Assembly (NCBI RefSeq): GCF_035594765.1
Contig: NC_085846.1
Location: forward strand, 119,027,190-119,091,189
Length of the DNA: 64,000 nt
Source: Anolis carolinensis
Lineage: Eukaryota
Reading direction: 5' to 3'
Positions within the stretch are counted from its first letter, which is position 1. Each line of letters opens with the position of its first letter. The position numbers and the translations under genes are program-made. The notes under the pieces are model-generated. The model saw only the letters and a list, made by a program, of their open reading frames with translations. It was not told the origin of the DNA and made no database searches. Shown here one piece after another: positions 1 through 64,000 of this stretch.

Positions 1-547
1 GAGGAGTCTCAAGCGCCTTCAAATCAGTTCTTTGGCACCAGAGGAAGACTGTGTCTTCAAACATAAGCCATTTGGACTGAGGCTGAGGATTGCTCCGGCA
101 TTCACAGCCATTGAGAAAGAGGGACCTGGAAAAGCTTCTCAGCTGCAGAGCTCCTTGGACTTAAGACAACCAGAGACTGTAATGTATATTTTCCTTTACC
201 CCTTTGAAACTTCCAGCTTATTGCCTTAAAGGGATAACCTTTTGAAACAATAAAACCAGTTTTGAGTTATCTACAGTATTTTGATCCTTGGGAGTTCCAG
301 CTTCCCTAAAGGAGAACAAAAAGCAATCCCCTGGGGAAAGATGTCACGTCCATGCCTCTTTCGCTAAGAGTTATAGCCCCAGGTGCGATGGCACAGAATG
401 CTTCTCGAACCCCTCCCCCCCTCCCCCCTTGGCTACAGCCCTGAAGGTGGCCAATGGCAACATTCCCACTTTCCTCCAACAGACAGGAGTTCTTTTTCCC
501 ACCCTGGACATCATTCCACAGGGATATATATATATACTAGGAAACCA

Positions 548-850
548 GGAAACTAGGAAAGTGGGGGCTTTAAAAAGTCTGCCACTGTGTAGAGAAGCCA
601 TGTCATACCTGGACAGAGAGAAGCAATGAAGGCTCCCAGAGCTTCTGCTTTTCCAGTATATATATATATCCTCAGAGGTTGTGAGGTCTGTTGGAAACTA
701 GGAAAGTGGGGGCTTTAAAAAGTCTGCCACTGTGTAGAGAAGCCATGTCATACCTGGACAGAGAGAAGCAATGAAGGCTCCCAGAGCTTCTGCTTTTCCA
801 GTATATATATATCCTCAGAGGTTGTGAGGTCTGTTGGAAACTAGGAAAGT
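548..850. repeat. Local ~145-bp tandem duplication incorporating a Penelope pLTR fragment
   Basis: ggaaactaggaaagtgggg recurs at ~549, 693 and 836 with near-identical intervening sequence. Confidence 0.8.
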
Positions 851-1040
851 GGGGTTTATATATAGAGAGCAGGGGGAAATGGCTGCTGTCCCCTTTGCTG
901 CGCTGGCCCGGGAGGGGATGAGGGAGGGAGGGAGGGAGGGCACCCCGGGCGTCAGATAAGCAGAAGTTGGATAAGCGGGACTTTACTTTAAGTATCTGAT
1001 AATCAGTGTTTGGAAATGAAACAAGTTAATATTTGGCAAT

Positions 1041-1075
<35 letters not shown>

Positions 1076-1111
<36 letters not shown>

Positions 1112-1733
1112 TAATGAAATTTCAGCCTAGGACAAAACAACAAAACTACACATCCCAGAAACACTAAACTTGGCAGCACAACCCCTCATCCATGCCTCTA
1201 CGTTCATACAACAAAAAGAAAAGAAAAATAAAGTCCTAATTAGAGGGAGAGGAATAATTGTTTTTATCCAATTGCTGCCAGTTAGAAGGCTAAGCTCTGC
1301 CCACTTGGTCTCCTAGCAACCCACTCAGCCCAGGGGAAAGGCAGAGTTAGGCCTCACTTAGGCCTCTTCCACGCTGCCTATAAAATACTAATTATCAGAT
1401 TTTAACTGGATTGCAGTATATGGCAGCGTAGACTCAAGGCCCTTCCACACAGCTATATGACGCATTTATAATCTTATATTATCTGTTTTGAACTGGATTA
1501 TCTTGATCCCAAACTGCCATATAATCCACTTCAGTGTGCATTTTATCCAGCTGTGTAGAAGGGGCCTCATATAATCCAGTTCTAAGTAGATAATATAAGA
1601 TTATAAATATAATATGTAATAATTACTGTGATATAATAATACAGAACAATATAATCTCTGAAACCAGGACAGTAAATAAAGAACAACACTCTGAAAGCAT
1701 AAGCCACAGCAACGCGTGGCCGGGCAAAGCTAG
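1076..1733 (+). mobile_element. Non-autonomous Helitron
   Basis: 5' TC at the (TC)n/(TA)n junction (approximate); 3' hairpin gccacagcaacgcgtggc followed by CTAG|T. Confidence 0.7.
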
Positions 1734-1751
1734 TGTATATATATATATATA

Positions 1752-2497
1752 CAGTAAAGTCTCACTTATCCAAGCTAAACGGGCCAGCAGAAGCTTGGAT
1801 AAGCAAATATCTTGGATAATAAGGAGGGATTAAGGAAAAGCCTATTAGACATCAAATTAGGTTATGATTTTACAAATTAAGCACCAAAACATCATGTTTT
1901 ACAACAAATTTGACAGAAATAGCAGTTCAATACGCAGTAATGTTATGTTGTAATTACTGTATTTACGAATTTAGCACCAAAATATCATGATATATTGAAA
2001 ACATTGACTACCGTGTTTCCCCGAAAGTAAGACAGTGTCTTATATTAATTTTTGCTCCCAAAGATGCTCTAGGTCTTATTTTCAGGGGATGTCTTATTTT
2101 TCCATGAAGAAGAATTCACTTTTATTGTTGAACAAAAAACATGAGCATTAATTATATACTGTACAGTAGTTGTCATCACAAACCAGCACAACCAGACAAA
2201 CTGTGAATCCTATCAAGAATTTCTTGTTACTCCCATTATTTCCATGTACAACTGGTAGGTACATTTACCAATCCTGAATGCTCTGGTGTTCTGTTTGGCA
2301 GGCGCTGGGCATGCTTCCAAACAAAAACTTGGCTAGGTCTTACTTTTGGGGGATGCCTTATATTTAGCAATTCAGAAAAACTTCTACTAGGTCTTATTTT
2401 TCGGAGATGTCTTCTTTTCGGGGAAACAGGGTACAAAAATGGCTTGGATCATCCAGAAACTTGGATAAGTGAGGCTTGGATAAGTGAGACTCTACTG
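1752..2497. mobile_element. Tc1/mariner-superfamily MITE containing a nested pogo-like MITE (2011-2431)
   Basis: TIR CAGTA(A/G)AGTCTCACTTATCC with TA flanks; inner element has TIR CC(G/C)TGTTTCCCCGAAA with duplicated TA. Confidence 0.85.
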
Positions 2498-2538
2498 TAT
2501 ATATACCCCACTTTCCTAGTTTCCAACAGACCTCACAA

Positions 2539-2578
2539 CCTCTGAGGATGCCTGGCGTAGATGTGATGAAACGTCAGG
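2539..2578 (+). ncRNA. Degenerate Penelope-type hammerhead motif within a pLTR fragment (~2500-2660)
   Basis: cct CTGAGGA tgcctggcgtagatgtgat GAAA c GTC agg; stem II is eroded. Confidence 0.45.
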
Positions 2579-2670
2579 AGAGAATTCTTCTGGAACATGG
2601 CCAGACAGCCCGGAAAACCCACAGCAAGCCAGTGATTCCGGCCATGGAAGCCTTCGAGAGCACTTCATAC

Positions 2671-2989
2671 CTTCTCTGTTCTTCCGGCGACTGCGCTTCC
2701 TCTGGCTCCGGCCTCTTGTCTTGTCTGCCGAGGGAAGGAGGCAGAGGAGGGGTCGCTTTGACTTTTCTCCCCCCCTCAAATAACCCTCTCAAGAAGACGG
2801 ATTGGTTCTCAGTCGTGGTCTGGCTTGGCTTTTCCATTGGCTGCAGAGGAGTTGCCCGGTGAAAGTGAAACTGGTTTGCCTTGATAAGCTGGCTGGCTCC
2901 CTCCCTTTGCCCAGAGAAGCTTCAGCTGGAGGCGAGGGCGGGCTGGGGCAGAAGGAGCTCCTGGCAGCAGCACCAGCACCGGAACCCAG
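2671..2989. promoter_or_regulatory. Putative bidirectional promoter with non-coding first exons: + exon 1 of gene A (donor cag|GTGAGT at 2990) and - exon 1 of a probable GIMAP outside the window (donor aag|GTATGA at 2670)
   Basis: Consensus ISRE GAAAGTGAAACT at 2861-2872; inverted CCAAT at 2801 and 2836; GATA site at 2882. Both exon ends are homologous to those at 59357 and 59754. Confidence 0.62.
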
Positions 2990-3309
2990 GTGAGTCTCCC
3001 TGGGCTGAGCACATTGGGACACCCTCCATTCCCATCAGGATGCCTCCCGTCTTTTGCAAGGACTGGGTGCATATTCTATTCAGAGGGGATGCACATGACC
3101 CCGGCACCAGGCCTGTAGCGGTGTGTGTGTGTGTGTGTGTTAGGAGTTCAATCCCCCTCCCCAAAAATTTTCAGATTAAAAAAAAAACCGGTTGACTCAT
3201 GAATTTTAACTGGTAAACCAAATCCCTATGCTAAGTCTATGAGACGCAAACAATTAAGAGCCTGGGTTGTTTGTTGTATGTTTCCTGGGCTGTCTGGCCA
3301 TGTTCCAGA

Positions 3310-3552
3310 AACAGGAAAGGAAGGAGATTCCACCTGAACATCAGGAAGAACTTCCTCACTGTGAGAAGGGCTGTTCAGCAGTGGAACTCTCTGCTTCAGA
3401 CTGTGGTGGAGGCTTCTTCTTTGGAGGCTTTTAAGCAGAGGCTGGATGGCCATCTGTCAGGGGTGCTTTGAATGAGATTTCCTGCTTCTTGGCAGAATGG
3501 GGTTGGACTAGATGGCCCATGAGGTCTCTTCCAACTCTATGATTCTATGATT
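3310..3552 (+). mobile_element. CR1 LINE 3' end (others at ~7970-8235 on -, ~14815-14915 on -, ~42045-42240 on +)
   Basis: RFHLNIRKNFLTVR..WNSL C-terminus and (ATTCTATG)n tail. Confidence 0.8.
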
Positions 3553-4937
3553 GCAGCATCAAAGTGTGGCTGCTTCCTGTCTGGGGGGAATCCTTTGTTG
3601 GGAGGTGTTAGCCGGCCCTGATTGTATCCTGTCTGGAATTCCCCTGTTTTGCGTGTTGTTCTTTATTTACTGTCCTGATGTGGACAAATTGTGGACAATT
3701 TCAACAGAAAGGAGGAAACCATGAAAAGGAACACAATCTGGCTCGTAGTATTTAAAAACTCCAAAATCAGGACAGTAAATAAAGAACAACACTTTGGAAA
3801 CAGGGGAATGCCAGGCAGGAAACAATCAGGGCCTGAGGCTGTTAGGAACGGCAGGAGATGGAGTCCAAAACACCTGGAGCGAGGGCTGAGGTTTGCCCAT
3901 GCCTAGACATTTACATGAATCTGTGAGCAACAAGATTCCTCCCTTACTCCCCATATTGCTCATATGCCGAGTGTTTTTATGTGTATATATATACCCGGGC
4001 TTATGTGTATAGGCCCGGGCTGTGGCGCAGGTGGGAGAGCAAGCCAGTGCAATTAACTGCAATGAATCACTCTGACCAGGAGGTCATGAGTTCGAGCCCC
4101 GCTTGGAGCCTATGTTTGTTTGTCTTTGTTCTATGTTAAAAGGCATTGAATGTGTATGTGTAATGTATTTGCCCTGAGTCCCCTTCGGGGTGAGAAAGAA
4201 GGGCGGAATATAAATGCTGTAAATAAATAAATAAATAAATAAATAAATATACACACACGTATCCATATAGATATACAGGCAGTCCCAAAGTTATGAACAT
4301 TTGTATGTAAGTTGGAACAGGTACATTTTTGAAGTGCAACTTTAGCCAAATATATATTTAGCTCTGGGTCGCATAGGGAAAGTCAACACCCCAGTGGGGT
4401 TTGTTTTGCTGCAGTTGAGTCTGCATCATATGAGTTCTTCACTGACCATTATAAAGCAGTTCCAACTGCATAGATGGGGCCCGTCACCCTTTTGAGAAAC
4501 CCCGTGTCCTCTGCCATAGAAGAAAGGAACTGGTAGCCGTGCACAGGACAGGGGCCACCGGGGTCTCAAGGGAAGGTACTTTCCTGTGGCCGGTGAACTT
4601 GAACTCCTGTTATTTCCTGTCTTTGTTTGGCCTTTTGTTGCCCTGCCGCTGCCCGCATTGAGATCCCAACCCAGCGGCTGAGCTACAGCTAAACAACATC
4701 TGGCTCTGTTATCGGACTCGGCTACATCCGCTGACCAGTGAGCCCAGGTGTTCCTAAAGGCAAATTCTGCACCTGGAACACATTGGATGGCGTTCACGAC
4801 CTGCATGTGATTTTCATGACTTGTTTTTATTGTTATTATCTGTTTTATTGCTTTGTTTTATTGTTGTGGATTGGGCTTGGCCCCATGTAAGCTGCTCTGA
4901 GTCCCTTCGGGGAGAGGGGGCGGGGTATAAAAATAAA

Positions 4938-4990
<53 letters not shown>

Positions 4991-6563
4991 GCTGCCCAGA
5001 AGGGATAGTCTGCACCTCACGCGCTGCACCAGGCCTTCTTTTGGAGCTTCTCCAAGGCTGAGGAGAACCTCCTTTTAGAACCGTGGTTTTTTGTTTATCC
5101 GTTCAGTCTCTTCCGCCTCTTGGTGACCCCTGGACCAGCCCAGGCCAGAGCTCCCTGTCGGCAGCCGTGTCCACCCGTAGCTCCTTCAAGGTGGAGCCAC
5201 TCCCTTCAAGGACCTCATCCATCCATAGGTTACTATGGGAAATACCATTGCTTTCATTATGTGGACCTTGGTTGCTGGTGTGATGTTTCTACCCTTCACT
5301 CTTTTATCGAGATTGGTCATTGCTCTCCTCCCAAGTAGAAAATGTCTTCTGATTTCCTGGCTACAGTCTGCGCCTGCAGTCACCTTTATTTGACCGGGAA
5401 CCACTTTGACCCGGGACCACTCTCCAACCTTAGTACCAAAAGGGTTACGAATCAGTTTTTGGTCAAGTTTAGATTTGGTTTGGTTATTTTGGGGACTGAT
5501 TCAGAAAAGTGCATTGGAGAGACCACATCCGCTCTAGTTTCCGATGCAGAACATATGCCACCCAGCAGTAGCCATTTGCTCACCCACAGAAAACCATATT
5601 TAGTAATTTGGAGCTGATGTGTTCTATCCAATGCAATTTTCTGAATCAGCTCCCCAAATAACCCCAGGATCAGGCCTAAAAACGAAGACTATTGAGTAAA
5701 CACAGATGTCTGTTCTAAACAATGTAATGAACTATATAACACAATAGTGGTTCCACACATAAGTAGTACACAATATGTATATTAGAGCATCATATACATA
5801 TAACATACACAGAAACAATACTCAGTCCTAAGTATCTAACTCAGTATTATAAATCAAACAAAATGATATAAGTCTCTGCAGTCCTAAAAGGTTTGGATTG
5901 GCTAAAAGGCAAACTGATTCAGAGTCTCTGCAGTTCTGGAGGGATTCCTCAGGACTCCACAGGTTTTGGATCAATAGTGAAGCCAAGTAGACAGAGTCAA
6001 TGCTGATGTAACTCCTGAGTAGGTGGTATTATATCCGTTCACACCATTTGCACGCCGTTTACAACTGGTTCCTGGGTTTTATCCCAGTTTCGGTAACCCT
6101 TCTTCTAGTAAGCGGCAAAAGCTGTATTATTTCTTTATTGATGGCTCTGCATCAGGTATTCTTAATTATGTTAGCAGTATCAATATGCTGCTGTGGATTT
6201 TGTGGTGCGAGCCAGCCTCTCCCCTCCCGACATCCCCGTTGCCTGGCTACTAAGAGAAGGTTTCGAGAGACCACTTGCTCTCGTTGCAATGGTGTAGTAA
6301 CGGTGAGGCCGCAAGCCATATTTTAGTTCTTGGGGACCACTGGTGGTCCACTGACCACAGGTTGGGGACCACTGTTGTAGAAGAAGCAGCGTTACTTCTC
6401 AGGTGGGAATTTGTGTAGCTGGGGCTTGTAGCTGAATGAAAAGCCAAACTGCTTTGCCTCCAGCCATTCCGCCCTTCCTTTTCAAAGCTGATTTCCTCTT
6501 TTCTTTCTGTTTCAGATTTAGAAATCCTGAGCCCTGAAATTTGTCTCATCGTCGCTTTAAGAT

Positions 6564-9031
6564 ATGGCTGAATGGAATGAAGGTGAGAATTTAATGACTA
6601 AGGCTCGGGCCCCGTTACACCGCCACATCAAATCCATATGGTCTGCTTTGAACTGGGCTATATGACAGTGTAGATTCATATCATCCAGTTCAAAGCAGAT
6701 AATCTGGGATCAGATACTGGATTATATGGCCGTGTAGATGGGGCATACACTGTACCCAATCAAGCTTATCTTTATTGTCTAGCAAAATGTGTCCATTGTA
6801 CCTGTTTCTTATGAGACGTTCCTCACAAAGGAAGCAAACCCTGAGTGGGTTGTTGTATGTCTTTCGGGCTGTGTGGCCATGTTCCAGAAGCATTCTCTCC
6901 TGACGTTTCGCACACATCTATGGCAGGCATCCTCAGAGGTTCTGAGGCATGGAGAAACTAGGCAAGGAAGGTAAATATATATCTGTGGAGAGTCCAGGGT
7001 GTGACAAGAGTCCTTTGTCAGTTGGAAGCCAGCCCTAATGTTTCAGTTAATCACCCTAATTAGCATTGGAAAGGTTGGTCTCTTGCCTGGGGGGCATCCT
7101 TTGTTCAGAGTCATTAGCCGTCCTTGGGGCTCCCCTGCCCTCAGAGTGTTGCTTCTTATTTACTGTTCTGATTTTGGAGTTTTTTAATACTTTAGCCAGA
7201 TTTTGTTCATTTTCATGGTTTCCTCCTTTCTGTTGAAGTTGTCCACATGCTTGTGGATTTCAATGGCTTCTCTGTGTAGTCTGACATGATAGTTGTTGGA
7301 GTGTTCAAGCATTTCTGTGTCCTCAAATAATATCCTGTGTCCAGGTTGGTTCCTCAAGGGCTCTGCTCTGGCTGATTTCTCTGGTTGAGTGAGTCTGCAA
7401 TGCCTTGCATGTTCTTTGACTCGTGTTTGGGCAATGCTACGTTTGCTGGTCCCTATGTAGACTGAGCCCTGAGTGGCTCAGCAAAGCCACAGTTCTGCAC
7501 ATGGAGCCATGCAGCCCTTGGACTTGCTGTGGAGCTTCTCAAGCCCTTCCCTGCCCCATAGCGGAGTGGGGCTGCGTCCCAGAGGCGGGTGAAATGGTCT
7601 GCCAGGGTTCTCCATAGTTCATGGCAGAAGATTTAAGGAGTCACATCTCCAATGGACTCTCTCTATTTGGAACGAGGTCTTGCTTGTGAGGATTTGGAGC
7701 TGGGACCCTGGTGTAGACCTTCTGCTGAGAGAGGTCTTTCGTTCATGCATCTCAGTCCCTCCCGTTCTGCCCCACCTGCCCCAGCGCAAGGAGGGGGAGC
7801 TCCAAGGGAAAGGCAAGAACAGGAAGGAGAAGAGAGCTCACCTTCGGCCTGGGGGGTGGGAGGTGGGGAGGGGGTGGCCAGGCAGAGCCCCCAAGATACC
7901 TTTATTCCAGCAGAATCACCTCTTGCTTTGCCCCCTTGCTTCATGGGTTCTGGTTAGCAACAATGGGTCATAGAATCATAGGGTTGGGAGAGACCTCACA
8001 GGCCATCCAGTCTAACCCCATTCTGCCAAGAAGCAGGAAAATCACATTCAAAGCACCCTCAACAGATGGCCATCCAGCCTCTGCTTAAAAGCCTCCAAAG
8101 AAGGAGCCTCCACCACACTCTGCAGCAGAGAGTTCCACTGCTGAACATCTCTCTCTCACAGTGGGGAAGTTCTCCCTCATGTTCAGGTGGAATCTCCTTT
8201 CCTGAAGTTTGAAGCCATTGTTCCATTGTGTCCTAGTCTGCAGATTAGTCAAAGCGAGTTCCCCTTGCATGACCGCTTCTTCTCTTGTTCCCCTCCCTTG
8301 TTTTAGACACGGAACTGAGGATTGTCCTCGTGGGGAAAACCGGTGCCGGGAAGAGCGCCGCGGGAAACACCATCCTGGGACAGGAGAAATTTATGTCTAC
8401 CGTGTCACCCACATCAACAACAAAAACATGCGAAAAGAAGGAGACTGTAATTGATGGGAGGAAAATTGTGGTTGTTGACACTCCTGGGTTTTTTGAAATC
8501 AATGCAAAAACAGAAGAAGTTTCCAAAGAAGTTGAGAAGTGTGTAAAATGGTGCTACCCAGGCCCACATGCAATTATACAGGTCATGCAAGTGGCCCGTT
8601 TCACTCAGGAGGAAAAAATGGTTGCTCAGGTAATCCAAGATATTTTCAGCTTTGAGGCCAAGGATTACATGATCATATTGTTCACCCGCAAAGAAGACCT
8701 AAAAGAAAAGACTTTGGAAACATTCTTAAGTGAAGGAGATGCCTCTTTTCAGGAGCAGATTGAGAAATGTGGGGGCCGTTACCTGGCTTTCAACAACAGG
8801 GCTGAAGGTCTGAAGAGGGAGGAGCAGGTGAAGGAGCTGCTTGGCATGATCGATGACATGCTGGAGAAGAACATCAAGGCCCCCCATTACACTGAAAAGA
8901 TGCTCGTCAGCGACCAAAAACGGATAGAAGATTATCAACGTCTGCAAAGAGAGAACAGAGAGCTGAGGAGGGAGAAAGAAGAGAATGAAAAACGGTTAGA
9001 AGGGAACAAAAGCTGGTGCAACATACTCTAA
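6564..9031 (+). CDS. GIMAP family GTPase (GIMAP4/7-like, gene A); CDS join(6564..6582,8307..9031), 247 aa, short coiled coil, C-terminal CaaX (CNIL)
   Basis: AIG1-type G domain: G1 GKTGAGKS, G3 DTPG, PGPHA box followed by VARFT, G4 TRKED, AFNN. Upstream exon 6516-6582 (ttcag| ... ATG GCT GAA TGG AAT GAA G|gtgag) splices in phase 1 to ttttag|AC at 8307, giving [16 protein letters not shown]. The paralog at 62030-63840 has the same exon layout. Confidence 0.92.
6849..7466 (-). mobile_element. 5'-truncated Penelope-like element (GIY-YIG endonuclease end plus pLTR)
   Basis: The - strand encodes ...[16 protein letters not shown]...REAIEIHKH...NFNRKEE; flanked by the direct repeat CCCTGAGTGG; contains a hammerhead motif. 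Confidence 0.8.
6899..6939 (-). ncRNA. Minimal Penelope-type hammerhead ribozyme motif
   Basis: ccu CUGAGGA ugccugccauagaugugugc GAAA c GUC agg: conserved core, 3-bp stem I, minimal stem III. Confidence 0.6.
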
Positions 9032-9185
9032 TAGATGCAGCCAAGTTGCCTTTTAAACAAAATCCAAAACACAGCTTGGTGATTCTTTTATCAGGCACAA
9101 GCCACAACAGTATCACCCAAATTTATCTCCACGTAAGAGTGTGTGCAAGGGGCACAACCGTCTTAAGCCACTTTACGTCCCTGTA

Positions 9186-9216
<31 letters not shown>

Positions 9217-10329
9217 CTTTATTTATATCCCGCCACCATCTCTCCACGGGGACTCGGGGCGGCTTACATGGGGCAGTGGCCCAAACAACATAAGAACAAA
9301 ATATAAGCAACACAATAAATCACAATATAAAAAGATAAAACAATAATACAATATATCAATATAAACAACAATGCAAGATAAAAATTTCATTTAAAACACA
9401 TAAATGGTAAGACCACATGGTCATACCATTCTCTAAATAGCATATTTAGTTAATCAGGTGGAAAAAAACATAGGATGCAACACTAGTAGCTCACCGATCA
9501 GCCACTGCTTCTAGACTATCCCAAAGTGATATCCATCTACATGTATTATATATTTCCATTTATATTCCATTACATTTTTACAATGACTCCACTAAGCATG
9601 TATTATTCCTAATTGCTTCGGTGGAGTCATGAAAGTGACTGATTTGTCATAGCTTCTGCTTCCATGTTTCAACCAATATTTGAGATTCATGATATTGGGC
9701 CGAATATTTGGGTCCAGTATTTTAGTTCAGGGTCTGTTGTGGGTGGGAATGAGGGAATGTGAGTTTGAAAAGGCCATTTTAGTGCATTCGCTGTATTTTA
9801 ATTTTGCTTTTATCACACTGTTACTATTTGATCGCTTTTCAACTTTTGTATCGTATGTTTTTAAACTTGTCTAGTGTGGAGTGTTGAGTTCCCATGGGGA
9901 GTAATATAGACAATACATTGTTAGGGGTACAAGGATTGTTTGCCTGATTGTTGGGTATTTCGGGTAATGTTTGAGTTCCATGGCGCATGTCTCTGCTCCT
10001 CTGATAGGTCACTGTATTAGTTACTCTGAACTCTTATGAGAAAATGCATGAAATAAATAAACACATTGTAGCTCCTGATGGAACTGAGACATTATTTTAT
10101 ACATCTACATTGCTATCGAGGGCCTTTGTGGAGGTTTCAGTTCAGCTCTGTATCTGTGGAAAACCTCATAGCATTCATTTCTTTTTTGACATGAATTTTT
10201 ATTCAAGGGAACAGAAACACTAACAGAACTAGACAATAAAAAAGAGTTACACAAAGCCAAAACAACCTCCCTTCACCCCAGAAAGTAAACAAAAAGGGTA
10301 CAGCAACGAACACAACTCTTATCTTAAAC

Positions 10330-10584
10330 CAGGGGTCCTCAAACTTTTTAATCCAAGGGCCGGTCCACAATCCTTCAGACTGAAAAAATTTGAAAAAAAA
10401 ATACAAACAAATTCCGATGAACACTGCACGTCTTATTTGTAGTGCAAAAACAACAACAAGAACAATGAAAGAACAATACAATATTTAAAAATAAAAACAA
10501 TTTTAACCCAACATACATTTATCAGGATTTCAATGGGAAGTGTGGTCCCGCTTCTGGCCAATGAGATAGTCAAGTTAATTAGGG

Positions 10585-10618
<34 letters not shown>

Positions 10619-11053
10619 GTGCCTTCAAGTCATTTCAGACTTTGGGCGAGCCTAAGTCTAAAATGCATTTATTTATTATTTATTTACTGCATTTATTTAC
10701 TACATTTGTATCACACCCTTATCGCCCCAAAGGGGACTCAGAGTGGCTTACAAATTATATGTACATACAATATATTATATTATTAGCATAGCACAATATT
10801 AGCATTATATATTACTATATTGAACTATACCACTATACTGTAATATAATTAGTAATATTATATGTAATATCGAATATATAATTAATATTATTATATGGTA
10901 TTATTATTAGTGTTATATTGTATTACATTATAATATTATTATCAATATTATATGTATATAGAATATATTATATTATAAAACTGAGGGCGGGGGCCAGGTA
11001 AATGACCTCGGAGGGCCGCATCCGGCCCCCGGGCCTTAGTTTGGGGACCCCTG
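10330..11053. mobile_element. Non-autonomous hAT (Charlie-like) element
   Basis: TIRs CAGGGGTCCTCAAAC / GTTTGGGGACCCCTG; 8-bp TSD TCTTAAAC. Confidence 0.9.
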
Positions 11054-11235
11054 TCTTAAACAATCATCCCACCATAGTATACAACATACACTACTAAACA
11101 CATACTAAAAACGGAACACATCTACACATCGACATTGTTATCGAAGGCCTTTGTGGAGGTTTCAGTTCAGCTCTGTATATGCGGAAAACCTCATCTCTTC
11201 TTTCACCTGAGTTTTTATTCAAGAGAACAGAAATA

Positions 11236-11543
11236 CGGTAGAGTCTCACTTATCCAACATAAATGGGCCGGCAGAACGTTGGATAAGGAAATATGTTGGA
11301 TAATAAGGAGAGATTAAGAAAAAGGCTATTAAACATCAAGATAGGTTATGATTTTACAAATTAAGTACCAAAACATTATGTTATACAACAAATTTGACAG
11401 AAAAAGTATTTCATTACACATTAATGCTATGTAGTAGTTACTGTATTTATGAATTTAGCACCAAAATATCACAATTCATTGAAAACATTGACTACAAAAA
11501 TGTGTTGGATAATCCAGAACGTTGGATAAGTGAGACTCTGCTG
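11236..11543. mobile_element. Tc1/mariner-superfamily MITE
   Basis: Same TIR family as 1752-2497, TA flanks. Confidence 0.85.
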
Positions 11544-12317
11544 TACAAACAAAATGAAACAGACAAAATAACAATCTCTCTCCGCCCCAGAAAGAAAGCC
11601 AAAAGACTACGGTAAACAAAGCACTGCTTGTCTGGGATTCCCCTTTTGCAAGAGGCCACCCTCCAGGGCACCTGCGTCCCCAAGTCTCCACCTTGGCAGG
11701 AGGATGTATTTCCTTCTCAAAGGAAGACTTGGGGGGCTCGTTGGGGCTGGTTTTGTGGTCGATGCCACATCGCCACTTGAGGCAGGGGGTTGCATGGGGT
11801 GGACATGTGGGGCTCCTTCGTGAGGGTACAATGACCAAGATCAGAAGTAAATGAGAGACTCAGCAAAAGCTTTATGGAAAAGCCTGCCAGGAGCAAGAAG
11901 GGAGTTGAACAGGGAAGCCTGAGTGGAATGTGTGTGACTGACGTGTGTGTGTGTGTGCACGTGTGTGGGGTGGGGGGGTATATGGAAACGTGTGTGCTGG
12001 TGTGCAGAACCATGACACGGTTAACCTGGGTGGACGTGGGCCTTGCAGCCAGTTGCCAAGGGAAGGGCCGCTCTCTCCTGACCCGTCCTCCCAGGAAGTG
12101 GATGGAAGTAGCCGCTGCCTCCTGCTCCCATTCCTCTGAGCCAAACGCAGCCCCGGGTGAAGTGTCCCCGGCAGTCCCATAGCTCAAGGGGCCGAGGGCA
12201 CAACCCCCAGGGAAGGGGAGCCAACGTGCCTCCTCGCCTCCAGCAAGGCCTGTGGCCTCTCCCCTGAGCCAAAGCCAAGGAGACCCTCTTGCCTTGTGTC
12301 GGGAGGGTCAAGAAGCA

Positions 12318-22338: not shown

Positions 22339-24732
22339 CCTTAGAGGAAAGCCAACCTCCCCTGAAGAAATCTTGCCTTGAAAACCTTGTGAAAGCTTCA
22401 CCTTTAAGTCACCATATGTTGGAAATGACTTGAAGGGACACAAGAACCACAAACATGATGAGTTAAAACAACACAAAGTGAAGTGTAAGGTTATTTTTAA
22501 ATGGCTTGAAATGAAATTCTAGATAATGTTGTGATAAATGAGTTGGGGGTGTTTTTGGTTTTGCAGAATGTGCTCCAGCACCAGAAAGAAGCAAACAGGA
22601 TGCCTCGATTGTGGTGGAACGTTTCTGAATTCATGTGAACAGAAACAGGCCTGCAGAAAACCCCAGAGCGTTACTAGTTGGTCTGTGGTTGAACTGAGCT
22701 CAGGTGCTCTTTCCTTGCAATAATCATCCTCTGAGCTTTGCAGCTGAATACAAACCAAACAGGCAGTTTCCTTTGATGTTATTTCACTTTATTTGGCCAC
22801 TTTCTCTCTAGAGGATTCAGCAGTACTACATGTGAAAAGAGCCGTGGGGTTATTATTACAGCTCATTGAACATGGGCCAGCAGTGTGTTGCTGCAACAAA
22901 GATGGCAAAGGCTTGTGCTTGGAAGAAGATTAGTTTCCAAGTCTATGCTTCTAAGTTGAGGGAAGCTATAGTCACTCTACAGTCTGTGCTAGTCTCCCGG
23001 CCTCCTCCCGTTGTCCATTCAGTTCAGGGCACCTCATTTTGGGAAGGATACGGACAAGTCCAAGCAAGTTTGGAGAATGGCAATGAGGACGAGAACACAA
23101 CACAAGGAGAGGAGCTAGGCATTTTCCACCCTGTGACACAATGGCCCTCTAGTTCGGCCCCAGAAGCTAGGATCAGGCCTCGTGGATTGAAACCACAGGG
23201 GGGGGGGTAGATTCTGATTGAACATTAGGAGGAAGTCCTTGACAATGGAAGAGATTGGCCACAGAGTCACTGGTTCTGTCTGTCTCTCTGCCTCTGTCTG
23301 TGTGTGTGTATATCTGTCTGTCTGTTCACCCCCCTCTCTCCCTCTCCCCCCCCCAAGTCCCCTGGTCTCGAAAAAGAGGCTAGACTGCTCCCTGCAGTTG
23401 AGGATCTTGCAACTGGGGATCCTGGATTGAGCCACTAAAAGGAAATCCATGGCCAAGAGCGCTGCAACGCACTGCCTTCCGGAGCGACTAAATAACCTAA
23501 AGGCGCCAGTCCCATTTGAGCTTGGTTGGTACTTGGATGGGAGACCAGGTCTGTAAGAAGGAGGCTGCAAACCCTCTGAGGATTCCTGGCTTGAAGGCAA
23601 GTACATAGAAACAAACATGTGCATCACCTTTTAACATCCTCATTCCTCCTTATTCAAACCAGGTGGCAACAGACAGCATGCCTATCTGAACCCTCTTCCT
23701 AAATATGGAGGGCGTTCAACCTGCACAAGCAAGTTCTGTTTTTCATCTCAACTGCTGCCTTGACTACTACTTCTTCTACCTCTTCTACCTCTTCTACCTC
23801 CTCCTCTTCTTCTTCTTCTTCTTCTTCTTCTTCTTCTTCTTCTTCTTCTTCTTCTTCTTCTATTTATACCCCACTTTATCTCCCCAAGGGGGACTCAAAG
23901 CAGCTTGACATAGAAGCATTAGTATACAATTTAAAATATACAAATATACAAATATTAAAACAGCATTACACATAATTAGTATTAAAACAATTCAGATTAA
24001 ATCCATAGAAACACATAAAACCACAGCAACCCCTGACATGATCTTGAACGCTTCCATCTTCTTCAGCTGTCTGAATTTAAGATACAAGTGAAGACCTATC
24101 TCTTCGTCAGGCCTTCTGAGAAGGAAGGAAGGGCCTGTTCTCTCTCGTTCCCACCAACCGAGCCTGAGGTGGAGGTGGGACCGAGAGTAGGAAGGCCTCT
24201 CCTGAAGGATCTCAGGGCTCGGAAGGCAGGTTCATACAAGGACATGTGGTCGGTGAAATAGCCTGGACCTGAACCATCTAGGGCTTTAAAGGTCATCACC
24301 AGCACTTTGTATTGTGCCCAGAAACAGACTGGCAGTCCTGCAGTCGGCCCCAGTGAGCAACCTGGCTGCAACTCTTTGGACTAGATGAAGTTGTGGAGCG
24401 CTTTTCCGAGGAAGCATCACGTACAGCACGTTATAGTCATCCAGGTGGGATGTATCTATAGTCTTTTAAAATCATACTCACAGCCATAATTATCCTACAA
24501 AAGCCAGAAATGATCTTCACCTGAGTCGCCTGATAAGTGACGCCACAGCAAACAAGGGAAATGGCTGCAAACAGCAGAACACAAGCGATACGCAAAATGA
24601 ATCAGCAACAAGAATGAAAAGAATAATGGTGATATGCTTCATCTTAGAATGAGAATATGGAAGAAGACCCACAATGCCTTTGTGAGTGAATCAATCCCCA
24701 AAACTCATACTCCAAATGATATGATTATAGCC

Positions 24733-24870
24733 CAAGCATGGGCCAACTTGGGCCCTCCAGGTGTTTTGGACTTCAACTCCCACCATTCCTAACAGCCGGT
24801 AGGCTGTTAGGAATGGTGGGAGTTGAAGTCCAAAACACCTAGAGGGAGGGCCCAAGTTTGCCCATGCCTG
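24733..24870. mobile_element. Palindromic hAT MITE; duplicate at 52663-52796
   Basis: TIRs caagcatgggc / gcccatgcctg; TSD TTATAGCC. Confidence 0.82.
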
Positions 24871-26034
24871 TTATAGCCAATGTGTTGCCACCACTGTTGC
24901 TCTTATTGCAACTAAGGTTGCATTGTAGAATTAATGCCGCTTTGTACTTCTTTCATTGCTTTTGCTCAACACTATGGAATCCTGGGAGCTGTAGTTCTAT
25001 GAGGTCTTCAGCCTTCTCTGCAAAAGAGTGCAGCGCCTCACCAAACCACAACTCCCAAGATTCCATAGAACTGAGTCATGGTCGGCAAAGGGGTGTCAAA
25101 CTGCATTAATTTTACAGCGCAGATGTACCCTATGAGAAACAACAAGCTTAGAAAGAGCCTGAGCTGTTTACTGAGTTGTTTTGGAAAGAAGATAATGTAT
25201 GTTGATTACCTTTCGCCAAATGAATGATCAGTACAACCAAGCCAATGACTAAAGCACAGCCACCAAAAAAACAAAGCCCTTTTTTCAGCCAAGTTCTCTC
25301 CAAATTCCAACCTCCCCTTGGCTTTGGCCTGGTACCTCCATTCTCTGCCATGAACGCTTGAATCTTTTCATCTGTCAAGACCGGCTCCAAGTAGAGCCTA
25401 TTGGAGTAATGCCTCCCTCCCTCCTTCTCCACCATGCGCTGGACTATCTCCATCAGCTCAGAGACCTGCCTCTCCCGTTCCTCCCCAGATGCCCTGTTAT
25501 TGAAAGCACACATGCTTCCGAATTAGCCCATGGAGAGCCTTATTATCTGAGCCCCACACATAGTTCTCCAAGGAATCCCCCCCTAAATCCTCCTTGCGGG
25601 TGAAGAGGATGACCATGTGCCTGGAGGCCCATTCCCCAAACACAACCCGGACTTGATTTGCTGCATCCTGGTCTTCTGCCGTGAAGCGGCCCACCTGGGT
25701 CACAAACACCAAGGCATGAGGGCCGGGCCTGGAGAGGTCAATGCAGCGCCTGATCTCCGGCAGCAGGATCGTACTGGGTGTGTCTGGGTCACAAAGGGCT
25801 GGAGTGTCAATCACAGAAAGGTCCAAGTCTCTCCACCTCTGTGTCTCTCGTTGGCACCTGAGCGTGGTCGTCCTCAGTGCCGCCACGGACTCAAACGCCT
25901 TCCGGCCAAGAAGGGTGTTTCCTGTAGCGCTCTTCCCGCCTCCGGTCTTTCCAACAAGGATAATCCTGAGTTCAGATTCCTCCCTTCCGGGGCCTGAAGA
26001 ACAAATCAGTGAAAAAAGAGTCAGAGTTGATCTT

Positions 26035-26520
26035 CCTGGGCTGTAGCACAGCTGGTTAATCACCAGCAGAAATAGATCACTGCTGACCGGAAGGTGGCAA
26101 GTTCGAAGCCTGATTTGGATTGAGCACCCAACTACCAATAGCCTAGCTTGCTGTCCACCTAAGCAGTTCGAAAACAGCTGAGCTGTGAGTAAATAAATTA
26201 GGGACAGCTTAAGCAGGGAGATTAACTTAATTTATAACAAGATAAAACTGCCAGCGATCAAAGAGCGATAAGGAAACACTGTGCTCAAAATGGACTCGGT
26301 GTCATAGTAGATGAAGCGACAGTTCCCCCTGTGGCCGGAATCGAGCATAACCTCCATAAGCCAAAGTTGGAAAATGTTGAATTACCTCTATCTGTCTGTA
26401 TGTGTAGTATGTCTAAAAACGGCATTGAATGTTTGCCGTGTATATGTGCATTGTGATCCACCCTGTGTCCCCTTTGAGGTGAGAAAGAAGGGCAGAATAT
26501 AAATACTGTAAATAAATAAA
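26035..26520 (+). mobile_element. tRNA-derived SINE with (AAAT)n tail; duplicate at ~53972-54457, relative at ~4015-4245
   Basis: gggctgtagcacagctggt box A-like and gttcgaagcc box B-like motifs; shared 3' tail. Confidence 0.6.
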
Positions 26521-26737
26521 TTCCTGCTGGAATGCAACAAGGTTCTAGACAAGAAGAATGCAAGAGTGGCTCACAGTAGCAGTGGGAAAATAGGAGATAG
26601 TATTTAGCTTTTTAGAGTAAGCTGAACCTCTTCTTTCTTATGGAAAACTGTCCAGCTCCTCTCTGAGACGGAGACGGATATCTTGACCCAACTCCTTCTC
26701 ATTCCGCTCCTGTTCTTGACTTTCCCTCACAACCTCC

Positions 26738-27710
26738 TGTAATGAAGTGTGGTTTTTTTTAGTTTACAGATGCCATGTTTAATTGTGTTTTAAAAGGGTT
26801 AATATTTCAGTTACTCTGCACTCATGAGTTGGTTCCCATGGAGAAGTGGGAGGAGCCAACCATTCTTTTGCTGGAGGAGTGTAGTTTTGAAAAAGCAGCC
26901 GTTAGTCTATGCCCTGAGGAGGTGCAGTTAAGACTGATCCTCAGTGAAGGGATCAGGGAGGCTCAAATGTTTGATTTTGAGTCAGTTTAAAATATGTTTG
27001 GTGACTTATTTTAAGTTAGTCTGTGCCCTGCTGAGGTACAGTTAAGACTGATTCTCAGTTGGAGGATCAGGGAGGCTCAAATGTTTGATTTTGAGTCAGT
27101 GTAAAATAAGTTTGGTGACTTATTTTAAGGTAATCTGTCTCTTGATAAGCAACAGACAGTCTGTGATTTAAATTCATAGGGTGATTGCAGTTTAAAGCAC
27201 TAGAGAAGGAAGTGACGTTTTAAGAAGTTTGAAACACCTCAATATAGCTTTGCAACTGTTAATCTAAGTGCCTCTAAAGAGAAGTTACTGTAACCATTAA
27301 GCTTGTGCCTGAATAAATGTGTTATTGTTCTTCCTAACATCTCAGCTTCTGTCATCTATATTACCATCAAAAAGAAAACAAGAAAGAAGAAAAATAAAAT
27401 TTAAAAAGTCTCCTCTCTAAGTAACTAGTAGCTATATCTTCCAATAGTGGTGGCAAGAGTTGATAATCCCCTTAACATCTGGTGGCAGCATTTAAATAAA
27501 AAACATCTTTAATAAGTGGTGGCAGTGGATATAAAATATATATTAATAATATAAATAAAATATAATTAATAAAACAACCTCCACATCCACATCTCCGAAA
27601 TTGGTGTCAGAGTTGGGATTTAAAAAAGAGTCCCCCTGCCTGAGTTCTCCTCAAATTGGTGGCAGTGGTGGGATTTTAAAAAGATTTCCCCTCTGCCTGA
27701 CATCTTTGCA
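26738..27710 (+). mobile_element. Solo LTR-like element (probably Gmr1-like Gypsy) in the GIMAP C1 intron
   Basis: TG..CA termini, 5-bp TSD CCTCC, AATAAA, internal ~110-bp duplication, several tggtggcag/tggtgtcag PBS-like motifs. Confidence 0.75.
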
Positions 27711-28660
27711 CCTCCTTTGGATGTAGGCAGACTAGAACAGGACCCAGTAAACATTCCTTCCAGACAATGGAGTTCTCGCAATAAAGATTACCATAGTTCT
27801 CTAATGAAAGTGTGCTTTGCCCCTTTAATGCCCATCTCACACCCACACAATTGCCAAATCTATTCGCTTGGCTAACAGATCCTTAAGAATCTGAGAACTA
27901 TTTTATGATGATGGGGGGTGTCAACATGAGCAGTTTTCCCATCTGTAGGTTAATTCCTACAAAACCACGGAAACACAGAATACTGGGGCCTCCGTGGCCA
28001 AGCCTGCTCACTTCTGGATTCAGGGGACTATTCCACCGCAATGAATCCATGCAATGCAACCTCAAGACTGGACTGTGGGAATGTATGGCTTGTGGCCCTC
28101 AGCCAGCAGTCACTCAAGCGCTTAGTAGAATCCCTATCTCTGCTGGTGTTTTAGGGATCTCCTGGGACAAGGGCAGGGGGTCGCTCTTGACTGACAAGGG
28201 CCTGTTCTGAACTGGGCCAGATTATCTGAGAGTCTGCCATCTCCAAGATGCAGTGTTCCTTCACTTATCCCGGGTGTTACGTTCCAGGACCACCCGCAAT
28301 AAATGAAAATCCACGAAGTAGGGACGCTGTATTTGTGTTGTTTACAATCTCACTGGATTCTTGGCCAGGAATGCAATAAAATGCCTCTGCTCTATGTCTT
28401 CACTTCACTGGTGAGTTTTTAATCTGGAAATGTGGTTTTAAATTATGGTTCCCTCCCATTTCATTGCAGTCTAAATTGTGCAATTTTATTCACTGAGATT
28501 CTATGGGGCCCAATATTGCACATTCCTGTCATCATATGGCATTTTTAGTTTTCCCATGCAAAGGTTGTTAACCTTATCTGTTACTCACCCCACTATCCTT
28601 TTTTATAAACTGCTATGCATTGGTCTTGTTTTTCTGCACCTTATTCAGAAGCCCAAGCAA

Positions 28661-28707
28661 GGAGGAGGAGGAGGAGGAGGAGGAGGAGGAGGAGGAGGAG
28701 GAGGAGG
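28661..28707. repeat. (GGA)n microsatellite adjoining a splice donor; duplicate at 56598-56644
   Basis: Read directly. Other simple repeats: (TC)/(TA) 1045-1107, (TTA) 4938-4985, (TTC) ~23805-23860, (TAA) 60289-60343. Confidence 0.9.
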
Positions 28708-29255
28708 CTTACCTTGGCTGACTCTGGACATTTTTGAAACTCCCATGAAGGACAAAGATCCAGGGAAATTCCTGTGCAAAGAAACACACACAGAAGTGAA
28801 AGACATAGAATCATAGACTCCTATGGACGAGACCTCATGGGCCATCCAGAAGCAGAAAAGTCTTATTCAAAGCATGATGGCCCCAGACAGATGGCCATCC
28901 AGCCTTGATCCTGTGAGTCTCCCTCTTCCTCTGGACACATTCAGGCTTAGAGTCAACCTCTCCCTTCAATTGCGGTGCCCAGAATGGGACACAAGAGTGT
29001 GATTCCAGGTAAGGTGGTCTGGTGAAGGTCTGGCATACTGAGAAGAGACATTCTCGAAGGATAGAATACAGACTAATAAATATGATTGCGCTGGAAAAGA
29101 AAGCACAGAGAAGAGAAGGCTGTTGTCTCAATCTGCCAAGGCAGTTAGAGAAGCAGGGAGGTTTCTCATCAAAGGAGCTTGAAAGAACTTCCGTGAAGGC
29201 TCACATTCTCTTCCTCTCTGCCTACTAAAACCAATTAGGAAAAGACAGATATATA

Positions 29256-29662
29256 CCCTGTTTCCCCTAAAATAAAACTTCCCCTGAAAATAAGACCTAG
29301 TAGAGGTTTTGCTGAATTGCTAAATATAAGGCCTCCCCCAAAAGTAAGACCTAGCAAAGTTTTTGTTGGGAAGCATGCCTGCCAAACAGAACACCAGAGC
29401 ATGCAGGATCGGTAAATGTACGTGCCATAGAGTGTTGTACATGGAAATATTGGTAGTAACAAGAAATTCTTGATAGGATTCACAGTATGTCTGGTTATGC
29501 TGGTTTATGATGACAACTACTGTACAGTATATAATAAATGTTCATTTTTTTGTTCAACAATAAATGCGAATTCTTCTTCATGGAAAAATAAGACATCCCC
29601 TGAAAATAAGACCTAGAGCAAAAAATAATATAAGACACTGTCTTATTTTCGGGGAAACATGG
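29256..29662. mobile_element. pogo/Tigger-like MITE; duplicate at 57193-57599
   Basis: Inverted homolog of 2011-2431; TIR ccctgtttcccc / ggggaaacatgg; TA flanks. Confidence 0.8.
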
Positions 29663-29937
29663 TAGGTAAAAGATCCTCTTTACAAAGAGTTGTATTTACT
29701 TTCATTCCAATTTCTTATCTGGAAATTATCACAGGTCGTGTGATGGCCTCAGTTGCCCTTGGTTGGAAGGACCAAAAGAAATGGGATATAAAAAGTTGGT
29801 ATATTAAATATCTCCCTGACTACCTAGTCCAAGACTATATTAGTGAAACGTTATGATAGGATGGGCCAAAAGACAAAATGGGAGGCAAAATGGAAGGGTC
29901 TCATTTCCGGAAGAAAGGGGAAAGATAAATATAAGGA

Positions 29938-30098
29938 ACGAGCGAAACCCGGCCACGTTTTGCTGTGGCGTTTTTGGTTTGCATTTTTTTCTGCATAAAC
30001 ATTAAGATCTGACGGGTTACCGACTCTGGAGCATGCGACGTATAATTGCCCATGAGAGAAGCATTTGTTTTCTAATTTCAACACACACACTTGCATCT
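29938..30098 (-). mobile_element. Helitron 3' fragment (PIF1-type helicase C-terminus plus terminal hairpin); duplicate at 57875-58035
   Basis: FSHGQLYVACSRV helicase motif, then the gccacagcaaaacgtggcc hairpin. Confidence 0.78.
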
Positions 30099-30569
30099 TC
30101 AGGGGTTTCATAGAATCATAGAGTCGGAGGAGATCTCATGGGCCATCCAGTCCAACCCCTTTCTGCCAAGAAGCAGGAAAATCTCATTCAAAGCTCCATC
30201 TCCCCAAAGGGACTTGGGGTGGCTCAGATGGGGTCAAGCCCTAAAACATCAGATTGATGTACAATTTAAAACAGAATTAACAGACTACAACAATTATTTT
30301 AAACCATTAAAATAAACACAACCATATCAATTAGAATGTGAAGTGGAATTATTCAGGTTGCAGGGAGGGGCAGGCTGTGCAGCCGTGAAAATAAGACCAT
30401 AGGCTTGGTGAATGAGAACACGAGTAGTCACCCGTGTTCCCAGGACTGGTGCCTAGCACACTGCCCAGACGCACCGTGAACAGAGCTGGCTTGGAGCCCC
30501 ATCATCTTGGCAGCGTCCTAGGACGGGGCTTAAACCTCATGTGACGAGGCCCTTTCAGGCCTTTCTGCC

Positions 30570-30775
30570 AGGTTTGAATCCCACACGGGGAGAGTGCAGA
30601 TGAGCTCCCTCTGTCAGCTCCAGCTCCATGCGGGGACATGAGAGAAGCCTCCCACAAGGATGGTAAAACATCAAAACACCCGGGCGTCCCCTGGGCAACA
30701 TCCTTGCAGACGGCCAATTCTCTCACTCCAGAAGCGACTTGCAGTTTCTCAAGTCGCTCCTGACACGGGGGAAAA
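30570..30775 (+). mobile_element. 5'-truncated Sauria SINE; duplicate at ~58507-58712
   Basis: Homologous to the body of 58962-59235. Confidence 0.75.
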
Positions 30776-31648
30776 ATGAAGTTATTATGAATGGGAAATG
30801 TCTGCAACGCATCCCTCACCTTGATGCTCTAGTTAGGGGTTCATTTTCACTTAATTTTATTCATTTATTTGTTTTATGTTTATATACCACTCTTTCCCCC
30901 CAGCCGGGGAACCCAGAGTGGTCTTACACAATGGCAACATTAAATGCCACATATGATACAACATGTAGTAAAAACCAACAATCGTAGAACACACTTAAAA
31001 ACCAATATCATACCCTTAAGGGTAGGAGCCTCCGGTGGCGTAATGGCGTCATCATGTGCGTCCATTGTGACATCGAAGGTAATGAGCCAAGAAGGTGAGC
31101 TCTTGCAGAAAAGGTGCCTGTTCATTAACAATGGGCACAAACAATGGGCACGAGGACATGTACTGATGGAACCTCGCCTTTTGCACTTTTGACCACTTGT
31201 GCTGGACACTAACTTAGAAATGCCTCCAAGGGTGTCATGCATTGCTTTACCTATAAACGTAAATGTAACTGAAGCATTGGGTGTCCCATTCCTTTTTTTT
31301 TTTTTTTGGCACCCATGAGTTCCTGTTTTTCTGGGTTTTTTTAAACTTATTTTTCAAAAATAAATATTTCTTGAGACCCCAAAAGGCCTGATTCTTGCCA
31401 GCTAGGTTTTAAAACTGCACCTTTTGAAAGATTGAAGTGACACTATCACTGACAAAACTTCCCTGCCACCTGAATGGGAAGAGCCAAAGGCAAGGAAGAA
31501 TAACACATACAGGCAAGACACATCTTTTAGGGAGCTGTACAAGTTCTTTAGTTCACCACTTAGACAGATGTTGCTGATACACATGGGGGTTTTCCCCTTT
31601 CTCCCTTGCAGTGTAAGCATTAAAAAAGCACCACTAGGAAAAAGAAAA

Positions 31649-33049
31649 CATACAAGCAAGACTTCTTGAGCCAAGGTTGCCTTAGGGTTGCCACAGGTCA
31701 TACAAGCAAGACTTCTTGAGCCAAGGTTGCCTTAGGGTTGCCACAGGTCATACAAGCAAGACTTCTTGAGCCAAGGTTGCCTTAGGGTTGCCACAGGTCA
31801 TACAAGCAAGACTTCTTGAGCCAAGGTTGCCTTAGGGTTGCCACAGGTCATACAAGCAAGGCTTCTTGAGCCAAGGTTGCCTTAGGGTTGCCACAGGTCA
31901 TACAAGCAAGGCTTCTTGAGCCAAGGTTGCCTTAGGGTTGCCACAGGTCATACAAGCAAGACTTCTTGAGCCAAGGTTGCCTTAGGGTTGCCACAGGTCA
32001 TACAAGCAAGGCTTCTTGAGCCAAGGTTGCCTTAGGGTTGCCACAGGTCATACAAGCAAGACTTCTTGAGCCAAGGTTGCCTTAGGGTTGCCACAGGTCA
32101 TACAAGCAAGACTTCTTGAGCCAAGGTTGCCTTAGGGTTGCCACAGGTCATACAAGCAAGACTTCTTGAGCCAAGGTTGCCTTAGGGTTGCCACAGGTCA
32201 TACAAGCAAGACTTCTTGAGCCAAGGTTGCCTTAGGGTTGCCACAGGTCATACAAGCAAGACTTCTTGAGCCAAGGTTGCCTTAGGGTTGCCACAGGTCA
32301 TACAAGCAAGACTTCTTGAGCCAAGGTTGCCTTAGGGTTGCCACAGGTCATACAAGCAAGGCTTCTTGAGCCAAGGTTGCCTTAGGGTTGCCACAGGTCA
32401 TACAAGCAAGACTTCTTGAGCCAAGGTTGCCTTAGGGTTGCCACAGGTCATACAAGCAAGGCTTCTTGAGCCAAGGTTGCCTTAGGGTTGCCACAGGTCA
32501 TACAAGCAAGACTTCTTGAGCCAAGGTTGCCTTAGGGTTGCCACAGGTCATACAAGCAAGACTTCTTGAGCCAAGGTTGCCTTAGGGTTGCCACAGGTCA
32601 TACAAGCAAGACTTCTTGAGCCAAGGTTGCCTTAGGGTTGCCACAGGTCATACAAGCAAGACTTCTTGAGCCAAGGTTGCCTTAGGGTTGCCACAGGTCA
32701 TACAAGCAAGACTTCTTGAGCCAAGGTTGCCTTAGGGTTGCCACAGGTCATACAAGCAAGACTTCTTGAGCCAAGGTTGCCTTAGGGTTGCCACAGGTCA
32801 TACAAGCAAGACTTCTTGAGCCAAGGTTGCCTTAGGGTTGCCACAGGTCATACAAGCAAGACTTCTTGAGCCAAGGTTGCCTTAGGGTTGCCACAGGTCA
32901 TACAAGCAAGACTTCTTGAGCCAAGGTTGCCTTAGGGTTGCCACAGGTCATACAAGCAAGACTTCTTGAGCCAAGGTTGCCTTAGGGTTGCCACAGGTCA
33001 TACAAGCAAGACTTCTTGAGCCAAGGTTGCCTCAGGGCTGCCACAGGTC
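31649..33049. repeat. 50-bp minisatellite, 28 copies
   Basis: Unit catacaagcaag(a/g)cttcttgagccaaggttgccttagggttgccacaggt, almost invariant. Confidence 0.97.
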
Positions 33050-34699
33050 GCCTTGAAAGCACACAACAACAGACTTGCTTCCTTCACAGGACAAATGGGA
33101 ACATTCTTAATGTGGATGGAGAACACATTTTGCACAGAAGGTCTTGGAGGAAAGGTTTCTGCACAACAGTGTTTTCTGCACATAAAATGCTACGTTAGCC
33201 ATGTACTCAAGTCTCCATGTGTGTTGTACGGCCAGGCTCTTTTGTGCAAAGCCTTCTGTCCACTTGCGCTCTACAGACACCTCTGTGCAAAACATGGAGC
33301 CAAGGAGGGACACAACCTATGGCCTCGGTATCATGGTTTCTCTCCCAAGTTTTGGTTGGCCCCTTTGGGATGTCCAAGCCGGTGTGTGTGTGGTGTGTGG
33401 TGTGATTGGGAAGGGTATTCTGGTATATGCATGGCACGCACCATGTTTACAAGGATTGGGGCATCTGGTTGTGTTTCTCTGCCAACTGGTTTCTTCTGTG
33501 CAGGATCGATAAGGCCCAGCTGGGAGGTGGCCCCACTTTCTGAAAGAAGAGGGCTTGGCCACATTGAAAATAAATTATCTCTTTTTCTGAAAAGAGCCCT
33601 AACTATTTCCTTTCTCACAGACAAGGGGGAGTTTCTCTTCTCCTTTCTGGGAAATGCCGTGACTGTAGAGAAAGAGAAAGCACCACTGCTTTAGGACCAG
33701 GGCCAAGGCAAACAGCACCTTCTCAGTGTATCCCCTGCTGTGTTTGCTGTGGGCACATTGGGACAAGCAAAAGATTTCAACAGCAAAAGAGATTCAAAGA
33801 TGGGCTTCAAGCCATCCTTAAAAATGTGGAACACACACCGAGAGAGAACTGGGAAGCCCTGGCCTTGGAGCGTTGGGCCTGGAGGCCAGCTGGGACCAAC
33901 AGTGAGGTTGATTTTAAAGAGGCAAAAATGGAGGACAAAGGGAGAAATGTGCCAGGAGGAAGGTGTGCCAAGCAAACCCTTGCCGCGACTGACTTCCTTC
34001 TGAAAATGTATGTTCTCACTGCGAAATAAAGACCACGAGGATCCAAAACAGGTCTGTCTCTACAGTCACTTGCGGACCCACCACCCAGACTTTACCCCTA
34101 GAAGACAATCAGACCCATGGGTCACCAGTTGTAGCCTATGATGATATGAAGACGGGCACATTGGGGAACATACCCCACCCCATGCCCCATTCCCATTTTA
34201 AAATATGCTTCAATTTCCCATTTCCCCCTTTTCTTTGTTGGAACACACTCAGAAGGCCATTCTCTGCTCAAAATCGGACAAGATGACAGTATGGGCCAGA
34301 ATAGGGCTCACGCGGTAAACAGACATAAAGCCAAGGGAGAAGTGTGACTAATAGCAAGGAACCTGGGCCAGGATTACACCACTTCAACCTCCTGTATAGC
34401 TATCAGGTAGAACAAATACAAGTCAACACCATATCAAAATCAGAAGGAGAAGATAAAGTGCAGAATAGGAGTCATGTAGTGGCCAAGGTGGTTACAGAGG
34501 AATCACTTCCAGAAGCCAATTTAGACCACCAAGTTACCATTTCTAGGGCTTACAAATACAAGAAAATATTTTGTAAGATGTCTAGGGCTTCAGGTTAGTC
34601 ATTTCCAAAAACCTGTTGGAACCACCAAGTTTTCAAGTCCCTACGAAATGATGTTATTGATGGAGCTAATTGATGGAGCTAATCTTATCTCTTTGGGTA

Positions 34700-35460
34700 G
34701 GGCATTCCAAAGGCCACCACCGAAAAGGCCCTCTTTCTCTCTCGTCCCCACCAGCCGTATTTGGGATGGTGGTGGGATCGAGAGGAGTGCCTCACCAGTC
34801 CGCGCCGGGGCATAGGGGGAGATGCGATCGCAAAGATAGGTGGAGTCCAAACCGTTTAGGGCTTTATAGGTCATAACCTGCACCTTGAATTCGGCCCAGC
34901 AGCTGATTGGCAGCCAGTGGAGCTGTTTTAGTAAGGGAGTTGTTCGGTCCCTATCACTAGCTCCTGTCGGGAGTCTGGCTGCGGCTCTTTGAACTAGTTA
35001 GAATTTCCGGACCGTCTTCAAGGGCAGCCCCACGTAGAGTGCATTACAGTAGTCCAGTCTAGATGTAAGCAAGCCCTGGACCACCGTGGCTAAGTCAGGC
35101 TTCTCGAGGTATGGTCGCAGCTGGCACACTAGTTTTAACTGTGCAAAGGTCCTCCCGGCCACCGCCGACACCTGAGCATCAAGTGTCAGCGCTGAGTCCA
35201 GGAGGACCCCCAAGCTGCGGTCCACGGAAAAGGTCCTCTCTCTCATTCCCACGTTGGAACATCCAAGTCTTCACATTTTTGCGGAATGTGGCCAGGGTAG
35301 GTGCTAACCTAATCTCCCTAGGGAGAGAGTTCCAGAGCCGGGGGGCCACCACCGAGAAGGCCATTCTCTTCCTCGTCCGAGAAGGGCCTCTCCTGACGAT
35401 CTCAGGGCTCAAATGGGCTGGTAGGAGATGCAGTGCCTCAGGTAGGCAGAGAGAAATGTA
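34700..35460 (-). mobile_element. L2-type LINE 3' fragments (end of ORF2); related fragments at ~24130-24460 and ~52060-52390
   Basis: LGVLLDSALT..RPYL..LLTSRLDYCNALYVGLP; FSVVAPRLWNSLP. Confidence 0.75.
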
Positions 35461-36210
35461 CAAAGCCTTTAAAATAATGGCTTGAAAAGAAATACTAGGC
35501 AATATTATATGACTTCTTTTTGACTAAATGAGTTGTTAATTGGGAGGTTGTGTGTGAGAGAGAGAGTAGAAATGCTTCAGCATCCTAAAGTAGCAGACAC
35601 GATGCCTCCACTGTGGAGCTTCTCTGAGATTCATGTGAGTGGAAAAAACATTAGACAAGACTCCAGACAGTAAGAGTCTTTGGCCTTTAGCTAAATCGGA
35701 TGTGAGTTTGTTTGCCTGACCTCAGCGATAAACATCCTCTGAATTTTGCAATTGCACAATAAACCAACTCAACAGAGATTCCCTTATTTGGGCTCTTCCA
35801 TTTGGATGGTCTTGTTCTGCTCTTGCTATGGGAAATCATGTTCTGACCACCCTCAGCACCAGTATAGCATCTCTGAAACTCTTGTGACAGTCCAGTGAGT
35901 TCCAAGCGAGAATGAGGAGTGGGCGAGTGTGGCTGAGGGATCCTGGGCAAGGGGCGGTGTGTGTGTGTGTGTGTTTGTGACTGAAATGGTCAAAGGTCTG
36001 GAAGCCATGAATCCCTATGAAAGGGAACAGCTTAAAGAGCTGCATCTGTTCGGCCTGCTTAAGAGAAGGTTGAGAGGGACATGCAAGCCACATTTACGTA
36101 TCCTAAGGTGTGTTTTTCCATGCCCTGGAAACTAGGACTCAGTGGAATTGTGAGTTCAATGGACAGGAAAGGAGATTCCACCTGCACATTAGGAAGAACT
36201 TCCTGACCAC

Positions 36211-37744
36211 GTGAAGAAAGAAGACCAAGTTGTTTATTCAGTTCAGCTGAAATGGATGACACCCGCGATCGTTCATTAAGGAGCCATCACACGCAATACA
36301 GAACTTTTATAATACAGAAAATGGGAGGCGCAACTTGAATTTCGCGCCGTTCGTTCCCCTGTCCCCCTGCGCGCTGATTGGTCCCTAAAGCAGCAGAGCA
36401 AACCCCCGTCCAATCAGGGAGCTCCTGGCGCCTCGGTGTTTCCACCTATCAGGGGCGAGGAGGCGGGCTGAGCTGTGAACAATGGATTTGCTAGGGATTA
36501 TGACTGAGTCATTGAGTTAATATGTAAGAAGGAAGTACCGAGCACACTCAAGGTAGTTTCCAGACTGCTTCTTGGGGTGCAAATATACATATTTGTCTGG
36601 CAGGCTTTGCCAGATTCTGGTGAGCCAAGCTGATCAGATGGGCAGGATTTGTTTCTGAATGAGTCCAGTTCATTTTGACAGCTGGGACAATCATAGGCTT
36701 TGATTGTCCCCATTGTAAATGGTCCGAGAACCAGATAGTCATCTTTTCCATTAAATGGGCCAGCTCCAACGTTTAATGGGAGAAGACCATATCTATTGTC
36801 CATGCAAGATGTGTGTCTGACAGTCTCCTGGAGCGAGGAATAATCTCCTCCAGTGAATGTCGCAACTATCTAGGTCAGATTTTGGTCATTCTTTAATATA
36901 AAATATATTTCATGAAGATAAAGGGAAAAGGGAACATGCAGGGTACACAAGACTCATGTAGGAACATAATTCATTTTGTTTCACCTATCCCAAAGCCCAA
37001 GTTTTAATGCAGGGGATTCATAAAGTAATAAAAGTTCAGAAAGGGAGGTTGAATCTGTGGCAATCCGAGCGAAACGGCCCCGCTGAGTCAAAGGTCGGCG
37101 GGAGGGGGCACTCCGAAGGTGAGGGCAGTTCATGAGCGGCAAGCAGGGAGCCCTGGGTGGCCCCCTCCGCACCCAGCACGCAGTCCGAACCTTCGTGGGT
37201 TTGTTCTTGTAGAGAAAATTGTGCCGCAGCACAAGGAAACTCCGTTTTGACAGTTTTTGACAATCAGCTGATTTGCTTCTAAAAACTTTATTAATTTGAG
37301 AACAGGTGGTCTCCTCATGAAGAGGAAGCCTTTTGAGTTAGTGATATAGAAGATGGTCATGCTTGGGGTCCAAATGAGGGAGATATGACTGGAAATAGGG
37401 GCTGGGGGGGTGAAACCGCGGTTCCGCGGCTCGCCCAGAGCGAGAGAAAGGGAGGAGAAGGCAGAGCGGCTAAGATCGCAAGGAAAATCATGCTTCAGTG
37501 CAAGGAAAGATACAAAATAGCCATAAGGAGAGAGGTTAGAGTAAGGAGATTCTTTTATTAGGGGTTTGTTACATAGTTAAAAGTTTGAAAGGCACAGGGA
37601 AGGAGCAGAAAACACATCTTAAGTTGCTGCTGGGGCATGCAGGCATGGCCGGATTGATCCCAACATGGCTCCTTCTGATCGGCGGAACTCCCTGTTGCAG
37701 ATCAGATTAGGCTGAATGCAGATGGCCACCCGGATTCGACCACA
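36211..37744 (-). mobile_element. Unclassified ~1.5-kb insertion with LTR-like ends, interrupting a CR1 3' fragment
   Basis: CR1 sequence breaks at 36210 and resumes at ~37745. Both ends of the insert carry AATAAA and a TTCA end on the - strand; the left end also has CCAAT, GC and TATA boxes. Confidence 0.5.
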
Positions 37745-38719
37745 ATGAGAAGAGCTGTTCAGCAGTGGAACTCTCTGCCTCAGAGTCCAGAGGAAGCTCC
37801 TTTTTTAAAATTAATTATTTGGCACAAACAGTTGAATATACAGTCAGAAAATATACATTCAAAAATAATGAAATGTGTCTAGTAGGCTTGATCGATCCAT
37901 GAAAAATTTGATTCTAAACTCGTTTCAAAACTAGAGGGGGCAGTTTTTCGTTTTTGTTGCTAATAACGAATTTGGCCCCCAAAATTTTTCGAAATTAACG
38001 AAAATTCGTTATTTTCGAAATTAATTCGTTAATGGCGGACGCGCATGCGCGGTGGCCCAAAAACAGCCCGAAGGGGGGGGACTTAGGGGGCTCTCCCGCC
38101 CTCATTTTTTGAGTGATCTTCTTCAAACTTGGTACAGTGGTAGAACACATTTAACACTGATAGCTCACCAAAATGTGGAACGTTTCCCTTATCCTCTGAT
38201 TTTTGGCAAATTTCCATAGCTTTTATAATAAACCATTTTTTAATAATTGCAGAAATCTGTTCCTTGTTTGAAAGTCTTATTTCCTGTTAAATTGGGTTGT
38301 CTTTACTGTGAAAGTCATTGCTCTACTTCAGAAACTTTGTTTTTGTGGCTGAAACTTTGTTAAATTGGTGTAGTCCCTGCATATGTGTGTGTGTTACTGT
38401 ATTTACAAATTAACCCCCAAATATCATGATGTATTGAAAACATTGACTACAAAAATGCGTTGGATAATCCAGAACATTGGATAAGCGAGTGTTGGATAAG
38501 TGAGACTCTACTGTATATTGTTTTTGCATGGCAGAATGGCGTTGGACTGGATGGTCTCTTCTAGCTTTATGATTCTATGATGTTTGGTGCCATGTTTCTA
38601 TGATTCTATCATTTTGTTGTCGAGCAATTTAGAACAGTATTGGATACCTGTAACTGTTTCTTTGAGTGGTGTTCTGTGGAAACACAACCCGCCCATCCTC
38701 CCCGCTGATTTCATGAAAA

Positions 38720-40745
38720 GAAAAGAAAAGAAAGAAAAAGCCACATCCGGCCAGGCCCACACACTGAAATACTAGGCCGGCCACCGTTGGCCGGCACGCT
38801 TCCCTGACAGGAAGAAAGAGGGGCCGCCGCCCCAAAGAAGGCTTCTGTGCAAGATTGCACAAAGGGGTAAAGAACGACAGCCGCGAGAGAAGAGAGAGGC
38901 GGTGCATCGTGGGAAACACGTCGACCACGTAGGCCGACAAGGCCCACACGTTGAAATACTAGGCCGGCCACCGTTGGCCGGCACGCTTCCCTGTGAGGAA
39001 GAAAGAGGGGCCGCCGCCCCAAAGGAGGCTTCTGTGCAAAATCGCATAAAGGGGTAAAGAACGACAGCCGTGAAAGAAGAGGAAAGGGAAGCGGTGCATA
39101 GTGGGAAACATGTCCACCACGTAGGCCAAAAAGGCCCACACTTTAAAATACTGCCACCGTTGGCCGGCACGCTTCCCTGTGAGGAAGAAAGAGGGGCCGC
39201 CGCCCCAAAGGAGGCTTCTGTGCAAAATCGCACAAAGGGGTAAAGAACGACAGCCGGCGAGAGAAGAGAGATGCGGTGCATCGTGGGAAACTCGACCACG
39301 TAGGCCGAGAGGCAGCAAAAAGAAAAGAAAAGAAAAGAAAAGAAAGAAAAAAGCCACAGGCGACAAGGCCCATACATTAAGCTGGGCCGGCCACTGTTTG
39401 CCGGCACGCATCCCTGAGAGAGAGAGAGAGAGAAAAAACCAGAGGACACAGCCCCAAAGGAGGCTTCTGTGCAAAATCGCATAAAGGGCTAAAGAACGAC
39501 AGCCGCGAGAGAAGAGAGATGCGGTGCATCGGGGGAAACACGTCGACCACGTAGGCCGACAAGGCCCATACTTTTAAATACTAGGCCGGCCACCGTTGGC
39601 CGGCACGCTTCCCAGACAGGAAGTAAGAGGGGCCGCCGCCCCAAAGGAGGCTTCGGTGCAAACTCGCTCAAAGGGCTAAAGAACGACAGCCGCGAGAGAA
39701 GAGGAAAGGGAAGCGGTGAGTAGTGGGAAACACGTCGACCACGTAGGCCGAGAGGCAGCAAAAACAAAAGAAAAGAAATAAAAAGCCACAGGCGACAAGG
39801 CCCATACTTTAAGCCGGGCCGGCCACAGTTTGCCGGCACGCATCCCCGGGAGAGAGAAAAAAACAGAGGACACCGCCCCAAAGGAGGCTTCGGTGCAAAC
39901 TCGCATAAAGGGGTAAAGAACGACAGCCGCGAGAGAAGAGAGAGGCGGTGCATCGGGGGAAACTCGGCCACGTAGGCCGAGAGGCAGCAAAGACCAAAGA
40001 AAAGACAGAAGAAGCCACGGCCAAAAAGGCCCACACTTTAAAATACTAGGCCGGCCACCGTTGGCCGGCACGCTTCCCAGACAGGAAGAAAGAGGGGCCG
40101 CCGCCCCAAAGGAGGCTTCGGTGCAAACTCGCATAAAGGGGTAAAGAACGACAGCCGGCGAGAGAAGAGAGAGGCGGTGCATCGGGGGAAACTCGGCCAC
40201 GTAGGCCGAGAGGCAGCAAAGACCAAAGAAAAGACAGAAAAAGCCACGGCCGAAAAGGCCCACACTTTAAAATACTAGGCCGGCCACCGTTGGCCGGCAC
40301 GCTTCCCAGACAGGAAGAAAGAGGGGCCGCCGCCCCAAAGGAGGCTTCGGTGCAAACTCGCATAAAGGGGTAAAGAACGACAGCCGGCGAGAGAAGAGAG
40401 ATGCGGTGCATCGGGGGAAACTCGGCCACGTAGGCCGAGAGGCAGCAAAGACCAAAGAAAAGACAGAAGAAGCCACGGCCGAAAAGGCCCACACTTCAAA
40501 ATACTAGGCCGGCCACCGTTGGCCGGCACGCTTCCCAGACAGGAAGAAAGAGGGGCCGCCGCCCCAAAGGAGGCTTCGGTGCAAACTCGCATAAAGGGGT
40601 AAAGAACGACAGCCAGCGAGAGAAGAGAGAGGCGGTGCATCGGGGGAAACTCGGCCACGTAGTCCGAGAGGCAGCAAAGACCAAAGAAAAGACAGAAGAA
40701 GCCACGGCCAAAAAGGCCCACACTTTAAAATACTAGGCCGGCCAC
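38720..40745. repeat. Imperfect GC-rich tandem array (~185-235 bp unit; 229 bp in the homogeneous right part) inside the hAT element
   Basis: The motif aaatactaggccggccaccgttggccggc recurs at ~38768, 38954, 39577, 40041, 40270, 40499 and 40728, with variant units in between. Confidence 0.9.
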
Positions 40746-41248
40746 CGTTGGCCGGCCCCACGCCCACACCGCTGAACCCACAGGGGGAAGGGCATGCTTT
40801 CTTAACGTCTGCTTTCGAAATGTGGGCCCAAGCCCCTCAGACCCGGGGGGCCGGCCACCGTTGGCCGGCCCCACGCCCACACCGCTGAACCCACAGGGGG
40901 AAGGGCATGCTTTCTTAACGTCTGCTTTCGAAATGTGGGCCCAAGCCCCTCAGACCCGGGGGGCCGGCCACCGTTGGCCGGCCCCACGCCCACACCGCTG
41001 AACCCACAGGGGGAAGGGCATGCTTTCTTAACGTCTGCTTTCGAAATGTGGGCCCAAGCCCCTCTGACCCGGGGGGCCGGCCACCGTTGGCCGGCCCCAC
41101 GCCCACACCGCTGAACCCACAGGGGGAAGGGCATGCTTTCTTAACGTCTGCTTTCGAAATGTGGGCCCAAGCCCCTCAGACCCGGGGGGCCGGCCACCGT
41201 TGGCCGGCCCCACGCCCACACCGCTGAACCCACAGGGGGAAGGGCATG
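40737..41248. repeat. 113-bp tandem repeat, ~4.5 copies, inside the hAT element
   Basis: Near-identical units starting at 40737, 40850, 40963, 41076 and 41189. Confidence 0.92.
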
Positions 41249-42462
41249 CGCCCACACATCGAAAGCAGCCGCAAGGCACACGTCCTGAAGGGGGAACGGC
41301 ACCCTCTGCGTGCCAGGTCAAAGGGGGAGGGGACCCAAAAGCGGCCGTTTAACGACCACAGCGTAGACCACGGCATATAAAGGAGAAGGGACACTAGACA
41401 ACCATTTGGAGAAATGCTGGCAAAGGCGGAGGTGTCCCACTGTCTTTGATGATTCCCCCCTCCGAGTTATAAAGGCACCCTCCGCGTAAGCGGGCAGAGG
41501 GCTAGGGGACCCAAAGGCGGCCGTCCCATGGCCACTGCGGCGACCACACCCGCTCAAGCCGATGGGACAGTGAAAGATGAAAATTTAGAGAAGTTCTGGC
41601 CAAGGTCGAGGTGTAGTAATCCCAGCGGATAAAGACATCCTAAAAGGTTCAGATGGACAGATACCTCTGTAAAGTGAGAGTCTGGCGTATTCCTACACCT
41701 AAAATGATTATCTGAAGTATCCACATCAAATATAACAGTGCTCTTTCTGTACAGGAACTGCGAGGATCTGGAGAAGACCTAACAGTCATGGCTCATGATG
41801 GAAATATTTTTTGCCCCCCCCCCCCCCCAAAAAAAAAGGGAATTGAATGAAATCCGAACAGAACACAAAGAGGAAGCATTTCCTACCTTGGCTTTTATGG
41901 ACTAATTTTCCACAGAATATCCTTCTACCTCTACAGAGTCAGTATTACAGGAGAGAAAACGTTTTGTAACTTCCGAATACAGAGATGGGCCAAAAGTATA
42001 TTAAGTTCAACAGGGACAAATGAAACATACTTCTCTCCGCGATGGCTGTTCGGCAGTGGAACTGTCTCCCCCGGACTGTGTTGGAGGCCCCTTCTTTTGA
42101 AGCTTTTAAGCATAGGCTCGATGGCCATCTGTCGGGGATGCTTTGAATGAAACTTCCTGCGTCTGTCTTGGGGGAGAACTCGATGGCCCATGAGTTCTAT
42201 TCCAACTCTACTTTTCTATGATTCCATGATTCAATGATTCGGGAAACGGCCCCTTGAGATGGATGAACCCAAAAACGACAGTGGGCAACGTTGAGTGATG
42301 AAAAAGAGGAGAAAGGAAGGGAAAAGAGAGAGGAAAGCATTGTAGGATAGAGGAGAGAGTTGTTGGACAGAGTCCAAAGGGGCCACCCCCCCGCCCGGCC
42401 GCCCAAAAAATTGGCCAAACTTACTCTGAAGCAGAGTTGCTTAAAGGAGGAGAACTGTTGCT

Positions 42463-44937
42463 CTAGGAGCAGTCGGTCTCAAAATCCAAATCTGGGAAAT
42501 TCAACACAGGAAGGTTGGCCTTCAGGAAAACAAGTTTCTCAACTGTTTGAGGGTCCAGCAAGCTGCGGTGGGGCGTGACCACATCTCCCGCTAGGCTGAA
42601 GACCCTTTCGCTCTGGACGCTGGTGGGAGGACAGCTGAGGAACTGGCGGGCTACGTGCGACAGATCCGGCCACATGTGTTCACGTGAAGCCCAATAGGAC
42701 AATGGATCACAAGAAATTATCTCAGGAGGCTCCTCAAAGTATCTGTTGACCGAGCATTCGGCCGAGTCTACCTTTTGAGCAGAAGCCAGCAAAGAGGATT
42801 CTTCAGAGCAGGCAAGTATGGCCACCGTCTCTGCAAAGAAAACGTTTCCTGTTCGCGGCTGGAGATCCGTATCCCTACGGCAACCCCCTACCGGCTCCCC
42901 GGGACTTTCAGTCTCGCCACTAGCGCTAGTGCTGGGGGTGACAGGCATTTCTGGAAGAGGGGCCGCTGTGCCCGTTTCCTCCACCCTGGCAGCAAAGACC
43001 TCCCTCACAAGGTCAACAAGTTGGGCCTTCCACACGGTAAAGTCTTTTGGGCAGACGTTGTACTTTAGCCGTGGATCACACAAGGCCGCCAGCATATGGA
43101 CCTTGCTGGAAAGAAGTGGCTCTAGGCGTTTCCGTACAGCAAAGGACAACCTCCTCACCACCTCCTGGACCGGCGGTGTCAGCGGTCCAGCCAGGGAGTC
43201 CAGTGTTCGACCGGCCCCAAGCCTTTCTAGGTGCCTCCTTAGCCTCAAGACCATGGGCACTGCCTGGCTCAGAAGGGCTTTTGATTCCGAAAGGGTCTCA
43301 GTGGCATGTTTGAATGGCTTTAGTACGTCTACTAGCTGGGAGATGGTGTCCCACTCTTGCTTAGTTGGAACAAGCTTGCTAACAGGCGCAGCCAAAGTGA
43401 GGGAGATGCCGTGTACTGCCTTCTGCTGCTCGACCATGCGTTCGAGCATTTTTAAGGTTGAATTCCACCGAGTCGAGACGTCCTGGAGCAGCTTGTGCTG
43501 CGGGAGGCCTTCAAGGCTCTGCCTGTCTCTCAGCTGCCGGGCTGCCTTGATGCTCCTGTGGAAGTAGCCCGCGATCTTTCTACAGCGCTCGATCAGCAGG
43601 GAGATGTTTGTGTTGCTGGCCGACTGCTCTTCCTGGCTCTTTAAACCTTCCTTGACGGTATTGTGAAGCAAGTGGGCCATGCAGGACACATTCTGAAACC
43701 CGGCACTTTCAACCGCTTTGATCATATTTTTACCAGCGTCCGTCACCATAAAGCCCCTCCTCATTTCTTCCGGCCTACACTGCATCCATTCCCCCATCAT
43801 GTTTTCCAGATAGTTGCAGATGGTCTCTGCCTTGTGATCACGATCAACTACCTCCAATGCGAGGAGTGCCCAACGATGGGATGTATCCATAGTGCCTTCC
43901 TTCTCCCACCAATGTGCCGTGAGAGAGAGGTAGGAGTGGCCTCCTCCCAAGCTTGACCAAATATCAGAGGTAAAATGGATGTGTCCTCCCATGGCGGTAC
44001 ACAACATCTGGATAATGCGTTCCTTACAGCCCTCATACAATCCGGGAATAACTTTTCTGGAAAAGGTGTGACGGGAGGGGATTTTGTATCGGGGGCACAG
44101 TCGTTTCATAAGGCGTACGAAGCCTTCTTGTTCTACCAGGCGGAAGGGATGGTGATCTAGGGCAATCATCTCTCCCACAGTTTGTGTTATCTGCTGGGGT
44201 GTGAGTAATGTTTCCCCCGTTTTCTTTCTGGGTAATGGAATGGCCCAATCCTCCAAGGTGGACTGTGTCCGCCTTCCACCATCTTCACCAGGAGAACTTT
44301 GCGTGCTAAGGCTGCCACTGGAAGGGCTTGCAGTTCCCCCTCCTAGCGAAATGGAGGGATGGTGTCGCTTCATGTGAGAGCTCAACCCCGAGGTCGCAAG
44401 ATGTCTCGTGTCTCTGCCTCTGCTGATATTTGCCCCACAGTGTCTACAAACTGCCAAAGTAGCACTCTGAGAGTGCACATGGAAATGGTCCCAAATAAAT
44501 GACCTTGGCCTCCCCACAGCCACTGTGGCGACGCCCTCAGAGATGGGAGTCGTGGGCACCCTTTCAGCAGCATGAGAAAGTCTACGTTTTGATGGTAGTA
44601 CCTCCTCTACCTCCTCCTCACTGTCAGTAGCGGGTGGAGGGGTGGGGTTATCTATATCCTCATCCACCACCTGTAGTTCCATGACGGCAACACCTGTATG
44701 TTCCATTGATCGTCCAGTTGTCTCAGCTCCATACGACAACCGGCTCCGGGTGGATGCCTGTGAACTTTCTGCATTCGAACAGCCAGCTTCTTCATCAAGT
44801 CCACCCACTCCCATAGTTCGGCGTTCCAGACGGATGGGACCCACCTTAACTTTTTTGGCCCCCCACAGTGTCCTGGCTGTGGCTTGACCACTAGCAGGAC
44901 TTGCTCCCCCAGACCCGCGTACAGCTGAGCGCTTCAT
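42463..44937 (-). CDS. hAT transposase, 824 aa, ZBED4/ZBED6-like (BED finger, DDE core, hATC dimerisation domain)
   Basis: IWDHF..CRHC..HMKRHH BED finger; SDIWS, VTD, CMAH, TRWNS; YW..WPDL..PPTSVQSERVFS. Uninterrupted ATG-to-TAG ORF. Confidence 0.95.
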   Translation of the reverse strand: MKRSAVRGSGGASPASGQATARTLWGAKKVKVGPIRLERRTMGVGGLDEEAGCSNAESSQASTRSRLSYGAETTGRSMEHTGVAVMELQVVDEDIDNPTPPPATDSEEEVEEVLPSKRRLSHAAERVPTTPISEGVATVAVGRPRSFIWDHFHVHSQSATLAVCRHCGANISRGRDTRHLATSGLSSHMKRHHPSISLGGGTASPSSGSLSTQSSPGEDGGRRTQSTLEDWAIPLPRKKTGETLLTPQQITQTVGEMIALDHHPFRLVEQEGFVRLMKRLCPRYKIPSRHTFSRKVIPGLYEGCKERIIQMLCTAMGGHIHFTSDIWSSLGGGHSYLSLTAHWWEKEGTMDTSHRWALLALEVVDRDHKAETICNYLENMMGEWMQCRPEEMRRGFMVTDAGKNMIKAVESAGFQNVSCMAHLLHNTVKEGLKSQEEQSASNTNISLLIERCRKIAGYFHRSIKAARQLRDRQSLEGLPQHKLLQDVSTRWNSTLKMLERMVEQQKAVHGISLTLAAPVSKLVPTKQEWDTISQLVDVLKPFKHATETLSESKALLSQAVPMVLRLRRHLERLGAGRTLDSLAGPLTPPVQEVVRRLSFAVRKRLEPLLSSKVHMLAALCDPRLKYNVCPKDFTVWKAQLVDLVREVFAARVEETGTAAPLPEMPVTPSTSASGETESPGEPVGGCRRDTDLQPRTGNVFFAETVAILACSEESSLLASAQKVDSAECSVNRYFEEPPEIISCDPLSYWASREHMWPDLSHVARQFLSCPPTSVQSERVFSLAGDVVTPHRSLLDPQTVEKLVFLKANLPVLNFPDLDFETDCS

Positions 44938-45124
44938 GACAAGGGGAGTGTTTTCAGGTAACAGAAGGGATGATGGTAAGGTGTTGTGTTACTGGTGGGA
45001 AATATTTGTTGAATCTTGATTGGCAACGTGTTATATTCTGGCCAATTAACTGTCGCAAAAGCGCAGTCTATAACATTTAGTTAGTTTTATTTGTTTTCAA
45101 GGGGATACCTGTACTTTCCAGTTC

Positions 45125-46282
45125 TACAGGGAAGTATGGGATATGCAACTCTTTCCCAAACTTGGCTTAGGATTATCAGGAAGCGTCCCCGGCTGAGACA
45201 CAAGCAGCCCCGCTTGTGTTTGAGACTGGGGAAGGGACAAAGGCACCCCCCCCTTCTTTCCCCAAAAGGAGTTGTATTTGGTACAGGGAAGTATGGGATA
45301 TGCAAGTCTTTCCCAAACTTGGCTTAGGATTATCAGGAAGCGTCCCCGGCTGAGACACAAGCAGCCCCGCTTGTGTTTGAGAGCGGTGAAGGGACAAAGG
45401 CACCCCCCTTCTTTCCCCAAAAGGAGTTGTATTTTGTACAGGGAAGTATGGGATATGCAACTCTTTCCCAAACTTGGCTTAGGATTATCAGGAAGCGTCC
45501 CCGGCTGAGACACAAGCAGCCCCGCTTGTGTTTGAGAGCGGTGAAGGGACAAAGGCACCCCCCCTTCTTTCCCCAAAAGGAGTTGTATTTTGTACAGGGA
45601 AGTATGGGATATGCAACTCTTTCCCAAACTTGGCTTAGGATTATCAGGAAGCGTCCCCGGCTGAGACACAAGCAGCCCCGCTTGTGTTTGAGAGCGGTGA
45701 AGGGACAAAGGCACCCCCTTCTTTCCCCAAAAGGAGTTGTATTTTGTACAGGGAAGTATGGGATATGCAAGTCTTTCCCAAACTTGGCTTAGGATTATCA
45801 GGAAGCGTCCCTGGCTGAGACACAAGCAGCCCCGCTTGTGTTTGAGACTGGGGAAGGGACAAAGGCACCCCCCCTTCTTTCCCCAAAAGGAGTTGTATTT
45901 TGTACAGGGAAGTATGGGATATGCAACTCTTTCCCAAACTTGGCTTAGGATTATCAGGAAGCGTCCCCGGCTGAGACACAAGCAGCCCCGCTTGTGTTTG
46001 AGAGCGGTGAAGGGACAAAGGCACCCCCCCTTCTTTCCCCAAAAGGAGTTGTATTTTGTACAGGGAAGTATGGGATATGCAACTCTTTCCCAAACTTGGC
46101 TTAGGATTATCAGGAAGCGTCCCCGGCTGAGACACAAGCAGCCCCGCTTGTGTTTGAGAGCGCTGAAGGGACAAAGGCACCCCCTTCTTTCCCCAAAAGG
46201 AGTTGTATTTTGTACAGGGAAGTATGGGATATGCAACTCTTTCCCAAACTTGGCTTAGGATTATCAGGAAGCGTCCCTGGCT
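45125..46282. repeat. 154-157-bp tandem repeat, ~7.5 copies, upstream of the transposase
   Basis: tacagggaagtatgggatatgcaa recurs at 45125, 45282, 45437, 45593, 45747, 45903, 46059 and 46213. Confidence 0.93.
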
Positions 46283-47104
46283 CGGATCCCTTGTTTCCAA
46301 AAACACTTTTGCGTGGAAAAAAGAAAGGAGAAAGCCCACCCCGCCCGCAAGAAGAAAAATGGCGCAGTAGAAAAATTGCTGCGCCAGGAAAAAAACACCC
46401 ACAGGACAGCCCTTTGCAAAAACAAAAGAAAAAGAAAGACCCAACTAACACACACCACCCAAACTCAGCCAGCCACCCCACCTTTTCTCCCGGTCTTCAC
46501 ACAGCCATGCTGTGACGCAGCAATCTTTCCTGCCTGCCAGTGCCTGCACCAAAATCTCCCTTCCACCCTCTCCAAAATTCCCAGTGCGACTGAGCCACGA
46601 GGCGTGTGCACGCTGTTTTCATTCAGGACGTCCTACCAGCCCCTCCCCCTGGTTAAACGTGCTCTCTGATTGGCTACAAGGTGCAAACAACACGCTAGAT
46701 TGCCCCAGTGGACTTAAACAAGTTTGGATGATTTGCCAAAGCATTTTTTAAAAACGAAAAAAAAGGCGCCATAACGGAAAACGGCCAATCGCGGTTCGAA
46801 ACCGCGATATCCAGGCGTGTGGACAACCAAGGTTCGATATTGCTTCAAAACAAACGAAAATAACGAATCAATAACGGTAAACGGGGAAAACGAATTATTT
46901 GAGCAAGCCTAGTGTCTAGATCTGTATTCAAATGACAATTTGTGCAAAATAAATACAATATTCTTTGCTGTTCACTCTTTTAAAGCAAGTTTCACCATCT
47001 ACTTTCCCCCCTTTCCTAGCATATACAGAAATCCTTTAAAAAAAAAAGAGACTCCTTGCAAGGCGGGGAATATATATCTTCGTGATCAAGAAAATTTCAG
47101 AGTA

Positions 47105-47427
47105 CAGTAGAGTCTCACTTATCCAATGTAAACGGGCCGGCAAAATGTTGGATAAGCAAATATGTTGGATAATAAGGAGGGATTAAGGAAAAGCCTATTA
47201 AACATCAAATTAGGTTATAATTTTACAAATTAAGCACCAAAACATCATGTTATACAACAAATTTGACAGAGAAAGTAGTTCAATACGCAGTAATGCTATG
47301 TAGTAATTACTGTATTTACGAATTTAGCACCAAAATATCACGATATATTGAAAACATTGACTACAAAAATGTGTTGGATAATCCAGAAAGTTGGATAAGC
47401 GAGTGTTGGATAAGTGAGACTCTACTG
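47105..47427. mobile_element. Tc1/mariner-superfamily MITE
   Basis: Perfect TIR CAGTAGAGTCTCACTTATCCAA, TA flanks. Confidence 0.88.
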
Positions 47428-48057
47428 TATGTCTAAACACATCATGACATCACATTAGTAAAAAAAAAAAAACCCCATAAGAATGAGAACAGGCAATAAA
47501 ATATTTTCTGTGGTTTGAGCTTCTTGACTGTTTTACATACACTAGTATGGATAGCTATAAAAAAACCATTTGCATAAATTGAAAGATGTTTAAAGTCATA
47601 ATCAAAGGGGGTTGGTTTTTGACAGGCAGCAGCCGGTTTCTACTCTCATTTCTGGGAAATGCTGTGGCTGCATGGAAAGGAAAAGCACACGGCGTTGGAT
47701 GAGTTCCAGGTTGTCCTGGGAAGACAAATGACCTCTGTAGGCATGCAGAGCGTCTCCCTTGCCGTGCGTCTGTCCTGGGATGTGTGTGTGTGTGTGTGTG
47801 TGTGTGTGGACTGGGAAGGGTCATAGCTAAGGCTCCTGCCATTGCCAGAGAGATCCAAAGCCGCTAACAATGCCAAAAACAGCACAATATCCAATAATCA
47901 AAATTTATTCAAAGGGGATTTGCCTTTGTCCTCCTCAGAGGCTGAGAGAATGTGACTTACCTAAAATCACCAGAGCCATAGTCCCAGGTTCAAACTACTA
48001 CACCACACTGAATCCCTTCCCTCTCTGTTGCCTACCTTACTTTCCCCCCTCTTTTTC

Positions 48058-48431
48058 NNNNNNNNNNNNNNNNNNNNNNNNNNNNNNNNNNNNNNNNNNN
48101 NNNNNNNNNNNNNNNNNNNNNNNNNNNNNNNNNNNNNNNNNNNNNNNNNNNNNNNNNNNNNNNNNNNNNNNNNNNNNNNNNNNNNNNNNNNNNNNNNNNN
48201 NNNNNNNNNNNNNNNNNNNNNNNNNNNNNNNNNNNNNNNNNNNNNNNNNNNNNNNNNNNNNNNNNNNNNNNNNNNNNNNNNNNNNNNNNNNNNNNNNNNN
48301 NNNNNNNNNNNNNNNNNNNNNNNNNNNNNNNNNNNNNNNNNNNNNNNNNNNNNNNNNNNNNNNNNNNNNNNNNNNNNNNNNNNNNNNNNNNNNNNNNNNN
48401 NNNNNNNNNNNNNNNNNNNNNNNNNNNNNNN
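48058..48431. other. Assembly gap (N run)
   Basis: Continuous n characters. Confidence 1.
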
Positions 48432-48533
48432 TCATCTGCAATCGTAGCTCAACTGAAAGTTCTTTAAACACCTCCAACTTTATCTTCTCATTGTCATTGC
48501 TTGAATTTGTGCCTCCCATATTTCCCATTTCAG

Positions 48534-49070
48534 CAGGGCCGGCCGGAGATATTTTTTGATGTGAAGCGGGGGTGCTGAAAAGCGCCCCCGCCACCGGCCC
48601 CGCCTCCCGCGCCCAGGCCCCGCCCAGCGTGCCCTGGCCCCGCCTCCCACGCTGCGTGGGAGGCGGGGCCAGGGCGAATAGTGAGGGGGCGGGGCCAGAG
48701 TTGGCCCCGCCCCCCGCCCAGCGTGCCCTGGCCCCGCCTCCCACGCTGCGTGGGAGGCGGGGCCAAGGCACGCTGGGCGGGGGGGCGGCGTCAGAGCTGG
48801 CTCCGCCTCCCACGCTACTCCTGCTCGCCCGTCTGGCCTTTTCTAGCTGGCCAGACTGCAGCGGAGGTCCCTGCAGGCCGCGATTGCGGCCTGCAGGGAC
48901 CTCCGCTGCAGTCTGGCCAGCTAGAAAAGGCCAGACGGGCCAGGGCGCACTGGGCGGGAGGCGGGGCACCGTCAGGGCGGTGCCCCGCCTCCCGCCCAGC
49001 CTGACTGCGCCCCCCCAGGCCTGCGCCCGAGGCGGCGGCGTCAGGTGCCTCAATAGTGGGGCCGGCCCTG
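48534..49070. mobile_element. Non-autonomous GC-rich hAT MITE with a large internal palindrome
   Basis: TIR CAGGGCCGGC; 8-bp TSD CATTTCAG; empty site visible at 21140-21147 in the other duplicate. Confidence 0.92.
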
Positions 49071-52000
49071 CATTTCAGACATTCCTATCCATCATGACCT
49101 CCGTTCTCTCTTGGTCTTTCTGACCATGGGATTACCCAGTTTTATTTATTTATTTATTTATTTATTTGTTTATTTACTGCTATTTTATCCCACCTTTCTC
49201 AACCTCAGAGGGGACTCAAGGTGGCTTCACAATATAGGCAATGCCTTTGAAAACATAGTACAATTAAAATAACCGTACCATTAAAACAATTTAAGTATTT
49301 AAATCCAAACAACAAGTTAAAATCATGTAATCCATAGGTATAGTCCAGGACCGTTCCATAGGTCAGTTACACATCTTTCGTATTATTGCACTAGATTTTC
49401 AAAGGCTTGGTCAAAGAGCCTTTTACCCAACTTCTGCTGAATAACACATTCCAGGAGAACATGGTCACTCCCACCTAAGGAACCCACTATATCCACCTCA
49501 TTCACTCTTGGTTAGAATCAGATTTGAAACAAATGATCTCCCTTGTTGCCTCCTCTACCTTCTGGACCAGAAATAGTCTGCAAGGCCATTTGTTGGACCT
49601 GATGCTCTTGGCAGTTTGTCTTCCAACAAACTTCAGGATAGTTAAAAGTCTCCCATTAGTATGACATCTCTCCTCTCTGGATGTGTGATCATCTCTTCTC
49701 AGAAGGCATCATCCAGGTTCTCAGTACTCTTTATTCCACTTTTTCAGCTGCTTTAAAAATATCCCAGTTTCTCTCTTCCTTCTTTGTACTTGTCCTTAGC
49801 TGACTTCAGTTCGAAGCACAAAATAAATGTGTCCTTAGGAGAGGGAAGAGGAGAGAAGGAGCAGAGATCCTGCCCTCCGCATTCATCTCCAGCGCCCTCT
49901 CCCAGCTTGCCTCTCCTTCCCCTGTAATAACTGGTGAGATGCTGGCAGGTATAAAAAGGTGAGGCCTATATGACTCTACAAGCAAGTGTTGGTCTTAATG
50001 ACAAAATGCATGGAGATTGACAGGGAATCCAATGCGGTGTTGTGGGTTGACTCTGGAGACCGGGGTTCGAACACCCACTTGGCCACTGACAGCCACTGGA
50101 TTGCCTTGGGCCAGTCACACTCAGGCCTTAGATCAGTGGTTCTCAACCTGTGGGTCCCCAGATGTTTTTGGCCTTCAACTCCCAGAATCCATAACAGCTG
50201 GTAAACAGGCTGGGATTTCTGGAAGTTGTAGGCCAAAAACATCTGGGGCCCCCAGGTTGAGGACCACTGCCTTAGAGGAAAGCCAACCTCCCCTGAAGAA
50301 ATCTTGCCTTGAAAACCTTGTGAAAGCTTCACCTTTAAGTCACCATATGTTGGAAATGACTTGAAGGGACACAAGAACCACAAACATGATGAGTTAAAAC
50401 AACACAAAGTGAAGTGTAAGGTTATTTTTAAATGGCTTGAAATGAAATTCTAGATAATGTTGTGATAAATGAGTTGGGGGTGTTTTTGGTTTTGCAGAAT
50501 GTGCTCCAGCACCAGAAAGAAGCAAACAGGATGCCTCGATTGTGGTGGAACGTTTCTGAATTCATGTGAACAGAAACAGGCCTGCAGAAAACCCCAGAGC
50601 GTTACTAGTTGGTCTGTGGTTGAACTGAGCTCAGGTGCTCTTTCCTTGCAATAATCATCCTCTGAGCTTTGCAGCTGAATACAAACCAAACAGGCAGTTT
50701 CCTTTGATGTTATTTCACTTTATTTGGCCACTTTCTCTCTAGAGGATTCAGCAGTACTACATGTGAAAAGAGCCGTGGGGTTATTATTACAGCTCATTGA
50801 ACATGGGCCAGCAGTGTGTTGCTGCAACAAAGATGGCAAAGGCTTGTGCTTGGAAGAAGATTAGTTTCCAAGTCTATGCTTCTAAGTTGAGGGAAGCTAT
50901 AGTCACTCTACAGTCTGTGCTAGTCTCCCGGCCTCCTCCCGTTGTCCATTCAGTTCAGGGCACCTCATTTTGGGAAGGATACGGACAAGTCCAAGCAAGT
51001 TTGGAGAATGGCAATGAGGACGAGAACACAACACAAGGAGAGGAGCTAGGCATTTTCCACCCTGTGACACAATGGCCCTCTAGTTCGGCCCCAGAAGCTA
51101 GGATCAGGCCTCGTGGATTGAAACCACAGGGGGGGGGGGTAGATTCTGATTGAACATTAGGAGGAAGTCCTTGACAATGGAAGAGATTGGCCACAGAGTC
51201 ACTGGTTCTGTCTGTCTCTCTGCCTCTGTCTGTGTGTGTGTATATCTGTCTGTCTGTTCACCCCCCTCTCTCCCTCTCCCCCCCCCAAGTCCCCTGGTCT
51301 CGAAAAAGAGGCTAGACTGCTCCCTGCAGTTGAGGATCTTGCAACTGGGGATCCTGGATTGAGCCACTAAAAGGAAATCCATGGCCAAGAGCGCTGCAAC
51401 GCACTGCCTTCCGGAGCGACTAAATAACCTAAAGGCGCCAGTCCCATTTGAGCTTGGTTGGTACTTGGATGGGAGACCAGGTCTGTAAGAAGGAGGCTGC
51501 AAACCCTCTGAGGATTCCTGGCTTGAAGGCAAGTACATAGAAACAAACATGTGCATCACCTTTTAACATCCTCATTCCTCCTTATTCAAACCAGGTGGCA
51601 ACAGACAGCATGCCTATCTGAACCCTCTTCCTAAATATGGAGGGCGTTCAACCTGCACAAGCAAGTTCTGTTTTTCATCTCAACTGCTTGCTTGACTACT
51701 ACTTCTTCTACCTCTTCTACCTCTTCTACCTCCTCCTCTTCTTCTTCTTCTTCTTCTTCTTCTTCTTCTTCTTCTTCTTCTTCTTCTTCTATTTATACCC
51801 CACTTTATCTCCCCAAGGGGGACTCAAAGCAGCTTGACATAGAAGCATTAGTATACAATTTAAAATATACAAATATACAAATATTAAAACAGCATTACAC
51901 ATAATTAGTATTAAAACAATTCAGATTAAATCCATAGAAACACATAAAACCACAGCAACCCCTGACATGATCTTGAACGCTTCCATCTTCTTCAGCTGTC

Positions 52001-53073
52001 TGAATTTAAGATACAAGTGAAGACCTATCTCTTTGTCAGGCCTTCTGAGAAGGAAGGAAGGGCCTGTTCTCTCTCGTTCCCACCAACCGAGCCTGAGGTG
52101 GAGGTGGGACCGAGAGTAGGAAGGCCTCTCCTGAAGGGGATCTCAGGGCTCGGAAGGCAGGTTCATACAAGGACATGTGGTCGGTGAAATAGCCTGGACC
52201 TGAACCATCTAGGGCTTTAAAGGTCATCACCAGCACTTTGTATTGTGCCCAGAAACAGACTGGCAGTCCTGCAGTCGGCCCCAGTGAGCAACCTGGCTGC
52301 AACTCTTTGGACCAGATGAAGTTGTGGAGCGCTTTTCCGAGGAAGCATCACGTACAGCACGTTATAGTCATCCAGGTGGGATGTATCTATAGTCTTTTAA
52401 AATCATACTCACAGCCATAATTATCCTACAAAAGCCAGAAATGATCTTCACCTGAGTCGCCTGATAAGTGAAGCCACAGCAAACAAGGGAAATGGCTGCA
52501 AACAGCAGAACACAAGCGATACGCAAAATGAATCAGCAACAAGAATGAAAAGAATAATGGTGATATGCTTATCTTAGAATGAGAATATGGAAGAAGACCC
52601 ACAATGCCTTTGTGAGTGAATCAATCCCCAAAACTCATACTCCAAATGATATGATTATAGCCCAAGCATGGGCCAACTTGGGCCCTCCAGGTGTTTTGGA
52701 CTTCAACTCCCACCATTCCTAACAGCCGGTAGGCTGTTAGGAATGGTGGGAGTTGAAGTCCAAAACACCTGGAGGGCCCAAGTTTGCCCATGCCTGTTAT
52801 ATCAATGTGTTGCCGCCACTGTTGTTCTTATTGCAACTAAGGTTGCATTGTAGAATTAATGCCGTTTTGTACTTCTTTGATTGCTTTTGCTCAACGCTAT
52901 GGAATCCTGGGAGCTGTAGTTCTATAAGGTCTTCAACCTTCTCTGCAAAAGAGTGCAGGCGCCTCACCAAACCACAACTCCCAAGATTCCATAGAACTGA
53001 GTCATGGTCGTCAAAGGGGTGTCAAACTGCATTAATTTTACAGCGCAGATGTACCCTATGAGAAACAACAAGC

Positions 53074-56000
53074 TTAGAAAGAGCCTGAGCTGTTTACTGA
53101 GTTGTTTTGGAAAGAAGATAATGTATGTTGATTACCTTTCGCCAAATGAATGATTAGTACAACCAAGCCAATGGCGAAAGCACAAACACCAAAAGTAAAC
53201 AGCCCTTTTTTCAGCCACGGTCTTCCCAAATTCCAACCTCCCCTTGGCTTTGGCCTGGTACCTCCATTCTCTGCCATGAACGCTCGAATCTTTTCATCTG
53301 TCAAGACCGGCTCCAAGTAGAGCCTATTGGAGAGATGCCTCCCTCCCTCCTCCACCACCATTCGCTGGACTATCTCCATCAACTCAGAGACCTGCCTCTC
53401 CCGTTCCTCCCCAGATGCCCTGTTATTGAAAGCACACATGCGCCGCCCACACTTCCGAATTAGCCCCTGGAGAGCCTTATTATCTGAGCCCCACACATAG
53501 TTTTCCAAGGAATCCCCCCCTAAATCCTCCTTGCGGGTGAAGAGGATGACCATGTGCCTGGAGGCCCATTCCCCAAACACAACCCGGACTTGATTTGCTG
53601 CATCCTGGTCTTCTGCCGTGAAGCGGCCCACCTGGGTCACAAACACCAAGGCATGAGGGCCGGGCCTGGAGAGGTCAATGCAGCGCCTGATCTCCGGCAG
53701 CAGGATCGTACTGGGTGTGTCTGGGTCACAAAGGGCTGGAGTGTCGATCACAGAAAGGTCCAAGTCTCTCCACCTCTGTGTCTCTCGTTGGCACCTGAGC
53801 GTGGTCGTCCTCAGTGCCGCCACGGACTCAAACGCCTTCCGGCCAAGAAGGGTGTTTCCTGTAGCGCTCTTCCCGCCTCCGGTCTTTCCAACAAGGACAA
53901 TCCTGAGTTCAGATTCCTCCCTTCCGGGGCCTGAAGAACAAATCAGTGAAAAAAGAGTCAGAGTTGATCTTCCTGGGCTGTAGCACAGCTGGTTAATCAC
54001 CAGCAGAAATAGATCACTGCTGACCGGAAGGTGGCAAGTTCGAAGCCTGATTTGGATTGAGCACCCAACTACCAATAGCCTAGCTTGCTGTCCACCTAAG
54101 CAGTTCGAAAACAGCTGAGCTGTGAGTAAATAAATTAGGGACAGCTTAAGCAGGGAGATTAACTTAATTTATAACAAGATAAAACTGCCAGCGATCAAAG
54201 AGCGATAAGGAAACACTGTGCTCAAAATGGACTCGGTGTCATAGTAGATGAAGCGACAGTTCCCCCTGTGGCCGGAATCGAGCATAACCTCCATAAGCCA
54301 AAGTTGGAAAATGTTGAATTACCTCTATCTGTCTGTATGTGTAGTATGTCTAAAAACGGCATTCAATGTTTGCTGTGTATATGTGCATTGTGATCCACCC
54401 TGTGTCCCCTTTGAGGTGAGAAAGAAGGGCAGAATATAAATACTGTAAATAAATAAATTCCTGCTGGAATGCAACAAGGTTCTAGACAAGAAGAATGCAA
54501 GAGTGGCTCACAGTAGCAGTGGGAAAATAGGAGATAGTATTTAGCTTTTTAGAGTAAGCTGAACCTCTTCTTTCTTATGGAAAACTGTCCAGCTCCTCTC
54601 TGAGACGGAGACGGATATCTTGACCCAACTCCTTCTCATTCCGCTCCTGTTCTTGACTTTCCCTCACAACCTCCTGTAATGAAGTGTGGTTTTTTTTAGT
54701 TTACAGATGCCATGTTTAATTGTGTTTTAAAAGGGTTAATATTTCAGTTACTCTGCACTCATGAGTTGGTTCCCATGGAGAAGTGGGAGGAGCCAACCAT
54801 TCTTTTGCTGGAGGAGTGTAGTTTTGAAAAAGCAGCCGTTAGTCTATGCCCTGAGGAGGTGCAGTTAAGACTGATCCTCAGTGAAGGGATCAGGGAGGCT
54901 CAAATGTTTGATTTTGAGTCAGTTTAAAATATGTTTGGTGACTTATTTTAAGTTAGTCTGTGCCCTGCTGAGGTACAGTTAAGACTGATTCTCAGTTGGA
55001 GGATCAGGGAGGCTCAAATGTTTGATTTTGAGTCAGTGTAAAATAACTTTTGTGACTTATTTTAAGGTAATCTGTCTCTTGATAAGCAACAGACAGTCTG
55101 TGATTGAAATTCACAGGGTGATTGCAGTTTAAAGCAGTAGAGTAGGAAGTGACATTTTAAGAAGTTTGAAACACCTCAATATAGCTTTGCAACTGTTAAT
55201 CTAAGTGCCTCTAAAGAGAAGTTACTGTAACCATTAAGCTTGTGCCTGAATAAACGTGTTATTGTTCTTCCTAACATCTCAGCTTCTGTCATCTATATTA
55301 CCATCAAAAAGAAAACAAGAAAGAAGAAAAATAAAATTTAAAAAGTCTCCTCTCTAAGTAGCTAGTAGCTATATCTTCCAATAGTGGTGGCAAGAGTTGA
55401 TAATCCCCTTAACATCTGGTGGCAGCATTTAAATAAAAAACATCTTTAATAAGTGGTGGCAGTGGATATAAAATATATAATAATAATATAAATAAAATAT
55501 AATTAATAAAACAACCTCCACATCCACATCTCCGAAATTGGTGTCAGAGTTGGGATTTAAAAAAGAGTCCCCCTGCCTGAGTTCTCCTCAAATTGGTGGC
55601 AGTGGTGGGATTTTAAAAAGATTTCCCCTCTGCCTGACATCTTTGCACCTCCTTTGGATGTAGGCAGACTAGAACAGGACCCAGTAAACATTCCTTCCAG
55701 ACAATGGAGTTCTCGCAATAAAGATTACCGTAGTTCTCTAATGAAAGTGTGCTTTGCCCCTTTAATGCCCATCTCACACCCACACAATTGCCAAATCTAT
55801 TCGCTTGGCTAACAGATCCTTAAGAATCTGAGAACTATTTTATGATGATGGGGGGTGTCAACATGAGCAGTTTTCCCATCTGTAGGTTAATTCCTACAAA
55901 ACCACGGAAACACAGAATACTGGGGCCTCCGTGGCCAAGCCTGCTCACTTCTGGATTCAGGGGACTATTCCACCGCAATGAATCCATGCAATGCAACCTC

Positions 56001-56683
56001 AAGACTGGACTGTGGGAATGTATGGCTTGTGGCCCTCAGCCAGCAGTCACTCAAGCGCTTAGTAGAATCCCTATCTCTGCTGGTGTTTTAGGGATCTCCT
56101 GGGACAAGGGCAGGGGGTCGCTCTTGACTGACAAGGGCCTGTTCTGAACTGGGCCAGATTATCTGAGAGTCTGCCATCTCCAAGATGCAGTGTTCCTTCA
56201 CTTATCCCGGGTGTTACGTTCCAGGACCACCCGCAATAAATGAAAATCCACGAAGTAGGGACGCTGTATTTGTGTTGTTTACAATCTCACTGGATTCTTG
56301 GCCAGGAATGCAATAAAATGCCTCTGCTCTATGTCTTCACTTCACTGGTGAGTTTTTAATCTGGAAATGTGGTTTTAAATTATGGTTCCCTCCCATTTCA
56401 TTGCAGTCTAAATTGTGCAATTTTATTCACTGAGATTCTATGGGGCCCAATATTGCACATTCCTGTCATCATATGGCATTTTTAGTTTTCCCATGCAAAG
56501 GTTGTTAACCTTATCTGTTACTCACCCCACTATCCTTTTTTATAAACTGCTATGCATTGGTCTTGTTTTTCTGCACCTTATTCAGAAGCCCAAGCAAGGA
56601 GGAGGAGGAGGAGGAGGAGGAGGAGGAGGAGGAGGAGGAGGAGGCTTACCTTGGCTGACTCTGGACATTTTTGAAACTCCCAT
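53074..56683 (-). CDS. GIMAP family GTPase with C-terminal transmembrane anchor (GIMAP1/5-like, gene C2); CDS join(56683..56650,53930..53074), about 296 aa (291 aa from the second ATG at 56668)
   Basis: G1 [38 protein letters not shown]; hydrophobic tail [21 protein letters not shown]. Exon 56708-56650 (gcacag| ... [12 protein letters not shown]|gtaagc) joins ttcttcag|GC at 53930 in phase 1. Confidence 0.88.
54675..55647 (+). mobile_element. Solo LTR-like element, duplicate copy in the GIMAP C2 intron
   Basis: Same as 26738-27710, TSD CCTCC. Confidence 0.75.
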
Positions 56684-58961
56684 GAAGGACAAAGATCCAG
56701 GGAAATTCCTGTGCAAAGAAACACACACAGAAGTGAAAGACATAGAATCATAGACTCCTATGGACGAGACCTCATGGGCCATCCAGAAGCAGAAAAGTCT
56801 TATTCAAAGCATGATGGCCCCAGACAGATGGCCATCCAGCCTTGATCCTGTGAGTCTCCCTCTTCCTCTGGACACATTCAGGCTTAGAGTCAACCTCTCC
56901 CTTCAATTGCGGTGCCCAGAATGGGACACAAGAGTGTGATTCCAGGTAAGGTGGTCTGGTGAAGGTCTGGCATACTGAGAAGAGACATTCTCGAAGGATA
57001 GAATACAGACTAATAAATATGATTGCGCTGGAAAAGAAAGCACAGAGAAGAGAAGGCTGTTGTCTCAATCTGCCAAGGCAGTTAGAGAAGCAGGGAGGTT
57101 TCTCATCAAAGGAGCTTGAAAGAACTTCCGTGAAGGCTCACATTCTCTTCCTCTCTGCCTACTAAAACCAATTAGGAAAAGACAGATATATACCCTGTTT
57201 CCCCTAAAATAAAACTTCCCCTGAAAATAAGACCTAGTAGAGGTTTTGCTGAATTGCTAAATATAAGGCCTCCCCCAAAAGTAAGACCTAGCAAAGTTTT
57301 TGTTGGGAAGCATGCCCGCCAAACAGAACACCAGAGCATGCAGGATCGGTAAATGTACGTGCCATAGAGTGTTGTACATGGAAATATTGGTAGTAACAAG
57401 AAATTCTTGATAGGATTCACAGTATGTCTGGTTATGCTGGTTTATGATGACAACTACTGTACAGTATATAATAAATGTTCATTTTTTTGTTCAACAATAA
57501 ATGCGAATTCTTCTTCATGGAAAAATAAGACATCCCCTGAAAATAAGACCTAGAGCAAAAAATAATATAAGACACTGTCTTATTTTCGGGGAAACATGGT
57601 AGGTAAAAGATCCTCTTTACAAAGAGTTGTATTTACTTTCATTCCAATTTCTTATCTGGAAATTATCACAGGTCGTGTGATGGCCTCAGTTGCCCTTGGT
57701 TGGAAGGACCAAAAGAAATGGGATATAAAAAGTTGGTATATTAAATATCTCCCTGACTACCTAGTCCAAGACTATATTAGTGAAACGTTATGATAGGATG
57801 GGCCAAAAGACAAAATGGGAGGCAAAATGGAAGGGTCTCATTTCCGGAAGAAAGGGGAAAGATAAATATAAGGAACGAGCGAAACCCGGCCACGTTTTGC
57901 TGTGGCGTTTTTGGTTTGCATTTTTTTCTGCATAAACATTAAGATCTGACGGGTTACCGACTCTGGAGCATGCGACGTATAATTGCCCATGAGAGAAGCA
58001 TTTGTTTTCTAATTTCAACACACACACTTGCATCTTCAGGGGTTTCATAGAATCATAGAGTCGGAGGAGATCTCATGGGCCATCCAGTCCAACCCCTTTC
58101 TGCCAAGAAGCAGGAAAATCTCATTCAAAGCTCCATCTCCCCAAAGGGACTTGGGGTGGCTCAGATGGGGTCAAGCCCTAAAACATCAGATTGATGTACA
58201 ATTTAAAACAGAATTAACAGACTACAACAATTATTTTAAACCATTAAAATAAACACAACCATATCAATTAGAATGTGAAGTGGAATTATTCAGGTTGCAG
58301 GGAGGGGCAGGCTGTGCAGCCGTGAAAATAAGACCATAGGCTTGGTGAATGAGAACACGAGTAGTCACCCGTGTTCCCAGGACTGGTGCCTAGCACACTG
58401 CCCAGACGCACCGTGAACAGAGCTGGCTTGGAGCCCCATCATCTTGGCAGCGTCCTAGGACGGGGCTTAAACCTCATGTGACGAGGCCCTTTCAGGCCTT
58501 TCTGCCAGGTTTGAATCCCACACGGGGAGAGTGCAGATGAGCTCCCTCTGTCAGCTCCAGCTCCATGCGGGGACATGAGAGAAGCCTCCCACAAGGATGG
58601 TAAAACATCAAAACACCCGGGCGTCCCCTGGGCAACATCCTTGCAGACGGCCAATTCTCTCACTCCAGAAGCGACTTGCAGTTTCTCAAGTCGCTCCTGA
58701 CACGGGGGAAAAATGAAGTTATTATGAATGGGAAATGTCTGCAACGCATCCCTCACCTTGATGCTCTAGTTAGGGGTTCATTTTCACTTAATTTTATTCA
58801 TTTATTTGTTTTATATTTATATACCACTCTTTTCCCCCAGCCGGGGAACCCAGAGTGGTCTTACACAATGGCAAAATTAAATGCCACATATGATACAACA
58901 TGTAGTAAAAAACCAACAATCGTAGAACACACTTAAAAACCAATATCATACCCTTAAGGGT

Positions 58962-59235
58962 AGGAGCCTCCGGTGGCGTAATGGGTTAAAGCCTTGTAAC
59001 CTGAAGGTTGGGTTGCTGACCTGAAGGCTGCCAGGTTCAAATCCCACCCGGGGAGAGCGCGGATGAGCTCCCTCTGTCAGCTCCAGCTCCACGCGGGGAC
59101 ATGAGAGAAGCCTCCCACAAAGATGGTAAAAACATCAAAACATCCGGGCAATGTCCCCTGGGCAACGTCCTTGCAGACGGCCAATTCTCTCACTCCAGAA
59201 GCAACTCAAGTTGCTCCTGACATGGAAAAAAAACA
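58962..59235 (+). mobile_element. Sauria SINE-like element, full length
   Basis: tRNA-like head (ggtggcgtaatgg ... ggttcaaatccc), body shared with 30570-30775, A-rich tail, 12-bp TSD ACCCTTAAGGGT. Confidence 0.85.
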
Positions 59236-59356
59236 ACCCTTAAGGGTGGATCCACCCCTAGAATCCTTAGGGCACCCCATAGAGAGCACGCACACCTTTC
59301 AAGAGCCAGGAGGCCTTGGCCGTGAAGCATCAGGAAAGGAAGCAAAGGGTACCTAC

Positions 59357-59754
59357 CTTCTCTGTCCTGCTGCTGCTGGTGCTGCTCCTTCTTGCTCCGG
59401 CTTTTGTTCTCACAGGTTTCGTTCCCACCTCCGGTCTGGAGTCCTGCTGCAAAGGAGGAAAGAGAGCCGAGGGAGGGAGGGCGGAGGGCCACTTCGGATG
59501 GATCCTCCCTCCCTCCTCATTCCTGAAATGACCTGGCAAGCTGTCAGGGACCCTCCAAAGAAGGGTTGGTCCTCAGCCAGGCTCCGGCATTTCCAATGGC
59601 TAAAAAGGAGGTGCCAAGTCAAAACGAAACTCTTCTGAAAGTCTCATGCCTTAGGTCTTGCCGGATGACTGTAGCCAGAGAAGCCTTCAGCTGCAGACAA
59701 GGGTGGCCTGGGCACAGAGAGGCAGAAGGAGCTCCTGGCAGCACAAGACCTCAG
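59357..59754. promoter_or_regulatory. Putative bidirectional promoter between gene C2 (- exon 1 donor aag|GTAGGT at 59356) and gene B (+ exon 1 donor cag|GTGAGT at 59755)
   Basis: IRF-type motifs AAAACGAAACT (59621-59631, +) and GGGAACGAAACC (59415-59426, -); CCAAT at 59593. Shares ggcagaaggagctcctggcagca with exon 1 of gene A. Confidence 0.62.
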
Positions 59755-60288
59755 GTGAGTCTCTGTCTGTCTGCCCATCTGTCTGTTTGGGATGCCTTCC
59801 TTGGAGCAATGCCATCATGCATGCTTTCCTGTTTTAATGGCTGGGGCTTAGCATGTGTGTGCCCAGCCTCTGATTGTCTGAAGTCCACAGCATCTCATAT
59901 TCGATCCTCCCAACTGCTGGCAAAGAAGTAGGGAGCGGTTCCTAAAAATCATGCAGGTTGCAAACTTAAAATTCATCTGGCCCAGGCTGAAGTATGACCT
60001 GCATTGCATTGAAATCTCGGAAACCAGTTTCCTGAAGCATCCTGCAGTCTTAGCATCTAAGCATGCATTCAAAGAGTGGACAGAAAGGAGAATAACATTG
60101 TCTTTCCACATTGTAAAGACTAGCCAACATATTTCAGAATAACCATCCTAGCCATGAAATCATGGGATTTGTAGTTTGCTGAGGCACCAACACTCTTTGG
60201 CAATGAAAGCTAAAGAACTTCTGGTGTCTAACTAAATTAACTCTATATTGTAGATGCAGCTGTAGTTTCAAAGGTGCTACAAGGTCCC

Positions 60289-60345
<57 letters not shown>

Positions 60346-62029
60346 TTTATTTTTATACCCCGCCTCTATCTCCCCGGAGGGGACTCAGGGCGGCTTACAT
60401 GGGGCCAAGCCCGAATAAAAACAGTAGCAGTATAAAACACAGCAATAGACAACAACTTGCACAAAAAAAAAATAATTAAACATTAGCCAATAAAAAACAA
60501 GAACTAATAAAAACATGGATTAAAACTGAGAGATTGTAAAAGTAGACTGGGTAAGGTGCACCATATAAATATTGTAAACACAAGGTGACTGATAAAGTGC
60601 TGCAAATTCTGGAAGTGCAAATTGGGATGGGAATAGACCCTGTGTCAATATCGAGTTGACAAAGGTAAAAGGTGCAAACCGGTACAAGAATGGTCACAGA
60701 TACAGATTGCTTCTGGATGAGCAATCTTTATCTAAAGGCTTGAGTAAAGAGCCAGGTTTTCAAGCTCTTTCTCTTTGCTTCGTAAGGACCATGTGCTTTT
60801 TGCTCCTATCATGGTGAGACCTATCAGAGTGACTCTTAGCACAGTAGACGTTGACATTGATCTATGAAGAGCTTGAACATGGCCGCTGAATTAAGAAGTC
60901 ATGGGGTTTCTGGGGTTGCATCGCATCTAGTTTGGGCTACTGAGGTTTGGGATGTGAACTTCCACAGCAATTGATCTTGGTCTGTAATGAAGGAAGGCAG
61001 AGTTTTCAAAAAGTTTTGGTTAGACAGGAGGGAAACACGACTGATCTGTGTGGACATTACTATGGATCCAGAGCAAAGCACGCTTGGACACACTTAAGAG
61101 TAATTTCTAGTTTGAAGATAGGTGGGAGTAGTGGAAATTGGGTAGAGAGATGGAGCTACAATTGAGTTCCTTGCAGCTCAAACCACAAAAACGGGAAACA
61201 GGACACTTTAAGGGTCTCTTGGGGAAGTTGCCTGGAAGGTGCAACAAAAGAGTCTCAGATCTATAAAAACAGAACCTGGCCCTTGATTGGCAGTCTCATT
61301 AAAAGCAAGCGGTGTGGAGATTCACCTTCTTCCCACTAAAAGCGTTCTTTTCTCTTCTCACGTGCCCATGCATTTCAGCCAACTTGGTCTTCTGGGGACC
61401 CTAGAAAGGAGAGACCTCCAAGTCACCCACCTTGAGAAGCCAGTGTTCTCTGCCTTAGAAAGGAACCGGTAGCTTTGCACAGGACAGGGGTGATCTGGGC
61501 CTCAAGGGAAGTTACTTTTCTGTTGTGGCCAATGGAAGCGAGATCTTCTGATCTGTCTTTGGTTGCCTCCAGAGAAACTGAACTATGGCAGAATGAACAC
61601 CTGCTACAAAATGATTCCACCCTCTGGCTCGATTTCACTAATATTGAGCACAGCTGTTCTCAAAGAGAAATTCTGCACCTGGAACATACTGGAAGGAGTT
61701 CTTCCTCTGCAGGCTCGAAGTGTGAGCACCCCGAACATGTCATGCCCTTCCTTTGGATCCTCTCAAAGCCTGAGGCTAAGTGACTTCTAGAAGTGCATGC
61801 GATTTTTTTTTCTAGATGGGGCTTGTAGCTGAACGTGAAGCCAAGCTGCTTCAGCTCTCTCCCATCCCTAGTGTATATAAAATAATCCTGTTTAGCAACA
61901 TTTCCTGATCCACATTTCTCCAGTTATTAGGGCATTCCTTGCTTTAGCTGAGTTCTTGTTTTCTTTCTTTTTGTTTCAGATCTAGAAATCCTGAGCGTTG
62001 GTATTGCTCTTTCTTTAGCTTTTAAGAAT

Positions 62030-63840
62030 ATGGCCGCATTCAGTACAGGTAAGAGTTTAATGAGCTGATTAAATTATACCAAATCAAGCCCATCTTATTG
62101 TTCTAGCAAAAATAATACTGCATATTGCAGAGGATTGCTTTCAGCTGGCACCAAAATTATGGAGGAATTGAACTGTGTTAGACAGATTGCCAACCACTAA
62201 CACCAATATATGGAGGATTCAAACTCGTTACCACTACTAACACTGCCACCAATGTTATAGTCAGGAGCCTCCTCTGTGTTAGGATATTTAGAGAGTCACA
62301 GGAGATACTTTATGTGAGGAAAAAACAAGAAGTCGTGTATTTGTTCTTAAACAGTAAAGATGTGTTGCAGTTTCAATAACAGGTTAGGCTTTTCTCTTAC
62401 AAAGGATGGTTTTATAACTTGAATTCTGTGGAAATATGTTCCTTCACACAGGGAATACAAACAGGATAATTTAAACCTTTAAATCCACTTCTCCTGGGAT
62501 TTAACACCAGCACTCTAAACTATAGAGTCTCAATATAGTTCTCAGCCTTTCTTCCCTGAAGGCTTTTAACTATATTCCTCAAAGAAGTATCTCTCTAATA
62601 ACACAGTTCCCAAAAGTATCTCTATCTTCACACTTCAAACACCAACCATCCAACTTCCGAACTGACTGAATAATTCTTCTGGCTGCATAGCTCCAACTGT
62701 CACTTTGGCTCCGCCCATCTCCAGTTGCTAAGCATCTCTCCCCATTTACATCAGCCAATCAGACTGCACTTTCAGTAATGACTGCCTAATTGCTCCTCCC
62801 CCTTGCTCTGCTTAGCTTTTGCAAGCAAGGCCTGAAGCTACCTGTACACCAACCTTGTAAGGTAGGCTTATCTCTTACACATATCTATTATGTCCTAGGT
62901 ACATTTTAGCTAATTACCGCTCCCTCCCAAGTTTGCCATTCTGGGGCTATTGCACTATTGGTTGGGGAATCTGGAGCATGGCTGGTGGTTCACGGGTGGG
63001 GTTGAAGGGGTGGTGGGAAATGACACTTCTATTGTGATGGTTGAATTTTGTAGATCGTATGCTTTTTTCACATAACATAATAAACATTTAATTACAAAAA
63101 AAAATGAAAACAGCAAAGTTCCCCTTGTATAACAGTTTCTTCTATTGTTGTTCCATTTCCTTGTTTTAGCCCCTGAATTGAGGATCGTCCTCGTGGGAAA
63201 AACTGGAGTTGGGAAAAGTGCCACAGGAAACACCATCCTGGGACAGAAGCTCTTTAAATCTATTGCATCGCCCAGCTCAGTGACAAGTACATGCGGAAGG
63301 GAGGAAACTGTCATCGATGGTAGAAAAATTGTGGTTGTTGATACTCCTGGGTTTTTCGACACCAATTCAACAACCAAAGAAACTATCAAAGAAGTGAAAA
63401 AGTGTGCAAGCCTTTGCAGTCCAGGTCCACATGTGATTATACATGTCATGCAATTGGCTCCTTTCACGAAGGAGGAAAAAGAAGTAGCTAAATTAATCCA
63501 AGATGTTTTTAGCCTTAAAGCAAAGGCTTATGGAATCGTTCTGTTCACCCGTAAAGAGGGTTTGGGAGGAAGGTCTTTGAAAGAGTTCTTAGAGGACGGA
63601 GATGAATCTCTTCGGGAGCATGTGGCCAAATGTGCGGGTGGGTGCCTGGCCTTCAACAACACGGCTGAAGGTCGGGAGAGGGAAGAGCAGGTCAATGAGC
63701 TGCTTGGCATGATAGATGCCTTGGTGAAGAAGAACGACAAGGCCCCTTGCTACACTGAGGACATGCTAGCCAGGGACCAAATCACCATGAGTAAGATCCA
63801 AAATATTTTAAGACGGAACGATTGTTGCAACATACTCTAA
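62030..63840 (+). CDS. GIMAP family GTPase (gene B); CDS join(62030..62048,63170..63840), 229 aa, ends CCNIL
   Basis: G1 [21 protein letters not shown]. Exon 61980-62048 (tttcag| ... ATG GCC GCA TTC AGT ACA G|gtaag) joins ttttag|CC at 63170 in phase 1. Clearly paralogous to gene A in exons and 3' flank. Confidence 0.92.
62277..62878. mobile_element. Probable solo LTR in intron 2 of gene B
   Basis: TGTTAGGATA...TATCTCTTACA inverted termini; no clear TSD found. Confidence 0.4.
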
Positions 63841-64000
63841 GAGGTGCGGCTGTGCCGCCCTTTAAATCAAATCCAAAACACACCTTGGTGATACTTTTAT
63901 TAGGCACAACCCCTCAAAAAACCAAGACCTGGTAGTATTAACAAATTTTATATCCACGTGCGGCTGGATCTACACTGGCACATAATCCAGTTTATGTATC

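What the first reader, a model, noticed from the sequence alone, without database searches (positions are those of the whole stretch)
8990..9031. GIMAP ending in a geranylgeranylation-type CaaX box (CNIL), as in human GBP2
Seen: gene A ends KSWCNIL-stop and gene B ends NDCCNIL-stop; the tetrapeptide is conserved although the preceding tails differ in length and sequence. Known: CaaX with terminal Leu is a GGTase-I substrate; human GBP2 ends in CNIL; characterised human GIMAPs use TM helices or no anchor. Inference: prenylated, probably interferon-inducible GIMAPs that converge on the GBP membrane-targeting strategy.
Basis: partly seen in the sequence, partly recalled or inferred. Interest (0 to 1): 0.78.

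Follow-up and report, generated by a model that had tools for sequence, protein, structure and literature searches.

The report
Lipid-anchor tail on reptile GIMAP GTPases
Two immune-type GTPase (GIMAP) genes of a green-anole-like lizard really end in the lipid-anchor signal CNIL; the signal is shared by most reptile and bird relatives and many fish ones but not by mammalian ones, and I found no paper describing it.

Summary
Gene A (CDS 6564-6582 + 8307-9031) ends KSWCNIL-stop. Gene B (62030-62048 + 63170-63840) ends NDCCNIL-stop. Both are AIG1/GIMAP GTPases by Pfam, PDB sequence search and an AF2 model that matches GIMAP7 and GIMAP2.

The A/B pair alone is weak evidence, because their 3' ends, UTR included, are recent paralogous copies. 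The strong evidence is comparative:
- Cys sits at position -4 in 139 of 215 labelled non-mammalian relatives, against 3.3% or less at neighbouring positions.
- The a2 residue is aliphatic in 136 of 140 boxes, and X is mostly Leu.
- On trees built from the G domain only, genes A and B lie in a well-supported squamate + turtle + tuatara + bird clade that is about 85% CaaX-terminated.
- Ray-finned fishes also have many CaaX GIMAPs. The 25 sampled mammalian proteins have no credible one.

CNIL alone was shown in human cells to direct prenylation-dependent, GGTI-sensitive membrane targeting (PMC2998424).

Best reading: an old clade of geranylgeranylated GIMAPs, anchored to membrane at the end of a long C-terminal helix.

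Interferon inducibility is untested; ISRE motifs are not enriched. No paper in the library describes a vertebrate CaaX GIMAP. An earlier follow-up of this scan on this same window (s1-570500) had already noted the reptile-and-bird class. I rate it a new variant of a known kind, of moderate interest.

The parts
6564..6582 (+). Gene A, ATG exon (MAEWNE plus the first base of a split Asp codon); GT donor at 6583-6584.
   Evidence: Sequence read and exact position. A spliced contig of run X1 joins 6335-6580 to 8305-8480 with GT..AG ends. The N-terminus MAEWNEDTELR equals that of the A. carolinensis model P0001.
8307..9031 (+). Gene A, main coding exon (AIG1 G domain, helical tail, CaaX box, stop). 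The full protein is 247 aa.
   Evidence: AG acceptor at 8305-8306; Pfam AIG1 E 6.7e-67; PDB GIMAP2/4/7 E 1e-48 to 4e-46; AF2 pLDDT 90.1 with best Foldseek matches GIMAP7 and GIMAP2.
8333..8356 (+). Gene A P-loop (G1), GKTGAGKS.
   Evidence: G3 DTPG, G4 RKED, G5 AFNN and the conserved box [16 protein letters not shown] are also present.
8894..9016 (+). Gene A, one long C-terminal helix (residues 196-236 of the exon-2 product) that carries the CaaX box at its end.
   Evidence: DSSP on the AF2 model gives H196-236; block pLDDT is 91-96 along the helix and drops to 68 in the last block, which holds CNIL.
9017..9028 (+). Gene A CaaX box: Cys-Asn-Ile-Leu (Cys244 of the full protein). The stop codon is 9029-9031.
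   Evidence: None of the listed differences (the best-supported ones) from the four runs laid on the stretch falls in 9017-9031. Cys is invariant in all 52 aligned CaaX-clade proteins.
9032..9215 (+). Gene A 3' UTR, up to a putative AATAAA at 9210-9215 (inferred). An (AAT)n run starts near 9177.
   Evidence: Contigs of X2, X5 and X7 run from the coding part through the stop; those of X5 and X7 reach 9175 and X2's ends at 9045. The region is homologous to the stretch after gene B's stop. The poly(A) site is not shown.
62030..62048 (+). Gene B, ATG exon (MAAFST plus a split codon); GT donor at 62049-62050. Inferred by homology with gene A's ATG exon.
   Evidence: blastn pairs 6458-6597 with 61918-62063. 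The sequence shows the same layout, a cag acceptor, 'a[tc]tagaaatcctgag' and a 19-nt coding part followed by GTAAG. No RNA evidence was obtained.
63170..63840 (+). Gene B, main coding exon. The full protein would be 229 aa. G4 reads RKEG (Asp to Gly) and the Arg-finger position is Pro.
   Evidence: AG acceptor at 63168-63169; Pfam AIG1 E 5.8e-64; 62-63% identical to gene A; motif readout.
63826..63837 (+). Gene B CaaX box Cys-Asn-Ile-Leu, preceded by a second Cys (CCNIL). The stop codon is 63838-63840.
53074..54075 (-). Context: neighbouring GIMAP with a hydrophobic tail-anchor segment instead of a CaaX box (GIMAP1/5-like tail).
   Evidence: ORF and translation; Pfam AIG1 E 8.3e-69. In the trees it falls in a separate, starred clade that has no CaaX members.

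Best explanation
Genes A and B encode single-domain GIMAP (AIG1) GTPases whose C-terminal CNIL is a working CaaX box. Inferred pathway: cytosolic GGTase-I puts a C20 geranylgeranyl group on the Cys (Cys244 in A). RCE1 then removes Asn-Ile-Leu and ICMT methylates the new C-terminus. The lipid sits at the free end of a helix of about 40 residues in A (a shorter tail in B) and tethers the G domain to the cytosolic face of endomembranes. There the protein would undergo the GTP-dependent dimerisation or oligomerisation known for GIMAP2 and GIMAP7. In gene B the adjacent Cys (CCNIL) could add a palmitate as a second signal. The box is inherited, not a lizard invention. A and B belong to a clade of squamate, turtle, tuatara and bird GIMAPs that almost all end in C-a-a-L, or C-a-a-Q in some birds (farnesyl type). 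Ray-finned fishes have many such tails too, while characterised mammalian GIMAPs have none. Shown here: the sequence, the gene structure, transcription, the fold, conservation and phylogenetic distribution of the box. Inferred: the lipid modification itself, the lipid type, the target membrane and the function.
For: Motif and gene models. Family: Pfam AIG1, PDB GIMAP2/4/7/5/1 hits, an AF2 model with pLDDT 90.1 and pTM 0.85 that matches GIMAP7 3zjc and GIMAP2 2xtm. The box lies just after a confident long helix, in a lower-confidence non-helical end, so it should be accessible. Conservation: 82 of the 120 best homologues end in Cxxx. Cys is at -4 in 139 of 215 labelled non-mammals against 3.3% or less at other tail positions; a2 is I/L/V/F/M in 136 of 140; X is L in 95, Q in 16 and F in 10. 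In the 52-protein alignment Cys is invariant while the residues before it vary and tail length ranges from 11 to 55 residues. Phylogeny from the G domain only: the CaaX state needs 26 changes against 62-78 in shuffles. A sauropsid clade of 130 tips, 110 with CaaX, has support 99, and the same clade is starred (SH-aLRT 99) in the IQ-TREE run. Most non-CaaX members of that clade look like point-mutated tails, a missing last residue or alternative isoforms. Experimental precedent: GFP-Gly4-CNIL goes to the Golgi and this is blocked by prenylation inhibitors, GBP2 lacking CNIL is lost from the membrane fraction, and GGTI is the inhibitor used for GBP2 (PMC2998424). Leu-terminated motifs are better GGTase-I than FTase substrates (PMC1847700). 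Transcription and no splice before the stop: plus the models P0001 and P0002.
Against: No biochemical evidence exists for any GIMAP of this clade; prenylation is predicted from the motif only. The RNA contigs are Logan contigs of runs whose RNA status is a guess. Only run X1 is proven RNA, by one spliced contig, and that contig differs from the window at 3 of 176 exon-2 bases, so it may come from an allele or a near-identical copy. Gene B has no RNA evidence, and it lacks the G4 Asp and the Arg finger, so it may be a decaying or non-catalytic copy. The sampled proteins were chosen by similarity to gene A and to a bird CaaX protein, so the percentages are not a census. FTase can also use Leu-terminated boxes, so the lipid type is not certain.
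Confidence: 0.82

Rival explanations
1. The conserved C-x-[IL]-L end is kept for a reason other than prenylation. Candidates are a C-terminal peptide ligand (for example a class I PDZ-type S/T-x-hydrophobic end), a redox or metal-binding Cys, or a palmitoylation-only site.
For: a1 is Ser or Thr in 61 of 140 boxes, which would also fit an S/T-x-Leu PDZ-type ligand. No lipidation has been measured.
Against: The invariant residue is the Cys at -4, which a PDZ ligand does not need, while a1 also takes N, P, V, A and K. The pattern (Cys fixed at exactly -4, a2 aliphatic in 136 of 140, X limited to L/F/I/Q/M/S) is the CaaX rule set. The very tetrapeptide CNIL suffices for prenylation-dependent targeting of GFP.
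Confidence: 0.06
2. The box is farnesylated, or prenylated by either enzyme, rather than specifically geranylgeranylated. Alternatively it is only a weak substrate, so most of the protein stays soluble.
For: [quoted passage not shown] Related bird and fish proteins end in C-x-I-Q, a farnesyl-type X. GBP2 lacking CNIL was distributed like the wild type by microscopy in HeLa cells, although it was lost from the membrane fraction, so CNIL gives only modest targeting on its own.
Against: Leu-terminated motifs are better GGTase-I substrates, and GGTI, not FTI, was the inhibitor used for GBP2 with the same CNIL.
Confidence: 0.1
3. The motif in this window has no present function. Gene B, or both genes, would be decaying copies in a fast-turnover cluster, and the box is there only by descent.
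For: A and B share the box and the 3' UTR by recent duplication. Gene B has Gly at the G4 Asp and Pro at the Arg-finger position, which is unique among 52 aligned proteins. The cluster holds a frameshifted TM-type copy and transposons.
Against: Both reading frames are intact. Gene A keeps all G motifs, is transcribed and spliced and is 96% identical to an annotated protein. The box is held across a clade that includes birds, turtles and tuatara.
Confidence: 0.02

Closest known systems
Human/mouse GIMAP7, GIMAP4 and GIMAP2 (AIG1-type GTPases; structures 3zjc, 3lxx, 2xtm)
   Same: The same family and fold: Pfam AIG1, 36-41% identity to the solved structures, TM-score about 0.75, and G1-G5 plus the conserved box. 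Gene A keeps the Arg that corresponds to GIMAP2 Arg117. There is one large coding exon after a tiny ATG exon, and the genes sit in a tandem GIMAP cluster beside TM-anchored paralogues.
   Different: Mammalian GIMAPs have either C-terminal TM segments (GIMAP1, 2, 3, 5) or no anchor (4, 6, 7, 8, 9), and none has a prenylation or palmitoylation motif (PMC3804274). The anole proteins end in a CaaX box. In the trees they have no mammalian member in their clade.
Human GBP2 (also GBP1 and GBP5): interferon-induced dynamin-like GTPases with CaaX boxes
   Same: GBP2 has the identical C-terminal tetrapeptide CNIL, shown to be prenylated and needed for membrane association; GBP1 has CTIS (farnesyl) and GBP5 has CVLL (PMC2998424). 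The same mix of Leu-type and Gln/Ser-type boxes is seen among GIMAP relatives. Both are immune-associated, oligomerising GTPases with a lipid at the end of a helical extension.
   Different: The GTPase family is unrelated within the P-loop GTPases: no GBP appears among the listed Pfam or sequence hits or the 50 best fold hits. GBPs are about 590 aa with a large helical domain; these are 229-247 aa. Interferon induction is established for GBPs and untested here.
Arabidopsis AIG1/IAN8, listed among prenylated plant proteins
   Same: An AIG1-family GTPase with a role in immunity that a review lists as prenylated (PMC6866125).
   Different: It is a plant protein and only distantly related. I could not read the cited source, so the basis of the plant claim is unchecked. 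It does not concern vertebrate GIMAPs.
Ras/Rho small GTPases with CaaL boxes and a second signal
   Same: The logic is the same: a CaaX box plus either upstream basic residues or a nearby Cys. Among 110 clade members, 49 have a net charge of +2 or more in the ten residues before the Cys and 7 have a second Cys. Gene B has CCNIL.
   Different: The G domain family is different (only weak K-Ras matches, E 2e-4). The hypervariable linker is replaced here by a long helix.

Membership tests
GIMAP / AIG1 GTPase family (Pfam PF04548) | Significant match to the AIG1 profile over the whole G domain | tested here: met
   Gene A: E 6.7e-67, profile positions 1-208 of 212. Gene B: E 5.8e-64, positions 1-202 of 212.
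GIMAP / AIG1 GTPase family (Pfam PF04548) | G1-G5 motifs and the GIMAP conserved box between G3 and G4 | tested here: met
   Gene A has GKTGAGKS, switch-I T, DTPG, RKED, AFNN and [16 protein letters not shown]. Gene B meets all but two: G4 reads RKEG and the box reads QLAPFT.
GIMAP / AIG1 GTPase family (Pfam PF04548) | GIMAP fold: G domain plus C-terminal helical extension | tested here: met
   AF2 model with pLDDT 90.1. The best Foldseek matches are GIMAP7 3zjc (E 7e-22, TM 0.76) and GIMAP2 2xtm/2xtp.
GIMAP / AIG1 GTPase family (Pfam PF04548) | GTP binding, hydrolysis and nucleotide-dependent oligomerisation | not testable with these tools
   Needs purified protein.
CaaX prenylation substrates (GGTase-I type) | Cys exactly four residues from the C-terminus of the translated product | tested here: met
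   The stop follows directly. Colinear RNA contigs cross the stop, and annotated models end in the same way.
CaaX prenylation substrates (GGTase-I type) | Aliphatic a2 and X = Leu (or Phe) | tested here: met
   CNIL in both genes. In relatives a2 is aliphatic in 136 of 140 boxes and X is Leu in 95 of 140. The rule is cited from PMC1847700.
CaaX prenylation substrates (GGTase-I type) | Evolutionary conservation of the box against a variable upstream tail | tested here: met
   Cys is invariant in 52 of 52 aligned clade members. Tails range from 11 to 55 residues and the residues at -5 and further upstream vary.
CaaX prenylation substrates (GGTase-I type) | Covalent isoprenoid on the Cys; processing by RCE1 and ICMT; membrane association that depends on the Cys | not testable with these tools
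   There is only indirect precedent: the same tetrapeptide works on GFP and on GBP2 in human cells.
Interferon-inducible GTPases (functional class: GBP, IRG, Mx) | Induction by interferon; ISRE or GAS elements in the promoter | tested here: inconclusive
   GAAANNGAAAST occurs once (2861-2872; 0.54 expected) and GAAANNGAAA seven times (5.15 expected) in 64 kb. One core lies at 6504-6513, but inside the polypyrimidine tract of a splice acceptor. Transcription starts were not mapped and there are no expression data under stimulation.
GBP family (dynamin-like) | GBP-type large G domain and helical domain | tested here: not met
   No GBP appears among the listed Pfam or PDB sequence hits or the 50 best fold hits. 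The resemblance is limited to the CaaX tail.

The most novel reading that the evidence does not exclude
A lipid-anchored (CaaX) tail is the ancestral state of a major GIMAP lineage of bony vertebrates. It was kept in ray-finned fishes and sauropsids and lost on the mammalian stem. Under this reading, mammal-based work has missed a whole mode of GIMAP action, in which these prenylated GIMAPs act with their TM-anchored neighbours as membrane- or pathogen-vacuole-targeted, possibly infection-induced GTPases, functionally parallel to prenylated GBPs.
Probability: 0.2. Interest if true: 0.75.

Novelty: new variant of a known kind. Interest (0 to 1): 0.55.

Why it matters
GIMAPs are important but mechanistically obscure immune GTPases. 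Current models come from mammals, where membrane binding is by TM tail anchors or is absent, and a primary paper states that no member has a lipidation motif. A large, old, well-conserved clade with a CaaX box in reptiles and birds (chicken 'GIMAP8' included), and many CaaX-ended GIMAPs in fishes, adds a third, reversible and drug-sensitive mode of membrane attachment. This gives simple experiments: a Cys-to-Ser mutant, a GGTase-I inhibitor, or statin treatment in chicken or zebrafish cells. It bears on how GIMAP scaffolds assemble on membranes. It also offers a natural parallel to the farnesyl/geranylgeranyl split of GBP1 against GBP2 and GBP5, and it flags a probable loss in mammals.

Tried and rejected
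1. Chance or a mis-called frame: rejected.

2. The A/B pair as evidence of selection: set aside, because the box and the UTR are recent paralogous copies.

3. The exhaustive representative search was dominated by multi-domain GIMAP8-like proteins and carries no names. It served only as a tail census (35 of 147 end in Cxxx), and 20 entries were labelled through.

4. ISRE/IRF scans showed no enrichment, so I make no claim about interferon.

5. Two broad min_terms literature searches were uninformative. Exact pair searches of GIMAP with CaaX, prenylat, geranylgeranyl or farnesyl, and of AIG1 with prenyl, found no paper describing a vertebrate CaaX GIMAP. Subscription journals are not covered.

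6. Wang & Li 2009, the source for 'prenylated plant AIG1', is not held.

7. A search for the GIMAP7 arginine-finger paper found nothing useful. That point rests on PMC3804274's remark about GIMAP2 Arg117 and on my own knowledge of Schwefel et al. 2013.

8. A search for a gene-A-like ATG exon for gene B with up to 3 mismatches failed; blastn found it.

9. I did not use the third large protein search. No query would bring mammalian or amphibian members into a 120-row list that reptile proteins fill, so absence from mammals rests on 25 sampled proteins, on the lack of any mammal in the clade, and on the published statement.

Orthology to a particular mammalian GIMAP is therefore left open.
Full report
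**What is in the sequence.** The window is a GIMAP gene cluster. Its proteins are closest to Anolis carolinensis models (96% and 92% identity). CNIL followed by a stop occurs exactly twice in six frames. One is at 9017-9031 (+), closing ...[10 protein letters not shown]. The other is at 63826-63840 (+), closing ...RRNDCCNIL. Each ends a long open frame that begins with an AIG1 P-loop.

Both products match Pfam AIG1, at E 6.7e-67 and 5.8e-64. They also match the solved human GIMAP2, 4, 7, 5 and 1 chains, at E 1e-48 to 2e-42.

**Gene models.**
- A contig of run X1 joins 6335-6580 to 8305-8480 across a GT..AG intron.
- The upstream exon holds ATG GCT GAA TGG AAT GAA G at 6564-6582, followed by GTGAG.
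- Joined to the exon that starts at 8307, this gives MAEWNEDTELRIV..., the N-terminus of the Ensembl-derived anole protein P0001.
- Gene A is thus 6564-6582 + 8307-9031 and encodes 247 aa.
- Gene B has the same layout by homology. blastn pairs 6458-6597 with 61918-62063, and the sequence shows a 19-nt coding part at 62030-62048 followed by GTAAG. The main exon is 63170-63840 and the protein would be 229 aa.

**Is the stop really used?**
- Contigs from four studies lie colinearly over 8824-9175, straight through the stop.
- In X1, the one run proven to be RNA by the spliced contig, contig depth on the exon and 3' UTR is in the hundreds to thousands. The intron contig has a depth of about 7.
- No listed joint has a donor between 8480 and 9031, and no listed difference falls in 9017-9031. 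Only the best-supported joints and differences are shown.
- Caveats: these are Logan contigs, the other runs may contain DNA, and the spliced contig differs at three exon-2 bases from the window (an allele or a near-identical copy).
- Independent annotation pipelines end the anole proteins, and dozens of orthologues, at the same box.

**Why the A/B comparison is weak but the wider comparison is strong.** A and B are 62-63% identical as proteins. Yet the 15 nt encoding CNIL and the stop are identical, the 3' UTRs remain clearly alike, and the tail difference is one in-frame 54-nt indel. The shared box could be plain descent. The wider data remove that doubt:
- 82 of the 120 best homologues of gene A end in C-x-x-X. 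The endings are CNIL, CSIL, CSLL, CTLL or CPLF in squamates, CSIL in turtles and CVIL in tuatara.
- A search with the last domain of a ptarmigan protein gave 19 of 25 bird proteins ending in CTIL, CSIQ or CVIQ. One of them is chicken 'GIMAP8', XP_015136658.1.
- The same search gave 17 of 38 fish proteins with such an end, from sturgeon, bowfin, gar and many teleosts. Only 1 of 21 mammalian proteins had one, and that single case (CQHR) is not a credible box.
- Of 147 unnamed representatives from the exhaustive search, 35 end in Cxxx. The 20 that I had named are ray-finned fishes, birds and snakes.
- Over all labelled non-mammalian proteins, Cys is at -4 in 139 of 215. Every other tail position has 0.5-3.3% Cys, and the overall Cys frequency is 2.3%.
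- Across the 140 boxes (the mammalian CQHR included), a2 is I/L/V/F/M in 136 and X is Leu in 95, Gln in 16 and Phe in 10.
- These sets were picked by similarity, so the fractions are not a census. The positional contrast does not depend on that.

**Phylogeny.** I cut out the last AIG1 domain of every labelled protein with a home-made HMM, so the tails played no part in the tree.
- On a FastTree of 224 rows, the CaaX state needs 26 changes, against 62-78 in 200 shuffles.
- Genes A and B lie in a clade of squamates, turtles, tuatara and birds. It has 130 tips, 110 with a box, support 99, and no mammal, crocodilian or amphibian.
- An IQ-TREE run (LG+C20 PMSF, 91 rows) recovers the same clade with SH-aLRT 99 (42 rows, 34 with the box). 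It also gives a starred fish clade in which 14 of 24 have the box.
- That run separates two groups with no box. One contains proteins ending in W-F-K-K-like tails (crocodilian, turtle, and the last domain of mammalian GIMAP8). The other contains the TM-anchored type, including the window's third gene.
- Most box-less members of the sauropsid clade look like point changes (WLSPFV beside WLCPLF; CSTR beside CSIL), a missing last residue (DCNI), or alternative isoforms with identical domains.
- The branching order of the sauropsid clade, the fish clade and the W-F-K-K group is unresolved.
- An AU test does not reject holding the fish and sauropsid clades together. That tree is in fact 17.3 log-likelihood units better than the quick free tree, with p-AU 0.82.
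- I named the tested group after seeing the tree. The result only means that a single old origin is not excluded.

**Structure and anatomy of the tail.** An AF2 model of gene A, built with 52 aligned clade members, has mean pLDDT 90.1 and pTM 0.85. Its best structural matches are GIMAP7 (3zjc) and GIMAP2 (2xtm, 2xtp), with TM-scores near 0.75.
- After the G domain and helix 167-187 comes one continuous helix, residues 196-236 of the exon-2 product, which ends at the Trp before the box.
- The four box residues are non-helical, in the only low-confidence block at the end.
- Gene A's tail of 41 residues is long for the clade, where the median is 17 and the range 11-55.
- Among 110 box-bearing clade members, 71 have an aromatic residue within three positions of the Cys, 49 have a net charge of +2 or more in the ten residues before it, and 7 have a second Cys nearby. 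Gene B is one of the last group (CCNIL).

**How it most likely works.** The tetrapeptide CNIL has been tested directly in human cells.
- GFP carrying only a Gly linker and CNIL goes to the Golgi, and prenylation inhibitors abolish this.
- GBP2 incorporates label from mevalonate.
- GBP2 without CNIL is lost from the membrane fraction.
- GGTI is the inhibitor that acts on GBP2 (PMC2998424).
- Leu-terminated boxes are better GGTase-I than FTase substrates, although FTase can use them (PMC1847700).

GGTase-I, RCE1 and ICMT are universal in vertebrates (established knowledge). I therefore infer geranylgeranylation of Cys244 (gene A), removal of Asn-Ile-Leu and carboxyl-methylation. This would anchor the G domain peripherally and reversibly to endomembranes through a long helix.

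On the membrane, the protein would be expected to undergo the nucleotide-dependent dimerisation described for GIMAP2 and GIMAP7. Gene A keeps the Arg that aligns with GIMAP2 Arg117. PMC3804274 cites that residue as involved in homodimerisation, and to my knowledge it is the catalytic arginine finger of GIMAP7 (Schwefel et al. 2013, not read here).

Gene B differs in two ways. It has Gly in place of the G4 Asp (LFTRKEGL) and Pro at the Arg position, a combination unique among the 52 aligned proteins. It may therefore be a non-catalytic partner or a decaying copy.

**What is not supported.**
- ISRE-type motifs are not enriched. GAAANNGAAAST occurs once against 0.54 expected, and GAAANNGAAA seven times against 5.15 expected.
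- The one core near gene A's ATG exon (6504-6513) lies in the pyrimidine tract of a splice acceptor.
- The promoters were not mapped.
- An earlier follow-up of this scan on this same window (s1-570500) reports an interferon-type element in gene B's shared promoter. I did not verify that. Its statement that the gene belongs to a reptile-and-bird class with a lipid-anchor signal agrees with my independent trees.

**Comparison with what is known, and novelty.**
- These are members of the GIMAP/AIG1 family; all sequence and fold criteria are met.
- They are not GBPs; only the tail is alike.
- A primary paper states that no mammalian GIMAP has a prenylation or palmitoylation motif (PMC3804274).
- A plant review lists Arabidopsis AIG1 as prenylated (PMC6866125), but its source was not available.
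- Full-text searches pairing GIMAP with CaaX, prenylat, geranylgeranyl or farnesyl, and AIG1 with prenyl, found no description of a CaaX box in any vertebrate GIMAP. The PRENbase paper does not mention the family. The library lacks most subscription journals, so this is not proof of novelty.
- The proteins themselves are in public databases under generic 'GIMAP4/7/8/9-like' names.

I class the finding as a new variant of a known kind: a known GTPase family with a third, lipid-based mode of membrane attachment. That mode is old and widespread outside mammals.

**Limits.**
- Prenylation, lipid type, target membrane and function are all inferred.
- Absence from mammals rests on 25 sampled proteins, on the lack of any mammal in the clade, and on the published statement.
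- Amphibians (one sequence) and crocodilians (two) are barely sampled.
- Human GIMAP1-8 could not be put on the tree.

Noticed in passing
window 63170-63840 (gene B): Gene B has Gly instead of the guanine-specificity Asp of G4 (LFTRKEGL against LFTRKEDL) and Pro at the position of the dimer/catalytic Arg (QLAPFT against QVARFT). The Pro is unique among 52 aligned clade members, yet the frame and the CaaX box are intact. It may be a non-catalytic, membrane-anchored partner or an early pseudogene.
   Followed up: partly
window 25148-26138 (-) against 53074-54075 (-): A segmental duplication (about 21-31 kb against 49-59 kb, offset about 27.9 kb) carries two copies of a TM-tail GIMAP. The copy at 25148-26138 lacks 11 nt that are present at 53441-53451 of the intact copy, which shifts the frame. 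There are 24 mismatches in 1112 aligned columns.
   Followed up: partly
relatives P0092, P0108, P0109, P0110, P0302, P0306, P0310, P0315: A third conserved GIMAP tail type: proteins of crocodilians, turtles and a marsupial, and the last domain of mammalian GIMAP8, end in ...W-F-K-K, W-F-G-K or Y-W-F-K. Most of them group in the trees, in a clade with no CaaX members. This could be an amphipathic membrane-binding or interaction motif. I know of no description.
   Followed up: no
window 4483-4587 and 61422-61523: An 80% conserved block of about 105 nt lies roughly 2 kb upstream of gene A's ATG exon and 0.5 kb upstream of gene B's. It may be a shared non-coding first exon or a promoter piece. Both ATG exons are preceded by a splice acceptor, so an upstream exon is expected.
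   Followed up: no
window 2861-2872, 13254-13263, 14272-14281: The ISRE-like core GAAAGTGAAA occurs three times. The last two lie in a repeated stretch whose frames share the peptide FLGNAVTVEK with 33053-33694, so the motif there seems to be part of a repeat family rather than a promoter.
   Followed up: no
window 15685-20448 (-) and 42463-44937 (-): There is an intact 1587-aa gag-pol frame of a Gypsy-type retrotransposon and an intact 824-aa hAT-type transposase frame inside the GIMAP cluster. Both were already noted by the scan.
   Followed up: no
window 38600-41200 and 45100-46500: Long arrays of tandem repeats, with a period of roughly 229 nt and roughly 210 nt judging from the repeated ORF translations, flank the hAT transposase.
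   Followed up: no
   Followed up: no

Follow-up and report, generated by a model that had tools for sequence, protein, structure and literature searches.

Two GIMAP genes of Anolis carolinensis, C2 on the minus strand and B on the plus strand, are transcribed divergently from a shared promoter carrying an IRF-type motif, which is supported by spliced RNA contigs. With a probability of about 0.55 we read this region as a compact bidirectional promoter in a GIMAP cluster evolving by birth and death, which co-expresses two GIMAP classes. The conserved core (IRF-type element, start region, short exon 1 and donor) would belong to the CaaX-class gene, whose partner would be interchangeable. In A. 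carolinensis the core would also fire backwards into a GIMAP of another class, namely C2 at this copy and a two-domain gene at a second copy to the left. The likely function would be co-expression of GIMAP1/2/5-side and GIMAP4/7-side subunits, both of which would reach membranes and could dimerise via the G interface.

Gene content and the divergent start region

The window (the whole stretch of 64,000 nucleotides that was analysed) contains four GIMAP (AIG1) coding exons, named A, C1, C2 and B. Spliced gene models were searched one exon at a time, and Pfam matches to PF04548 (AIG1) above the cut-off were obtained for A (E 7e-67), B (E 6e-64) and C2 (E 8e-69). The main exons of A (8307-9031, plus strand; exon 2 at 6516-6582 with ATG at 6564) and B (63170-63840, plus strand; exon 2 at 61980-62048 with ATG at 62030) are identical to the A. 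carolinensis RefSeq entries XP_062839782.1 and XP_062839783.1, respectively, and exon 2 of B matches the N-terminus of the latter. The main coding exon of C2 (53074-53930, minus strand) has an AIG1 G domain and an intact ORF. Its exon 2 (56650-56708, minus strand) has in-frame ATGs at 56683 and 56668, the second being the start used by paralogues. The C2 gene may be unannotated, since no listed protein equals it, the nearest being 87-96% identical. The C1 coding exon (about 25991-25148, minus strand) lies in a copy at 21142-31046 (minus strand) that is 99.1% identical to 49073-58984; C1 has no exon 1, the copied stretch stopping 372 bp before it, and an 11-bp deletion near 25515 shifts its reading frame. 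A run of N is found at 48058-48431.

Diverging exon-1 donors had been proposed at 59356 (C2, minus strand) and 59755 (B, plus strand), and RNA contigs back both. The contigs are unstranded and come from runs presumed to be RNA, so that they make spliced forms visible, not start sites or levels, and direction was taken from the splice sites. The C2 splice joint 56707..59356 with CT..AC ends is present in runs X5 and X9, which come from two different studies, linking 59357 to 56708 over a GT-AG intron. A loose contig end at 56649 in X5 matches the start of the C2 main exon, and the same contig enters this exon, which is thus spliced from exon 2. On the B side, a contig of this one run proceeds from 59754 into B exon 2, the loose end matching that exon.

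The non-coding exon 1 of C2 covers 59357-59636 (minus strand), with its joint from X5 and X9 and its extent from X5, where the contig stops at 59636; its 5' end is at least 59636. For B, the observed part of the non-coding exon 1 is 59696-59754 (plus strand), as the X5 contig starts at or after 59696, and the donor at 59755 is conserved in four copies. The gap between the 5' ends observed in X5 (59637-59695) is covered in X9 and X6. In X9 a single contig spans 59356-59754, is joined on the left to C2 exon 2 and extends 143 letters past the B donor. By contig extents the 5' ends of C2 and B overlap or lie no more than 59 bp from each other, well inside the 1 kb within which the 5' ends of divergent transcripts lie at a bidirectional promoter. 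The 400-bp stretch that the sequence-only reading took as the promoter is thus divergent and shared, but it is not intergenic, since the contig extents in X5 and X9 make it mostly the first exons of C2 and B.

Four copies of the promoter core were compared: 59560-59760, 2790-3000, locus L001 of the same A. carolinensis cluster, and locus L004 of Sceloporus. The most conserved 20-bp window among them is 59612-59631 (plus strand), which is exactly the same in Anolis and Sceloporus within a region of about 67% identity. It includes an IRF-type element at 59620-59631 in which a single base, the opening one of the first half-site, departs from the IRF-E consensus (p for the segment about 0.02). The 64 kb contain three sites of this kind, two of which lie inside the two promoter segments. 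The distance from the motif to the plus-strand donor is 129-136 bp in all four copies, and the element lies upstream of B, yet within exon 1 of C2. Several IRF-type motifs had been claimed for the segment; one is conserved, whereas the second look-alike (about 59427, minus strand) is missing in the 2670-2990 paralogue and in A. sagrei. A conserved IRF-type element near the start, as in interferon-stimulated gene pairs, suggests an IRF or interferon input to C2 and B and their co-induction.

Comparison of the Anolis core with snake, Elgaria, Podarcis, turtle and alligator DNA gave no profile matches, and local scores were at or slightly above those of shuffled sequences. IRF-like matches in the Podarcis locus L006 were discarded; the sequence is AT-rich and by eye resembles a LINE coding region. 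A known interferon-responsive bidirectional promoter is that of TAP1/PSMB9, immune genes which diverge from less than 1 kb with an IRF element. C2/B likewise consists of two immune genes within less than 1 kb with an IRF-type element, but C2 and B are paralogues of one family and their layout varies among lizard species. The literature searched, as judged mostly by titles and abstracts, contained no account of a bidirectional GIMAP promoter shorter than 1 kb.

Membrane classes and the CaaX-ended clade

C2 had been described as transmembrane-anchored and B as CaaX-type, and both predictions agree with the protein ends, a C-terminal hydrophobic helix and CCNIL, respectively. The predicted transmembrane helix of C2 (53149-53205, minus strand) has a Kyte-Doolittle value of 2.64 over 19 amino acids, precedes a tail of about 24 amino acids and is conserved among paralogues and orthologues, and C2 would be tail-anchored. 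By this helix and by tree position C2 fits the GIMAP1/2/5 transmembrane class, although it has one helix, unlike the double helix of GIMAP2. The best PDB match of C2 is GIMAP2 (E 4e-60), and the closest solved structure to B is GIMAP7. The G1, G2 and G3 motifs are present in alignments to GIMAP2/4/7. The arginine finger is retained in A (R104) and C2, both of which keep G4; A furthermore has a coiled tail and a WCNIL CaaX box. B, with its AIG1 G domain, has Pro104 at the arginine-finger position and Gly137 at the acidic G4 position.

The role of the GIMAP arginine finger was reportedly worked out by Schwefel in 2010 and 2013. GIMAP2 and GIMAP7 form a known heterodimer in which GIMAP7 activates GIMAP2 (PMC8201404, PMC9111091), and the sequence-only reading named this stimulation as background to its proposed heterodimeric system. 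For B and C2 the analogy fails in the expected direction: with P104 and G137, B has neither the arginine finger nor the acidic G4 residue of a GIMAP7-like trans-activator, and judging by these residues it cannot activate C2 as GIMAP7 activates GIMAP2. Because both residues are missing, B may be a passive or damping subunit and not an activator. Human GIMAP6, and to a lesser degree GIMAP7, can be induced by IFN-gamma, and they associate in a regulatory heterocomplex; in GIMAP6-GIMAP7-GABARAPL2 a catalytically silent member damps the active one via the G interface (PMC9111091). By analogy, damping by a silent, IFN-gamma-inducible GIMAP could serve as a model for B, with the difference that the anole proteins would gain membrane access via a predicted prenyl group or transmembrane helix. 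Such a damping role, or decay, would fit B better than activation, while B-C2 interaction and membrane tethering are speculation.

A and B share the CNIL terminus, and a CaaX-type end is found in 69 of the best 120 matches of A. In 54 of 71 single-domain CaaX GIMAPs the X is Leu, which by the general CaaX rules is indicative of geranylgeranylation; B is therefore predicted to be geranylgeranylated. In quick trees the GIMAPs with a CaaX end fall into a single clade (SH-aLRT 99), separate from the mammalian GIMAP4/7/9 rows and with members from lizards, snakes, tuatara, turtles, alligator and duck. The second tree was built without the long-branch rows, which were hamster GIMAP8, mackerel and a hyena domain. 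Each of the four divergent partners falls on the GIMAP1/5 side, and every CaaX domain in the single clade. Multi-domain GIMAPs of fish (two from mackerel, and others) also end in C-x-x-x and fall outside it. Models fusing a GIMAP1/5-side domain with a CaaX-class domain are present in Anolis, Crotalus and duck.

Within the 71 single-domain sequences the acidic G4 position is Asp or Glu in 69 and Gly only in the two B alleles, and the arginine finger is missing in 16. The combination of Gly at G4 and Pro at the arginine position is confined to the two B alleles. The B ORF is intact in both A. carolinensis assemblies, with one difference between them.

Reviews describe mammalian GIMAPs as either transmembrane-anchored or cytosolic, with GIMAP4/6/7/8 being cytosolic and without CaaX (PMC8201404, PMC9111091). 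The anole genes resemble the mammalian cluster in the AIG1 G domain, in clustering and in having a transmembrane class (C2, like GIMAP2) and a soluble class (B, like GIMAP7), but differ in the CaaX box of B and in its missing arginine finger. A description of CaaX or prenylated GIMAPs was not found in the literature searched, mostly at the level of titles and abstracts. Among interferon-linked GTPases, GBP2 and GBP5 carry CaaX boxes. GBP1 is farnesylated (PMC5084822). GBPs are thus similar as GTPases that dimerise, are linked to interferon and end in a CaaX box; they belong to another GTPase family, whereas the anole CaaX box sits on an AIG1/septin-like domain. We regard the CaaX GIMAP clade of reptiles and birds as the most durable novelty of this work.

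The second pair and the layout in other species

The same two exon ends had been noted at 2670 and 2990 around a consensus ISRE. This segment (2670-2990) is a true paralogue, with a predicted minus-strand donor at 2670, a consensus IRF-E at 2861-2872 and a predicted plus-strand donor at 2990. Positions 2581-3070 align to 59260-59850 with a score of 172 (shuffle maximum 42), both donors being retained, and an origin of the second divergent pair by duplication is supported by this likeness. The plus-strand partner is gene A, and the minus-strand GIMAP starts outside the window, at about -847. The left flank was read from the CM069372.1 locus, which is identical to the window across 19 kb, window position 1 being approximately 119,027,190. 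The first exons of the left gene match a RefSeq 'GIMAP8' of 695-696 amino acids, and UniProt has an equally long model. Its product carries acidic repeats at the N-terminus, two G domains and CNIL as its last residues; a transmembrane GIMAP on this strand left of the window is rejected, as the hydrophobic helix is absent from the 695-696 aa product.

The expectation of a minus-strand GIMAP left of the window was therefore correct, but the protein is a two-domain CaaX GIMAP and not a transmembrane one. Since it ends in CNIL without a transmembrane helix, the second pair is CaaX/CaaX, and the predicted repetition of a transmembrane plus CaaX cassette is refuted. Common to both pairs in the trees is a first G domain of the GIMAP1/5 side opposite a CaaX-clade gene. 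A protein of the same build, with two domains and a CNIL end, exists in A. sagrei. When the natural two-domain protein was modelled with AlphaFold2, both domains came out well; because the linker is disordered and the pTM is 0.50, there is no defined domain packing, and an intramolecular G interface is not supported by the model.

Divergent pairs recur in two other species. Corn snake has a transmembrane gene (minus strand) opposite a CaaX gene (plus strand), with start codons 5.1 kb apart. The anguid lizard Elgaria has a multi-domain gene (minus strand) opposite a CaaX gene, and the sampled domain of the former clusters with the left gene of Anolis (SH-aLRT 99). A single consensus ISRE lies between the Elgaria genes, flanked by a minus-strand and a plus-strand donor 363 bp apart; such flanking donors occur at about 2% of random positions (at slightly stricter score cut-offs). 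Homology of the Elgaria and snake promoters to the Anolis core is unproven, since no convincing alignment was obtained.

No divergent pair is found in A. sagrei, where the C2 orthologue and a two-domain gene have a C2-type exon, carrying an acceptor-like site, without an adjacent core. Sceloporus likewise has no divergent pair; its C2-type exon directly adjoins the core, and exon and CaaX gene share one strand. The flank alignment for the polarity of the inversion between Sceloporus and Anolis was not significant. Alligator has a tandem arrangement, and within 10 kb no partner is seen in turtle or Podarcis. At L001 the core stands without a divergent exon, downstream of a transmembrane gene on the same strand, and the locus contains many duplicated and inverted pieces. 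A further paralogous copy at locus L008, known by its coordinates, extends to the locus edge. The divergent layout is thus recurrent but labile.

Explanations of the pairing and implications

A rival reading is that the pairing is an accident of rearrangement, with inversions in a labile cluster setting a transmembrane-class exon against a CaaX promoter. The IRF element would then serve the CaaX gene only, and C2 would ride on reverse firing with no selection for pairing. The core that persists without a divergent exon (L001) or beside a same-orientation exon (Sceloporus), the A. sagrei exon with its acceptor-like site and no neighbouring core, and the numerous duplicated and inverted pieces in L001 all agree with this. 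However, A. carolinensis keeps two paralogous divergent copies, snake and Elgaria again show the two types of pair, with partners of the corresponding clades, and C2 is intact and spliced; we lean against the accident while taking it seriously.

The dedicated module of the sequence-only reading, a repeated transmembrane plus CaaX heterodimer that targets or tethers two membranes, appears improbable to us. It would account for the fact that, among solved structures, C2 is nearest GIMAP2 and B nearest GIMAP7, a known stimulating pair (PMC8201404, PMC9111091), for the transmembrane/CaaX divergent pair of corn snake and for the fusion models in Anolis, Crotalus and duck. It is contradicted by the second pair without a transmembrane member, by B without arginine finger and G4 acid, and by the two-domain model without defined packing (pTM 0.50). 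We give slightly less credence still to B being a decaying paralogue, in which case C2/B would have no joint function even if both are transcribed. The residues unique to the two B alleles among 71, and a longish branch in the tree, point that way; but each of the two assemblies has an unbroken ORF, with one difference between them, the transcript is spliced, G1-G3 and the CaaX box are kept, and finger-less CaaX members are recurrent, as 16 of 71 have no arginine.

The bidirectional promoter with an interchangeable partner is the reading that we retain. A wider proposal, which we make tentatively and think unlikely to hold in full, is that CaaX GIMAPs are a prenylated reptile and bird class without a described mammalian counterpart, for which toxicoferan squamates keep back-to-back GIMAP1/5-side partners on IRF-driven bidirectional promoters, co-induced and forming regulated heterodimers on target membranes like GBPs. 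The CaaX-ended class would add a third way in which GIMAPs are targeted to membranes. With its length of about 60 bp and its two GIMAP classes, the promoter furthermore constitutes a simple natural test of selection for hetero-pairing.

The 9.9-kb repeat and the C2 tail

Two 9.9-kb segments of the window, 21142-31046, which carries C1, and 49073-58984, which carries the transmembrane-anchored gene C2, are 99.1% identical and constitute a candidate duplication, being either a true duplicate or a second haplotype. The mismatches are clustered in the GIMAP exon, within its 3' half, where the majority change the amino acid, whereas 18 differences fall in 5 kb of intron. This distribution suggests gene conversion or selection. 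The C2 tail following the helix (53074-53148) is longer than that of the C2 paralogues, and contains two N-x-S sequons.

First exons and intron 1

An acceptor-like pyrimidine tract with AG is found within the C2-type exon 1 on the minus strand of the window (about 59450-59470 and 2727-2750), as well as at L009 19137. This exon may formerly have served as an internal exon within a 5' UTR. In the Sceloporus locus (L004 7268-7510), the C2-type first exon borders the promoter core in inverted orientation relative to Anolis, and may serve either the CaaX gene or the transmembrane gene downstream as an upstream exon. Intron 1 of both CaaX genes, A and B, holds a 100-bp block (4483-4587 and 61422-61523) that is 80% conserved, a possible enhancer or alternative exon.

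Transposable elements

The Ty3/Gypsy retrotransposon at 15333-20652 is a very recent insertion, as its 1587-aa ORF is uninterrupted and its 306-bp terminal repeats are identical. A hAT transposase ORF with BED finger and dimerisation domain (42463-44937) is flanked by tandem-repeat arrays, and related pieces are present elsewhere in the cluster (L001, L008).

The left gene, fused models and rearranged copies

The two-domain gene starting left of the window (L007 1-2590; protein P0349) has six acidic repeats of approximately 31 aa each, encoded by small tandem exons. It has many RefSeq isoforms, and in the first P-loop of its protein Lys is replaced by Arg.

Domains from the GIMAP1/5 side are fused to a CaaX-ended domain in gene models from duck, pit viper and Anolis (P0149, P0276, P0131, P0137, P0330). 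Some of these may be read-through artefacts, given the precedent of an old model, P0242, in which A and B were fused with a third domain of the CaaX type.

L001, a further locus of the same A. carolinensis cluster, contains a CaaX-type copy with a frameshift, together with A exons that are copied in part or in inverted orientation (1140-1885, 17524-17726, 19847-20176); the GIMAP cluster has been rearranged repeatedly.
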